64,000 nucleotides of DNA from Blasia pusilla (Eukaryota), in contig CM114271.1 in NCBI GenBank assembly GCA_050084515.1, positions 43,462,001 through 43,526,000 on the forward strand, given 5' to 3'. The notes beneath the pieces are model-generated. The model worked only from the letters and a program-made list of their open reading frames with translations, did no database searches and had not been told where the DNA came from. This document shows, one piece after another, positions 1 to 64,000 of this stretch (position 1 is the first letter of the stretch; each line of letters opens with the position of its first letter). Both the position numbers and the translations under genes were made by a program.

Positions 1-759
1 AAAAGTCTTTATGAAGGAAGATTGAAGATTTTGTTGAAGATTGTAAATATGAATAGAGGAAGAGAAATAGTTGGAAGAGTACTTGATAAGGCTAGTCAGT
101 GAAACTCCATTGAGAAGACAAGGAGATTGGAAGATCAGGGAATTCTTGGAGGAGTGAGAATTGTTGTAAGCGGAGGAAAGGAGAAGGGACAGGGAAGAAG
201 TAGGAGAGGCGCGGGTACTTCTCAACAAAGACCGCAGTATGGGAAGATGGGGAAAAACTGTTAAATGAAGACTTGTAAAGGACTTCTTCTTTGCAACAGA
301 AGTTCAAAGGAAGTCTTCGTGCGAAGATTGTGAAGACTACGAAAACTGTAAATAATGAACAGTTGCGGCAGTTTCGGAAGGAGGAAATGAAAGGGCGTCG
401 GGGTTTAGAAGGAAGTGGACAAGACATCGACCGATTCCACGAAAGTGAAGAGTTAGAGAATCTGAATTGAAGGGGTTAACCGTTAGAAATCTAGAGTAGA
501 ATAGAAAGAGCTGCCACCTTCTTGAGGTCTCTTTGAGATCTTCGTTGGAACTTTGTTATCCAAGATTCGCAAGAGTCTTTATCTGCACTTGAGAAGAGTC
601 TTTTCCAAGAGGGAAGAAAATCATTTTGTTCTTTTGTACTAGTGAAGACTCCGTCATTGAAATTAGTGAAATGCCTAGTGAAGAAGGAGTTATTCTTGAC
701 ATTTCTTATAAAACCTCTCTTTACTCAGGAAACGGTGATCTCTTGGGAACGAACTTAAT

Positions 760-3700
760 ACTTTGCGATTAAAAGAGTACCTTTTCCTTAAGTTGTACAT
801 TACACATCCACCATCCTCAAGGGCATTCCATCTCTCCTCTTTGACCTTTTCCAAAGATATCCATCTTATAATAGATAGCCATACGCCTTATGCCGAATCT
901 CCTTGAAGAACTTGTCTATCCACCCTCCGTCTCTTTGAAGAGTGCTTAAATAGCGCCCAATTTCTTTTAACTTGCCCTCATACAAATTCTCTTTGAAGGC
1001 TAGAACATCCTCTATGCCACTCTGTTCTCGAGATGACACTAGCTTGTCACACATATGCATCATCTTCATCTATCTTTGTTGCCTCCATATCTTTTGCTTG
1101 ACTAAATCTAGCTCTAGACAACATGCTAGCTACTGAGTTCTCTTTCCCAACTATATGCCTCATTTGTGGATTCAAGGACCTTATGTAGGCTATCCAACGT
1201 AACATGGCTATATCTGGAGTTGTACAATTTGCAATCATATCTAACAAAGGTAGACAATCCACCTCAAGCAATACATGAGCTCCATAAGATACTCCTTCTT
1301 AGCTTTCATCACAATCACAACTCCCCAAAGCTCCCTCTTTACTTGAGGATACCTCTTCTGTCGTTCCGTGAGTATACGAGCTCTAAACCTTGTTGCAAAC
1401 CTTCTTCTGTGTGCATCATCTTGCCCAACTACCCACTCGATAGCAATAGGGCTAGTGTCGATTGTGATAATTTTAGGTCTTCCATATTTGTAGCTCACTT
1501 GTTGTAGAACCGGCGGTGACTTCAATGCTTCCTTCAACAACATCGTCGTTGCTCTTTGCTTGTTCTGCCAAGTGAACTTCTTCTTCTTTCTCAACAGCTC
1601 ATACAAAGGATCAGATATATATTCAAAATGCGGAATCCACACTTGAAAAAATACACAAGCTCCTAAAAACCTTCTCATTTACGTGATGTTTTCGCATTCT
1701 CGTATCCTCCCGATGACATCTACTTTTGTTGGATTTGGTTTTTGACCAAACTCTCCAAAAAGATAACCTACTACCACAATTTGAGGAATCCCAAAGCTTC
1801 ACTTTTCTCCAGAAAGAGTAACATTCATCTCTTCTAATCTTGTTAGGATCATATCCACATCACAAATATGATCAGACACAAATTTTCTACACCCATCTTT
1901 CATAACCCTCTCATATCTATCTTCTATTGCAAATCCTTTTATATGAATATCATCTACAAAAGGGATGGTTTTCTCAAGAATGAACTCTCTCAAGATCTTA
2001 TTCATTGCACTTTGCATGTGAGCAACACAATTTGTTGCTCCTTGAGATAATGTGCACATTCTTACAAGTCCAAGTGGATTGCCCATGCTGGTAATATCTC
2101 TACTCTCCATAACTAATTAGAATTGATCATATCCTGAGTGCAAATCTCCTATTGAATAGATAGCACGGGCTGCAAAAGCTTCTGCACCTTCATCTATTCT
2201 AGGCCCCACTCCCATATTTTGAAGGGTTACCTTATTTTCCAATTTCCTTTCTTGAATGAAGCGGAGAGCTCCTCATTTCTTCGGCGTCAGTGAACCATCG
2301 ACTCGAGTAAGGCCCCATAGATGGCTCTAAGATACCCAAGCGCATCTTCTCCTTCAATAACTCAATTAGCTTGGGAATTATAGCTCATGGTACTCGTATG
2401 GGTTTCAAATCCCAAGGCACATGTGGAATTGTGAAAATTACCATCGGTGCCATTACACTTGTCTCTACACAACCAATTTCTTTTGTAGTAAAAGAGAAGG
2501 CCTTACCATGTCTTCTTAACATCTCCCGAAAGCTTTTTCTTTCAATTTCAATAAGAAATTCACCCCTCCAAATTTCTGACGATCTAGTATTTCTTCTGTA
2601 AACGTGTGTCCTATCTTCCTGGCATCCCGTAGATTCGGCTCCATCAATGCATGTTCTACTTTTTTCCCAGATCCTTAAGGTAGTTGAGTAGCCATCGGTT
2701 TCACTTTTCGAGCCACTCTCTTGTACTTTTTGTGCACTCGTGCCTCCATGGGACGTTCTTCTACCTCAAAGTCGTGCATATCCGCTTCCTTCAAAGATCA
2801 AAACCCATCTTCTCCTTCCATGAATCTTGCTATTTCTTCATGCAACTCACGTGAGTGAATTGTACTCACCCTTGTTCCCAACGAATGGATGCTGATTTGG
2901 GTGAACACCTCCTCAAGACTATCTCCAAAACCCTCTTCTTCATACATCCCACTAATGAACTCTTCTTCTAATAAAATACCTTTACATTTTTACAAAGAAT
3001 TTTTTTTTCATAAATCATCTTTTCTTCTCGTTCATTTCTTTCATCACTAGGAATCTACTATACCACAAAGAAAAACATTGAGAAAACCCACACCTAAGCA
3101 TGTATGATTCTTCCCCCTCTACTAGTGGAAGATTCTTTCTTTCCTTTGCATCCCCATATTCCCACTCTACAAGAGTGCTAACTAAAAATCTGAAAACTCT
3201 TTCTCTACCTTTATAGGACTATCTCTCAACTTCTCCCTATTCCGTTCATGACCAACTTGTACAGTAAGGAATTGAAGTGATCTCGTTCCATCTTGACTTC
3301 TAATACGGGCATAATGAGACCCGTCATCTATTACTTTGGTCTCCATTCTAGATGCTATGATATAAGGTTTCCCAAGAATCACAGGATAAGCAGCTCCATT
3401 CTGAACAAAGAAATTTTGCTTAATCAACACATCTCCGATACGGGTTTTGACGTTTGGACAAGCACCGTAGAGTTCACCTTTTTTACTGTTGGCCGGACGT
3501 AGTACCCATCCATGCCCTGTATCAATTGGCCACATCCCTTTGTCGTATATGCTTCACGACATGATGTTGATTTCTGAACCATGATCAACAAGAGCCAAAA
3601 TTGACTCTTGGAGAGAGCCAAGTTGAACTCTGGCCTCTGTCATTGCACGCACCCACTAGGATCGAGAATAGTGACCACCGTTGTGCCTTTCTTCACCTTG

Positions 3701-4960
3701 TTCTGTGAATGCTTCTCCTACTCTCGCCTCTTCTCCCTGTAAGTCAAGCCTTTGTCCAAAAACTTGGCCAGTCTCTTCGTCTTCTTCTTTTGTGATGTCA
3801 GTATCCAATGCCCTCACCGTCACCATATCTACAATCATCTGCCTTTTTCTCTTGATCATATCTATGATCGATTCATGAAAGTCACGTTTGACTATCGCCA
3901 AGACTTCCCTCAAAGAAAACTCTACTTTTGCATCCAAAATCCTCTCCTCGAGAATGTCCTTCAAATTCGTGTTTGTCTCGATATTAGACTATATCTTGTA
4001 TGTAGGAGTCTTACCCTTGGTCTTCTGAGGAGAGCTCAATTCTTTCTCCTTCATCCCACCTTCTTTCATATAAGAATCCATCATAGATTCAAATGTAGAA
4101 GGCCCTTCTTCTCTTGATGGTTGCGCCTCCGATTGCCCTTTCCTTCTCGTGAAAGCCCTTCTTGCAGCTTCCTCAAGATCAACACCATCATTGTCGCGTC
4201 TCCTCTTCTCCTCCACGCTAGCATATTGCCAACTCATATATTTCTCTTGTGCTAGGTATGATTTAACACACCCAGCTTCCACTGGATCATCCCATCTAGT
4301 CAGATGATCGATAGTCTCTGCCCCTCATAGCATCACTTCTTGAGGAAATTATAATGTTTCACTTTTAGCTACAAATACAATAGATGCTTCTATTTTTACT
4401 GCAAAGGTATCAAAATCTAATGCCATAGTGGCAACTCCTACTTGACCTCTCACTAAGCTTTTCATTCCTCTTTTATCAAAAATTCGTATTCAACGGCATA
4501 CCAATGTGCGTTGAATGAATCTTCTCATCTTTGAAATTTACAATTCCATTCCTAAGAGCTTTTGAGAACTCCTCTCATTCTCGGCGTTGATGCTCAATAC
4601 TATCATACCATATACATCTCCTCGCAAAGATCCTACTTGTCGAAGGAGCACTAACACTGGGATTCCTATCCAGTTTAAGCTCAACCATTTCTACTCTCAA
4701 CTCTCTCAAACCTTTCACCAACTGATCAATGAGAGAATCTTCGAGTTTTGTCAATACTAGCTTAGGTAAGGGAATTGGAACTGATAGCTCTGACTTGAAT
4801 ATTGCGGTTCTACCTCTACTTTGACTTTGCTTTGTGAGGATACCAACATCTTATTCCACTTTCTTCCAATTTGTGCTGACACCTCCTTCTTTGGTTTTAT
4901 CCGGCAACATTAGGAAAAGTCTAGAGTTGTCCTTTTGAAAGAAGATAGCTAAAAAACCGC
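760..4960 (-). mobile_element. Degenerate Ty3/gypsy retrotransposon internal region (gag-protease-RT-RNase H, start of integrase)
   Basis: Fragmented minus-strand ORFs in gypsy order: degenerate Zn knuckle near 4580-4620; protease LVDHGSEINIM near 3560-3595 plus 3182-3535; RT TLSQGATNCVAHMQ...PFVDDI (1799-2110); RNase H TIDTSPIAI...YPQVKRELWGV (1241-1678) and HIVGKENSVASMLSR (1047-1271). Many stops and frameshifts. Confidence 0.88.
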
Positions 4961-5059
4961 TTCTCAAACTCACGCAATAATTCATTTGGAGTCATTCCAT
5001 TCCATTGGGACCCTAGGACGGACATAAGTCCGCAGACTTTGTCTGAGTGCAACCTTGTG

Positions 5060-5402
5060 AGAACTAAGGAGGACCATAGTTTTGCTATCTCAAGCCAAGA
5101 GGTTCAACAAATAGAGAATGAACTCCAAAGCCCCCTCTCTTTGGGTATATCCCTTCCCTCTCCCAAACTCTCTCCATGGTAAGTTGTGCTCGCATGTTAC
5201 CTCATTGACTGTTAACCTATTGTAGGGAATCAAATGCTACTTCCCAAAGTGTAAAGGAACTGACCCAAAGTAGTAAGTTTCTCTATAAACCTCCAAATGA
5301 GCCAAAACAAAGGGGAAACTTGCTCTCTCAGGTTATCCGAGGCCTCATCAAGTCTTCCTTGACCCTACGGATTCTAGTCGATCCATCCTAAAATACATGA
5401 CA
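5060..5402 (-). repeat. LTR-like repeat (family 'c'), probable 5' LTR remnant of the 760-4960 element
   Basis: Ends in ...ATGACA at 5402. Clear similarity to 47151-47559 and, in reverse complement, to 55576-56191 (e.g. gccaagaggttcaacaaa; ctccaaatgagcc). Confidence 0.65.
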
Positions 5403-6527
5403 ACTTCTCTCTTCTTATACTAGCAAGGAGCAAGTCTCCGGATATGAGGGAAATTTAATATTTTTCATTCAATTCATTGCAAGGATATTGCATTGATGAA
5501 GTTTTGCGACGAATCCAAATTTGGCATGATGTTCATGAGGATCGTACTCATGTGATTATCAGCAAGGGCATATTAACCTCCACTAGATTGTATGATCTTA
5601 GTTCAACCATGCTTAGTTGTTGGAGTAGAATTTGGTGCGTCTAAATGCTCGAGCCTTTTTCCATCCAATTGGTGTAAAGAATTTGGACCATTGTATTAGA
5701 GTGAGTACTCTTGTCATGCTCATGTCTACATATTAGGAAATTGCAAGAGTAGCCTTGCCTTCTTTGCTCCCTTGGTCTTCATGATGAATTTCATTTGAGA
5801 CTCCTTTGTTGTAATCCTTAAGATGCAAAGGGCATGAGAATAATCTTTGAGCTCAAACTCTTCCATAGCCTTCTTATCCATGTTGGTAGTTTTCTACCTT
5901 TCCATTTACAACACCAAAAAAATAAGATGTTATGAAAGACCCTTCAATCTTATATCTCCATACATTATAGTTGGATCCAACAAGTTTATGGGACTCGGTC
6001 ATCATGTTGTCTATGATTGTCGTCATCATCTTGTTCTTTTCTCCCTGCCTCTTATGGGATATTCAAATGATTTCTTTCAAATTGCCACTCTATCCCGTGG
6101 GGAACTCAAGTAAATGCTCTACACTTTAATACCATGTGGAGATTTATTGCAAAATATATATGATGTTTGCAAAATTTCACAAAACATGATGATATTTTCA
6201 CTTAGAGACAACGTTTATCCTCAACATCCTCCCTAAATGTTGGAATCTTGGAATCCTATGAAGTCAAAAATAGGGAACCAGGTACTAATAGTAGCATGAG
6301 ACGTGGTGTTTGAAAGTCTCCAATTTAACCACTCACATAGTATGCACATAGGGAGCTTATTACTAAGATTGAATCTTTTTTTGCGGAACTAAGAATATTC
6401 TTACAGTATATCCTTAGGCTATGAGGTCTAGGCTAACTTGCTAAGGAGTAGGTTGAATGTGAATGTGATGGAGTTAGATACCAACCTAATCCCTCACTCC
6501 CAAAGAAGCACCCAACAAGATTTGAGT

Positions 6528-6664
<137 letters not shown>

Positions 6665-9600
6665 CTAATCACGGAGAGCTTAGAAGCTCATTCTCTATGT
6701 ATTGAGCCTCCTTCCATAAGATGGCATAGTTAAAATGTCATTTACCTATTCCCTTGAATGCCAATTTTTTATGTCACATAAGTTTCCGTTCAACAAGTCA
6801 CGATCTCCTTATTGATCTGGACCAAACACTCACATTAGCCACGATTTTAGTCAGCTAGCCTTGCGTCTCCCAAGTTTGGGTCCTGAGTCACCCCTCGAGC
6901 TCACCAGATCTAGATGGGATATGAGGGGTTAGATACCAACCTAATCCCTCATTCCTAAGATGTGGAACATACTTCTTTAATAATCTAAGAACCTAAAACA
7001 GTACTAGCGCACTTGGCAATCCTAAGTGCTCAATGGACCTCAAATGAGATTCTAACCAGAATGCAATATCTAAGTCATGGCTCAAGGTCAATATCCATGA
7101 CTAGACTACCTAGAGTAGGCTTGCCGAAAAAACTGCAGAGTCAATTTCTTGATCCATCTCATACCTTTGGTTTACCCCCATGGTTCCCAAGGTAAGATTA
7201 AGGTTCATAACACCATTGGAGACCCTCCTCCCTATACATAGTTCCATAGAAATGCACCCCCTCCCTACATCAAAGGAAGTCATCTTGTGGCCTTCATCCC
7301 AACTATCATTCCAACTATCATTCCGAAAATTTTGGGGCATTCATTGCTAGATCTCTACTCATCCATTTATTTAGATCTTTAGTGCATTTGAATTATCTTC
7401 TTAAATCCATGGCCTTTTTCAAAGGTTTCCATAGCGGCCTTGTGAGAGAGGAAGAGTAAAATTGCAATCCAATCCTCTGCTAGGAGGGAATAAGGCTATT
7501 ATGATTCAAGGAATTCTTGAAGCTGAGAGGAAAGTTCTAAGAATTTTTGGCCGTTAATAAGTTCAAGGAGTTGCCAGAGTCTACTATAAGGTATTTTGAG
7601 GTGGAGTTGGTCGTAAGTGCCCATTATGTTTTTGGACAAAACCAAGTCCTTTATCACATAGCACCCTTTTGGGTTTTTCTGGGGGACAAGTGTCTAGAGG
7701 GAACTTAAGTAAAAGAAGAATGTTTCATTTTTGCATGGGAGGGGGTGGTGGTGGTTTTGGGGGGTGGGGGGGGAGGGGAGGGAATGGGTAAAATGAGTTT
7801 TGGGAGTTGACCCTTGAATTAGGGGGGGAGGGGGGAGATCAAATTTGACCCAAGTGCATGCATCCTATTATCGGAAATCCTAGCCTATGCACCCCACTTG
7901 GCATATTCTCCTTTAATCCATCACTATTTTTTGCTACATCCATCCCAACGTACGTACCTCATCTTTGATACCAAATTTTATAGGTGGTCCTACTTGTTGC
8001 GGCTTATATCTCTAAGAAATCACAACACATGCCAAAATCCTAGATAAAATCATCCAAATCAATGGTGCATCCTATATCCAAAAAATGTTGTATGCACGTA
8101 TTGCTCATGTTGTTTATATATTTGCACAAAAAACTCTCGTTGTCCCAAATTACGTCACTAGATTCATTTTCAAATGATGGCAACATAGCAACATATAGAA
8201 TTTTGGGTAGTTGCTCACTAAAAATCTCTCAATAACTAGCTAACTACCCTCAACATTATTCATCCACAATGCAAAAGTTACCTTGTACTTCCAAACCCTT
8301 GGAAAATTTTGTGATAATATCATGCCTCACATGCTCAAGCACTTGGATTCACCTTAAGCCTTCCACACTCCACATACAATATTATACCTAAACTAATGCT
8401 ACAAATATGACAACAACTTTATCTCATTCACTCAAACACTCAAACTCACCTTGACTCTCATGTACTTCTCACTAGCTCTCCTTGGCTAATTTAATCGAGT
8501 TATATACAAACCTAAAGTGGAGCAACTGCCCTATACCCAAAAATATGCTATATGCAAAGAGATTCTCTACTTGACACCTTCATAAAGATACTCAACTATC
8601 GTGCAAGAATAGAATTTTGAATGGATAACTTGAACACGCACTTCATCACTCCTATGCTCAGTCAAGATTGAATGCTTCATGTGATGCAAAAACCTCTAGG
8701 GCATGAAATTCTCTAGAAACATCAAGTGAAATCTCTCATGTGTGGGTGTAGAGCTACAAGTCACCATTGGTGCGTGTTTTCCTAACTCTAGCACTCCATC
8801 ACATACCCTTGGCATACATCGTCAAAATAATCGCAAGATGAAGAATTACCTTTCTACGCTCGATGGTTCAACAAATGCCTCAAATTTCAAGAAAAGTGAC
8901 AAAAGGCCAACTTGAAAACTCGTAAAAAATGTAGCACCAAAAATTTAGTCACCGAAAAATTCACAAGAAAGGAGTTTTCCAAAATCAGTAAGAAAATTGT
9001 GACACGAGAAAAGCAATGTTCAAAAATCATGCTTTATTCAAACAACTCCCAAATTTATTGTTTTTGTATTTTTGCCATTTCTCATCTATTTTGCATTGTT
9101 ATTGGACCAATCTTCTTCCTTTTTTTTCCTCCTTTGCAATAGACAACAACATTGCTATCCCCATAATTGAACTACTGTCCCTCCGTTAGATTGTCAACTA
9201 CGAATCCTTTGGAAAATGGGTAACACTTTTGCACACTGCCTTTTGAGTTAATTACTATGAGCAATACATTCATATTTGTGAAATGCCAAAGTATCATATA
9301 ATAATTTTGAAAAATCAAAATATTTAGCAAAAAGGCTGGAAGGACACATAAACCTTTCTCAAGTGTAGAAGATTTCAACCTTGGAAGAAAGAGAGGAACA
9401 ATCCTTCTCCTCTTACGAGAACACCCATTAGGTCAAAGTTAGATAAATGGAATGTGAGTACATTTTTCCCATCGAATGTGTATTTCTATTTCCAACTTCC
9501 AATGTGTGATGGTACTATAAAGTGTGAATTTACATCCATTTGTGGTTCTGAAATTAATTTAGAGTCTCGCATAGTATTATGACTAAAAAGATCAATGGAG

Positions 9601-10171
9601 AGAGTAGAAATGCAATGGTTGTTCAAGACCACACAATGAAAGTGGCAAGTGTTGCTATTGTCGCCACCGCTAGAATGTCTTGCATATCTTGATTGATCAC
9701 ATAGAAGGCTAGATGACCTGCCAATTGAAAAGAGTACAAAGAGCATACACTTGTCTTGTCCACCATCTATCTTTCCAAATCAACCATTTATATTTTACAC
9801 AATCTTCCATATACGCGTACCACATTGAATTTGTGGTCTTTCTCGAGTTCAAAAAATAGAAGCTCAGTTCAAGAAACTACATATGGCATCGGGATCACCA
9901 CCACAAGTAACATGGAGCTGTGTACTAGATGGATATTAATTTATACTAGCCTGAATGATTAGGTCAAGTGTGGGCATTAGAAGTACATATTTCTCAATAC
10001 CCCAACATATGCAAGATATTAGGTCCATGGCATTAATTGATCACACAACGAGGATGAAGGATTAATGTTAGAAGGATCTTTTGTGCATTCCTCACATGAA
10101 CTCAACACTTGAATTATGGAGCTGGTGGTTGATGTGGGAAGTTAAAGAAAATAGATCTGAATTAGTAAAAA

Positions 10172-10393
10172 CTAAAGTGTTACTCGTGTTATGCACGTGT
10201 GATCTTGAAAATTTTAAAAATATAGGTTAGCACCTCTAGTCCTCCTTTCCCTTCCTCGTTTAATCATTATTTCCTCTTAACATAACCTCCTTTCTTAAAG
10301 TGACATGTGTAAACACCAAAAGCATCGTTAAAGGATAGGTATCAACACATGAGGAAGGTTTCCTCAAACCCCATCCTCTCTTAATTATATAGA
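10172..10393 (-). mobile_element. Short non-autonomous Helitron (about 220 bp)
   Basis: On the minus strand it starts TCTATATAATTAA (10393) and ends TTAG (one change from CTAG, 10172). A CGTGT-TAT-GCACG hairpin lies about 12 nt from that end, and the insertion sits between A and T without a TSD. Confidence 0.5.
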
Positions 10394-11221
10394 TGTTTGA
10401 CTTGATCACACATCTCCCCGATAGTCATTGCATTATTTGGCTCTGCCTATGTTTCCTAGTCCTCTTGCACGATAAATCTGTTTATTCATTTGTTCAATAT
10501 CTAGGTCTCTGCTGGCTTGTCCTCTTGTTGCCCTGATGTTTGCTGATGACTTGGTGTCATATTCAATGGTTTGGGAAGGACCCAAGACCAGCATAGCAAT
10601 GGCGACAGGGACAACATGGCCACAATCCCCTTGGAACCCCAAAAAAAAGCAGGATGAAATCACCTGAAAGTTCTGCACCTTTCGTGATGATGGGGATGAA
10701 ACATCTAGTCAATAATTGGTCACATGTACAAAATTCACAACAAGGCGAAAACTTACGCTGAGCAGGTAACACCAGAACTGTTCAACACACTCAGCAGCCT
10801 AAGTTCACTGCCCAAAGCTACTGCACTTCTAAGTATTATGGATCCTAATCAGGTAAGGTAGATAGTGTTGTAAAGAGCTTCTTGGTTGACACTTAGAAGC
10901 TACACAAAACTTGGATGGAAAGCACTCACACTATTTGAGAATCTCCCTCCTCTCATAGGGTACCTTCTTCACTTCTACACCTCACTCCACCCATCCAAGA
11001 CAGTCCAACCAGGGTGCGGTGTCTATGGTCCCAAGCTTGGGACAGGCACTACATAGGGGCATTCCCCATGGGAAGGTCCCATAAGTCCTGGCCTTGGGTC
11101 CTGTATAGTTAATCCAGCATGTCCCTTTACTAAGTTCAGGCCATTTCTACCGGTTTACTGATTCTGTTACATTCCTAAAGACATCAACGACACCGAGGAT
11201 CGCCCTGATTTTTGCGGGCGA

Positions 11222-11257
11222 GAAGGGACTGAAGAAGGGACTGAAGAAGGGACTGAA
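11222..11257. repeat. 3 x 12-bp tandem repeat GAAGGGACTGAA
   Basis: Three perfect adjacent copies. Confidence 0.9.
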
Positions 11258-14200
11258 GACCAATCTTTAGTTTCTGAAATATAAATCGTTGATCACCATG
11301 ATCAAAGACCCCACGACCCAGAAATTACTCCATGGGGACCTGCTCTTAATGAGTACAGTCTGCTGTCTCTTCCAAAGTCCTGCAGTTTGCGTGATGGCGA
11401 GGATGATATCCCCAGTCACTTCCTGGTTACTTGCACGAGATGCACCACAAATAGTAGCAGCCAATGCTGAAATTGCTAAGCTGATAACAATACAGTTATT
11501 CATCATGTTGTGAAGTCGCTGCCCAAAACTGCTGCACTGGTAGACATGTTTCGGGGACTATTTGGTAGTCATTACCCAAAACTGCTGCAATGGTCCGACT
11601 GGATTGCCCAGCGTCTGCAACATCACATTTGAAGAGAAACTGCCTGTCATGTTGCACACACCATCCAACCATCACTAGATACAGTGTGACAGCGTAGGAC
11701 CCTAACACCAAACCAAGGGACAAGCTTAAGGAATTTCAGCATATGATGTTCGATTCCTCACGTACAAACCACCAGGTTGGTGTGAAACATCAATTTCAGT
11801 GCTGCCACCACGGGATAGATGTGACAACATGGAGTCCATAAGATGGACAGAGTTCAAAGAAGTGCACCCTCAGCGCTGAAGTATTGGACGGGACCATTTG
11901 GACCAAAAGGAACCCTAAACGCAGGCCAAATCTTGGATGAAAAAACCCTAACACTCCTTTCCATTGGGCCTGAAGAGGAGAAATCCTTCGTGATGCCATA
12001 ACATAAGCAGTGGGAGAATGCTCAAAACATCTTCAACTTATTTGGGAAACAGGCTAAAGTTCAAGATAAGAAGAGGCTCGGTGCCCTTGAACCACAAAAA
12101 GAGCAGGATGGGAACGCAATCAAAATCATTCATATTCTGTGACGCTGGAGATGAAACCTTTAGTTTCTATCGGGTCACTTTTAAGAAACTTACAGTTGCC
12201 TGTCGTAGCCTTGCGACCATAGACCATAAACTTACAGTTGACAGAGGAACAACCTAAGCTGAAATTGCTGATCTGGTATCACCCAAACTATTGGTCACGT
12301 CCAGTAGCCTGGATTCACTTCCCCAGCCTACTGCATCACTGGTTAGCGAGTTTTTTTGGGTAAAAGAAACACACGTACGGTGGATAGTGTTGTAAGGAGT
12401 TTGTAGGCTGATGCCTGGAAGTAGAACCAGGAGTTGAGCATCTAGAACACATGGCTTCTTATGACAATGATGTATGCTGTTGCTGTGAGTTGTCTAGCGT
12501 GATGAGGTCGAATTGCATACTGTAAATATTATAAAATAAAGTCCCGTGGCCCTCTTGGATCCTCGCTAAATCGCATCATTCATACACTCTCGGAATCAAG
12601 CTTAGGCCCTACTTAATCAGTACACTCTTGGGATGAAGTTGAATGGGAAGAGGCAGTTCCAGGAAGTGGCTCTCCATAGCCACACCTAAAGTTCTAGAAG
12701 TGACTAATGGAACTCAAAAGGGACCCTTGAAGCCGCCAAAATCATGGAAGAAAAAGGTTCAAGAGATTGTCACGCAACAAAGCTTGACAGAGCTCACGCA
12801 ACTACATGACGGTGGGAAGGTACAAAAAATTCGCACCCTCCTCAAACAAATCGTGTACCCTGAACTAGCAGACCTTAAGGCTTCTGTCCAATAATTCCCC
12901 CTTTCGAAACCAGGCTATAAAGTTTAAGTTCAGGACAGGGGCAATTACCATGATCAAGGCCCTGCAAGCTGTGATGGTCTGGTTACTTGTGAGACATTCA
13001 CAGCAGGAACATCAACCTACTCCGAAATTGCTAACGTGGTATCGCCAGAGTTGTACGTCCCATTCAGTAGCTTACATTCAACAATCGATACTCGAAAATT
13101 GACATCTACCCATAATTACACCGTTCTGGCTTACGTGTGTGGGAGTCCTTGTTTCCCGAGGATGCATTTTGTCAGTACTTCGGCATTGAAGATTTGAGGC
13201 ACAGGGATCATGCCTAATGACCAAAGTTACTATCCTGTTGCTAGAATTCCGGACAATATCAAATTGAGTATCTCAAGAATCTTGGCTGCATATATCTCTA
13301 CTCGACTATCACGCATTTTTTTCCGAGCATCAACACTCCCAGGTACGCTCTGACATGAAAGCGTAACAAAGCCCTGAGCCAAGATGGCCTTCCAGATACA
13401 GTCCATCCAACTTTTCGCACGAACTGAGGCAGTCAAGTCGTCCTTAACGACAGATGGTCAGAAAGAAACCCAGCAGCTTGCACAATCAGGACTGAGAGAA
13501 GATGTTGATCAGGACGCAAGGAATCAAACTCGCTTGCGACCAGTCATTCAAGAAACCCTCACACTTTCATCACGGCTGAAAACATGTGGGGCGGATCAAA
13601 GAACTTGCAAATAAACTACCCTCCAAGTTATGTGTGATATAACTCCGTCGCCAATCACAGAGTCTCCAGCATAAAGTCAGTGCCTTCCTTCACTAGAAGC
13701 GATTAGTCCGAAACTTCGGTTCACAGAAATCACTAAATTACCAGCTTTCCTTCAAATCGCGTCACCGAGCATTTCACGGTCCGTTTATGCATTATCTCAG
13801 CGGATCTCACCGCACATAAGCCGTTCGGCCAGAGCCATTTCCAGTTACTTAGGTCGGAGGTGAATGGCCCTGGAACCTTCTGAAGGTTTTCGGCATTCCA
13901 CACGGAGGCCGCGAGAATTACTAATCGTCGAACATGCGTATCGAAACTCCAGCGATCAGTAGTGCTTCCAAGCAGATCGGTTCCCAACCTGTGCCCTTGC
14001 ATCATGTCTCCACAACGACCTGTCTTTTGCGCACACTCGCCACTTAGCCACTTAGAATGAGGCTGCTGACGGCACCGGCTCTGGAGACGGCCAGACCCTG
14101 TGCCCAGGAATCGATAAGCACTGATTTCCTACAGCACACTGGCGGCCACCTAACCACGATTCCAGGCCTGCCCCGCTGACGGCATCTCGACTTCTATTGA

Positions 14201-15504
14201 AAATTCTAGCCTTCTCTCAGATAGATGTGCACAGAGTAGGCCGCTCATGGAACTTCGAACAACGAACGCCATAGCTTGTACGGACATGCAACAGCTGTCG
14301 CACGACAACTGATGACGTTTCCTTTCGAGGCGGATCTTCCTGCCACACGGATGGCATGAAACTCGACATCTGCCGATAATTTTTTTCAGGTTTTGGCTCA
14401 GATAGATTTGCGTTGCGGGCCACGTAGGTCGGAAACACTTGGCAGGCTGCTCATGGAAATCCGTACAGCTATATGCAGCCCATCTCTGAACTGTGGGCAT
14501 GAGACTGCAGTTACGGCACTGGGACAGCAATCAGTAATGACAATTTGAAGCAGATCCTTCCTTCCACCGATAGCATGTCGACTTCGCTTCTGCCTGAGGC
14601 TCAGACAGATCCATAGACATAGGCGACCTGGCAGGCTGCTTGTGGAACCCCTAACAGCCCGAACGCTTTTCTTTACATGAAGATGCTGGCGCCATTAATA
14701 ACGATCTCAGGCGGATCCGGATTTCGCAGGCCTTCCTGCCCCATGGATGCCATGTGGACCTTTTGAGCCGCACGCGTGCTTTTCTCCTTGCAAGTCCCAG
14801 ACTCCCAGCTCCGAGGTCTTGGTCTCCGGTATCGGAGCGTATTGTGTTGTACGGGAGACCTTCTGGCCCAACTGCTTTGGATTTGTCCGCATGCGGCGGA
14901 ATGATAATGGTTTTCCGGGGAGAGATGGTGAAGGTGTGACAGATTGCGAATCGTTGGGAGGAAAATGCAGTCCAAGAGCTATATTCGCAGGACCGGCTGT
15001 TAGGGGTCAGTGGTGCGAGAGATGGGAGATTGCGTATCAGCGGTACAGTGCCGTGTACTATTGCCTAGCACATATCTTGGACTATTTGTGGAAGGCCATG
15101 CGGTCATGATCCTTCAGAGAGTTGGTCGGCTACTTCACCATGCGGGTGGAGGACGGGAGATATCCGAAGAATGAATCAGCATTAGGGACGGCGTCAGGTT
15201 CTCATGGCTAGATGACTTCCACACTGCTTCAACTTCAATGAGAACAGGAGGAAGTGTTGCAGACGCCTGTCTCAAATCTCGGAAAGAGACGATTAATAGC
15301 GCTTCTGCTGATCATTCACGGTCACTGCCCATGGTCTCCATCTTTTGGGGTTTTAGGAGTTTCAGACGTTTTCGTGCGTGTTTTGAGCAGTGCAAGGATA
15401 CGCAGATCATTGCGGATAATGAGGAGCCCCGGGAACTCTAGGGTTATGTGATGTGATCAGAGGCGAAGGGATGAGCAAATTTTGAGAGACCGGGCATCCT
15501 CCGC

Positions 15505-16668
15505 ATGGCTCCTCCTCGTAGTTCTCCTCCTCAGGATACTCGACCTACACCCAAAACACAGGACCGGAACGATGCCGCAATTCCCCCTTATTTCAAAGCC
15601 ATATCTGGCTCGTTGGGAGGGGTTGTCGAGGCCTGCTGTCTGCAACCAATCGACGTGATCAAAACGCGGCTTCAGCTGGATCACGCGAGACAGTACAGAG
15701 GAATTGCGCACTGCGGATCGGCAATCATCAAAACGGAAGGAGTTCGAGCTTTATGGAAGGGACTTACACCATTTGCAACTCACCTAACCCTGAAATACAC
15801 CCTCCGTATGGGATCAAACGCTGTATTGCAAACAGCTCTCACTGATAAGGACACTGGAATCCTGAGCAATGGAGGTCGAATGGCAGCTGGATTTGGTGCC
15901 GGCGTCTTGGAAGCTGTTGTGGTCGTTACACCTTTTGAGGTACGTGAGATTTGTGCTATTCCACCTCATTCTTGACGACGGAATGCAGGAAGAGAGACTT
16001 TGCGAATTTAGGCACATTAATATGGATCTCGGAAGCATCTCCCATATCTTTCCATGCTCGGACTTCACAAATAAATTTGGACGGTGGGTGTTGATTCTCC
16101 ACTGAATTCTCAGGTGGTGAAGATTCGATTGCAGCAGCAGAAGGGGCTGTCTCGAGATCTGCTCCGCTACAAGGGCCCAGTCCATTGCGCGACCTCGATT
16201 GTACGTGAGGAAGGTCTGCTTGGTTTGTGGGCTGGGGCAGCCCCAACGGTGCTCCGCAATGGAACCAATCAGGCGCTAATGTTCACAGCCAAGAACTTTT
16301 TCGATAGATTATTGTGGAAAAAGAACGAGGGGGATGGCCGGACACTGCAACCGTGGCAATCCATGACGTCTGGACTACTCGCAGGGGCAGCGGGACCCAT
16401 AGCCACAGGTCCATTTGACGTAGTCAAGACAAGGTTGATGGCACAAACGCGCTTCGCAACAGCGGGTGTTCAAGAACACACTCGATACACAGGAATGGTG
16501 AATTGCATACAGCGCGTATATATCGAGGAGGGCCCGAGGGCTCTGTGGAAAGGGTTGCTACCCCGGTTGATGCGCATTCCTCCTGGCCAAGCCATCATGT
16601 GGGCGGTGGCTGATCATGTCACCGGACTGTATGAACGAAAATTCATACGTCCAGCAGGTTCACGATGA
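15505..16668 (+). CDS. SFC1: Mitochondrial succinate-fumarate carrier (SLC25 family); exons 15505-15939 and 16114-16668, 329 aa
   Basis: Three carrier signatures: PIDVIKTRLQ, PFEVVKIRLQ (across the splice) and PFDVVKTRLM. Plant SFC1-type motifs EACCLQP, KGLTPFATHLTLKYTLRMGSN and RNGTNQA. Phase-0 intron GTACGT (15940)...TTCTCAG (16113). Confidence 0.93.
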
Positions 16669-17179
16669 GTGGATCGCACCTTAAGTCTTCTGTACAAGAC
16701 AAATGAAATCTGAACTACAAGGCGACAGAGCAGTGCTCAAAGATCAAATAGTTGCAAAGAAAACTTAGGGCATGTGCGAGGATTTTTATGAAGAGGTCAT
16801 TTTCACCTGAGTGTTCTATAGTGGAGTGGGATCTACAGAAAGAATACAGGGGTTGAGCAGATTAGTTGGTATTTCCTGGCCGGTCAATTGACCCGTTTAT
16901 GCCAGGGGGCGGAAAGGCCTCATAAATGACAATGATTTTTTACAATCTTTTTCCGAACGTTGGGTGAATCGATTGAGAACTAAGCACTGAACTTCATACA
17001 CTTTATCTGTTATTTTAGAGTATTGGCAATACTGTTGTACCATGCGCATTATTAGCGTCTTTAGTATCCTATGCGATGAATGAGGCCACTGGACGTGGGG
17101 AAGCAGAGAATCGTACTGCTCAATGAGTTTATACAAGGGTACAGATAGTAAAAGTAGCTGCGACGGATATTTCATGTAT

Positions 17180-19802
17180 TTACATGTCCGACTCAAAACC
17201 TATGTTCCAGAATCCAGATGGTGTTGAAGGAGGAAGGTAGTTGAAGCGATGCCTGGACACTGCATCGTGGTGCTCGCACAGGTTCGTCACGATACCATCT
17301 GCATTCCCAGATACCACTGCTTCGTAGAATGCCTTACATTGATCGCAATCAGTTGCCAACAACGCTTCCCTATCACGCTTTTTCCGGACAGGTTCATTGA
17401 ATTTAGGTGTAGGAACCTTGGAGCCATTTATTTTCTTGTCCTTATCAGAGCCACCAGTCTTGTACGCATCTACCGCTACAGTCGATGCCTGCTCTGCTCC
17501 CGCTTTGCATCCCCTTGGAACTTCCATGGCCTTGGCAGAAGGCTCTCGACCCCCAGATTGAGCATGATTGTCTGGGGTCTGAGCATGATGAGTGTAGCCA
17601 GCAGAACAATTTCTGGCGGTTGGCTTGCCAGCTTTTAATGTTGCTAAAGCTTCCTCTCGCGGTGTGTCCAGAAAACTATCATGAGGGTCCCCCCCGTCAC
17701 AGGGTTCAGTCCGAGACCTTGTCTGCCTCCACATGGGCTCCTTACTTTTCTTCAGCCCCTCTTCCTTGCGTATTGTACCAGAAGGCGAATGGCTCGGCAT
17801 CTTGCTTGAAATGGGGACCGCCACTGGCCGATGCTGGGGACTGACCCTTTCCTCAACAGATAGTTGTTTGCCTTTAGTAAAATTGATCGGACAGACAACT
17901 TCTCTTCTTGCACCGGCTGGCTGGAATCCTGCTTTCCCTGTTCCCAAGTCGTCTGTGGGTGCCTGTCGACGTAGAACTGGGAAGGCTTTTGACTCCTTTG
18001 ATCCATCGATTGTTAAGCTTGCATCCATAACAGTCTCGTCAGAATCGCGCTTAGTTCGACTCGGAGCGACCACACTCCCAAATTCATCTGCTTCGGGGAT
18101 CTGAGAGCTGATCACATCTGAGACATGAAAGGGATTGAACTTCCCCTTCAGAGAATTCTCACATGTCACCTGCTTGGCTACCTCTGCATCATGTGGGATG
18201 GAAGCAGAGACAAGTAGTGGCAGCCTACTAGCCGCTTCATCGGCCTCAATGTTGATCCGCCTGATATCCGGTTTTGTTCTCCTACTCGTACCAGTGGAAC
18301 CTGAAGGATGAGACTTCTCTTCGGCGAGTTCGGCAATTGGGGACTTGTCTGCGAAACGAGAAGGTGCCAAAGACTGGTGAGTTACACGGATTCTCAGTAG
18401 TAAGGGCCAACTAGGAAGAAAATCACAGGTGCTCTCTTTGCATACTACAGATCAACAATTTTCAATCTGAGTTACAAGCCCAACGGCGCACTGCAATAAC
18501 CGAGTGGAAAGCGTTGTGCTTCGAAAGCGCACATGAATAGGAGAGCATTAGGGAAAATGGAAACCGCAAAGGGAGAGACGATATAGTGGTCGAAGAGCTA
18601 TTGCACCTAATTGGCATCTGTCACTTGATACGAACAGAATTCAGACATATTCGGACGCAGTACGCCTCGACAGTCACGAATACAAGAGTGCATTATGAAA
18701 GAGGGCACCTCGAGAACAATCAGCAAGACATGAAGACAAAAATACAAACTCAGATGTGTATATGCATCTGGAAAACTACTAATAGATGCTGTTATCGCTA
18801 TGGACAACCATCGTGTACAAGCTTTCAAGAATCCCACTCAAGAATTCACAAGAAATGCATGAATAAATCAAAGGGACTGTCCCACCTAAACGAAAGATGA
18901 AACAGAAGTGTCTTACGATTGTTGTGCGCCGAAAGACTGGGACTGGTTTGCGGGAGTTGCCCCAGTTGCTTCTTGCCAGATGGAAGCTGGTCCAAGAAGC
19001 TCCCATCCTTTACGTGTGCGTGACCTGTCCAAGCTGACAGAGGACTTCCGATATTACGTTCAGAGTGCTTTCCTGGCAAGGACATACGCGAAGATTTGTG
19101 GAAGTTTTTCTCATAGTCAGCTCGCATTTTGTTTAAAGTTTTATTCTCTGCTTGGAGATAGATCTGCTTAGTGGTTGCAAGTCTTGCGGCCTCCTTCAGC
19201 TGTTCGATTTCGTCTGTTAAACGCTGAATTTGCTCCTTATGCTCTACAATACTGGCCACTAACCCACAGTTCTCCTCCAGCAGTTGATCTACTCTTTGTT
19301 GCATCTCTTCGTTCTGCTTATGAAGTTTCTCTTCATCAGTCACAGTGTCATGGAAGGGTCGTGAACTTTTCATGCCTAGATCCAACTCTGTTTGAAATCT
19401 GCACCTTTCTTGCTCTACGAGACTCTGCAATTCATCAATTTCCTGAAGAAGCCGATTTCTTTCAGCCTCACGCTCCACCCCAATTTTTTGGATCGCCTCC
19501 GTGAAGGACTGCTTTTCCACCTTCCTCTCCTTCAGACTATCAGCAAGGTCCTCCTGAAGCTCCGTCACTTTACTTCTTGATTTGGCTAGTTCAGAACGAA
19601 CTGCCGGCCAGAGTTCGTCCTTAAATGTGGTCTCCAAGTGAAGTATGAAGTCCTTCGCATCGACCATGGTCGCCAAAAATATGGTGCAGATATTTGTAAT
19701 AGGCGTATCATCGTAATGCGACATCTTCGACTTGCAGTCGAAGACAGGACCGGGATCGCTCAATCCACCCCCGACCATCATCGAATCATTATTATTACAC
19801 AT
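17180..19802 (-). CDS. COM1: COM1/GAMMA RESPONSE 1 (SAE2/CtIP homolog), DNA end-resection factor; exons 19802-18917 and 18348-17180, about 684 aa
   Basis: C-terminal SAE2 domain EPVRKKRDRE..CDQCKAFY..SRHRF..PPSTPSGFWNIGF and an N-terminal coiled coil. Phase-compatible intron GTAAGA (18916)...TTCTCGTTTCGCAG (18349). The start codon and splice sites are inferred. Confidence 0.87.
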
Positions 19803-21038
19803 CGCGCGACAATCTCACTCGCTCTCCGTACAAGGCACACGCAGAAACTCGCGGTTTGGCTCTTTTCCACATTACTAGCGTGTGAGGAACGACTATCCGG
19901 ATGAACAATCCCAGATCATCTCCCACTATGGAATGTCTCAACCCTGTGCATCCTCAACCGCAATAGAGTAGCACCATCATCTCACCCGTTTTGACGATGG
20001 CGTGGACAAGGAAATCATACTCCAGCGCATCGCAAGGAATATCATCACAAGGGCGCACACCTTTGGCTGCTTGGCAGAAAAATCTCTTCCCTTCCTCTAC
20101 GCACGTCTAACACACGCACTCACTCATTTCTTTGCTCTACCGATAACAACCACTGCCAGTATCACCAGAATACCATCTCATCCATCTTCCTGTCTGTCTG
20201 ACCAAAACAGCCACCACATGTTATCAAATGAACATTGGCAGCGGCCAACGCAATCTCCTGCAACAGCGCGAGCGAAATCAAACCACCTTGTAACTCACCC
20301 GAACAAACACGCGCTACTTCACAAATCGAGCAAGCACGAAATTCAACTAGAATCTTTCCGTCGCAAAATTGAAAATGGAGTTCGCACTCCGTTCGGCAGT
20401 GCGCGTGTTCCGATCCACCTGCTGCAGGGCAGTGGGCGGATACGAGAAGGAATTTGAGCCGGTCCCTTGTGGCGCCAACGCTCTTGAACCTGCAGGAATA
20501 GCGCCTTAATATACGTGGCCTCTTCCTTTGGGGTTCCTTCTGCCCTCCCCGCGAACAGGACAGAAACGAATCACAAGGGGCCACGTACTACCAAGAGGAC
20601 GTGTAACTCGCTTTACTCCGCTCATTGTGGCAAATTTCAACCAGTCACCCCACACGGCCGAACGCCCTAAACTGCCGCGGTCTTGCATTGATTGCGAGAC
20701 CCGGTACCTTCAGCGGGCAGGAAGTTACAAAATAATTTTGCAACTAAATAACTAAGCTCCCTGCATTACACCGTGGAATGCTGGTAGGTTAGCGGGTCAT
20801 GGAGTGCGGGTGCAGAGAGACCCGGATTCGAATACGGCTGCTCTCATCGTTTTGGTATTCCCCCTCACTTGCCTGCCCGCGTTTAAGCTGCCCGGTCTCG
20901 CATTAAATGCGATACCGCACGGCACCAGGTAGCCCCCCCGGATGTTCCAATCCAAGGGCCGGGGAGAACCGGGGCTCCGAGAGGATCTGGCCGACATGTA
21001 TTACGAATTGCCGCCTCCCGGGAAACCAGTATGCTCCC

Positions 21039-21149
21039 TCGTTTTGTTTTGAATTCTTTTTAATCAAAATTCAAGATATACTGAGGTAAAACTCTTCGTT
21101 TTGTTTTGAATTTTTTAACCAAAATTCAAGATATACTGAGGTAAAACTC
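21039..21149. repeat. Tandem duplication of an approximately 56-bp unit
   Basis: tcgttttgttttgaatt...caaaattcaagatatactgaggtaaaactc occurs twice, nearly identical. Confidence 0.9.
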
Positions 21150-23049
21150 GCGGAGGTAACTCGCGGAAGGAACAGAATGAGAACAACAAGAGAGAAGAAA
21201 CTAGAGTGAACAAAAAATACTAATACTATAAACTCTGCCATTGGATCCACCCTCGCGCGCCACCTAAACAGCCTATTCCAACTGTAAACATTAGGCCCAT
21301 GCACATTCACAAAGTGTGCTTATCGCAGAGGTTGGAGGCAAGGTCCACGTAGTTTTTGCAAGAGCAAGAGAACCGGTACATTACCGGTAAGCGTAAAACA
21401 TGACGGTAGATTTTGAAGTTTTCCAGTCCCGGCCAGCTATTTAGATACTAACACGAAGGAGACCCTATAGAATCCATTGGTTTGTGGCCGGGGTTTAAGA
21501 AACCAAAACGGAAATTCTGAAAATCAGCGGGTAGGTCAACACATAACCCAGATTCTCCTAGTTCATTGGTTGGAGGCCTTATCTGTACAGTAGGGGTTGG
21601 AATTGTGGGCTGTATACAATTGGCGCAGTAACTAGAGTGAGTCCAAAAGCATTCATGAAGCTCACACATCTCTATGCACATCAAGGGTTGGAGAGTAGAA
21701 GAATAACTTGCATTTCACAACTTTGCACTCATATTTGACTTGTATTAGGGGCCTTAACCGTATGCGGCCTTGTTTGTGGGTTTAAGATATTAAATGAAGA
21801 ATATTAAACTGGTATGGATACACTAACACGGAGAGTAAAAGAAAATGGAATTGATTATGAAAACAAATGGAAACATAGCCTACAATAAAACACTAACACG
21901 GACATTGTGAAAAAACAATGTTCGGGGTTACTTGTTGAGCCTTCAGGTTTTGACTCTTTGAGTCCCCCTCTTTTGTACTTCCGATGGGTTTTCCATCACT
22001 CGTTTTTATCGAAGTGCATCTTTTCTCTTTTTTCTTGTTGAGCTGGCCGGATGAAATTCAAAATTACTGATTTAGATTCATTTGCCAAAACCGATGGGAT
22101 TTATAGGATCCTCGGCGTGGAATTAGAAATTTTTCAAAATTAACCGACCTGTTTTGTACAAACCATAAGAAAATGAAATTAACACGGAGAGTGGAAGAAA
22201 TGGTATTAAGAAACATACGAGAATTAATTGGATAGAGACAAAAACCTTACGGAAAAATATGAACATAGACCGAGTGGAGAGTGAATCCAAATATATTTAT
22301 TTTGACTCACATCTCCGTGCACATCCGACGGTTGAGAAGTTATTGCACCTAACCAACTAATACGACCTAGTAGTAGGGGCCGTAAAAACCTTGACTGTCT
22401 TTTCGAAAGTCACCTATCCATGCCCGGCAACTGGATGGCTGGGAAACGATGTGTTAGGAGTTTCCTGCTTTCCAAGGGGATCTTTTCGGGAAAGTTCAGT
22501 TCTCGATAAGGCTTGCCGGATTATGGCACCTTCAGAATTTCTAAGGACTAGATTGAAGACAGAACACTATCCGGGTGTCGGAAAATCGAGGAGACCAGTA
22601 GGGTTAAGAGGGCCAAGTGGCAACATATGACTGGACCGTAATCAGATATTCACATCCATTGGATATAGGATGTGAGATTTAGGTTGTTCCTTATAGGGCA
22701 AGCCACCAATAGTGGTCCAAGGCGTGATTGAGGCGTGAGGCCGCATGAGCAATGATAGAAGTCGCATGTCAATTGTTGGGAAGGACGCTCAAGGCGGGAT
22801 TCTGTGAGAAGGAGATAGGGTTCCAAAGGTGGGTAGTGGGTTGAGTGGAGGCGGGGGCTGCCATTTGCATGCCCCTGCGATCTTTAGGGTTTTGCTTTTG
22901 GTTTAGGGTGGGAACTCGTGACTTTAACAAGGTCTTAGGGTACCTTATTCATCTTCGGGATAGGAGAAGATATAACTTGAGTAACGCTCTGAGAGCCCTC
23001 CTCTTAGGCAAGTACATACGCAGATGATTCTTTCCTAGTTGAAGATGAT

Positions 23050-24120
23050 TTGGTCAAGGGATATAAACGGCATCATAAAGATATTTGTAACATCAAACTA
23101 CAATTGATGCAAATTTTACACCATTACAATCCATGTGATTCAACTTCCGTAAGAATATGGGTCCAACAACATTCCTCTTTGGCTTTTTTGTGTTGTGGTA
23201 AAAAAAAACTAGAAGGTGTTTCATTTGGTTAGTAGTTGCAACGCCATGGATGCTTGAGAAGCTTGATACTATGAGCCAAGGAAACGCAATGGGAATAGAT
23301 GTCACTTTTTGAAACTAACTTGTGCGAGGTAACAATCTCTTCAATGATCCAATGTTAAAATATTACGTATTTTAGATAGGGAAGACTTGTTTCTTTTCTA
23401 TTGTTATTCAGAATCCACAAGCCTCCAAGAAAGAACACACTACAATGGACTATGTGCCTTCTAATAAAATCTCCAATAAAATTTCAACATGTCAAAAGTT
23501 CAAAATTCTAATTTTATGCATAATATGTGAACACTTTCATTTTCTTTTAGATATTTCTTCCCAGATCATATTTCTCTACATTTAGCACATCCACAAAACT
23601 TGGATCAAGAACTTGCATATGAGGGTTAGAGATCCTATTATCAAGGCTTGGATGAATAGAGAGATTGTTCAAGTAATGTATACCACAAATGTAGGTAATA
23701 TACATCTCCATCCATCCTCCTAGAGCAACACATATTGCAAACTATTTGAATTTCTATTTCCAACTATTACTATAACAACCAAGCATGAATAGTTCACAAT
23801 AGGTATTTTGAATAACTTGAAAATTTTCAAAAATCTACTCAATCTATAAGAACAATTTTCTTTTTAATTCAGGTCCTTTTTGGTACTTTATAGATCATAT
23901 GGTAGTTGTTGCTAAAAAAGGAAGGATGAAGAATATGTATTTTGTGAGTACTTCCAAATATATTGGTCACCCAGATCATGAGATGGGCCATCTAACATAG
24001 AAGCACCATGATGAGAGAAAATCACAATATAGTTGGTGTTGTGGAGTGTTGGCATTCCATGTTGAAGACTCACTTAAGGGCTTAAAGGAGAACTAAACGT
24101 CAACCCTGCATATCATAGCT
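23050..24120 (+). pseudogene. Decayed Mutator-like (MULE) transposase
   Basis: Remnant motifs DSTSVRIWVQQH, VATPWMLEKL...MGIDVTF (resembles the MULE first-Asp DxTF region) and YFQIYW...GVVECWHSMLKTHL (resembles the ESxHxxLK motif). Interrupted by stops and probable introns. Confidence 0.5.
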
Positions 24121-24939
24121 TTTGCATATGTTAGTGGACGTAGTAGAATTATACTATTGGTATATCTAAAACTTAATGAGGCAAGGCCGCAAGGATATGT
24201 GCAGAATTGAATGTGAACACATAGATTGATATCCTTCTATATTCGGGTTGAAAGAAGGGGACTAAAGGGGGAGGAATGACTTGTCTCACAGGATTGTTGG
24301 TGGGGAAGGGGATACCCTCATTGACTTCACTTTCCCTATTGTAGGAAATATTGAGGATGGCTAGATGCGCAAGGTAGTTGGAGAGGAGGAAATGGTTTCT
24401 ACAATTAGGAACATATTAGAAAAGGTTGAGTATTTTTGTGTACTCATGGAGCATAGTGTGACTTTTCTGCAAGATGTCGTCGTGAAAATCCTTGACTTGA
24501 AACCAAATGTGAGCTCAATTCTACTTACTTTGTTGGCAAAAGAAAACAATACACCTACTCCCTTAGAGAGAGTCCATGGTTCTCATTGGAATTTGCGAAG
24601 AAGAAAGAACTCTATGGATGATATGGTGGATGGTCAAAAAAGGAAAAGAGCCATCCATTCCAATTCAAATATTCACCATGAGTTTTCTACCAATTCTCCA
24701 ATGAAGTTGCATGTTGCCCCTAAGGAAAGATTCATCGATACAAACCAAGAGTTGGACTTAAAAGTGGAAGAGGGAGTGGATATGTTGAAATTGGTCCTAC
24801 AAAGAAAAACTAAGTGAAGAAGAAAAAAGATAGCCAAAAGCTATTCTAACTAAAGGAGTTTTGGATCATTAGGCTGATTAACTCATAGAAGGAGTGTTGT
24901 AGGGTCTTGAGGTGTCCCCAATCTAGAATCTGCTCTTTA

Positions 24940-25480
24940 CTAACTCGTGGAGGTGGACCATAAAGCTCTCAAGCATTGTTGAATTGAACTATATGTGATG
25001 CCCTATGTCTGTAAGAATGATCTAGTGGGAGGAAACGTCAATGTGCAGTGTATTTCATGCTCCTCAAAGCTCTGGAATGCCCACGAGTGAAATGGGGGCC
25101 ACATGCAGTACAAGCCAAATACCCCTTTGTTGCTTGACTTGAAATCATGCCATGGGCTGGATAATCTCCCAAAGTCAATACCAATTGGGCTTGTAGCCTG
25201 AATGGGTTTGGTCTCCCAACCCGTTGTACCACATCATGGATCCAAATTCCTGATTGATCGTCTTCACCAAAGTCTGCAACAAGCTCTAGATCACAAGTGG
25301 GAGACTCTTCACCTCAATGTGAGCATCAATGGCATCAGCAGATTCTGCCATCGATGGCAATACCTTTCCAAGAAATCGAGAGCTTATCCTCTTTGGTCCA
25401 ATATGGAGAGTCTCCCTCTTTGCAGGTCGTCGGGCATGCACTTGTTTAGAACAAGCCTCCACGCTGCACATGAGGACAAG
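24940..25480 (-). pseudogene. CACTA/En-Spm transposase fragment (Transposase_21-like core)
   Basis: PFRLQAQLVLTLGDYPAHGMISSQATKGYLACTACG matches the CACTA DxPA..SG..KG..ACP.C core motif. Confidence 0.75.
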
Positions 25481-25899
25481 TTCCCAAGTAAATGAATTAA
25501 ACACAATGCTTTTGATTCATTCATAAAGGCCCAAACTTGAGTGCTCAATATGTCAAATCTTACAATTCAATGCCTCTCTGTTTCAGTTCTTCCACCAATT
25601 CCTTAAGGCGTCTGTTCACATAAGCCGCGCGGACCTCCATAGGGTCACATATTTCATTCATATTTTCCATCAACGAACTTAAAAAACAAACAACCTGCAT
25701 GTCCCATGAACCCATGCCCAATGATAGAACACACCAAACAAACATTTCTTTGAGAACCCATGGCATCATTAAGTTCCTCTACAATCTCAATGTTGCCTTC
25801 CCATCTTTCTACCCTCATCAATGGTACATACTGACTACCGACAGCTCTAATAAGTTATATTGGGAGCTTTAAAAGCCCCATGGCAATCTAGACTGAACA

Positions 25900-27610
25900 C
25901 CAAAGTATTACTTGATACCCTACGATTCCTCGCCCGCTTGTGGCTACTACTCGCCATCCGGGCTATTTCTCCACATCTAGGAAGAAAGCTTGTTCAACCT
26001 GACTAGGGAATACAAAAGGTTTAGACCATTCATGCTGCATTTGCCTGAAGATTGCTAGTAAGAATCCATCACTATCACGCTGCATTGTAGGTCTAGCCCC
26101 ACGCCAATCTGATCGCACCCAAGTCCCTTTCATGAGACAAAATGTGACAAATCATATGTGACAAAATGATCGTCACTTTGATCTACCACACGGAAGTGGT
26201 TTCCATGGGCTTGCATTCTCTTGTAAGCTAAGACGGACATTCAATCGAATCCATTTTGTGAATGATGGAAATCCCCCTACACCACCCCCAATATGTGCAC
26301 TTTTCTCCATATCATATTTCATGTAGAGGTCATGCCATTATTAGCCAATAGGTATCTGGTGAGCGACAACATAAAAAAAAAGATTAGGAAGTCGGATAAA
26401 TGCAACATCACGTAGGCTTGAGTCATTCAACCCTTTACTTACATCCACCATGGTTACATTACACTAGTGTTTTGTAACACATATTCATTAGCCATCTGCC
26501 AAATATGCCTTGGAAATTGCAATGGGGAACCTCTGCCTTGAAGAACTTCACCTACTGCTCCTTCATCTTCCTTGGCTTGCCATATCCTGGCCTTCACATG
26601 TTCAAACCCCACCATATACTCTGTCAAATATCCCAAGGTCTCGTGCGAAATGTAACCAATTGCCATGCTGGCCTCATGCCTATATCTTTTCAGGATGTGG
26701 TCTTTCAAGACTTTCATAAAACGCTCTAGTGGGAACATCCACCTCGTATAAACATGCCCAAACTATCCAAGCTCTTCCACAACATGGATAATGAGATGAG
26801 TCATCATATCAAAGAAGGCGGGAGGAAAATGGATCTCCAAATCGCACAATAATTATGCCACACCATCTTTAAGCTTGGGAAAGCTTGTTGGATCAGAGAC
26901 CTTCACACATATACGACTAAACATCTTGCACAATTGCATGATTGCATTACGAACCGGCTTCGGCATCAATCCCCTTAAGCATACAGGCAGAATGTGTTGC
27001 ATAAGCACATGATAATTGTGTGTCTTCATACTACCAAGTTTCTTGTTTTTTACATGCTTTTTGACGGCACCTGCATAGCCGGTCGGAACTCTCAGAGATT
27101 GAAGCCTCAGATGAAACGTTTTCCTCATTGTGTCTATGCAAACATAAGGTGTCGGTATTTCAATACCACCTTGGGTCTATTCTCATCATCCTTCAACCAC
27201 AATTGAGACCGTATTCTCTTCTCCTGGAGATCCAATGGTACTGCAGCTATGTCCTTCTCCCTAGAAAGGAACCTCAATAGTGACTCCCATACATTTTTCT
27301 CAATATGCATTACGTCTAGATTGTGTTTGCTAGGGTCGAACTCCTGTTACATCACATATGAAAACCATGAGTACATATGGATGATAAACAAGTAGCCTCA
27401 ATTCTTGAAAGCATCTAGTGTGGATGCTTACTTTCATAGATGTTACGTACCAGCGGATGTATGACATAGATTACCCGCCAGTAGTTCAACTCCACATCAA
27501 GTATGCTTGTCGTTTCACACCATATCTCTGTCCCGGATCCCGTTGAGCATTTGGAGCTTCTTTATTGTGGCGTTCAGATCTATTATCTAAACCCTCATCC
27601 TTCAGTCAGA
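25900..27610 (-). pseudogene. CACTA/En-Spm transposase C-terminal part (DUF4218- and DUF4216-like)
   Basis: KHNLDVMHIEKNV (near 27290-27330), SLRVPTGYA..GSMKTHNYHVLMQHILP, FPPAFFDMMTHLI, WMFPLERFMKVLK, and PFVFPSQVEQAFF near 25980-26020. Confidence 0.85.
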
Positions 27611-28867
27611 TTCTATTTTGTCTCCAAGCAAAAGTATGCTAGAGAAATCTTGAAGCCATTCGTGATGATCGAGTGTAAGGCAATGGTCTCGCCAATGGAG
27701 GTAGAGTTGAAACTCTTGATGGAGGTTGTTTCACCATTGGTAGATGAAAAGTTGTATAGAAAGCTTGTAGGCAGTTTGATATTTTTGTGTAACACTAGAC
27801 GAGCCATTAGCTTTGCTGTGGGAGTGTTGAGTAGGTTCTCAACTAAGCCTCATGAAAACCATTGGAAGGCAGGGATGCATGTGTTGAAGTTCATCAAAGG
27901 CACTATAGAGTACGGAATCACGTATGGAGCAGGGACAAAAATGATAGCTATTTGTGACTCGGATTGGGCAGGAGATTCAAATTCTAGGAGATCAATTTCA
28001 GGTTATTGCTTCTTGGTAGGATCATGTGTACTATCATGGGTTAGCAAGAAGCAACCTAAAGTGGCTCTTTCTTCTACAGAGGCAGAGTACAAGGCGGCTT
28101 GTTATGCTTCTTTTGAAGCAGTATGGTTGAGATGGATATTGGAGGACATAGGAGAAGCACCAGAAAGTGCTATTGTAATGTGGTGTGACAATCAGAGTTG
28201 CATTGCCATAGCATATAATCCTATGTTTCATGCTTGTACAAAGCACATAGAGATCCAATATCATTTTGTTCGTGAATTGATCGAGAGAGAGGTTTTGAAG
28301 TTAGTCTATTGTCCAACAGAGGATAACCGTGCAAACATCTTCACGAAAGCTTTGAGCAGAGATCAGCTTCACCGACATCTGAAGGGTCTCGGCATAGATC
28401 CAAGACAGTAGTCCACATGAGAGTGGATATTGAGGGGGGGTGTTGGATTCTCAACATCCACTTCTCTGAGCACCATAAATCTGATCGGCCCCCTTGTATG
28501 AGGAGAATCCTAGATTGATGGTTCCGACTTAGACGTTGAAGGAGTCATAGTAATATGACGTAGGTGGTTTATGGAGTAGCATTACTAGGATTATCAAAAC
28601 CTAATGCGTCGCGGGGGTCTTGGGGTGCATCCCCTAGCCAAATTTTTCTAAGAATAGAAACAAAGAAAAATAGGTTAAAAAACCATAGTTTCCCGAGTAG
28701 TGAAATAGTCATAAACCGCAGCGATAGTGCATTCTCGTATGTCAAGTTATCTCCATATTCAGGTTCCATCAAAGTGATTCTGTGAGCGTACGGACGGACT
28801 AGGCCACTTTGTATCTCTAAGTTTTGTAAAGATTTCAGTGATCTTGTAACTTTCTATTTTCTCATCA
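27611..28867 (+). mobile_element. Ty1/copia 3' fragment: RT C-terminus and RNase H (to 28411), PPT, 3' LTR from 28441
   Basis: SKQKYAREIL, YRKLVGSLIFL, CDSDWAGD, SKKQPKVALSSTEAEY, KHIEIQYHFVRE, ANIFTKAL. PPT TTGAGGGGGGG (28430-28440) is followed by TGTTGG. The LTR end is approximate. Confidence 0.9.
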
Positions 28868-31800
28868 TCCTTTTATGTCAATTTTCTCTCTCTATTTGAG
28901 ATATGCAAAGTCTGATACCCACTTTCCACGCTTTCATACACCTCGGAGTAGGCATGTGGAAAAAGAAGTACTCCTTGGTTTGGTCTCTTTATGTATCAAT
29001 TGGGGCACGCAAACAAGTGATGGGATGTTTCCAGGCCCATTATTTATATAAATGGGTTACGTCTGTAGCCAACACTTCAGAGAGACTTACGCGTATAGAT
29101 TTATCTTTGGTATTGTCCCAACAAGGATGAAGTTTCCAAGCATAGAGATAGCATGACTAAAGGATTAAGATCACTAGATCATAGGATGTAGCATGAGGTA
29201 TAAATTTCTCTCATATCACTCCATTTTCATGTAAGTTTAACCACATTGCCCATCATTCGTCAATGTTGCATTATCACCAGCACAGCGAGGTCAAGATATT
29301 GGAAGCTAGACCTCCTCCACAATGGTGGAGTTAATCGAGTTTCTATATGGGAGATAACAAGGAAAATATTCTATATGATATGATAATTATTGCAATGACT
29401 ATCATTGATATATCACCTCTCTTAGGCAAAGCTTCCTTGAGGAAGTGGCTTATATATATCGTTGCTAGCTACTAGAAATTGACCAGATTTCTCATGGCTT
29501 TGGAAAATTCAAGTAAACTCATTTTCTAGCAGGTAAACTCATTGCATAGTATGAAGATTGCTAGATTGTAATTTCTCTGAACGAGACAAAAGAAGAAGGT
29601 GATTGTGAAACCAATCAACTTAATAGTTGGAAAACTTGAGTTATAGGAATGGGCTTGTCTATGTCTAGCAAGCTGAATTAGCTTTGTTAAAATCTCCATC
29701 TTATATCTATGTCAAGCAAGTTTATTGGAATATTGATCTCGATCTCATGTGCAACTTTATATTACATTCTCTTGTCTTCTAAAAAACTATGACTATATTT
29801 GAGAGGACATCAAATCTAAAGAAATGGCTCGTGATTAAGTAGAATAATATGTCAAACCCAACCACCATATGAAGATTAATCACAAACCACAACAACAACA
29901 TGGTAGATCTTATCCTAACCTCGCGGTGTCGCTGCTAGTACCATACTTTTAGTAGAGTCTCAATATCATTCCTTAAATTTGATTCTCCAATAATCACTTT
30001 TCATGAGTATCTAGCCTATCAGATGCAACTACGAAATGTGGCAAAATACAAGAATTCTCGAATAACGGTCATGTATGCATTAACTTTAGGATCATGGGTA
30101 TTGCACTCATGCAATTTCATAATGGTATAGTTCTCCACCTCTATAATTTTCTATAATTTAGTATAGTATTATGCTTTAATAGTGTTGCATTAGTTATATG
30201 ATGGCACAAATAATCTTCATGCCATAGAGTCAGAGTCAAGAGAATGATGATGATGGCAGATAATGATGCCAGGAAAATGCGAGAATAGTTCCATCCTTGG
30301 GCATGCTTGTAGAGTTATGAATGGGTGATGCAAAAAACTGATGTGGAGGCCACATTAGTTGCTTAGGCTTTACATATATAGGCATAATATATACTAAGAA
30401 TAACTGTGATTAGATTTGTGATTATAAAAGGTGGAGAAAAACCAATTAGGAACGTGACATGCACGAAGTAATTTAGATTAATTCCTACAATGACGAGCAT
30501 TAATTATTACTTCAAAAAATAAATTTAATGATGTGGGTTTTTTGTGACTAATTTTTTTAAATTCTAAGGCTTAAGAAATTTTTTTGATTGTGTGATAGAA
30601 TATGTGGGATAATTATGTGATCTCATCCTTTGAGAGTTGTTTAATGTTATTAGTAAGATACGTGTAAGTGCCTTGCAAGCCGATCGCCCCCTTTTAATAA
30701 CTTTGAGTTAGCTTTACCATGCTAAAATGGATCACTTACTTCAAAATGTACTTTTTGAGAGACATTTTCACATCAAGACGAAACAATCAATCCTCTCATT
30801 AGCATAAAGATGTGAAGACGTAAGTGTTAGATATACTTGTGATATATGAAACGACTTTGGTATTTGTAGCAAGGTGTTTGTCCATACGAACACCTTGAAA
30901 GTTAGAAAAGACAACACATTGGCACTTGAATATTAAAAATCTATAGAAGATGATCATATGCAATGTAATTCATAGTGCATAAGTAGAAAATGTATTAGAA
31001 GGAAGTAGTTTATGTGTTATCCTACTATGACTAAGGAGAAGCATGAGTCTGCATGACACTTGTAAGTTGTGAGATTGCTTTGCTTAGTAAGCTTAAGATT
31101 AGATGTTGTAACCTAATTGTTTTAAGAAGAGGAATTGAAACATATCAAAATGAGAGAAAATTTGCATCACAATTAATGATGCATTGGTGGTGTACTATTT
31201 ATGTGGAAGAAGTGGAATTTGAAAGGAAGACATATAATAAGGATTAAATTGGCTATATAATTTTATTTAAGAATCCCCATTTACTAGAAATATGGAGTCC
31301 CTACTTTATAGAAAATAGAAGTACGTAAATTTTTCAGTTCAAATTTCTTTCTAGGTATTTTTGAATTTTTTTTTCCTAATTTTATAACTTTCATGTAATA
31401 TAAACCATAAAATTAGTCTATAATTATTCTAATGTTCTCTATATAATTTTTATCAATAAATAATGTAAGAACTCATAAAAATCAGACTAAACATTACATT
31501 TATTTCTTGTTTTCTATTCTTGTTGGAATCCTTCATTTTCAAATTTTACTTTATTTTGATTCAACTAAGTTAAAAAATGTTTCAATTCCTTCGTAGTCCA
31601 TAAATCATGTAATCACATAAATATTAAAAAATGAAAAATTGAAAATATTTGTTATCTTCTTTTCTTTGAGTAGTAGACCAATGAAATGATCTATTCATTT
31701 TTCCTCATCGAAAAAAATTTGTTTGACTTTCAAATATAGTCCCCTTATTCATGATAAAATGGACTAAATTCAATGTTTATCCAGTGGCCTCCAATAGTAA

Positions 31801-32049
31801 AGTATCGATATTTTTTCCAATGAAAATGAAATAATAATGTAATTTTCCCTTTTTTTTCAATTTTATTTTGAATAGATGCATGCACTTGTAAAGTTGTAAG
31901 GCCTAGTTATATTAGATAAATAAATTCTTCTAAAATTAATCCAAAAGATTGCATCATCTATTAAAAAATTTTAATAGAAATTTTAATCATCTTGACTTTG
32001 AGGTCATCCCATTCATCAATTTTAGATTGGTGTTAGTAACTTAGGACCT

Positions 32050-32599
32050 GTTGTAATATATGCAGACAATATTAATAGCATCAAGCTTACTAATAACCAT
32101 GTGTTTCATGCTCGTACAAAACATGTTGAGGTGCACTATCATTTTATCAGAGAGAAAGTGCTTGCAGAAGAAATTGATCTCGTGTATATAAATACAGATC
32201 AGCAAATTGCTGACATCTTTACAAAGGCATTGTCTAGAGATAAGTTTGAGATGTTTAGAAAGGATTTAGACGTTAGACATATCGATATGAGATTGAGGGG
32301 GAGTATTGGAGATTGCGTTACAGTCAAGCTCATGAGACACCTTAACCGCTATATTTGGTACTAATACGAAGTAGGGAAGCTTAATCTTTGTTAGTCAATT
32401 AAGCACGATTATGTTAACTAGGGTTAGTTAATCACAATTAGTCTAACTCAAAACTATGGTTAAGGATAGGGTTAGGATTGCTTGTACATACCCTATATAA
32501 TTGAGAAAAGGACTAGCTTCCACTCATTCTCTCATTGGAAATTTTGTTCTTCATGGTGGTGTGTGTATGTGAGAGCCGTTTTCCATTAGTTATGCTTGT
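32050..32599 (+). mobile_element. Ty1/copia 3' fragment (RNase H end, PPT, partial LTR from 32304)
   Basis: FHARTKHVEVHYHFIREKV..QIADIFTKAL; PPT TTGAGGGGGAG (32293-32303). Confidence 0.85.
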
Positions 32600-35500
32600 T
32601 TAGCAATTTTCCACAGCACCCACGATGCTCGCGACGTTGCCAGTATGCAGGTACTCCAAGATTACTCCATCATCGTGAATGTCTCGGCCACCTATCGTCT
32701 CCTCACCGGCCTTTGGATCTAAGGACTCTCCATCAGACCTCACCATCGAAGTCTTAGTAATCTGGCTCTCCATAGCCAATAAGCCCAAATAGGCTAATAC
32801 ATCCCATCCTGGCACCAACTCCTCATCACTCTCACCATGCCAATGAGCTCCAATCGCATCTTGCTGACTTGGGCATGGATTACGGCTCAAACCATCCGCA
32901 TCTTGGTTGAGCATCCCAGGTCTATGCACCACTTGGAAGTCATTTTCTTGCAATAAAAGAGCCCACCTTGCAAGCTTCCCTGTAAGCTTTTCGGAGTCCA
33001 TCAACCACTTAAGTGGTTGATGATCAGTAAGGATGGTTAAGGGATTTCCGAATAGATAACATCTGAAATGTTCGACTGTCCACACTGCACCCAAGCACTC
33101 ATCCTCATACAAGCTATACTTCACCTCTGTATTGTTGTTTGAGCAACTAGCATAAGCCACCACAAACTCTCTACCATCATCGTCATCCTGGGTGAGCACG
33201 GCTCCAAGCCCCAACATGCTCCAATCGGTATGCAACTGGAAAGGACGCCCCCAGATCGGTCTCCTCAATAGGGGCGCGAAAGTCAATTTGTCCTTGAGCA
33301 TCTGAAATGCTCTTTCTTGCTCATCCCCCAGTGCCACTCCTGATCCACCTTGGTCATCAAGGTTAGTGGCTTCGCAATCGAACTGAAACCCTTGACGTAC
33401 CGTCGATAGAAGTTTGCCAATCCCATGAATGCACAAACTCGACTCACATCTGTAGGGCGTGGAATACGTGAAATAGCCTCTACCTTCATCTATTGCACAC
33501 CAAGGCCCCTTGGGTATATCATATGACCCAAGTACTCAATCTAGCCATAGAAGAACTTGCACTTGTATGGATGTAGCTTTAGCCCATGTAACTGCAATCG
33601 TCAAAACACCTCCTCTAGATGTCGCTCATGCTCCTCAACCATGGCGCTAAAGACTACGATGTCATCAATGTAACAGCTAGCAAAATCCAGACCTGCCAAG
33701 ATCCTATCCATGACCTTCTTAAACTCAGCCGGGGCGTTCTTTAACCCGAATGGTAAGAACCGCCACTGGTACAAACATTCCTTCCCGAGAGGATCGATGC
33801 CCCAAAATGCCATCTTCTACTTGTCCTCCAATCTGATAGGCAATTGATGGTATCCGGCTCGCAAATCTAATGAACTAAAGACCTTTGCATGCCCAATCAC
33901 ATCAAAGATCTGCTTAGGGATGGGCATGGCATACCTATCTGGCTTTGTCTGCCGATTGATAGGTCAGTAATCTCCACACATCCGCCTATCCGTCTAGTGG
34001 CCATGCACATCCTTCTTGGCGGGCATGACAGTGGCAGATGCATACTCTCCATGCGACATCTTCACTAGTCTTGCTCCAACCAAGTCCTGGCTCTCCATGT
34101 CACTATACTTGTAGGGTTATCGAAAGATTGGCGTGTTACTTGACAACTCAATGCGGATCCTTAAACCCTTCAGCATACCCAAATCATGCATATTAAATGA
34201 AAAATAGCTCCTATAACTCCTAAGGAACTAGTGTATCCGGCGCCGCTCTCCTCTTGTCAACTTAGGGCCCATATCTGGCTCCCAAGTCTCCATCATGACT
34301 ACGGTAGGACTCTCCGACGCGCGTGTTGGTGGTTGCTATGGTGCAACCCCATCTCGGACAATAGAACTCTCATCTCCACGTGCAGTCCTAAGTTGGACGT
34401 GAAAGACTAAGGAAGCCTATTCTGTTTCCTGGCTTCCCCTCGATGTGGATCCAATTCTGCGGCTGCTCCACGCGTCACAACTGCCACGGCCTCCATCTAG
34501 GCAACCCCGCACATCCAACTAGGATCATCCATATCTCTGGCTACTCCATATGATGTCGATGCCACGGATCCGGCATCGGGTAACCTCAATGCCGTAGATG
34601 AAATCTGCTCCTATAGCTGTTGTATTTGAGCAGCCATCCCAGCCTCACGCCCAGCGTCTCTCTCGACGCGTCTAGGTGGTGGGAATTGACCCCCTCCATG
34701 AGCAGCTCCACCACCCTATCGGGCAACTCCAACTCCTCGTCCCCCAACAAGACCATATGGACCGGCTACTCACTTCGATGCCCTCTCTGGCCCTCGGTCC
34801 GGACGTAACTCAGGATGTAAATTGAAACACCTACGCGTGTGTGACCATACCTTTGACAATAGTCACACCAATAACCTCTTGGTGCAGCACCATCTCCTCC
34901 TCCATGTTGAGGCACACATCCATGACCCTGACAAGTGCAATCACGCTGATGATGGGCTCCACCACATGACCAACAAGTAATCGTAGGTGGCTGCTACTAA
35001 GCCGCATACGAAGGCGCAGGTCTCTATGGCATGGCCTCCGGATATCCTCCCTGAGCTCATGGTGCCACAGTCGACCTATCTTGGAGTCCACGTTGTTGCA
35101 CAAGTGGTGTAGACAATCGTGACTACTCTCGCCTAGAACCCATGGTAGCTACGCTCTCCTCTGCCATGTTTCGCTCAATATTCTCGGCGGTCCTAAAAAC
35201 ATCTCTCAACATAGGGGTGGTGTTCATAAGAAGCACCCCTCTTGCACCCGTGTCCGTAGGGTCTGGTCCAACATCGGGTACCATGACTGGATAGCCAGAG
35301 CCTCTGTCACCCCCTGAGAGACATTGATCAACCGGCCAAAGCGAGTGTAAGCCTCATGAAAACTCTCAACTGGGCGCCTCTAGAAGTCGTGGATGCTATG
35401 CAACTTCTCCGTCTGTACCCCTTGATAGCTCGCCCTCAACTCAGCAAAGAACTCAACCACGGGGTTGAACCTCGGACGAATCTGACCAGATGGTGCAACT

Positions 35501-37503
35501 CCGCTAGTGCGAGTGACCCCTCGTAAAACATCACTAGTGGAAGAGGAAGTAGCCTCTCCTGACTCCTCCTCCTCCACTGGGAATGGCTCCGTCCATGACA
35601 CATAGTGTGAGTCATAGTAGAGTCGTCATGCCTCAATCTCTTGGGCATATCTGTGGGGAACTCATGGTAATCGTCCATGTGCGCCCCCTCTAAATGCTGG
35701 AACATACCATTCCATGCTGTAAACGGGTTGAACTCTCTAGAGTTCCTAGCCCGCTGTGAGTCACACCAACTCCTAAACTCCGCAATGAGGTCGTGTAGCT
35801 ATATAGTGCCTACAACAGCCGAAAACCTACGCGGTCCTCTATCCTGGTTGTCCATCTCGTACGCCCAACTGGTAGGACCACTCAATGTGTACGGTGGATC
35901 ACTAACACACTCCTCTGTACGCTCCCCCTCGTTTGAAGATTGACACAGAAGGAGATCATGGAGATTTCTCACATGGAGACCCTTGAAACCTTGCACCACT
36001 CCGGGTAAACCCTCCAGAGCTACTCTCAGGTCCACTACCTCGCCTCTCAAAATCCCGAAAGGATGCCGTGATGGCCCTCGTACCCCTCTCACATGATCAC
36101 TCTCAATCTTGCAAGTAATCCCTCAATCACTCAAACTAAACATGCGGCACTCAATCTACACTCTCTCACTGGGACGTGTGCTGTGCGCGCGGCAACAAGC
36201 AGCATGGTGCAGCAAATCACTGATCTATCATCTCATCGACAAACCATCCTCAACTTTGGACATCCCACACAAGTCTATGTCCCCTAAACCCATACATCAT
36301 CGATGCTCCTAGCATCAGCACGAAACCCAATATCCCAAATAATTTCCCAATATCCAGAAATCCCTCACACGTGCAGGGTAAGAGACCAGAATGGGTAACC
36401 TAACAATAATGTCAATGTCGCTCCTCGGCAAGTGCAAATCTCGACCCCAACTCGGTCGTGACGACAACTCCTCCAATCAGCAAGTCGTACTCCTCTCGTA
36501 CTGCCGCTGCTCAAACCTCCTCGATGTGCGGTGCAGGTCTAGCGGTTCGTTGTGGCACTGGCGGCACTCGACGGCATACCCTCCTCAATCAGCAATTCAC
36601 ACGCTCTGCTCCTTAGTGAAGGAGCGGCTCCGCGATCGAGACGGTACGGTGCGGCCACAAGCGGCACAACGCAGCAATTGGCAGCACATTGCAGCTACGA
36701 GCGTCGCGGCATGGTACTCAATCGTCGTCGAGCGGCTACCAATCACAACATAGCAGCATGAAATGAAAACTCAAACACCATTACTCGAGGTCATCTTCCA
36801 TCACTCGTTGATGACGAAATTACGATGACGGTGGCGGCCAAAATAAAGTACGTGGTGGCAACGCAAGTCAGAGAATCAACGGTCGTCATGGAAGACCCTC
36901 CACTCCGTAATGGCGGCAATAACAACCAAAGGGTGGACAATGGATGAACGCAGCTCTAAGCAGCTCTAGGCAGAGGCGGCGGACGGTGGACGGTGGACCG
37001 TTGACGGTGACGGTTGATCGTTGATGGTGACAACCGACTGTTGATGGTGACGGTTGACCATCAACAGCGGACCATTGACGGTCACTATGATGGCGACGGC
37101 CGCCGCCGGTGTGGCGGTTGGTTTAGGGTTTGAACAATTTAACCATAAAAATCGCCTAGCAATGGCAATTTTGCAAGATTGACCATTACTTTTTGCTCGC
37201 AACTCCAAATTGCGTACTATTTATTGCACAACGTGCATAGCTTCACAATCTAGAACAACGTCAAAAAATATTTGAATCAAATATTCCGATTAAAATTGAC
37301 AGGGACTGTTGTAAAGCCCAACGTCTCTTTCTCCTACACAAAATTTGGCAGCGCTTTCGCGCCGGTTTCTCCGAAAATAAATGTAAAACCTATGAAAATG
37401 AAAATCATCAAGCTACATGGTGCTCCCAAGAGCACTAGCATGGAGCAACCCGCCCCCATACTCAATCCCTATCAAAAATTGGGCAGCGCTTCCGCACGCC
37501 ACT
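32600..37503 (-). mobile_element. Degenerate Ty3/gypsy element 'X' (leader, gag, RT, RNase H; truncated before integrase), same lineage as the element at 37504-46908
   Basis: gag FQHLEG..DDYHEF and YQGVQTEKL; RT YQWRFLPFGLKNAPAEF..CYIDDIVVFS; RNase H FQLHTDWS..TDHQPLKWLM..DADGLSRNP. Protein segments are collinear with those of the element at 37504-46908. Confidence 0.88.
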
Positions 37504-37607
37504 TGTCGTGCGAATCCACATTGTCATACAACAAACATCGCTGACATACCATACTCACATACATACATAACATAGACGAGAGCATACACAAATACAAGTG
37601 TACCACA
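37504..37607 (-). repeat. Terminal repeat B, copy 2 (about 104 bp)
   Basis: tgtcgtgcgaatccaca...gtgtaccaca; direct repeat of 37979-38082. Confidence 0.9.
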
Positions 37608-37609
37608 AT

Positions 37610-37976
37610 TGAAATCCGTGAAAGACTTACTGTCATAAAATACGTATAGAATCACATACAATCGAGCCAAACCCACTCCACGATGGGAGAATCTAGGTCG
37701 AAGCTGCAGGAACCACCATAGCCAAGAGCTCTACTCACTACCAAGGCTAACTCCCAACGCAACAGGCTCAACTCAAAGAACTAACTGTTCTTTGAGTACA
37801 CTCCACACTATACCCTCCAATCTAAGGGCGGGCCCTATTGGGAAAGTCACCCTCAACAAAGTAACCCCCAACCCTATATATGAAACCGCATCCCTACCTA
37901 GACACTACGGCCCTACATAAGGTATGGCCTCTACTAGCACACTAAAATCTACGACATAATCCGTATGGTCATGACA
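37610..37976 (-). repeat. Terminal repeat A, copy 2 (about 367 bp; TGTCAT...ATGACA core 37631-37976)
   Basis: Direct repeat of 46542-46908, roughly 90% identical by eye. Confidence 0.9.
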
Positions 37977-37978
37977 AC

Positions 37979-38082
37979 TGTCGTGTGAATCCACATCGTC
38001 ATACAACATACATCGCTGACATACCATACTCACATATATGCATAACATAGACGAGAGCATACACAAACACAAGTGTACCACA
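37979..38082 (-). repeat. Terminal repeat B, copy 1, directly after the PPT
   Basis: Direct repeat of 37504-37607; on the minus strand it begins TGTGG one base after the purine tract. Confidence 0.9.
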
Positions 38083-38257
38083 ACTCGCCCCCCTAACTGG
38101 CGGTTAGGTCCCTCTAACTCCGAGGTAACCCTATACATCTACTACATGCTATACACCTTCGTGGGCACACGAATAAGAAGGCCGGGTGCGAGGTTGCCCC
38201 ATCATTAGTCGCACATCTGTAATTCATATCATGCAAAGATCAAGTCATCTACCCCTC

Positions 38258-38482
38258 CTAAGTACATCGAGGACAAATCCACCTTCCAGTAGGAACAACA
38301 TCCATACATGGAGTCAAACACATCATGTGCCAACCCCTAGAACACCGATCACACACCAACATACGGGCTGCATTACCAGCAGACCCACACAACATGCATC
38401 TCAAGCTACCACGTATCATGGCTAAGCTTGGATCAACAGTACCATCCACATTTGGAAGATGACATGGCGCACAATTACGCAC
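38258..38482 (-). pseudogene. PHD finger at the C-terminus of the element Y integrase
   Basis: CMLC...MLVCDRCSRGWHMMCLTP...VPTGRWICPRC is a complete C4HC3 PHD pattern. It is in frame with the integrase tail ORF 38492-39079, separated by one stop. Confidence 0.92.
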
Positions 38483-38491
38483 ATGGTCCTT

Positions 38492-39533
38492 CTAAAAAAC
38501 TCCGTCACGACCCTCCAACATGAGAACTCCAGAAGCTAACACCTCGCGCACTCGTAAAAAAGTGCGGCCTACCGTCACATCCAACGTTGTCGGTGCAATC
38601 TGCTGCAAAAAGACATAGTCCCCCACATGGAACCTACGAATCGATGGTCGATAACCTCCACCTCGAATGGTTGCATACCGCAACGTATCCCTGTGTTGAG
38701 CAATGGCAAGATTCTCAAAGGTTGTTGGCATAACTCTCCGAAAGAGCTCTGCCCGCTGAGAACACACTCTCATCCACATCTCGGGGTCATCACGGTTCAC
38801 CACCTCACTAGACTCCCGACGAATTGATGCTGGAAAATTTGGATCTCGGCTGTATAACAGAAAACTAGGTGAGAAGGAAGCCAAGGATGCTTGGCGACTG
38901 GACCTATACCCCATAGCTAACCATGGCAACTGAATATCCCAGTCTCCAAGATGCCCCTTCTGTAGGCCATACTTGCGCAATGCCCTCTTCACCGTCTGAA
39001 CCACACGCTCAGCCAAACCATCCGCCTCTAGATGATCTCGAGATGTGGTCCGATGATCAATCAACGCCTTGTCACACAAGACCTGAAACTCACCCCAAAC
39101 TCAGACCTAGTCGGTCGGTCAAGACTCTCAACTTTCGTGCACCAAAATGACTAAGCACTCTATCAAAAAATGCATATGCCGTTCCCTCACTTGCCTTGTC
39201 AGGTAATGCCACCAACTCAATCCACTTGGAGAAGTGCTCCACCATCACCAACACATATCAATGATGTCGTACAGTCAACGATAACAATCCCGCAAAATCC
39301 ACACTCCAACGGTAACCCAACCCCATAATAGGCAAGGGGTGTAACTATGGTGTAGGGGCATTGAATGATGCCCTCACCAGGTCACAAACCATACAACGTG
39401 ACACCAACTGATGCGCCTGAGTATGCATGCCACGCCACCAATATTGGCCAAGAAGTAAGCTATATGTACGCCTTACCCCAAAATGTCCCAACTCCTCATG
39501 GGCATGTCGTACAATGCGCTCTCTCTGAGCCAA
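38492..39533 (-). pseudogene. DDE integrase of element Y
   Basis: HEELGHFG...CMVC zinc motif, RWSVDFAG, VEHFSKWIELVAL, DGLAERVVQTVKRAL; disrupted by stops and frameshifts. Confidence 0.88.
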
Positions 39534-39592
39534 TGCGGCACCACTCGTACTCTACCATCCTCCCACACATGGAGAATATGTGTTCCCTCTAA

Positions 39593-40910
39593 TCAATACC
39601 TCCTAGCACGTTGAAGAACATGGTCTCGCTCCTTGGCACTCACTATGCCTAACACCCTAGTGGTCCGTAGGAACTCCAACACCAACGCAGCATCATGAAT
39701 ACCACGCTGATCCATACCACCATCTCCAAACTTAGGATCTGAAGGCTGGCCATCTACCCACTGACTAGAGTAAGATGTCATGTGGTTCTCCATACTAGAG
39801 TCCACCCTTAACCAACATAAAAATGCACATGCATGCCAACCTGGCACCATCTCCTCATCAACCTCGCAATGCCATCTAGCCCCAGTTGCATCCTCTTGGC
39901 TAATACATGGGTTCCTACTCAACCCATCAACATCAAGGTTGGAAACTCTAGGTCTTTGTACCACCTCGAAGTCATACTCCTGTAAGATAAGAGCCCACCG
40001 TGCAAGCTTCCTTGTAAGCTTGTTAGACTCCATCAACCACTTGAGCGACTGGTGATTAATAAATCCCTTCACATACCTCTGATAGTAGTTCGCCAATCCC
40101 ATGAATGCCCGAACTCTATTCATATCTACCGGACAAGGAATAACTGCAATAGCCTCCACCTTTGCTTGCTGAACTCCCAAACCACCTGGATAGATCACAT
40201 GACCCAAGTCCTCAACATCCTCATGGAAGAACTTACACTTTCCTAGATGCAAACATAGACCATGAGCTTTCAAACGCTCAAACACTAGGATCCTTTCCAT
40301 CACTCTCTGAAACTCGACAGGTGCATTCTTCAACCCAAAGGGTAAGAATTTCCACTGGTACAAACAATCCTTGCCATGAGAGTTGACACCCCAAAATGTT
40401 GTCTTGGCCTTGTCACTCTCTCGAATCGGCAACTGATGGTATCCTGCCCGAAGATCCAAAGTACTAAAAATCTTTGCATGTCCCACCACATCAAAGATCT
40501 CCTCAGGTGTAAGCATGACATACCTATCGGCCTTGGTTTGCCAATTGATAGGACGGTAATCTCCACACTTCCGCCTATCCGTGTAGTTGCCAAGCACATC
40601 CTTTTTAGCAGGCATGACAATGGCTGATGTATACTCTCCACGCAACAATCAGGTCCCTACTGTCAATCAGGTCCCTTTCCATATCACTATATCGGTAGGG
40701 ACGACGGAAGATTGGCGTATCACTAGCCAAATTAATCCGTATACCGGATCCAACCAAAGCACCCAACTCCTTCTTGCTAAAGGCAAAACAACTCTTATAA
40801 GCACGTAGGAACTGTGTCAAGCGTCGTTTCTCACCTCTCGTAAGCTTGGGCCCAGGTAATGGCTCCCAAGTATGCTCCACTGGCACACTAGAGGGAGAGG
40901 ACGACGCCAT
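39593..40910 (-). pseudogene. Reverse transcriptase/RNase H of element Y, with internal deletions
   Basis: RKCGDYRPIN, FSTLDLRAGYHQL, LPFGLKNAP. The YxDD segment and the N-terminal half of RNase H are absent relative to element X. Confidence 0.9.
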
Positions 40911-41139
40911 TGGCTGCTATGCAACCCCCTCACAAGATGGTACACCCTTAGCTACACCATCATCTGAGCGGATAACTCCTCCATCAAAATGAGCAACCAA
41001 CTCCACATGCCCAGCAAAAAATACTACTCTCCTTGCCCCAGCCGATGCCTCTACTGTCCCGGTAGCCATTAAGCTCATCACAAGGGGTGGAAGATCCACA
41101 CACATAGTCCGAAGCCGACGTTGCTTGGCAATACCAAGA

Positions 41140-42085
41140 CTCAAAATCCAGGTCCAACAATTCAGGTCCATGGCCTGACCCAACACATGAAGTCGTGAAG
41201 CCTCAGAAATGGAAGCAACCGCTGTCACACTAGTAGCAAATCCCATCGCACGCTCTCTCTCATCAGCGTTAGGCTCCACCAACTGTCGCACATGAGAATC
41301 CCATACAAGCCCTAGACCACCTTCCCTGTAGGCATGTGACGAGGGAAAACTCACAAATGTGGGTAGTGCCATCCTAGGCTGCCCCACACGGTTCACCACT
41401 GCCATGGGTGACCGATCAATAACCCTCACCACCTGAGAAAGTCGCCCAATTCCAAGTTACTATCCACTGTAAGGCAAGGATCCCGCTGCACTGCATCATA
41501 TGCTCAACGTAGAACCTCCCTAGGCAACAAGTTTGTCCACCACAAGCGTGAACGATGTGCACGCGAGCCAACTCGCACTGAATCCAACAACACCGCTTGT
41601 CCAATCCAAGACCGCACCTCATAAACACTCGTCATCATCCGGGTCCGAGTGTCACCCAACAATGGAACATTCTCCAGAATGTAAGCTGGAGCACGTGCTT
41701 GATGAACGTGAAGATGTCGTAACACACACAACATCTCCCAAAACAATCGAGACCTAGGGTTGTGTAATCTCTCACCACGACCAGCACATGTATGACCCTG
41801 ACATGGCCATCCAGCAATCACCAAATCCACAGGACCAACCCTCTCAAGCTCCTGCCCTCCCAACAATGCAATGTGTGACGACAAAGCACGTTGGTACTCA
41901 CAAATAGCTGATGGCGGCAACAACTCAGGATATCTCCATATCAACTGACCAATATGTGGGGATGAGACTCTCTGGGCCGTCTCATCTTGCTCCACATACA
42001 CGTATCTCTGCACAAGAATACAGGCCTGCAACACTGCAGCCAAACCAATGCTAATCCCACCAAAGAGATCTAACACACAAATGCC
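41140..42085 (-). pseudogene. C5-cytosine DNA methyltransferase domain embedded in the retrotransposon pol
   Basis: Motifs in canonical order: I VLDLFGGI, II VEQD, IV DLVIAGWPCQG (catalytic Cys codon 41801-41803), V RSRLFWE, VI ILENV, VIII AHRSRLWWTNL, IX ERERAMGF, X RLHVLGQAM. One stop (41504-41506) and one frameshift near 41450. Confidence 0.92.
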
Positions 42086-45000
42086 CTCCGGCGGATACTG
42101 CCATACAATGGGTGTAGTATCCAAAGGGGATAACCCAACTAGACGAGAAGTAGGAGTCCGCCGTGGAGCCTCCTCTTCCTCGTGAGGTATAACAGCCTCA
42201 CACCAAGCCTCCTGCTGTAGTGCACCGCCTGAACTCCAAAGTGGCAAATCCAACGATGAGAATACCATTGCTGCAAAACTAGGAACCTCCTCTACCTCCT
42301 CATGCACAGGAGAATCCATAGCAGAAAGGTTACCCTCCAAAAAGTCTCATGGCCAAGTGACTACTCCACTAAAACTAGCCACAGATGCTAACACTGTTGG
42401 GGAAGACTCTCCGGGTCGAGCCCCATAAATAAATCTTACAAGAACGTGGCATATACGTCCATCCCCGGACTACCAACCAGGTCTATAAGAGGATGTCTGA
42501 GTCCAGTAGTCCATCTGAAAACCCATCAGGTATAATACTGCTCCTCCAACTAGTACATCATACAACTCGGCTGATGTGACCACTGCAGGTACTCCCAACT
42601 TGGAGCTATCAGTCACATGATCTGGTCTGAAGTGTATAGAAAACTTCTCCCGTGTTATGAAATGAGACCTATCATTGGCTCCTCCAAGTGATGTCTGAAT
42701 CAAGAATGGGCAAGGCTCAAGCTCTGACCTCCGAACATGCCAATACATGCCGCCTTTCCCAACATCAAAGGTTGGGCACCATCGTCTAACAAGACTCTAT
42801 CTGGTCTATACACCTATCGTGTAGGACCCACCAATAAGAATATCCCATTCCGGTTGTCCATAATACATACACCAGGTGTAAGCCTCTTACGATCAATGGT
42901 TGGCCGGGTTGGTAATGCATCCATCTTCGCCGTTGCTGCCTCCCAAGTAGCACTGGTACTCAATGCTACACCTGACATAGAGGGTTGCTCCACCGCAACA
43001 CCCTCATCCACCTTAGCACGTGTAGTAGTAACACTCCCACATTCACACAACATGGCTGCTAGCTGAAATACAGGAGCTAAGTCAACTCCTAAGGCCATCA
43101 ACTCAGTGGTTGAAAACAATGGGGATCCCAACATTGAAGTTGCCATCCGCAATATTGCACTGGATGCTGCATCTGTGTCTACTACATGTGATGTAAATGC
43201 CTCAGTCCCCACTGTAGGCTCAATAGGCTGCGTCGGAACCATGGATGGAGTCCTAAGCACCTCAGACAACAAGAATGACTAGGGGAGCCTAGCCTGCCTC
43301 CAAGCCTCACCCCTCTGTGGGTCCAACTCCACAATAGAACCACGTGGCTCTCACGCTCGAGTGGCTCCTCTCGTAATTACAGCTGATGCCTCAACCTGTG
43401 TTGTACTCGCCATATAAGAGAGATCATCCCCTCCATAATAGGTGGAAGCCCCTGCTCCCGAACGTGCTCTATGCTGGATACCAACCGTAGTAGCCAACCC
43501 AACTGCTCAATCTTGGCAGCCATAGCTAACTCTGTCGTAGTGGTAGGGGCAGCCATCGTAGGCTCTCCAACCGCTGGTCCACCTCTACCACCCCTACCAC
43601 TTCAACCAACTCGGCCTCTCGGAGCTACTCTACCATGGCCACGGCTTGATCTCAACTTTGGATGAAGATCAAAACAACGCTCTCGAGGATGACCTGGTCT
43701 CCCACAATGATCACACTGAGTTGGGACTGACTAAGGTCCATCCTCCAAAGTCCGTCTCCCATCCTCTTGGGAACAAAACCTCATGACATGATCACCTCCA
43801 CATGTCCAACATGACTGTCCTTGCTGTGGGGCAGCAAATGAAGGCAATGGTCTATGTGCAAGTGTCCTTTTAGCACCTAACTGAGGTCGTGTGTACCCCC
43901 CACGACTCCCACTACTACTACCACCACCACTACTACTACGAGATTTTGAGATGGATTGTTGAACAGGAGAAGTAGAAGCTGTATCCCTAATGAATGTTGA
44001 TGTCACCACCCTCTCCTCCACCATGTTAAGCTCAATCTTCTCAGATAGAGCAAACACATGGGCCAATGTGGGTGAATCATCACTCATAAGAGTAGCATCA
44101 TGTACCCTACGGCGCAACTCTCTTTCCAAGATCCCATACCTTTCTGCCTGAGCCTCAGTCACACCCTAGGTAACTGAAATCAAGCGTCGCATACGAGTGT
44201 ATGCCTCACTAAGACTCTCACCAATCTTTTGCTCAAATTCCTGAAAACTCCTTAACTTCTTTGTCTTCACTCCCTAATAGTTCGTCTTCAACCTCTTGAA
44301 ACACTGTGCAACTGGGCTGAACGATGGTGGGGCACTAGTACTTCCACTAGTACCCCCATTGGTACCTCCATGGGTACCCCCACTGGTACCCCCTCTCCGG
44401 CTCGTACTCGCATAACTCAACGTGGGGCTGGCTGACACAATAAGAGCACTACTACCAATACCACCATGGGTGATAGATACATAGCCTGGAGACCAATATT
44501 ATCTCCACGCCTCAATCTCAGTAACATGGTCCCTCCTAAACTCATGGTAATCATCCATGGGTGGTCCCTCCAAGTGCTAAAACAACCCCTTCCAAGCCAA
44601 GAAGGGGGTAAACAACGTGGCGTTCCGCAACATTTGCATATCACACCATGTATCAAACTCCTGAATAAAGTCCTCCAACTCAATGGTGCCCACTGCACCC
44701 GAGTATTGTTGTGGGCTCTTCATGGCCCCATACATCCTGTCCATGTCCCAAATCAATGGAGCTGCAACACTCGATAACAATGTAAAAGACTTGGTGTTTG
44801 GAACACCCTCGTCCTCCTCTTCATCAACCGTCGGAAGTGAAAAAAGGTAGCCGATACCTCAATCCACTCCGTGTAAAACCACTAGTGTCTGCACCACGGT
44901 CCCCAACCAAACCACTAGACATCTCTGTGATGACCAACGCCGATGCCGCACCACCACCAAATCACCATCACTAAGTAACCAAGTGACGTCCATGTCGTTG

Positions 45001-46541
45001 TACTATTCTAGCTCTACTAGCTATGGGTGTGGGCAACCTAACCTGTCATCGCCACAAGAAGCCTCCCACGGTCTATTGGTCATCACTCCAGTCTCACCGT
45101 GAGAGAAACAAATGTAGTATGACTGGTCATCCCTCCAGCCTACCTACCGGTAGCACACAAGAGTAAAACTACTCTGGAAATCACCGTCAGCCCTAAGAAT
45201 GGGCGCGCAAGCAAGAAGCAACGATGGAGGGGACCCAAATACAGGAAGTCCAACGACAACCCTCCAATCGCAAATGGAAGTATAAAATGGAAATCAAGGT
45301 AACACAATCCACCAAACGTGGCACCCCTTGAATCCACAGAACCAACCACACAATTCTAACGCAATAGTTACTCCGTCGGGGGTTGATGACGTGCTAGTCG
45401 CACTCACTGCATCTGAAAATGTCACCTGCATGGAGAGGCCACACCATACTATGCGCTAGAGGTCCATCAACCAAAACCTGAGATGCATAAAAGCGGCTAA
45501 CGCATCTCCAAATAACACCAAATGAGCTACACCAGTGTGTACACTGGCATAGTTACGTATTGAGCAGTTAAGCGTCTTCCAGGAAGAATAGCCCAAAGAT
45601 GGGTGACCACTTATGCAACACTCAACTCACAAATCTTGCAAAAACTACCTCACGCCCAAGAAAGCAAGCTTGCTTGCTTGCTCCTTGCTCCTTACTCCCC
45701 CTCTCACGACCACAAGTTGCCTCGAAGCCTCAAATCCTCGAAGGCTCAAAACGCCGAGAAATGCTCGAGACATGCCCCTATCGCCTCGTTCGCCATGCTT
45801 TGCTATGGAGAGAGATCCAACCAGGGCGCCCCCAGCAGGATAGGCGTCTCCAAAAATGGATGAGTCACCAACCAACCAGCCCCTCTGATCTGTTGTCCAC
45901 CATAGCCTGTCCTTGAGCTAGTCTGCAAAATTTCGACCAGCAATTACTCCAAAAATCCTCAACCAAAAATGAATCTATTTCAACCAGAATTCAATTGGCC
46001 ACCATAGCTACCTCTCCACAAAAATTCAGCTACAACTGAGCTCTATACTCCGAGCTAGAAATCAGCAAACTTGCAGTCCATACACCTCCAGAATCGCAAA
46101 TCCGACAGCGCTTCCGCCTAGATTCATGCACACAGAAATCTGCAACACTCTTTCACCACAGCAACAATCCACTCCACACACTCAAGCAGATATCTTCACA
46201 TGAGATCAAAATAGAGGTAGCAATAGGAACCTCTCACCCAATCTGGATGAACTTCAACAGAGCTTCCGCACTCCAAGCTCTCCACATCATAAAACTGTCG
46301 AACACGAACCAGAATCTTCAATCTTGATAACTTCCAGCTCCCTTGACAAAATCCCGCGATCTAAAGTGCGTTGGAAAGCTCTCAGCAAGGCGCTTCTTTC
46401 CCAAAAAACCACACACCAGATCCACACCTCCAACATAGGCCATAAGCCACAAACATCCACGGCTGAGTACACAATCAACACTAACCAGATCCTACTGATC
46501 TACGATCAAAGCTACCATCAATCTACTCCAGTTATTTGAGT

Positions 46542-46908
46542 GAAATATGTGAAATACCTACTGTCATAAAACACGAATAGAATCACATACAATCGAGCCA
46601 AACCCACTCCACGATGGGAGAATCCAGGTCGAAGCTTGCGGGAACCACCATAGCCAAGAACTCTACTCACTACCAAGGCTAACTCCCAACGCAACAAGCT
46701 CAACTCAAAGAGCTAAATGTTTTTTGAGTACACTCCACACTATACCCTCCAATCTAATGGCGGGCCCTACTAGAAAAGTCACCCTCAACGGAGTAACCCC
46801 CAACCTTATGTATGAAACTGCATCCCTACCTAGACATTACGGCCTTACATAAGGTATGGCCTCTACTAGCACACTATACTCTACGACATAATCCTTATGG
46901 TCATGACA
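46542..46908 (-). repeat. Terminal repeat A, copy 1 (5' end of element Y)
   Basis: Direct repeat of 37610-37976; the minus strand begins TGTCATGACC. Confidence 0.9.
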
Positions 46909-47150
46909 CACTCTTCCACACAAAAAATCGCCAAAAGAAACATCACAAGTAAGCGGCTCTTGCTCCGGTGAGCACTCCCATGAACGGCTAAACGGGGAAT
47001 ACGATCCCCAACCTGCAAAACCAACGAGTGACTAGTGAGCTCCCCCATGAAGCTCTCTCACTAACTCATTCTCTCTTTGTAAAATAAGATCCAATCTCTC
47101 TCACAACACCATAGTTCTCACATGTGTGCATTCTCACATGTCTCTCTCAA

Positions 47151-47559
47151 TGTCAAACCAAACCCACTCTCCTAATGAGAGGCTTGGGTTACACACACAA
47201 GGCAAGTAAGACCATAGCTCCACCGCCTCATGCCAAGAGGTTCAACAAAGAGAGAATGAGTTCTCAAGCTTTCTCTCCTTGAGGTATACCCCTCTCGTCT
47301 CCCAAACTCTCTCCATGGTAACCTATGCTCCCAAGTCACCTCCTTGGCTCTTGACCTGATGAAGGAGGTCAAGGGCTATTGACCAAAAATAGAAAGTCGA
47401 TAATATACTTAAAATGGTACTTACCGAAAATAGTAAGTTACTCAATATGGCTCCAAATGAGCCGAAACGAAGGTCATCTTTGACCTGCTGAGTCTGTCCT
47501 CCACTACTCACAAAGAAAGTCTACTAGATTCTCACCAATCTATCCTAAAAGACGTGACA
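47151..47559 (-). repeat. LTR-like repeat (family 'c'), TGTCA...TGACA
   Basis: 5-bp terminal inverted repeat; similar to 5060-5402 and 55576-56191; no TSD seen. Confidence 0.65.
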
Positions 47560-47882
47560 ACACAGTTAGGATATATTGGGTTAGATTAGTATTCTGCATT
47601 CAAGAAGCTCATCGTTATCGTGCTTGAGAAAGGAAAGATCAAGGAGAAATGCAACCTAGTTACTCGATGATGCAAAACCGTCCAAGTTCATGGAAGGGGG
47701 GAGGGGGGCGTGGAGTTTTCCATTTTTTGTTAGGAAATATTCAAGAACCATATGCATGCTAGTCCACAAGGAAATATACATACGGTGTGAGAATCCGTTT
47801 ATCATAGTATAAGAATAAAGTTTAGTGTATACTTGCCTTGTCTTCTCTAACCCCATGTTTTTTTTTGCATCTCGGCCGATAG

Positions 47883-48887
47883 TGTCGCGCCCCTAATCTC
47901 CTTGAACGTCAATCTTTAGTGTTGCGGAAGCGTACGTTCAATAGGACACGAACTCATCGCCGATCTGCACCCAAACACGCACTCTCGTTAGTCGGGTCTG
48001 GGCCAACCTGCGTTCCAACCCACCGAGTTCTCAACTCGGCGTCTCATCAAACTCAACCTTCCTTAATTCCTAGTTTCCAAAATATGGCAAGTCCTTCAAG
48101 ACTTGGAACAGACTTCCTAATTAGTCCAGGAATCTGAAACGGCCTTTGCACGCCTAGCGATCCCAACTGTTCAACGGACCTCGTGTGAGTTACAAACCGA
48201 GACCCAAGTAATTGAGTCGCGGGGTGAAATCCAAGAGGGATGTCTAAAATCGCCTCAATAGACTTGGTGCAGGTTTTCCAACCCAACTCCCAAACTCGCG
48301 TTCCGTTCCATGCCCTTGAGCCGCCCCGTGGTGCCCAAAGTGGGGTTTGAGTTCCAAACACTTTTGGAGATCTTCCCCCTTACTAGTACTTCTGGGGTTC
48401 TCCAATAACCCCCTGGCCCCTTGGAAAAGAAGGGTCGGGCCCTTCATTGTGGCCCTCAACCCGACTCTACTTACAGTCATTTCCGGGTTGTTTCTCAGCC
48501 GCTGCTAAAGCGTTTGCAAAGATCTTTAGTGCGTTTGAAGTGGCTTTCCATAAGCTTTCTAACGCACCCTTATTTAATCCAAACACATCTTGGAGCTAAA
48601 AGTTATGGCCATAAATACAGTCGGAAACTCTCAAACGCTAGTGGCGTTCCAAATCCGGATTCTTCCTTTGGCAACCCACTTCCTAGACTCCACTTCTTTC
48701 AAGTCTCATTCCGCGTTTGGTCCAAGTTTCTCGGTCGCGACCACAACATCTGAAACACGACGCCTCGCTCGCGTCTCGTCTCTTGTCTCCTCTTTGAGAC
48801 TACTCCAATGCGCAAACCATCTTAGCGTGAGCCCGCTAATGTTCCGATGTTCCGCTTGGCACTCGTTTGGTCATGAGGGTCGCGACA
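47883..48887 (-). repeat. Chromovirus 3' LTR (1005 bp)
   Basis: TG...CA ends with a 7-bp inverted repeat; PPT AAAGAGGGGTGAG (minus strand) at 48888-48900. Confidence 0.95.
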
Positions 48888-51800
48888 CTCACCCCTCTTT
48901 AGAGGTTGATGCCCTTATCAATGCAAACCTTGTTATGTCAAGTCTCCTAGACAGCCTACCCCTTGACATTGATTTGCGTTCTGGTGGCTAACCCGCAATT
49001 CCTCTTAGTCTATAGTTGTCGCTTTGCCCCACTTAGAATTATTAGCCTCTCCTCTTTGATAATCTTGGACAGGTTCCAAAAAACTAACCTATCAAATAAG
49101 CTAACTAAGTGTGCAACCATAGACTCTTCTGGCTCACTCTTGTAAACATCACACTTGTTTACTAGGTCCACAAATCGTACTACTATTGGGTCGCTCTCGT
49201 ATTCGACTTAGGCGCGTCACTAAGTTTACTTATGTGGCCACAAGTAAGATCACCCCAAGCCCCAAGACAGACATCATCTGCCCCGCCGACGCTAGGGCGA
49301 GCCCGAGTGTAATCCAACACAAGGTCCTGTTCTAGGTGCTTATCCACATACGAGCTCTCGCCTCAAATACTCCTTGTCTGTCCTCTTGACTTACATTCTA
49401 AGCCTATGATGAACGACTCATAGCCATGCACTACCACATACAAATTGCAATCAACTCTGGCATCGAATCTCCAAATCCATACACTCCTTTATTGCAACAC
49501 TAGCTTATTCTAGTTACAACGGCCTTCGGCCCAAGATTCCATTGGTTACAAGTCATGTCTCTAGCTTCTCCTTGTACTAACGCATGTGCTTCGCTTGTGT
49601 TCGCTTGAAGTCTCGCAACAACTCTTGCGCCTGTTCCAAATCTGCCTCCGCAATCCAAGTCGCCTCCTTCACATGGTAGCCCTTCCATTTTACCTTCATA
49701 CTTGTTGGCCTGACGCCTCGAACGTAAGATGGTCTCCACCTCAAACTCCGGCTCTTCATTTATGATCACCGGGTGCGGTCTCACCACCTGTCTCCGCTCG
49801 AAACGTCCATTATCTTGAAGGTATTTCTTCAACAATGACACATGAAAGGTCGGGTGAATCTTGAACTCGTCCGGCAGCCTCAACGTATACACATCCTCAA
49901 ACGGGTTTGCCACAATCACATACGGTCCAAAGATACTTGGCGGGCCGGTTTTCGCAGACAACTCTTTCGGAAGAGTGAGGTTCTTTACACTCAACCACAC
50001 TTGCTCTCCAGCTTGGAATCGTACTTGGCGCCGACTCTTGTTAGCATGCTTAACGTACCTCATTTGAGCCTTTGCAAGACTTCGCCTTGCTCGCTCTTCC
50101 CGTTCTCGCATCTCTACCAACAAACCTTCTGCCGTCGCTTGTCGTGTTCGTGCCAATGTAATACCCTTCGGAAGGGCTAGGTCAAGAGGCCCTTCTGGCT
50201 CTCGTCCATTTGCCAGGAGAAACGGAGATTCTCCAGTTGCAGAATGCTTGGTCGAGTTGTAGCAGTACTCCGCCATGCTCAGCCACTTGACCCAATCTCG
50301 TTGATCAGCACTAACATAATTACTTAAGTACTGATTCACGATAGAGTTCACCTTTTCAGTCTGTCCATCCGTCTGTGGGTGGAAAGCCGTACTGAAACTC
50401 AGCTTGGTCTTAAACCTTCTGAACAAGTGCTTCCAAAAAGCACTGGTAAACTTTGGATCCCGATCTGAAACAATGCTCCTCGGCAAACCGTGAGCACGCC
50501 ACCAACTATCGCGAAACAGTTGCGACGTTGTATAAGCCGTTGCGGAATCCACCATCGGCACGAATCTCGCCAACTTGCTAAACCGATCAACAATCACAAG
50601 TATAGCGTTGTATCCCTCAGATTCCGGAAGACTCGTGATGAAATTCATACTCACACTTTGCAAGGGTCCTTCTGGGATCGGCAAGGGATGCAGCAAGCCC
50701 TGATTCTTATCATAAGAGACTCTATTCGCTTGGCAGGTCACACAGGTCTTCACATACTGAGCAACATCCCCTTTCATGTTGGGCCAAAAGAACCGCTTCG
50801 ACAGAACAGCTAGCGTAGATTTCTCTCCTTTATGTCCTGCCAAGGGTCCGTCGTAACATTCCGCTAACACTTTGGTTTGCATCTTGCCTTGCCCTACATA
50901 GATCCTACTCTGTTTGAACCTTAGTAAACCGTGCCTCAAACTTATGTTGGCCACCTTCTCACCCTGCTTCAACTTCCTCAGGTACTCCCCTGCGTGAGCA
51001 TCCTTCATATATCCTTCACGAATCCTTCTTTCCAGGTCTGTCTCTTTAGGGAACATTGCTCTCAAGACCTGTGTCGTCGATGGCATGTGTTCCTCCTTGC
51101 GACTCAACGCATCTGGAATCACATTATGTTTACCTAGCTTGTGAATCAACTCAACATCCATCAACGCCAAGGTATCATGCCATCGCAGTTGCTTCGGTGT
51201 CACTCGATCCTGGGTCTCAAAATACTTGAGTGATATATTATCGGTGAATACTCAAGTCCTGTGGAGCCCTAAATAATGCCGCCACTTCCTCAATCAATGT
51301 ACCACTGCGAACAACTCTTTCTCATGAGTAGGCCATCTCCTTTCAGTATCGCTAAGCTTCTTGCTCTCGTATACCACCGGTCTCCCTTCTTGCACCAACA
51401 TTCCTGCAACCGCGAAATCACTAGCATCGGTACGCACTTCGAACGGTTTGTCAAACTCCGGCAACTTCAATACAAGTTCATGCGATAGAATCTGCTTCAC
51501 TCGGTTGAATGCCTCATTAACTTCCTGGGTCCAAGTTGTGTTGGCAAACTTTGCTGTCCAATCCGTGAGAAGTCTCACAATTCCCGAAAAGTTTTTCACA
51601 TAAGTGCGATAGAACTGCACCGCACCTATAAACCTCCTCATCTCCTTTACAGTGGATGGGGGTTCCCGCTCGAAAATCGCTTTCACCTTCTCCATGTCTG
51701 GACTGACGCCATCTGCACTGACCACGTGACCCAAGAATTTGATCTTGCTCAAGCCAAATTCGCTCTTCTCTACATTCGCATACAACTGATTTGCCCTTAG

Positions 51801-54075
51801 CTTAGACAAGACCGCTCTCACATGTCGAACGTGCTCCTCTAGTGACTTTGAATAGATAAGTATGTCGTCAATAAAGATGATAACATACTCATCCATTTCC
51901 TTGTGAAAAATAGAGTTCATCAGTGTGGTGAACGTTGGAGGCGCGTTACATAGACCGAAAGGCATCACTACAAACTCAAAGGTCGGCAATTCGAATCTGG
52001 TAATATCCTGACTTCAAGTCGATCCTATTGAAATATCTCGCGCCTGCCAGCCTATCAAAGAGATCATCTATCCTCGGAAGAGAATAATTGTTCCGAACCG
52101 TCACTTTATTCAGCGCATGGTAGTCAACACACAGCCCCATCTTTCCATCCTTCTTCTTTACAAAAAGAACAGGTGCTCCATAAGGTGACTTGCTAGTCCT
52201 AATGTAACCCTTTTCCAAGAGCTCACTTAACTACTTTTTCAACTCAAGAAGTTCCTCCTGATTCAACCTATATGGTGCTTTTGAAGGCGGTTGGGAACCG
52301 GGTATGATCTCTATCTTATGATCAACGGCTCTATGTGGCGGAAATTCAGTCGGAAGCTCGTTTGTCAAGACATCCTCAAACTCCTTGACCACTTCCTGGA
52401 GTGGTTCTAGGATTCCCCTTGAAGCAGTGTCCTGATCTCTGCGTATACTGCTTGTAGCCTCCTCCACTTGTCTCATCAAGCAGAGAAATCCATCCTCCAA
52501 CTTGGTCATGCTCCTCCTTGTAATCGGGTTCACTAACTCCTTTTTCGCCTGAACCTCACGGACCAACCGCACCTGTAACCGTTTGCCTTTTAGCAAGACG
52601 CTCAACCTCAAGGATCTACGTCTTAACTCCACCTCATACGCATCTAGGAATGTATTCCCCAAGACTCCGTCAATGCCATCCATTTCGCACACAGTGAAAT
52701 TCTCCTTCAACTCGAATACCCCTCATCCTACTGTCAAACCCAAGACCAAATCAGAAGTCCAATGAGACTTGCCTCCTGCAAATCCTACTCGAATGGGCTC
52801 ATCCGTCTTAGAGGTAGACAGCCCCAGTTCCTTCACGATTCTCGGGCTTAGGAAGGAGTGCGAAGCACCTGTATCCACGAGCAACAACACATCGCGATCA
52901 GCAATCTTGGATCTTAGGTACACCAAATTGTGCGTCCTCTTGGTGACCTGAAGGGACGTCTCGAGATCGCCCGCCAACAGATGGTTAGCAGCAAACGCAA
53001 TCATACTCCCATTACTAACCTTCGGTTTTGAACACACTTTCGCCAGGTGCCCCGGTTCGCCACAGTTGTAGCATACGACCTTGCCATTCCCTGACTTTGA
53101 GTGCTGTCCTCCTTTCGGCTTCACATGAAGTTCCACTTGTTTTGCTGCCGGGGCAGACGACTCCCCTGGATCGTGCTGGCCCGCACTCCAGACTCTTTTG
53201 AACGCCTCCTTATTTTTCCACTTCTTCGAGAAACTTTTGGCTCGAAGGGTTTCTGGGTTTGGACCTCATCGTCCCCAATCCGCTCCGCTAGCTTCAGAAG
53301 ATCCGCGCAGGTCTCTGGCAACGTCGGCATTTGGTAAAGGGCCTTTTCAGCGCTCGGCTTGAGTCCACTAATGAAGACAACCTTCTTCGCGTTCTCATCC
53401 ATCTTTGGAATAGAAGTCAGTTTCGCACTAAACTCCCTCACATACGTGCTTAAGGAACCACTCTGCCGCATCTGCACGCATTCCACCGTGTCGCGCAACC
53501 CTTGGTACTCCGGAGTGAATCGATCCCCAATCAAAACCTTGAACTCCTCCCAACTCAAAGGTGACTCGCCGCCCAGATATTCCTCTCGTTGAGTTGTCCA
53601 CCATTGTAGCGCATGATCCTTCAAGAAAGTAACGGCTACCGTTACCTTGTCCTACTTAGCTGCCCTCTACGCCTCGAAGTACAGTTCCAGTTCCGTAAGG
53701 AAATCCTTCACTTTCCGCGAGTGCCCCACCCCAGTGAATGGCGTGGGCAGGTTCGTCTTGAAGAGCTTTCTGCCCGCACCCGGAGTTCAAGTGGCCTCTA
53801 ACTCTGCAATCCGCTTGCTTTGCTGGGACATCTGCTCCACCAACAGCTTCAACAAGTCCAACGTCTGGCTTGACTCGATCCGTTCCCCTGAGTTTGGGCC
53901 TGATGGCCCCGCTGAAGGATTCACCTCTAGGACGTCCTCACGACTGGCGCTCAGCTCTTCGGAAGTCTTCGTCTCCTCCATAGCTTCACGGTCCGGCATT
54001 GGTTCCTCTCTTGGTTCACGTCGCTTGATTCGGCGCTTCTTGGGTGGTTCTCCCTCGACCGCCATCTCCTCCTGG

Positions 54076-54942
54076 CCGAGTTCTCAACTCGGCGTCTCAT
54101 CAAGCTCAACCTTCCTTAATTCCTAGTTTCCAAAACATGGCAAGTCCTTCAAGACTTGGAACAGACTTCCTAATTAGTCCAGGAATCTGAAACGGCCTTT
54201 GCGCGCCTAGCGATCCCAACTGTTCAACGGACCTCGTGTGAGTTCCAAACCGAGACCCAAGTAATTGAGTCGCGGGGTGAAATCCAAGAGGGATGTCTAA
54301 AATCGCCTCAATAGACTTGGTGCAGGTTTTCCAACCCAACTCCCAAACTCGCGTTCCGTTCCATGCCCTTGAGCCGCCCCGTGGCGCCCAAAGTGGGGTT
54401 CGAGTTCCAAACACTCTTGGAGACCTTCCCCCTTACTAGTACTTCTGGGGTTCTCCAATAACCCCCCCCCCCCCCTTGGAAAAGGAGGGTCGGGCCCTTC
54501 ATTGTGGCCCTCAACCCGACTCTACTTACAATTGTTTCCGGGTTGTTTCTCAGCCGCTGCTAAAGCGTTTGCAAAGATCTTTAGTGCGTTTGAACTGGAT
54601 TTCCATAAGCTTTCTAACGCACCCTTATTTAATCCAAACACATCTTGGCGCTAAAAGTTATGGCCATAAATACAGTCGGAAACTCTCAAACGCTAGTGGC
54701 GTTCCAAATCCGGATTCTTCCTTTGGCAACCCACTTCTTAGACTCCACTTCTTTCAAGTCTCATTCCGCGTTTGGTCCAAGTTTCTCGGTCGCGACCACA
54801 ACATCTGAAACACGACGCCTCGCTCGCGTCTCGTCTCTTGTCTCCTCTTTGAGACTACTCCAATGCGCAAACCATCTTAGCGTGAGCCCGCTAATGTTCC
54901 GATGTTCCACTTGGCACTTGTTTGGTCATGAGGGTCGCGACA
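54076..54942 (-). repeat. Chromovirus 5' LTR, missing the inner 140 bp
   Basis: Matches 48023-48887 with about 20 substitutions and one small indel by eye; no counterpart of 47883-48022 and no PBS. Confidence 0.93.
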
Positions 54943-55575
54943 GATAGAATCCTCCTCCTTTGCTTCATCCCTTCTTTTGTTTTGGCACTTGGTGCTGACT
55001 CAATCACAATATGCTTTTCATGTAGTACCACTTAGTCGAGGCTAGGTGAGCGTCGGATTGCATAGCGATTTCAACATGCACTTACATCACAACATCCATA
55101 CATCAGAGGAAGAAACCATGGTAGGATGTATGCAAGGAAATTTCCTTCTTTCTAGTGAGTCAAGTGCACTTCTCCATTGTAGGCCTTGTAGTTCTTAGCT
55201 TTTGTCTTCGTTTTTGTGAACACTCTATCACCTACTCAATTAGGCCCTATAGGCCATCAAAGAAGGTTGGCTAAGCTCTTGGTTGCAAGGACTTTTCCTC
55301 TGTGCATGGATTTCTAGTGAATAATGGACTCCTCAAACCACCTTCCCTTGAGTCCGAGTCACTGGAATCAACAATTTGAATATCCACACCTCCCTATACA
55401 CATACAAAAATTAATCAAATCCACCAAGATTCAATGCACAAGTGCATATCCATGCAAAATATCTATCAATAAGCCTAGTGTTAAATTGAGAAGAGTTATT
55501 CAACAAAAATTACAAAAGGATGGGAATATACCCTAACTACGACATATACTTGGTTATGTGTATATGCATGACAAC

Positions 55576-56191
55576 TGTTACATCTTTTAGGATAGATCGA
55601 CAAGTTTTGATTGAGCGCCTTTGAGGATATTGGAAGATAGCCTCAAGAGTTCGAGGATGACCTCTTGAGGCTTTTTGTAATATGAGAGAGCAGCTTTTCC
55701 ATTCATTTTGGCTCATTTGGAATTATATAGAGAAATTTACTATTTTGTGTAAGTTTTTACTAAGAGTATAGTTGACCTTCCACTTTGGGAAGTGATCCTT
55801 GACCATCTATAATAGGTCAAGAGCAAAGGAGATGACATGCAAGCATAGGTTACCATAGAGAGAGAGTTTGTGAGGGAAGGAGATATACCTAAGAGAGAGC
55901 TTTAGAGCTCATTCACTCTTTGTTGAACCTCTTGGCATGAAGCGGAGGAGCTATGATCCTCCTTGCCTGATGAGTAATCCAAGCCTCTCATTAAGAGAAT
56001 GGGTTTGGTAACTTATGCTTGCAATAGGTTACCATAGAGAGAGAGTTTGTGAGGGAAGGGGATATACCTAAGAGAGAGCTTTAGAGCTCATTCACTCTTT
56101 GTTGAACCTCTTGGCATGAAGCGGAGGAGCTATGATCCTCCTTGCCTGATGAGTAATCCAAGCCTCTCATTAAAAGAATGGGTTTGGTAAC
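55576..56191 (+). repeat. LTR-like repeat (family 'c') with an internal 179-bp-period tandem duplication
   Basis: Starts TGTTACATCTTTTAGGATAG, resembling the reverse complement of the 47559 end; 55845-56012 is repeated at 56024-56191. Confidence 0.75.
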
Positions 56192-57425
56192 CCATTCTCT
56201 TACCCATTTTTGTTATAAAAATTGAGATAATTATGTACGAAAATATCTCCAATAAATCATACATACCTATTAACCTATTACCAAACCCATTTTCGTACAT
56301 AATTATCTCAATTTTTACATGCCATGAGTTAATATGATATCTAATGTATTTTTGTGAATATTCGCACAAGAGATCCTACCCCTTCATAGTACATTTAAGA
56401 TTTTATAACAAAAACTTCAATATATTTTAAAAGGGACCCCTCATCTCTCACCCCTTCCTCCCTACCTACAAAACCTATAAAATTGGTGCACTTGAAGAAT
56501 ATTATACAATTGTAGCCTATATTGGAGTATTTATATCATTAACACATCTCTCAAGATTAGCATACGCATATCTAAAGTGTGCATAGTTTTTAAAGCATTA
56601 ATGATTAGATCAATAGATCCTCATAGAAAATTATTTTCCCCTCTAAGTAAAATCCTAAGAACATCTAAATGCTTAGTCGTTAATCTATTATGACACTTTG
56701 TCTTAATGGTATTCTACATGGATAAGTCTCTCTCATAAATTGCAATACTCACACATTGGATCTTATCCACCAATGTTGGATAATACAAGAAAAATTTACG
56801 ACTAACATTACAAGTATAGGCTCCAATTTACCATTTTCCACAAGTCGCTATCTTTCCATTCTGTCGTAGCCATGAGCTTAAGTGACTGAAACTTTAATTT
56901 CACGGCTCTTGATTTCACAGTAAGAAGTTGGAATTGACCCCTCAATGGCAAATCCCTTCTAAAAGATTTTCAAAGGTCAATAACATCCACATCCTTGCAA
57001 CCCCAACTATTCAACCCTACTAGCCTTAAGGGCATATATAGAGGATTCATTGCACCTATCAAATTATTATCCCTAAATTAATTTTATAAGGCCACACATA
57101 TATTCTTAGCATAGCTATTATGGCCTTTGCTAGTAGTCTATTCCAAGTACAGGTAATGTCTCTACCCCTAACAGAGAAATGAGTATCGATTATGGTCGAC
57201 TCATGGCTCTAGTATGGATCATTAGGCCTAGCCAATTCCTTGTATGCTAATAGGGATGTATTATAAAATTACACATTTTTAATCAACATATATCGGTTAT
57301 CATGAACACATTTCTAAAATCCATCTATCTTATGAATATTTTGACAACTCTACATAAATGACTAGCAACATCTAATAATTCAATGATTTCCTTAGATATG
57401 ATTTGTGATGCAATCTTTAAATCTG

Positions 57426-57428
<3 letters not shown>

Positions 57429-57466
<38 letters not shown>
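57429..57466. repeat. (AT)n microsatellite
   Basis: Perfect AT run of about 38 bp. Confidence 0.95.
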
Positions 57467-57469
<3 letters not shown>

Positions 57470-59318
57470 CTCTTTGTCAACCCTAGCACTCTCTCAACTT
57501 AAGAGACTCTAGGCTCAATAAACCATCATAACCTTGTTAAATACTATAGATCACACTCTAGGGGTTTGTTATCTAAGGATGGGCTCTCAAATGAGCTTCC
57601 TCAAGGATATATCCTCCTTGAGCTGTGTGCACATATTGCCATTCCAATCAAGAGACCACAGTATAAGTGAAGTACACTATGTATATACCCTCCTCAATTG
57701 ACTCAACTACCTCTACACCTAATCTTTCAATAATGCGGGAGATGCATGTTCAACAAGAAAAAGCCTCCCATCATAGATAAATTCTTCTAATATTATCCTA
57801 CCTTAGCCTTAGTGGCTAAAACGGAGCCACTATGTGTATGCCGCTCAATAATATATCATCCAACATAAATGGGCAAGATGATATGTAGACATGAGTCATC
57901 TCAAAGATAACAAGTCGCAATAACTTCCTGAAATAAGGATTACAAAGGACCCTTCTAAGTCTTGATGCAAACTCTTCAACCTCCTTATAGTTACAACATG
58001 AAAATACTCATCACCAACGATATACAATGATCGCTATCAACACAAATTTCTAACATCAATTTGTCTTATGAATCCTACAACATCTCAACACGAGCAACCA
58101 AATACACCCACTCAATTCCTTAGTTGTTGGTTAAATCCCCTTCACTCTAGATACCCTACAAACTAAATCTACATGCAAACATCAAGCATATTTTTGGTGT
58201 TGAGATCAAGAGGTCAAGTGTTATATTCGTGCATCATTAGTCACCTTCTTATGATCCATAATATCAAGAATCATGTTGTAATCCACACATCCATAAAAAT
58301 CCTGAGTACATCTTAAATAAGTCCAATAACTACGAGGAACCAATTCAGGAGGCAATGTCAAACAAAACATAGGGTGCCCTATTGAATAACCACCCGGAGC
58401 TCACATCAAGATTACTCCCTCACAAACCCCTATAACATGCATCTCACACCTATATAAGTCATTTCTAAACTAGCTTCTGCTCTCCCATCCAGGCGGACCT
58501 ATCATCCCGTCCAACTTAAGGATTTCAAATGAGGAATTTTTTTAATTTCCAGGTGAGGGTTATTATAACTATGGGTTGTGACAATCCATAGTTGGGTCGC
58601 CAAAAAACATGCTAATAAAGTGGATACTAATTGTTATCACAAATTAAATTGAAGTACTTATAAACACGATCTTAAAGTGTCTTTTGAGACAATCCCTTTG
58701 GCTGGGTAAGTGAAGGTTTGAATATCCTCCGATGTTTCCACGCTTTTGGGTGGCTAAGACATTCAGGGCTACATACCTTAAAGGCCTCCGCAGGCAAGTT
58801 AAAGTCCAGGACAGTTTTCAGATCAATTTTAGTGATTCAAAACGGCTCCCAATTGACTCAGATTACTATAAGGTCACCATACATGAGGGAGCACAATACT
58901 CTAATGCAAGCTCATTGAAGACTCATACACCTCGTCAATGTGGGCCTGTTGGAATGTCTGAGTCCAAAATATTTGCTCGTCTGTAACAACACTTCTAAGT
59001 GGTTTCTCTCCAGCTCGAGACCGACCTGACCTACTTGTCTAAAATGTCTGGATGAAAATAGCACTTTTTCAAGTCCCAAGTCACATTCATGACAGATGGA
59101 CTCGACATCATCATGGTCCTCTCCTGCGCCCACTCTAAATTAGTGGTCGAACGCCCAAGTTTGTTTGATATCTTTTTTGAGGCTTGAAATCCTCCGGTCA
59201 ATGAAGCTGGAGATTCATTCTGTCAACAGCGGTGAATGCTGTCTCAACCCAAATCCATGCTCCTCATCAAAGTACTCGGATACGCAGTGGAAAGAGTGGG
59301 ATAAAAGACTTGGGTTTG

Positions 59319-61607
59319 TCAACTGCCTGGCGACTGTGCTTTGGCAGCCGGGCCCAAATAGTTGGTCACCATTCCCATCACAGCGAACCTGTTGCATGCC
59401 ATACATAATCATCAGACAATTGGGTAGAGATCGGCACACATTCGAACATTTCTGATCCTCTGAGTTATACGGTGGACCTAAACCCTAAACCCTAAACCTT
59501 TTCCAACTTCAAAGAGATTGTCATCTTCAGACTAACAAGAACCTGCATGACCTTGATGAACACTGGGAAAAATGGACAGGATGAATCATGTGCGAAGAAA
59601 AAAGATGAACAGAGGGAAGTTTGTTTTTGCTCACACGTAGTAACCAGAAACCATGAGATTGAAAATATCGATACATTTTGTATGGTAAGGCAGTGGAATT
59701 TTGTACATAAATGGAATTTGAGAAGCTAGCCACCCCTTATCCCTTGCAGGACTGCCGTTCAGCGTTATTCTTCGGATCTAGAAAAAACCAGCTGTTCACA
59801 TAGATCTACGGAGAATGAGAGGGAGAGTGTAGTCATACATGTGTAGCGGTCAAACCCTAACTACTCTTCACCAGGGTTGGGTGGGGCAAACAAGAAGCTT
59901 AAGGCCAAGGAAGAAAACAACGACAAAGGAAGAAAACAACCAATGGGAATCTTACGTGAATGCCATGACGACCTGCTTCAAATCGTTTTCGACGTTCTTC
60001 ATGTTGGCAAAAGATTGTACACAGCATATTAGTGCCAACCAGCAGCCAGCCTTGTACTGCACAGGAAAATCAAAAGTTATTGATCTGCAACAGTTCTTTA
60101 GTCATTGAGTTGCTACTCTGCTCTATCCTGATATGGGAAAACCTTGGTGGTTTGACAACAGATTGAAAGAAATCGAATCTATAAGTTACACTGGCGGGAC
60201 CAATAAACGAACAAATGCGGTTACGATATCAATCTTAGATGAAGGAACTCAATCACCAAAAGACTCAACTCATTGAGTAGTGCCTGACTTATCCTTACGA
60301 CCATAGACCCTGTGCCCTGGTTGGAATGTGCTTGAAACTGGGATGGGTGTAGAGAGATGAAGTGAAAGAGGTACCATATGAGAGGAGGGAGACACTCTCA
60401 TATAGTGTGAGTGCTGACCATACAAAGTGTTGGCACGGAGCTTCCAAGTGTCAAATACCGAGAGAGAACGCCTGAAAGACCGTGAAATAGAGAATATTCG
60501 CTAACAAATAATGTTCGTGTATAGACGCACTACAATCCTTTTAAGAGCGGAAAGAACCAAATTCCAACTAAATTATCTCCGCATCCGTCCCCATGAAAGA
60601 AAACTTTCCAACAATTTTCCCACTTCTGCAGTTGCCAAGGAAACATAAGGTTACAATGCCTGCATATTTCTCGGATGGGAGCAGAGTTTTTTTTTACCAA
60701 AACTGAGACTTGATCCTGCACGCTCTCCAGTGGAGCGTAGAAACATGAAATATAGTATCACTGTATAGGTGGGCACGATAAATGAAAGTAACTCAGGCGC
60801 CATTCCACACATTTCAAAAGGATGTCAGTGAGAGGAAGTTTCTGACGGTGGTCTAGTCACACTTTTGAGGTTCACTTGCACTTTTCGAACGACGAACACT
60901 CACAGCCTTCCCAACTCTGGACAATTCTCTGGTTCGAGGGTTCATGACGAACACAAGGACTACCATACAAATCTACAAGCCTGACCAGCCGATGTCGTCA
61001 TTGATACCTTCCCCAAGAGTTCTCAGCTCGGTGTGGTACTGAGAAGCTCAATATCGAACCTCCAGACTGTACCCCAACTAAGCTGATGGTGACTGACGTT
61101 AGAGTCTTGAAGGGCACAGATTGCATTCACTTGTGAGATGGCTGAGTTGTCACTGGCGAACTCCCCGTACTGATAGATGAAAGGGATCGATCTACCTCAT
61201 CTACCTCCCCTAGTCCTTTTGATTTTGGAACAAAACCACATCTCGGATGCATGCAAAGCACGGTGCTTCACACTCAAAGTGATAAAACTCGGGATCTAGA
61301 TTTGCAATCTCTTTTGACCTATATCTTTCAACCAATTCCACTATCTCTTCCTTACGATCTCGCTTTCAAAATCTAGCCCCTATCGCCGATCAGCAGAAAC
61401 AGAACGCGTATCGAAACATTTTGGCGAGTAGATCAGACACAAGCCCCAGTGGAAGCCGTAGATTCTCACCCGGAGCATGACTCCTGCAATTCCAAACATG
61501 ACAGCCAGAAGACTCGCATAATCTGGCGGCAAGTCTTGAGGAGAAATCACAGGATGTACGTAAGGTCGGGCTGAAGTCGGCTGTCTAGGATCGCTGGTGG
61601 ACGCCAT
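59319..61607 (-). CDS. Asterix / PAT complex subunit (WDR83OS/PAT10 family); exons 61607-61470, 60056-59956, 59388-59319; 102 aa
   Basis: Spliced product MASTSDPRQP...QDLPPDYASLLAVMFGIAGVMLR|YKAGCWLALICCVQSFANMKNVENDLKQVVMAFT|FAVMGMVTNYLGPAAKAQSPGS*. Both introns are GT-AG and phase-consistent (138+101+70=309 nt). Confidence 0.9.
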
Positions 61608-62349
61608 AGCTGTCCCGTTCCACTTCCTCCGATCCGTCGCCCGTCAATTTTGAGCTCTCTCGAAGGTCGAAATTCCGCTGTGGAACCCTTTAGCTGTTCC
61701 CCGTGGTTTCGTCTAATGATTCTCCAGTGCACAATACAACCAATCGTGGACAGTGGCACGCACAGTGCATATCTATCGCGAAGTTCCTGTCCCCTCTTTG
61801 TCAGTCCGCCATTAAACTCGCGAAGTCTCTTCACGTCGGAATTAAGCAATGCGTAATCCCGTAAGTTTTTGCGGGATGGGGATAGGTTTGACTCGTTCCT
61901 TACGGATTGCGCTCATATTTTCAGTTGATATAAGTAATAAGTATAAAAATAAGTTGTCTTTAATCTTTATTGTAGGCAACGGGTCTCCATAATTTTGCAG
62001 CGCGCCCAGGCAAATGGGCTTCTATGGCGGGCTCAGGCGGTTGGAGATGCCAATGCTAGAGGCCCACTTAGTAGTAGTCATAGTTTTCTAGATGTTGCTG
62101 ATATTGTCTCTGCTGTTGGTGATTTTGGTCGTTAGGGGGGAAGGCCCCCTTCCTTCTCCTCGTGGCCAATATTTTATTCTTTTTTTCGCTAAATACTAAC
62201 TTTTTTATCACTAGTGTTTGAAGAGTTTTTTTAATATAACTCCAAAGGGAAGGCTTTACACAAATTCATTTCTTGCCGCTCGTAATATGTGCAAAATTTA
62301 TTTATAATGTTGCGTACAATTGGAATTTCTTTTTTTATTTTAGATAATA

Positions 62350-64000
62350 TTACATATAATTGACAATGATAAAATATGACAAATAAATGCAAACCTTTTG
62401 CAAGGTTTGGTCTTGAGATTTATTAACAGTCATAAAAAAAATTGGGTGAATATGGAATTGAAACCTACGTAAATCAAATGGCAAACGAGAATCCGATGCA
62501 ATCAATGGGATACACAAAATAAAAAGCCGATCTCCAATGTTTTTCCCTATGATGATTTCAACATCTATGCAATGTTGCATAAATCCATGAATCACCAATC
62601 TCGTTTCGTTTGCTTGTCCTTGTGACCCATTCATGTTTCGTAAGAGCATGATTGGTGGATCAATCTTCAAATTTAAACGATGCGGAGGTAGTCTAGAAGG
62701 CAAACATGTGTACAAAAATTCCGTTGGATAGATATGACTCATCCCCTCATTTGGAATATAGTCGTTGTTGAGGTAAATATGCTCTTATACACACTATATG
62801 ATAAATTCGTGAGAAAAAAATATAATAAAACAATCCTAAACCCTAAACCCTAAAAGAAAAGATCCATGTAGAAGATGTATCGAGGTTAAAAGATTACTTG
62901 TCCAGAAAACCGAGACATAACATCTGCATTTATGTCATCAACAACTCTATTTCTTGGAGTTAGAATAGTTGTATCTCTCAAGAAAATGTCGTGGAATTGG
63001 CTAGGAGAATTGCCATAGATCAGATCAATAAGATCAGATATCTTATTACTATCAATGAGAATTTCCGATGGTAATTGTACGAAATATTCTCCCAAATAAG
63101 GGTGCAAAGGTACACGACCGTCTCCCACTTCCAATAACCAATCAACAAAACCTTGTTGTTCAACACACAAATGACCTTCCAACCTTTGAACTCCCATGTT
63201 TGTTGTCAATTTCATGACCTTTACATTAGACCAAATAGATGATCTCTTTATGGTAACTTGGATGATTTGTGGTTGATCCCCATGACGAACAAGTGGCAAC
63301 ACTTGACGAAAGTCACTACTAAATATCATAAGTTTTCAGCCAAATAGTAATTGTTTTAGATCATCATAAACAACTTCCATAATATCTTGTAAAGTGCAAT
63401 TCAGAGCCTCGAATGCATGACGATGAATTATAGGTGCTTAATCCCATATAATGAGCATTGCCTCGCGGATTAAGCGTGCTCCATCACTATCGATTGATAA
63501 ACTATAAATGACAAAGGAAAATAGATTAGAAGTTGTAATAATTGTAATTGGACTAATGAAACTTTGTGTATCAATAGAATTGCATGTAAAGTGGTTAATG
63601 ATATTTACTTGCAAGTAGAGCTCTCATGAAGATTGATGGGGATCTTGAAACGCAAATGTGCAGTTCGTCCTCTGTCTAACAATAAAGCACCCATTCCAAA
63701 TGATGCTATGGCTAATGCTATACCTCTTGCACTCCTTACACTTGCAAGGAGCAGATTATATAGAAATTTCTTTCCCGTTCCACTTGGACCGTCAATGAAA
63801 AATACTTTTGAAGATGGTGGAGCATTTAAACATATTTGATCAAGTTCATCATGTATAGCACCCAAAATAACACATTTTACTTTTTTCAGACACGCTTCTC
63901 TCAATTGCACTTCCTCAAATAATTCTTCAGTATCATATAATAGTTCTTATTCCTCCAAATATGCAAGTGAATGAAGGCTTTGGAAATTAACTTGGGCATG
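62350..64000 (-). mobile_element. Helitron Rep/Hel remnant (PIF1-like helicase), running off the window end
   Basis: FFIDGPSGTGK, GRTAHLRFKIPI, DFRQVLP, ILTPRN, LPPHRLNLK..PIMLLRN, MTVNKSQDQTL; disrupted by stops and probable introns. Confidence 0.88.

Follow-up and report, generated by a model that had tools for sequence, protein, structure and literature searches.

Textbook classification pairs the LTR-internal-LTR arrangement with DDE integrases, and split repeats with tyrosine recombinases. An element on the minus strand of the 64-kb window (the whole stretch of DNA that was analysed) raises the question of how split direct repeats come to lie on a gypsy-type body that encodes an integrase. 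Repeat search and blastn in the window revealed two repeat pairs, A1/A2 and B1/B2, within this element. A1 (46908-46541) and A2 (37976-37610) are 92.4% identical over 368 columns (E 1e-154), B1 (38083-37979) and B2 (37608-37504) are 94.3% identical over 105 nt (E 4e-41), and the divergence between repeats in this copy is ~7%. No third copy of A or B was found within the 64-kb window (blastn, word size 7, E ≤ 1). The minus-strand order is AGTG, A1, internal region, polypurine tract, B1, GT, A2, A, B2, AGTG; the element starts with TG, finishes with CA and is flanked by the 4-bp duplication AGTG (CACT on the plus strand). Its features, in the orientation of the element, are as follows.

46909-46912, minus strand: target-site duplication, upstream copy AGTG, read from the sequence and the same as 37500-37503
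46541-46908, minus strand: repeat A1, starting TGTCATGACC and ending ATTTCA, 92.4% identical to A2 and aligned with 17 A1 copies from the surveyed loci
46531-46540, minus strand: CTCAAATAAC, adjoining A1, a putative primer-binding site for self-priming
44859-46530, minus strand: long untranslated leader, in which ORFs of at least 60 aa match no Pfam family
43731-44858, minus strand: gag remnant with CCHC knuckle CWTCGGDHVMRFC, stops and frameshifts, from ORF translations and a tblastn match to gag in the adjacent related element
42470-43278, minus strand: protease-like region, aligning with relatives (consensus LLDSGAQ)
40917-42346, minus strand: Dnmt3-type C5 cytosine methyltransferase domain inside pol (PF00145, E 9e-7)
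39593-40916, minus strand: reverse transcriptase and RNase H with an internal deletion (RVT_1, E 8e-14; RT_RNaseH, E 9e-5)
38492-39551, minus strand: integrase, with H2C2 zinc domain at 39345-39551 (Integrase_H2C2, E 4e-16) and decayed DDE core at 38492-39100
38258-38491, minus strand: C-terminal PHD finger (PF00628, E 6e-10) and pol stop codon
38084-38094, minus strand: polypurine tract AGGGGGGCGAG, adjoining B1, from the sequence and the family rows
37979-38083, minus strand: repeat B1, TTGTGGTAC...CACACGACA, ending CACGACA, from repeat search and blastn
37977-37978, minus strand: GT spacer within the palindromic joint CACGACA-GT-TGTCATG, read from the sequence
37610-37976, minus strand: repeat A2, with intact hairpin CTCAAAGAAC (37796-37787) / GTTCTTTGAG (37781-37772), from repeat search and blastn
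37609, minus strand: lone A separating the end of A2 from the start of B2, read from the sequence
37504-37608, minus strand: repeat B2, ending CGCACGACA, 94.3% identical to B1
37500-37503, minus strand: target-site duplication, downstream copy AGTG, read from the sequence

A preliminary description of this DNA had given the order A1, gag-pol, polypurine tract, B1, A2, B2, which the repeat search and blastn bore out. Its repeat coordinates held overall, except that A1 is one base longer (to 46541) and each B has one more leading T (38083 and 37608). The CA-GT-TG joint between B1 and A2, the TG start, the CA end and the CACT flank were all as it had reported, as was the lack of a TGG-type primer site immediately downstream of A1, and its reading of the A2/B2 joint as CA-AT-TG can be kept, with CA-A-TTG equally readable given the extra shared T. 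A1 carries a decayed TATA-like site and a hairpin, CTCAAAAAAC (46728-46719) / GCTCTTTGAG (46713-46704). Parts of one ~135-nt repeated motif occur in both flanks of the element, as simple insertion predicts.

The coding region identifies the element as a broken and decayed Ty3/gypsy LTR retrotransposon of the Gypsy-DNMT3 family, bryophyte type. Upstream lies gag, and pol runs in the order protease, Dnmt3-type methyltransferase, reverse transcriptase, RNase H, DDE integrase, PHD finger. This is the Ty3/gypsy gene order protease - reverse transcriptase - RNase H - integrase, seen by Pfam in the window ORFs together with the related loci L027, L034, L051, L062 and L059, with the methyltransferase inserted between protease and reverse transcriptase. 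Among the window ORFs, the gag remnant and the protease-like region gave no Pfam match, and Asp_protease_2 was found upstream of the methyltransferase in L062 and L059. The window's DDE core is too decayed for a Pfam match; rve occupies the corresponding position in L027, L034 and L051, which also carry Integrase_H2C2 and PHD. Together with RVT_1, RT_RNaseH, Integrase_H2C2 and PHD in the window, this supports the assignment to an integrase-bearing gypsy type made in the preliminary description. A Pfam search for a tyrosine recombinase (Phage_integrase, PF00589) found none in the 36 window ORFs or in the scanned ORFs of relatives. Immediately 3' of the element is a related gypsy remnant lacking the methyltransferase (gag 35888-34934, reverse transcriptase 34320-32606).

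In the methyltransferase, FGGI, PCQ and ENV motifs are visible, with a frame break between 41456 and 41504, and all 29 of its 29 matches to solved structures were DNMT3A/3B/3C. The best named protein matches came from liverworts and a moss (Marchantia at 62-66% identity, Calypogeia, Sphagnum); no Klebsormidium sequence was present among the 42 matches of a protein search confined to 491-2000 aa. The methyltransferase, the PHD finger, the candidate self-priming site, copies with a single B, and the published KnitGypsy-Dnmt3 element were absent from the preliminary description.

The layout was then followed across the family, which is highly abundant (226,820 contigs in one search run). Eighty related metagenome loci were retrieved, A or B being present in 34 of them; metagenome contigs from a repeat family such as these may be chimeric. 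B-NN-A(-N-B) was found at six independent 3' ends, namely the window, L027 (the same as L047), L034, L046, L052 and L008, the last on a contig that stops inside A2. At ten further independent 3' ends, a single B was followed by unique flank. None of the 16 independent 5' ends had B before A, or B after A1, and ordinary BA...BA copies were rejected on this ground. Perfect 4-bp target duplications bound six of the seven complete independent copies (AGTG, CATA, TCTC, AAGG, TACA, CACA), TACA belonging to a complete single-B copy (L051); the seventh, L037, has none. The preliminary description had allowed that the CACT flank, a 1-in-256 match on its own, could have arisen by chance. This can be dismissed, because six of seven complete copies carry a perfect duplication at the same two boundaries. 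It had also proposed tabulating the order, flanks and duplications of other copies, and the tabulation shows A-internal-B-A-B recurring with its own 4-bp duplication. Accordingly, A-internal-B-A-B, bounded by TG...CA and a 4-bp duplication, is the normal integrated form of this family. A 4-bp target duplication is the mark of a DDE integrase. The family has the TG...CA termini and short target-site duplication of Ty3/gypsy elements, and integrated copies do not carry equal LTRs at both ends.

The boundaries between the repeats suggest how such a form could arise. The polypurine tract immediately precedes B in 18 of 19 family rows, and in one search run the homology to 45 contigs ended at 38085. 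At the B|A joint the sequence forms a palindrome, CACGACA-NN-TGTCATG, whose spacer varies (GC, GC, AT, AT, TC and GC in six locus rows; GT in the window), and the B1|A2 joint has exactly the sequence that joining of the outer ends would give. The A|B joint is heterogeneous in the locus rows (A, G, G, A or a 21-nt insert), the insert ending CCGAG, like the end of the polypurine tract. Right after A1, the family has the consensus CTCAAAGAAC, the complement of GTTCTTTGAG within A, and most of 18 aligned copies have this arrangement along with TATAAAG 32 nt before GTTCTTTGAG. The predicted pairing of the two spans 11 bp, in a fold begun at a hand-picked position, so that the terminal pairing is partly built in; covariation tells little here because all copies are decayed. 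The 10-11-nt complement after A1 and the TATA spacing are consistent with a candidate self-primer site, a role that presumes a transcript start within A.

On balance, we consider it somewhat more probable than not that reverse transcription in this Gypsy-DNMT3 family yields LTRs of the form B-A, and that the integrase cuts the palindrome inside them after the cDNA ends have joined, giving a permuted provirus. The LTR, B-NN-A, would be set by two priming sites. The polypurine tract abuts B, and plus-strand DNA would therefore start at B; the site in A, 32 nt past the TATA box, would serve as the transcript start and as a Tf1-like self-primer. With such priming, the expected product of reverse-transcribing an RNA that extends from the middle of A1 to where A2 ends would be the linear cDNA B-A-internal-B-A. 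The integrase would bypass the outer ends of this cDNA. As att sites it would use two inverted 7-mers, TGTCATG where A starts and CACGACA where B ends; within each LTR these meet across a 2-bp spacer and form a palindrome, and staggered cuts at the two CA's would leave ends resembling 3'-processed retroviral ends. Joining of the cDNA ends, as a two-LTR circle or by an end-to-end template jump, would come first and give rise to an A|B joint that varies; cleavage of a single palindrome in the joined cDNA would then produce A-internal-B-A-B, which retains a 3' copy of R and could replicate again. Single-B copies (A-internal-B) may have any of three origins: cutting at both palindromes, a one-LTR circle, or a subsequent B x B deletion. 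The transcript start, poly(A) site, primer and circle are putative, each deduced from sequence features. Two parts of the model have published counterparts, at least in the portions of the papers available to us: palindromic LTR-LTR junctions are cleavable by foamy-virus and HIV-1 integrases (PMC1180852, PMC1905944), and 12% of plant LTR elements are predicted to be self-priming (PMC6317226).

Several observations stand against this model. A symmetric cut of a two-LTR circle predicts A-B-A-internal-B as often as the other form, but it was seen at 0 of 16 5' ends versus six cases of the other; to account for this, the model has to invoke either a higher rate of A x A deletion or some directional step. 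Single-B copies, which would be incapable of replication, exceed B-A-B copies (10 versus 6), the complete copy L037 lacks a target duplication, and the spacer NN is more variable than simple inheritance predicts.

The single-B majority (10 of 16 independent 3' ends) would fit another main route, in which a transposase-like integrase excises the element from linear cDNA by cutting the internal att site in both LTRs of B-A-internal-B-A and inserts A-internal-B, while A-internal-B-A-B, formed more rarely from joined ends, alone sustains the family. The perfect duplication of the single-B copy L051 agrees with it, as does a tree built from the 3' 1.5 kb, where single-B and B-A-B copies are interspersed (at least 4 changes, shuffle mean 5.4). 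However, A-internal-B has no 3' R, and most insertions would be dead on arrival, yet the family is very abundant; B1 x B2 deletion after insertion also explains single-B copies equally well. We regard this route as unlikely. Much the same holds for DIRS/PAT-like replication without ligation, in which template switching on the internal B1-A2 joint would rebuild a closed or terminally redundant cDNA and the DDE integrase would perform the last step only. The layout matches the 'A-coding region-B-A-B' called typical of DIRS in a published legend (PMC5890265, Fig. 1e), and the sequence of the B1|A2 joint is exactly that expected of joined outer ends. But the A2|B2 joint varies between A, G and the 21-nt insert with its polypurine-tract-like end, so untemplated joining fits better than copying, and the canonical polypurine tract at the start of B and primer site at the A-end boundary also speak against it.

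The repeat layout would further suit a DIRS-type tyrosine-recombinase element, or mobilisation in trans by one. This is very improbable given that Phage_integrase is missing from the ORFs scanned, that rve, H2C2 and PHD are present, and that 4-bp duplications bound six of seven complete copies; DIRS-type elements are not known to make such target duplications. Hardly credible at all is an accident of the window copy by nesting, unequal recombination between tandem elements, or misassembly, for which the adjacent gypsy remnant, whose 5' end would fall near A2/B2, could be cited. The layout is no such accident, because A-internal-B-A-B with its own duplication recurs at independent loci from other assemblies; A and B also have no other copy in the window, and the flanks share the ~135-nt motif. 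Nesting, recombination and misassembly were rejected on the recurrence. The preliminary description had offered either a non-canonical replication route or the opening of a two-LTR circle at the internal joint. The two merge into one: the layout is a regular family product with the shape of a B-A circle cut at its palindromic joint, and a one-off event is excluded, the circle itself being presumed.

More tentatively, this DDE-integrase lineage may have moved U5 beyond the polypurine tract, whereby each LTR would carry a ready-made circle junction (U5 end - NN - U3 start) and the integrase would act there, using cDNA that is circular or joined at its ends in place of linear cDNA ends. In that case, it is the position of the recombination site, not use of a tyrosine recombinase, that would produce split direct repeats, and an integrase-bearing element would depend on circular cDNA, usually regarded as a dead end, as an obligatory intermediate. 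The Gypsy-DNMT3 family consistently breaks the link between integrase type and layout, in a highly abundant plant repeat. Annotation is affected as well: an LTR finder built around a pair of equal terminal repeats will overlook these elements and their single-B derivatives or place their boundaries wrongly, and Dnmt3 genes inside mis-annotated elements can pass for host genes.

A DIRS-like layout on a Gypsy-Dnmt3 element is already in print. Among the 12 of 14 papers listed by a full-text literature search, none, judged by titles and abstract openings, reports an integrase-bearing element with split repeats; the comparison with such elements that the preliminary description had called for leads to KnitGypsy-Dnmt3 of Klebsormidium nitens, whose repeats are 'the same as that of a DIRS retrotransposon' (de Mendoza et al. 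2018, PMC5890265, Fig. 4c legend). As described there, it shares with the window element a Gypsy-type Pol with a Dnmt3-type methyltransferase and DIRS-like repeats, and differs in its algal host, the best named matches of the window element being liverwort and moss. Target duplications, att sites, primer sites and a mechanism do not feature in the portion of that text available to us, which names no bryophyte element. The present analysis turns this legend remark into a bench-testable model, whose key features are 4-bp duplications, a palindrome of att 7-mers within the LTR that priming defines, an A|B joint that varies and a candidate self-primer site.

DIRS/PAT/Ngaro elements, the tyrosine-recombinase retroelements with which TOC1 of Chlamydomonas is grouped in the split-repeat layout, likewise have A1-internal-B1-A2-B2 with an internal B|A joint equal to the joined outer ends. 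In contrast to these, the window element has a DDE integrase in place of a tyrosine recombinase ORF, inserts with 4-bp duplications, and has TG...CA ends, a polypurine tract and a Dnmt3 rather than a Dam-like methyltransferase. Canonical Ty3/gypsy elements resemble it in gene order, in having a polypurine tract and TG...CA ends, and in their 4-bp duplications, a length of 4 or 5 bp being typical of plant lineages according to the available part of PMC6317226. Unlike them, the window family is not LTR-internal-LTR once integrated, and its priming-defined LTR (B-A) is out of register with its integration-defined ends (start of A, end of B).

Tf1 primes with its own first 11 nt. As in Tf1/Sushi/Tcn1 self-priming, the sequence after the 5' repeat of the window family complements a site at the likely transcript start, but the family has a PHD finger where chromoviruses carry a chromodomain. 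Finally, the cleavage of two-LTR circles described in the available parts of the foamy-virus and HIV-1 papers (PMC1180852, PMC1905944) also involves a DDE integrase and a restriction-like cut at a CA...TG palindrome of abutting att sites, as proposed for the window family. The viral palindrome exists only at the circle junction, whereas that of the window family lies in every LTR, with a 2-bp spacer.

Only two repeat pairs, A1/A2 and B1/B2, were detected in the element at 37504-46908 (minus strand) by a repeat search of 36500-48000 combined with blastn of four segments against the whole window. A permissive search (word 7, E ≤ 1) revealed no further copy of A or B within the 64 kb.

Repeats of the element (window positions)
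46908-46541, minus strand: A1, 92.4% identical to A2 over 368 columns (blastn, E ~1e-154)
37976-37610, minus strand: A2, partner of A1
38083-37979, minus strand: B1, 94.3% identical to B2 over 105 nt (blastn)
37608-37504, minus strand: B2, partner of B1

Read along the minus strand, the 5' part consists of AGTG, A1 (TGTCATGACC...ATTTCA), CTCAAATAAC and the internal region, and the 3' part of AGGGGGGCGAG, B1 (TTGTGGTAC...CACACGACA), GT, A2, A, B2 (...CGCACGACA) and AGTG. Repeat search, blastn and this reading agree with the A-internal-B-A-B order given in the preliminary description. Its repeat coordinates were also sound overall, apart from two one-base corrections: A1 extends to 46541, and both B copies have an additional leading T. 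Pieces of a single ~135-nt repeated motif, GCG[G/A]AAGCGCTGCC.AATTTT..., occur in the two flanks (37321-37360, 37456-37495 and 46913-46935), so that the insertion lies within a short tandem-like repeat. Elsewhere, a 175-nt unit occurs twice in tandem (55845-56198, 97% identical), and blastn matches 39 nt of it to sequence immediately upstream of the element.

The long ORFs of the element all lie on the minus strand and are interrupted by stops and frameshifts. A CCHC knuckle is visible in translations of the gag remnant, and the following domains were identified.

Pfam domains of the element (window positions)
38258-38491, minus strand: PHD finger
39345-39551, minus strand: Integrase_H2C2
39593-40648, minus strand: RVT_1 and RT_RNaseH
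41504-42346, minus strand: C-5 DNA methylase

These domains show that the earlier label "integrase-encoding gypsy-type" was correct; the methyltransferase and the PHD finger had been overlooked and are additions to it. Solved-structure matches of the methyltransferase ORF were DNMT3A, 3B or 3C in 29/29 cases. No Pfam family was found in 21 further window ORFs, including every ORF ≥60 aa of the 1.7-kb leader, and no tyrosine recombinase among the 36 window ORFs scanned with Pfam.

In a protein search with the methyltransferase ORF (targets of 491-2000 aa), identity to Marchantia polymorpha proteins was 62-66%. Further named matches came from Calypogeia fissa and Sphagnum, and in remoter metagenome proteins RT, RNase H, DNMT, integrase and PHD occur together. 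With an alignment of 23 of these proteins, 80 metagenome loci (numbered with the prefix L) were fetched. The closest shares 83% identity with the window across 1592 columns, so the loci represent related genomes and not the genome of the window. Pfam identified rve, H2C2 and PHD in the same-family loci L027, L034 and L051. Among distant relatives, L059 and L062 have protease-DNMT followed by RT-RH-IN-PHD, like the window element, and L074, L075, L077 and L078 have RT-RH-DNMT-IN-PHD. The methyltransferase occupies two sites in Pol, after RNase H (L075, L074, L078) versus between protease and RT (L059, L062, window), an indication of domain shuffling or of repeated capture. The contigs of the distant relatives L042, L057, L059, L062, L063, L066 and L074-L080 carry no terminal repeats and are therefore uninformative on the age of the layout. 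In L077, a 3.5-kb stretch from the end of gag to RT/RNase H occurs twice (1-3498 and 6557-10057, 99.9% identity, 6556-nt period) in the order truncated pol, gag, full pol (RT-RH-DNMT-IN-PHD), which could be a nested or tandem arrangement.

The layout was followed through the family by self-comparison of the 42 longest loci and by blastn searches of all 80 with A and B taken from four copies; 34 loci matched and 46 did not. Homologous A and B are common to the window and the matching loci. Loci with identical flanks were merged as the same insertion (L027=L047, L050=L052, L009=L010, L036=L037, L023=L029). The 3' end reads B-NN-A-N-B in six copies (window, L027, L034, L046, L052 and L008, whose contig stops within A2) and a single B followed by unique flank in ten (L051, L037, L030, L032, L033, L065, L070, L024, L020, L053); L023 is rearranged. 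At the 5' end, B was found neither in front of A nor directly after A1 in any of 16 copies (15 loci and the window). A-start and B-end were flanked by target duplications in 6/7 complete independent copies: AGTG in the window, CATA in L027/L047, TCTC in L034, AAGG in L052, TACA in the single-B copy L051 and CACA in L023, with none in L037 (ATCA vs AACC). A tree built from the 3' 1.5 kb and B intermixes copies of the single-B and B-A-B forms (at least 4 changes; mean over shuffles, 5.4), so the single-B copies do not make up a lineage of their own.

Layout and duplications recur at independent loci. An ordinary BA...BA element, chance nesting and misassembly, all raised at the outset as possible refutations, do not hold. 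The interpretation as a non-canonical replication route or the integration of an opened two-LTR circle is supported, its one-off version being excluded. A2-B2 might also have been the 5' LTR of a DNMT-less remnant 3' of the element, in a tandem with a shared LTR; this was rejected because the same unit has its own duplications at independent loci and the remnant is only ~73% identical. That remnant (32606-35888, minus strand) is a truncated relative with 54-62% amino acid identity in RT/RNase H and ~73% at the DNA level. Only ~600 nt separate its gag and RT, hence the lack of a methyltransferase domain, and its termini are unreadable because integrase and 3' end are missing.

The family is very abundant among contigs of the four sequencing runs compared with the window. 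The listed contig joints skipping ~476-483 nt (37573-37580 to 38052-38057) were rejected as evidence of layout, since their short sides of 22-27 nt, within the GT-rich part of B, point to B1/B2 alignment ambiguity. A pattern scan for the B|A joint gave 0 matches in viral contigs and one in genome contigs, a Microbacterium record (L081) taken as chance. In each of the four runs, summed contig depth at 47166-47500 (also 5139-5248) far exceeded that of all other bins, with 415,210 in run X1 against 6,900-140,000 elsewhere, the studied element included; 47166-47500 is a separate very high-copy repeat.

The neighbouring gypsy-like element (47883-54942, minus strand) was dropped as a clean canonical control, as it is itself asymmetric. 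Its 867-nt repeats (54942-54076 and 48887-48023) are 97.3% identical but do not form equivalent ends of the element: an ORF starts directly after the 5' copy, and the polypurine tract adjoins the 3' copy, behind which comes a unique tail of 140 nt. The last bases of this tail, GGGGCGCGACA, are the inverse of the 9 nt with which the element begins. CTATC after the tail matches the 5' flank, and a hairpin, CCGAGTT-GAG-AACTCGG, lies at the end of the repeat. The arrangement is due either to a 5' deletion or to a second type of non-canonical terminus (A-int-A-B).

In the family of the studied element, the polypurine tract GGGGGG(C/T)GAG directly abuts B in 18/19 aligned rows, and in run X2 homology to the window ends at 38085 in 45 contigs of another organism. 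B is accordingly the expected starting point of plus-strand DNA. Within A, GTTCTTTGAG begins 32 nt after the T of a TATAAAG box and is preceded by its inverted copy CTCAAAGAAC, which stands again directly after A1 in most of 18 aligned copies. In the predicted fold, an RNA starting at GTTCTTTGAG pairs its first 11 nt with the post-A1 site (z = -2.2 over the whole 187 nt); the start of the folded segment was chosen by us, making this pairing a fit and not a discovery. The candidate self-primer resembles the self-priming described for Tf1/Sushi, and self-priming has been predicted for 12% of plant LTR elements (PMC6317226).

A starts with TGTCATG and B ends with its inverse, CACGACA, and at B1|A2 these abutting 7-mers are separated by 2 bp (GT in the window; GC, GC, AT, AT, TC and GC in six locus rows). 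The A2|B2 joint is heterogeneous: the window, L046 and L052 have one A there, L027/L047 has one G, and L034 has a 21-nt insert whose end, CCGAG, resembles that of the polypurine tract. Over its final ~30 nt, B is similar to positions -36 to -7 of A (1/500 shuffles as good), so that A itself reads TGTCATGA...TCATGACA and then TTTTCA. B as an internally deleted A was rejected, as the resemblance is limited to these ~30 nt and the starts are unlike (85/500 shuffles as good).

In the most likely mechanism, inferred from genomic sequence, the priming sites would define an LTR of B-NN-A, and linear cDNA would be expected to read B-A-internal-B-A. Integrated copies start at A and finish at B, these two ends being the inverted 7-mers; in the simplest reading, the att sites of the integrase would form a palindrome that is part of the priming-defined LTR itself. 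Nicks at both CA's, 2 bp apart, would leave ends like 3'-processed retroviral ends, and foamy-virus and HIV-1 integrases cleave palindromic LTR-LTR junctions (PMC1180852, PMC1905944). For A-internal-B-A-B, the right end of the cDNA (A) would have to be joined to its left end (B) beforehand, through a two-LTR circle or by template jumping from end to end, which would explain why the A|B joint differs between insertions, once with tract-like bases. Since only A-internal-B-A-B would retain the 3' copy of R, only this form could seed a further cycle. Single-B copies may originate from cuts at both palindromes, a one-LTR circle or B x B deletion, and the data are equally compatible with each. Against this mechanism stand the absence of the mirror product A-B-A-internal-B (0/16, versus six of the A-internal-B-A-B form) and the fact that single-B copies are in the majority. 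The sequence evidence provides a concrete, testable model of how an integrase can yield split repeats.

DIRS-like repeats have been noted in KnitGypsy-Dnmt3 of Klebsormidium nitens by de Mendoza et al. 2018 (PMC5890265); the text consulted mentions neither duplications nor att or primer sites, proposes no mechanism and names no bryophyte element. For bryophyte Gypsy-DNMT3, only citations of this study were found, and later literature merely cites DNMT3 in streptophyte retrotransposons. Among the literature matches listed in a full-text search (split direct repeats, integrase, retrotransposon), no integrase-bearing element with split repeats was described. The studied element is accordingly a bryophyte-type newcomer to a known, little-studied Gypsy-DNMT3 kind. 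It does not belong to DIRS/PAT/Ngaro, because no tyrosine recombinase was found in the ORFs scanned and target duplications are present, and it differs from canonical Ty3/gypsy elements only in the register of its repeats.

What the first reader, a model, noticed from the sequence alone, without database searches (positions are those of the whole stretch)
41140..42085. Retrotransposon carrying its own C5-cytosine DNA methyltransferase inside pol
Seen: the catalytic C5-MTase motifs (I, II, IV PCQ, V, VI ENV, VIII RxR, IX, X) lie in order on the element's coding strand, between the aspartic protease (near 42780) and RT (from 40910). No intron is evident and there are only two lesions. Motifs VIII-X (AHRSRLWWTNL, ERERAMGF, RLHVLGQAM) resemble the de novo DNMT3/DRM type and are not permuted as in DRM. 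Established: DNMT-bearing retrotransposons are known from dinoflagellates and charophyte algae such as Klebsormidium, but are not a standard feature of land-plant gypsy lineages. Inference: if the host is a bryophyte or other land plant, this is a family that released a DNMT from its polyprotein and could methylate its own cDNA or insertion site. This copy is dead; its stop is plausibly a CGA-to-TGA deamination.
Basis: partly seen in the sequence, partly recalled or inferred. Interest (0 to 1): 0.92.

Follow-up and report, generated by a model that had tools for sequence, protein, structure and literature searches.

The report
Liverwort retrotransposon carrying a DNA methyltransferase
This is a dead copy of a jumping gene from a liverwort whose own protein-coding frame includes a DNA-methylating enzyme of the DNMT3 type; the kind is known from a freshwater alga, and here it turns up, abundant and long conserved, in land plants.

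Summary
Window 46908-37504 (minus strand) is one 9.4-kb insertion of a Ty3/gypsy-type retrotransposon, flanked by a 4-bp duplication. Its coding order is gag, protease, C5-cytosine methyltransferase (42091-41133), RT, RNase H, integrase, PHD finger.

The methyltransferase passes Pfam PF00145. It keeps motifs I, IV (PCQ), VI (ENV), VIII, IX and X in order, and it matches DNMT3A/B/C best among solved structures.

It is not a one-off capture:
- Relatives with the same layout occur in Marchantia, Calypogeia, Sphagnum and Closterium.
- 206 metagenome stretches encode relatives.
- Thousands of contigs in runs labelled with one coded organism match the element.

Between the window copy and the metagenome copies, DNMT dN/dS is 0.26, like protease (0.29) and RT (0.21). 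Shifted-frame controls give 0.7-1.2.

The element has the odd A-coding-B-A-B repeats that de Mendoza et al. 2018 describe for the Klebsormidium Gypsy-Dnmt3 element.

A host gene in the window is closest to liverwort orthologues. This copy is dead, with damage well beyond the DNMT.

Verdict: a land-plant member of a known kind. Self-methylation of the element's cDNA remains an inference.

The parts
46909..46912 (-). target-site duplication AGTG, 5' side
   Evidence: the same 4 nt lie right after the element's 3' end
46541..46908 (-). repeat A1 (5' terminal direct repeat, begins TG, ends CA)
   Evidence: 92.2% identical to A2 over 372 aligned nt; termini
43600..44858 (-). gag, with two CCHC knuckles, broken into several frames
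   Evidence: tblastn to P0002 aa 1-405 at 60.5% identity; translation
42470..43278 (-). aspartic protease region. Active site reads DDG where relatives read DSG. Contains a stop and a frame break
41133..42091 (-). DNMT3-type C5-cytosine methyltransferase domain, motifs I-X in order
   Evidence: PF00145 at 29 bits; DNMT3A E 3e-7; 65-73% identical to Marchantia copies
41504..41506 (-). in-frame TGA inside the DNMT, between motifs VIII and IX
   Evidence: relatives mostly carry an arginine codon here
41445..41446 (-). one-base frameshift inside the DNMT
   Evidence: frame change between ORFs 41507-42346 and 40920-41456, compared with relatives
39596..40916 (-). RT and RNase H remnant. 29 aa including the YIDD motif are missing, and about 107 aa of RNase H are missing
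   Evidence: PF00078 E 8.4e-14; alignment to P0005
38495..39551 (-). integrase (H2C2 zinc domain plus core), frame-shifted
   Evidence: PF17921 E 3.6e-16; tblastn to P0039 and P0021
38492..38494 (-). TAG separating integrase from PHD. Relatives have a tryptophan codon here, so INT-PHD is one frame in the family
38261..38491 (-). PHD finger fused to the integrase C-terminus
   Evidence: PF00628 E 6e-10; closest solved PHDs are KMT2C/D, CHD4, DPF2/3, ATXR5 and KDM5
38088..38093 (-). G-run (polypurine-tract-like) just 5' of B1
   Evidence: present in all 5 metagenome loci printed
37979..38083 (-). repeat B1
   Evidence: 94% identical to B2
37610..37976 (-). repeat A2
37504..37608 (-). repeat B2 (3' end of the element, ends CA)
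37500..37503 (-). target-site duplication AGTG, 3' side

Best explanation
What it is. Window 46908-37504 (minus strand) is one old, multiply broken insertion of a high-copy Ty3/gypsy-type retrotransposon in a liverwort genome. In the family, a single gag-pol frame encodes gag(CCHC), protease, a ~320-aa DNMT3-type cytosine-C5 methyltransferase, RT, RNase H, integrase, and a PHD finger fused to the integrase. The element ends in TG...CA and makes 4-bp target duplications. It carries split direct repeats, A-coding-B-A-B. I read it as the land-plant branch of the streptophyte 'Gypsy-DNMT3' kind first described in Klebsormidium nitens.

What is shown. The methyltransferase is a stable component of the lineage, selected as strongly as protease and RT.

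What is inferred and not shown. In active copies the DNMT is translated within Gag-Pol and carried into the particle. It then methylates the element's own cDNA or fresh insertion. The integrase PHD finger steers integration by reading histone H3 tails.

This copy can do none of this. It lacks the RT catalytic motif and most of RNase H, and has stops or frameshifts in gag, PR, DNMT and INT.
For: Identity of the domain:
- PF00145 scores above its cut-off. All 10 of 10 aligned relatives match PF00145.
- A profile of 10 family DNMT domains hits DNMT3A at 5e-22, DNMT3C at 3e-20 and DNMT3B at 7e-20. Lower hits are tobacco DRM at 8.5e-13, DRM2 at 1e-10 (partial), HaeIII at 9e-8, HhaI at 5e-7 and DNMT2 at 1.5e-6. 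No DNMT1 is listed.

Family-wide, not a one-off:
- 42 proteins at E<=1e-3. 21 are named: 16 Marchantia polymorpha, 2 Calypogeia fissa, 2 Sphagnum and 1 Closterium.
- 206 of 239 metagenome stretches encode relatives, and 80 loci were fetched.
- The DNMT lies between PR and RT in 40 of 41 copies that span both. These loci were partly picked with DNMT peptides, so the count is biased.
- P0166 is a single 2324-aa product: CCHC, PR, DNMT, RT, RH, INT.
- 165,831 and 4,515 contigs of two runs labelled with one coded organism lie on the element at >=85% likeness, covering all 30 bins.

Selection, window copy against metagenome copies:
- DNMT dN/dS median 0.263 (n=80, range 0.19-0.41).
- PR 0.288 (n=65).
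- RT 0.214 (n=55).
- The same columns read in shifted frames give 0.68 and 1.24 (DNMT), 0.70 and 1.01 (PR), and 1.14 and 1.07 (RT).

Anatomy:
- A1/A2 and B1/B2 repeats are in the window and in 5 metagenome loci, which represent 4 independent insertions.
- 4-bp duplications: AGTG in the window, CATA in L007/L030, AATC in L022, and 3 of 4 matching in L067.
- The figure legends of de Mendoza 2018 describe this repeat arrangement with Gypsy domains for K. nitens (passages read).

Host: the carrier-gene exon is closest to liverworts. The window DNMT groups with 4 Marchantia proteins at 99/93 support, then with Calypogeia.

Decay: CpG o/e is 0.55 and TpG/CpA o/e is 1.33 in the element. Host genes give 0.78 and 1.17.
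Against: - No activity was measured. The paper reports that the K. nitens Gypsy DNMT gave no methylation in yeast, and calls this inconclusive.
- Among the metagenome copies themselves, in-frame DNMT dN/dS (0.60) does not differ from the shifted-frame controls (0.49 and 0.58). The selection signal therefore rests on one deep branch measured 80 times, not on 80 independent tests.
- Nearly all fetched copies are dead. Only 8 of 80 loci have any ORF of 400 aa or more. Only 3 of 72 DNMT regions are free of stops. Recent activity is not shown.
- I could not put cellular DNMT3s or named K. nitens copies into a tree.
- I could not see where the DNMT sits in the K. nitens element, because the figure is not held.
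- No primer-binding site was identified, and the window holds no tRNA gene.
- The host call rests on a single exon.
Confidence: 0.85

Rival explanations
1. One-off capture or nested artefact: a host DNMT3 gene fragment was captured by, or interrupted by, this particular element, so the DNMT is not part of the family.
For: Only one full copy is in the window. A related fragment at 35840-32606 has gag joined to RT-RH with no PR or DNMT between them.
Against: - The same collinear PR-DNMT-RT layout is present in 40 of 41 copies spanning both sides, in Marchantia, Calypogeia and Sphagnum proteins, and in a single 2324-aa product.
- The DNMT and RT-RH trees agree on the lineage.
- The closest cellular enzyme scores 81 bits, whereas family members score above 260 bits. 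There is no near-identity to a host gene.
- The fragment without DNMT also lacks protease, so it looks like a deletion derivative.
Confidence: 0.02
2. The domain is conserved but does not methylate the element's DNA. It might act on RNA, serve as a nucleic-acid-binding or structural part of the particle, or have lost catalysis.
For: - The K. nitens Gypsy DNMT gave no DNA methylation in yeast (inconclusive by the authors' own words).
- One family member has Y in place of the catalytic C (P0038).
- The paper raises RNA methylation for LINE-borne DNMTs.
Against: - The catalytic PC(Q), ENV and RxR motifs are kept in 9 of 10 aligned diverse members.
- They are the majority state in decayed copies: PCQ in 60 of 81 and ENV in 70 of 79.
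- The SymbioDIRS DNMT3s, which are also DNMT3-like, methylate CG de novo in yeast.
Confidence: 0.15
3. The DNMT is active on DNA but its target is the host genome. It would act at the integration site or on host defence loci, guided by the integrase and its PHD finger, rather than on the element's own cDNA.
For: - The PHD finger is fused to the integrase in 32 of 36 loci that hold that part.
- It is also present in the sister lineage.
- It resembles PHD fingers of chromatin proteins that, by my recollection, read the histone H3 tail. This suggests chromatin-directed action.
Against: - In this lineage the DNMT is separated from INT-PHD by RT and RNase H.
- Nothing here distinguishes which DNA is the substrate.
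Confidence: 0.2

Closest known systems
KnitGypsy-Dnmt3 of Klebsormidium nitens (de Mendoza et al. 2018, PMC5890265; passages and figure legends read, figures and supplements not seen)
   Same: - An intron-less DNMT3-type domain inside the Pol frame of a Gypsy-type element.
- DIRS-like A-coding-B-A-B repeats combined with Gypsy domains.
- Purifying selection on the DNMT.
   Different: - The host here is a liverwort (a land plant), not a charophyte alga.
- The family is also in Marchantia, Calypogeia and Sphagnum.
- I could not establish sequence relatedness to K. nitens copies, or whether the DNMT sits at the same place in pol.
- The paper's text does not mention the PHD finger at the integrase end (0 occurrences).
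Sister lineage found here in metagenomes and transcriptomes: RT, RNase H, DNMT, integrase, PHD (for example P0039 and P0173)
   Same: - A homologous ~320-aa DNMT domain with almost no length change (317-323 aa).
- Homologous RT-RH and INT-PHD.
   Different: - The DNMT lies between RNase H and integrase instead of between protease and RT.
- The two layouts fall on opposite sides of one branch in the DNMT tree (SH-aLRT 97; 100/99) and in the RT-RH tree (97).
- The hosts are unnamed.
SymbioDIRS-Dnmt3 of Symbiodinium (same paper)
   Same: A DNMT3-type domain in Pol, and A-coding-B-A-B repeats.
   Different: It is a DIRS element with a tyrosine recombinase. The element here has a DDE integrase (H2C2 plus rve), TG...CA ends and 4-bp target duplications.
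Cellular DNMT3A/3B/3C, and the plant DRMs
   Same: The catalytic domain class. These are the best PDB matches, and the motif order is collinear.
   Different: - No PWWP or ADD domain lies next to the catalytic domain (Pfam).
- The domain is embedded in a retroelement polyprotein.
- It is not permuted as in DRM.
Chromoviruses: Ty3/gypsy elements with a chromodomain at the integrase C-terminus (recalled, not tested here)
   Same: A chromatin-reader module fused to the integrase end.

Membership tests
C5 cytosine DNA methyltransferase (Pfam PF00145) | Profile match above the curated cut-off | tested here: met
   29 bits against a cut-off of 22, E 9.4e-7; 10 of 10 relatives match
C5 cytosine DNA methyltransferase (Pfam PF00145) | Motifs I, IV (catalytic Cys), VI (ENV), VIII, IX and X in canonical order | tested here: met
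   Read from the translation and from the alignment to relatives
C5 cytosine DNA methyltransferase (Pfam PF00145) | Uninterrupted coding frame in this copy | tested here: not met
   TGA at 41506-41504 and a 1-nt frameshift at 41446-41445
C5 cytosine DNA methyltransferase (Pfam PF00145) | SAM-dependent 5mC formation | not testable with these tools
   Needs an enzyme assay
DNMT3 class | Closer to DNMT3 than to other DNMT classes | tested here: met
   Profile against PDB: DNMT3A 5e-22, DNMT3C 3e-20, DNMT3B 7e-20, DRM 8.5e-13 and 1e-10, bacterial enzymes and DNMT2 at 1e-7 or weaker, and no DNMT1 listed. Solved structures only
DNMT3 class | Motif order not rearranged, unlike DRM | tested here: met
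   DNMT3A aligns over profile 3-247 collinearly. DRM2 aligns only profile 2-127 to its residues 227-346
DNMT3 class | Placement inside the DNMT3 clade in a tree with cellular DNMT3, DRM and other classes | not tested
   The best 150 representatives were all retroelement-type, and no cellular sequences were on hand
DNMT3 class | PWWP or ADD reader domains N-terminal of the catalytic domain (animal and plant cellular DNMT3) | tested here: not met
   Pfam finds none in the window ORFs or in P0166, P0002 or P0005. The only reader module is a PHD finger at the integrase end
Ty3/gypsy (Metaviridae-type) LTR retrotransposon | pol order PR, RT, RNase H, INT, with an H2C2 plus DDE integrase | tested here: met
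   with the DNMT inserted between PR and RT
Ty3/gypsy (Metaviridae-type) LTR retrotransposon | TG...CA termini and a short target-site duplication | tested here: met
   AGTG in the window; CATA and AATC in two independent loci; 3 of 4 matching in a third
Ty3/gypsy (Metaviridae-type) LTR retrotransposon | Two plain identical LTRs | tested here: not met
   The arrangement is A1-coding-B1-A2-B2 in the window and in 5 loci
Ty3/gypsy (Metaviridae-type) LTR retrotransposon | tRNA primer-binding site and polypurine tract | tested here: inconclusive
   A G-run lies next to B1. No PBS was recognised, and the window has no tRNA gene
Streptophyte Gypsy-DNMT3 (KnitGypsy-Dnmt3) | DNMT3-type domain inside the Pol ORF of a Gypsy element, without introns | tested here: met
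Streptophyte Gypsy-DNMT3 (KnitGypsy-Dnmt3) | DIRS-like repeat arrangement with Gypsy domains | tested here: met
   against the paper's legends
Streptophyte Gypsy-DNMT3 (KnitGypsy-Dnmt3) | Purifying selection on the DNMT | tested here: met
   0.263 against shifted-frame controls of 0.68 and 1.24 on the deep branch. No signal among the closely related dead copies
Streptophyte Gypsy-DNMT3 (KnitGypsy-Dnmt3) | Sequence kinship with the K. nitens copies, and the same DNMT position in pol | not testable with these tools
   No hit carried a K. nitens name. The figure and supplements are not held

The most novel reading that the evidence does not exclude
DNMT3-carrying gypsy elements are not a Klebsormidium oddity. 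They are an old, diverse retroelement group with two sister layouts, PR-DNMT-RT and RNaseH-DNMT-INT-PHD. 496 representative clusters score E<=1e-30.

The PR-DNMT-RT branch has been carried into land plants and amplified to high copy number in liverworts and mosses. Some Marchantia and Calypogeia gene models still hold all six motifs.

If some Marchantia copies are active, retrotransposon-encoded DNMT3s could add de novo methylation in bryophytes. Their function would also become testable in a genetic model plant. My searches found no paper that describes this for land plants.
Probability: 0.45. Interest if true: 0.72.

Novelty: new member of a known kind. Interest (0 to 1): 0.58.

Why it matters
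Retrotransposons that encode the very enzyme class hosts use to silence them are a paradox. Their function is unsolved. The paper that described them could show activity only for the dinoflagellate enzymes, not for the streptophyte one.

This finding adds three things:
- The family is abundant and long conserved in bryophytes.
- Its relatives include Marchantia polymorpha, a tractable model plant. Four named gene models (three from Marchantia, one from Calypogeia) keep all six motifs.
- That moves the question of what the DNMT is for into a plant where it can be tested.

It also shows that annotated 'DNMT' genes in bryophyte genomes can be transposon pol fragments. This matters for counts of methylation machinery.

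Tried and rejected
Tools that gave nothing:
- No whole genome is held for the window, so I could not count copies in the host assembly.
- The look-up of sequencing runs listed no RNA holder.
There is therefore no fold model and no fold search.
- The listing of cluster members gave no organism names for the unnamed relatives.
- A search from the sister lineage returned no K. nitens names.
- The window has no tRNA genes and no Rfam matches.

Weak or uninterpreted read data:
- Two runs guessed to be RNA hold contigs over the DNMT at about 90-95% likeness. The RNA label is only a guess, so I draw nothing about expression.
- The joints reported around 37573/38055 have only 22-27 nt on one side and lie in the B repeats. 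I treat them as repeat mis-placement.

Literature, 10 of 10 searches used:
- Six searches found no paper describing DNMT-bearing retrotransposons in bryophytes: Marchantia gene ids, bryophyte plus polyprotein terms, papers citing the 2018 title together with Marchantia, Klebsormidium plus DNMT3 plus retrotransposon, Marchantia plus DNMT3 terms, and 'Gypsy-DNMT3'.
- One search was badly designed and uninformative.
- (PHD finger plus integrase) found nothing.
- Subscription papers and all supplements were out of reach. A DNMT tree in a supplement could already show these sequences, for example in PMC12344493, which speaks of DNMT3s embedded in retrotransposons 'in streptophytes'.

Analyses without a clear result:
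- dN/dS among the metagenome copies gave no signal above the controls.
- The DNMT-less gypsy element in the window, used as an RT outgroup, sat on a long branch inside the sister lineage. I make no claim that DNMT-bearing elements are monophyletic against ordinary gypsy elements.
Full report

Yes. Stop-to-stop ORFs on the minus strand show a 280-aa ORF at 42346-41507. It carries motif I (LFGG), motif IV (AGWPCQG), motif VI (ILENV) and motif VIII (GSRAHRSRLWWTNL). A second ORF in another frame, 41456-40920, carries motif IX (ERERAMGF) and motif X (LGQAMD).

Pfam PF00145 hits the first ORF at 29 bits, against a curated cut-off of 22, with E 9.4e-7. Of the 10 ORFs scanned in that call, 4 had hits: DNMT, RVT_1 with RT_RNaseH, Integrase_H2C2, and PHD.

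It has two lesions: TGA at 41506-41504, and one missing base at 41446-41445. The alignment to relatives has no intron-like gap.

**2. The element around it**

The minus-strand order is:
- gag, 44858-43600
- protease, 43278-42470
- DNMT
- RT and RNase H remnant, 40916-39596
- integrase, 39551-38495
- PHD finger, 38491-38261 (PF00628, E 6e-10)

The repeats are not plain LTRs. A1 (46908-46541) is 92.2% identical to A2 (37976-37610). A2 is bracketed by two 105-nt copies of a second repeat, B1 (38083-37979) and B2 (37608-37504), which are 94% identical to each other.

The element starts with TG and ends with CA. It is flanked by AGTG on both sides.

The same A1...B1-A2-B2 arrangement is present in 5 of the 22 metagenome loci of 14 kb or more that I self-compared: L007, L022, L030, L050 and L067. 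L007 and L030 are the same insertion. Target duplications there are:
- CATA in L007/L030
- AATC in L022
- 3 of 4 bases matching in L067

A G-run lies just 5' of B1 in all of these. The B1|A2 junction reproduces the element's two ends joined, with 0-4 nt between them.

This is the arrangement that de Mendoza et al. 2018 (PMC5890265) describe. I read passages and figure legends only. For SymbioDIRS they write 'A-coding region-B-A-B'. [quoted passage not shown]

I cannot explain how such repeats fit with a DDE integrase and target duplications.

**3. State of this copy**

It is dead, and more thoroughly than the DNMT alone suggests:
- 29 aa including the RT YIDD motif are missing.
- About 107 aa of RNase H are missing.
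- The protease reads DDG where relatives read DSG.
- Five stops lie along PR, DNMT and RH.
- The integrase is frame-shifted.
- A TAG (38494-38492) separates integrase from PHD. In 20 of the 24 relatives printed, a tryptophan codon occupies that position.

CpG o/e is 0.55 and TpG/CpA o/e is 1.33 in the element. The host genes give 0.78 and 1.17, and a well-preserved DNMT-less gypsy element in the window gives 0.86 and 1.11. This fits decay by deamination of methylated cytosines.

At the DNMT stop site, 77 relatives carry CGG (40), TGG (16), CGA (10), TGA (3), CAT (3), CAA (2), and one each of CAG, CAC and CCG.

A1 and A2 differ by about 8%. That means an insertion millions of years old at any ordinary plant substitution rate. 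This is an inference, since the rate is unknown.

**4. Host**

No genome is held. The second exon of a mitochondrial succinate-fumarate carrier gene (16075-16665) compares as follows:
- 86% identical to Marchantia polymorpha
- 80% and 77% to two Riccia species
- 79% to Calypogeia fissa
- 76% or less to the best listed seed-plant proteins
- 75% to Sphagnum

The host is therefore a liverwort other than M. polymorpha. This rests on one exon. It is supported by the DNMT tree, where the window copy groups with four Marchantia proteins (99/93), then with Calypogeia and an unnamed protein (99/95).

**5. Is the DNMT part of the family?**

Yes. The evidence is as follows.

- The protein search (proteins of 491-2000 aa only) gave 42 hits among 5848 candidates. 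21 were named: 16 Marchantia polymorpha, 2 Calypogeia fissa, 2 Sphagnum and 1 Closterium. The best were 62-66% identical over the whole ORF.
- Of 239 metagenome stretches, 206 encode relatives. 80 loci were fetched. They are 73-80% identical in DNA to the window element over about 7-8.5 kb.
- Of 41 copies spanning both PR and RT, 40 have the DNMT between them. Two of the six search peptides lay in the DNMT, so this set is biased towards DNMT holders.
- P0166 is one 2324-aa product with CCHC, PR, DNMT, RT, RH, H2C2 and rve.
- In two runs guessed to be DNA and labelled with one coded organism, 165,831 contigs (of 10.5 million) and 4,515 contigs (of 1.96 million) lie on the element at 85% likeness or more. 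They cover all 30 bins. The family is highly repeated there.

**6. Selection**

I built codon alignments guided by P0005 and computed Nei-Gojobori dN/dS.

| Region | Window vs metagenome copies | n | Shifted-frame controls |
|---|---|---|---|
| DNMT | 0.263 (range 0.19-0.41, dS about 0.76) | 80 | 0.68 and 1.24 |
| PR | 0.288 | 65 | 0.70 and 1.01 |
| RT | 0.214 | 55 | 1.14 and 1.07 |

So along the deep branch the DNMT was constrained about as strongly as PR and RT.

Two cautions apply:
- The 80 pairs share one branch, so this is one observation repeated.
- Among the metagenome copies themselves, in-frame DNMT dN/dS (0.60; 3215 pairs with dS above 0.05) is no lower than the controls (0.49 and 0.58). 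That is what post-insertion neutral decay gives.

The metagenome copies are dead:
- 8 of 80 loci have any ORF of 400 aa or more.
- The median is 4 stops per DNMT region, and 3 of 72 regions have none.
- Substitutions are of the C-to-T kind. PCQ is kept in 60 of 81 and reads PC* in 10. GQA is kept in 39 of 70 and reads G* in 14. RAHR is kept in only 18 of 78, with C or H replacing R in most of the rest.

Among the 21 named proteins, 4 keep all six motifs: P0002, P0014 and P0016 from Marchantia, and P0006 from Calypogeia.

**7. What class of enzyme?**

The window ORF alone hits DNMT3A at E 3e-7, with DRM2 at 0.1 and HhaI at 0.2.

A profile of ten family domains (A1) gives the following:
- DNMT3A 5e-22
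- DNMT3C 3e-20
- DNMT3B 7e-20
- tobacco DRM 8.5e-13
- DRM2 1e-10, aligning only profile positions 2-127 to its C-terminal part, as expected for a rearranged enzyme
- HaeIII 9e-8
- HhaI 5e-7
- DNMT2 1.5e-6
- no DNMT1

It is therefore DNMT3-like and not permuted. I could not test this in a tree with cellular DNMT3s.

**8. The wider group**

The profile finds 16,256 representatives at E<=1e-3, 3,010 at E<=1e-10 and 496 at E<=1e-30. The best 150 all score E<=5.3e-73.

My domain mapping of 149 of them by blastp gives:
- 88 consistent with RT-RH-DNMT-INT-PHD
- 11 consistent with PR-DNMT-RT
- 50 with the DNMT only

Pfam confirms both layouts on examples.

In a DNMT tree of 151 rows, the two layouts fall on opposite sides of one branch with SH-aLRT 97. 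That tree used 15 rows labelled PR-DNMT-RT provisionally. On a careful tree of 62 rows the support is 100/99. For that tree I took 36 rows from the window's side and sampled 26 of the 89 rows of the other layout.

An RT-RH tree of 62 rows puts the 7 PR-DNMT-RT rows on one side of a branch with support 97. There I thinned the other layout from 107 rows to 54.

The layouts are therefore two element lineages in which the DNMT and RT have travelled together.

The INT-PHD region is homologous between them: P0039 aligns to the window over INT and PHD at 34% identity. PHD follows INT in 32 of 36 loci that hold the integrase end. The PHD finger is closest to those of KMT2C/D, CHD4, DPF2/3, ATXR5, KDM5 and PHF21A. 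From memory, most of these read the unmodified H3 tail. That is a lead, not a test.

**9. How it most likely works**

Shown: a DNMT3-type domain with its catalytic motifs is a conserved, selected part of the pol frame of this lineage.

Inferred:
- It is made as part of Gag-Pol and reaches the particle.
- It is either cut out by the protease or stays attached to RT.
- It methylates the new cDNA or the fresh insertion, as de Mendoza et al. propose.
- The integrase PHD finger guides integration by chromatin state.

The paper shows de novo CG methylation in yeast only for the dinoflagellate DIRS enzymes. The K. nitens Gypsy enzyme gave none, which the authors call inconclusive. I put about 0.4 on self-methylation of cDNA or new insertions as the function. 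The alternatives (host targets, RNA, non-catalytic) are listed as rivals.

**10. Comparison and novelty**

The kind, Gypsy-DNMT3 of streptophytes, is in print for K. nitens. Two later papers cite it as a streptophyte feature (passages read).

The papers I could search do not describe its presence in land plants, its abundance in liverworts and mosses, the two-layout structure, or the integrase PHD finger. The text of the 2018 paper has no occurrence of Marchantia, Sphagnum or PHD.

The Marchantia proteins already sit in public databases as hypothetical proteins. Supplements and subscription papers were out of reach. I therefore rate this as a new member of a known kind, of moderate to good interest.

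Noticed in passing
window 35840-32606 (-): A related element fragment. gag (P0002 aa 9-489) is followed within about 84 nt by RT-RH (P0005 aa 696-1171, 60% identical). No protease, DNMT, integrase or A/B repeats are present. It looks like a deletion derivative of the same lineage. It keeps the RNase H part that the main copy has lost.
   Followed up: partly
window 53651-49503 (-): A much better preserved gypsy element without any DNMT. It has long ORFs with CCHC, protease, RT, RNase H, integrase and a Tf2-type SH3 domain. CpG o/e is 0.86.
   Followed up: partly
window 46908-37504, and loci L007, L022, L030, L050, L067: The B1|A2 junction reproduces the element's 3' end joined to its 5' end with 0-4 nt between. 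A G-run sits just before B1. This is a DIRS/PAT-like repeat logic combined with a DDE integrase, TG...CA ends and 4-bp target duplications. I have no replication model that explains the combination.
   Followed up: partly
proteins P0039, P0173, P0328-P0409 (metagenomes, transcriptomes): A large sister lineage with the layout RT, RNase H, DNMT, integrase, PHD. Many members are uninterrupted products of about 2000 aa. Hosts are unnamed. JGI often names them 'transposase InsO' or 'site-specific DNA-cytosine methylase'.
   Followed up: partly
loci L001-L080: The metagenome copies are riddled with C-to-T-type changes: R to C or H, Q to stop, and A to V at conserved motifs. The closest named proteins are from Sphagnum, at up to 82% over 160 aa. 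Their host was not determined.
   Followed up: partly
window 15475-16665 (+) and 19814-17183 (-): Two host genes: a mitochondrial succinate-fumarate carrier, and a gene whose C-terminus matches SAE2/CtIP (PF08573, E 1.5e-8).
   Followed up: partly
window 62353-63335 (-): PIF1-type helicase fragments (PF05970, PF21530). From memory this is typical of Helitron remnants.
   Followed up: no
window 27485-28408 (+) and 1244-1678 (-): Further retroelement debris. One is a 308-aa ORF that looks by eye like the end of a copia-type pol but has no Pfam hit. The other is an RT-RNase H fragment.
   Followed up: no
window 30001-32000: A stretch with G+C of only 0.289, against 0.44 for the whole window. It was not examined.
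   Followed up: no
named Marchantia, Calypogeia and Sphagnum proteins P0001-P0022: Several are annotated in public records as DNA (cytosine-5)-methyltransferase or as hypothetical genes, yet they are pol fragments of this retrotransposon family. Counts of DNMT genes in bryophyte genomes may be inflated by them.
   Followed up: no
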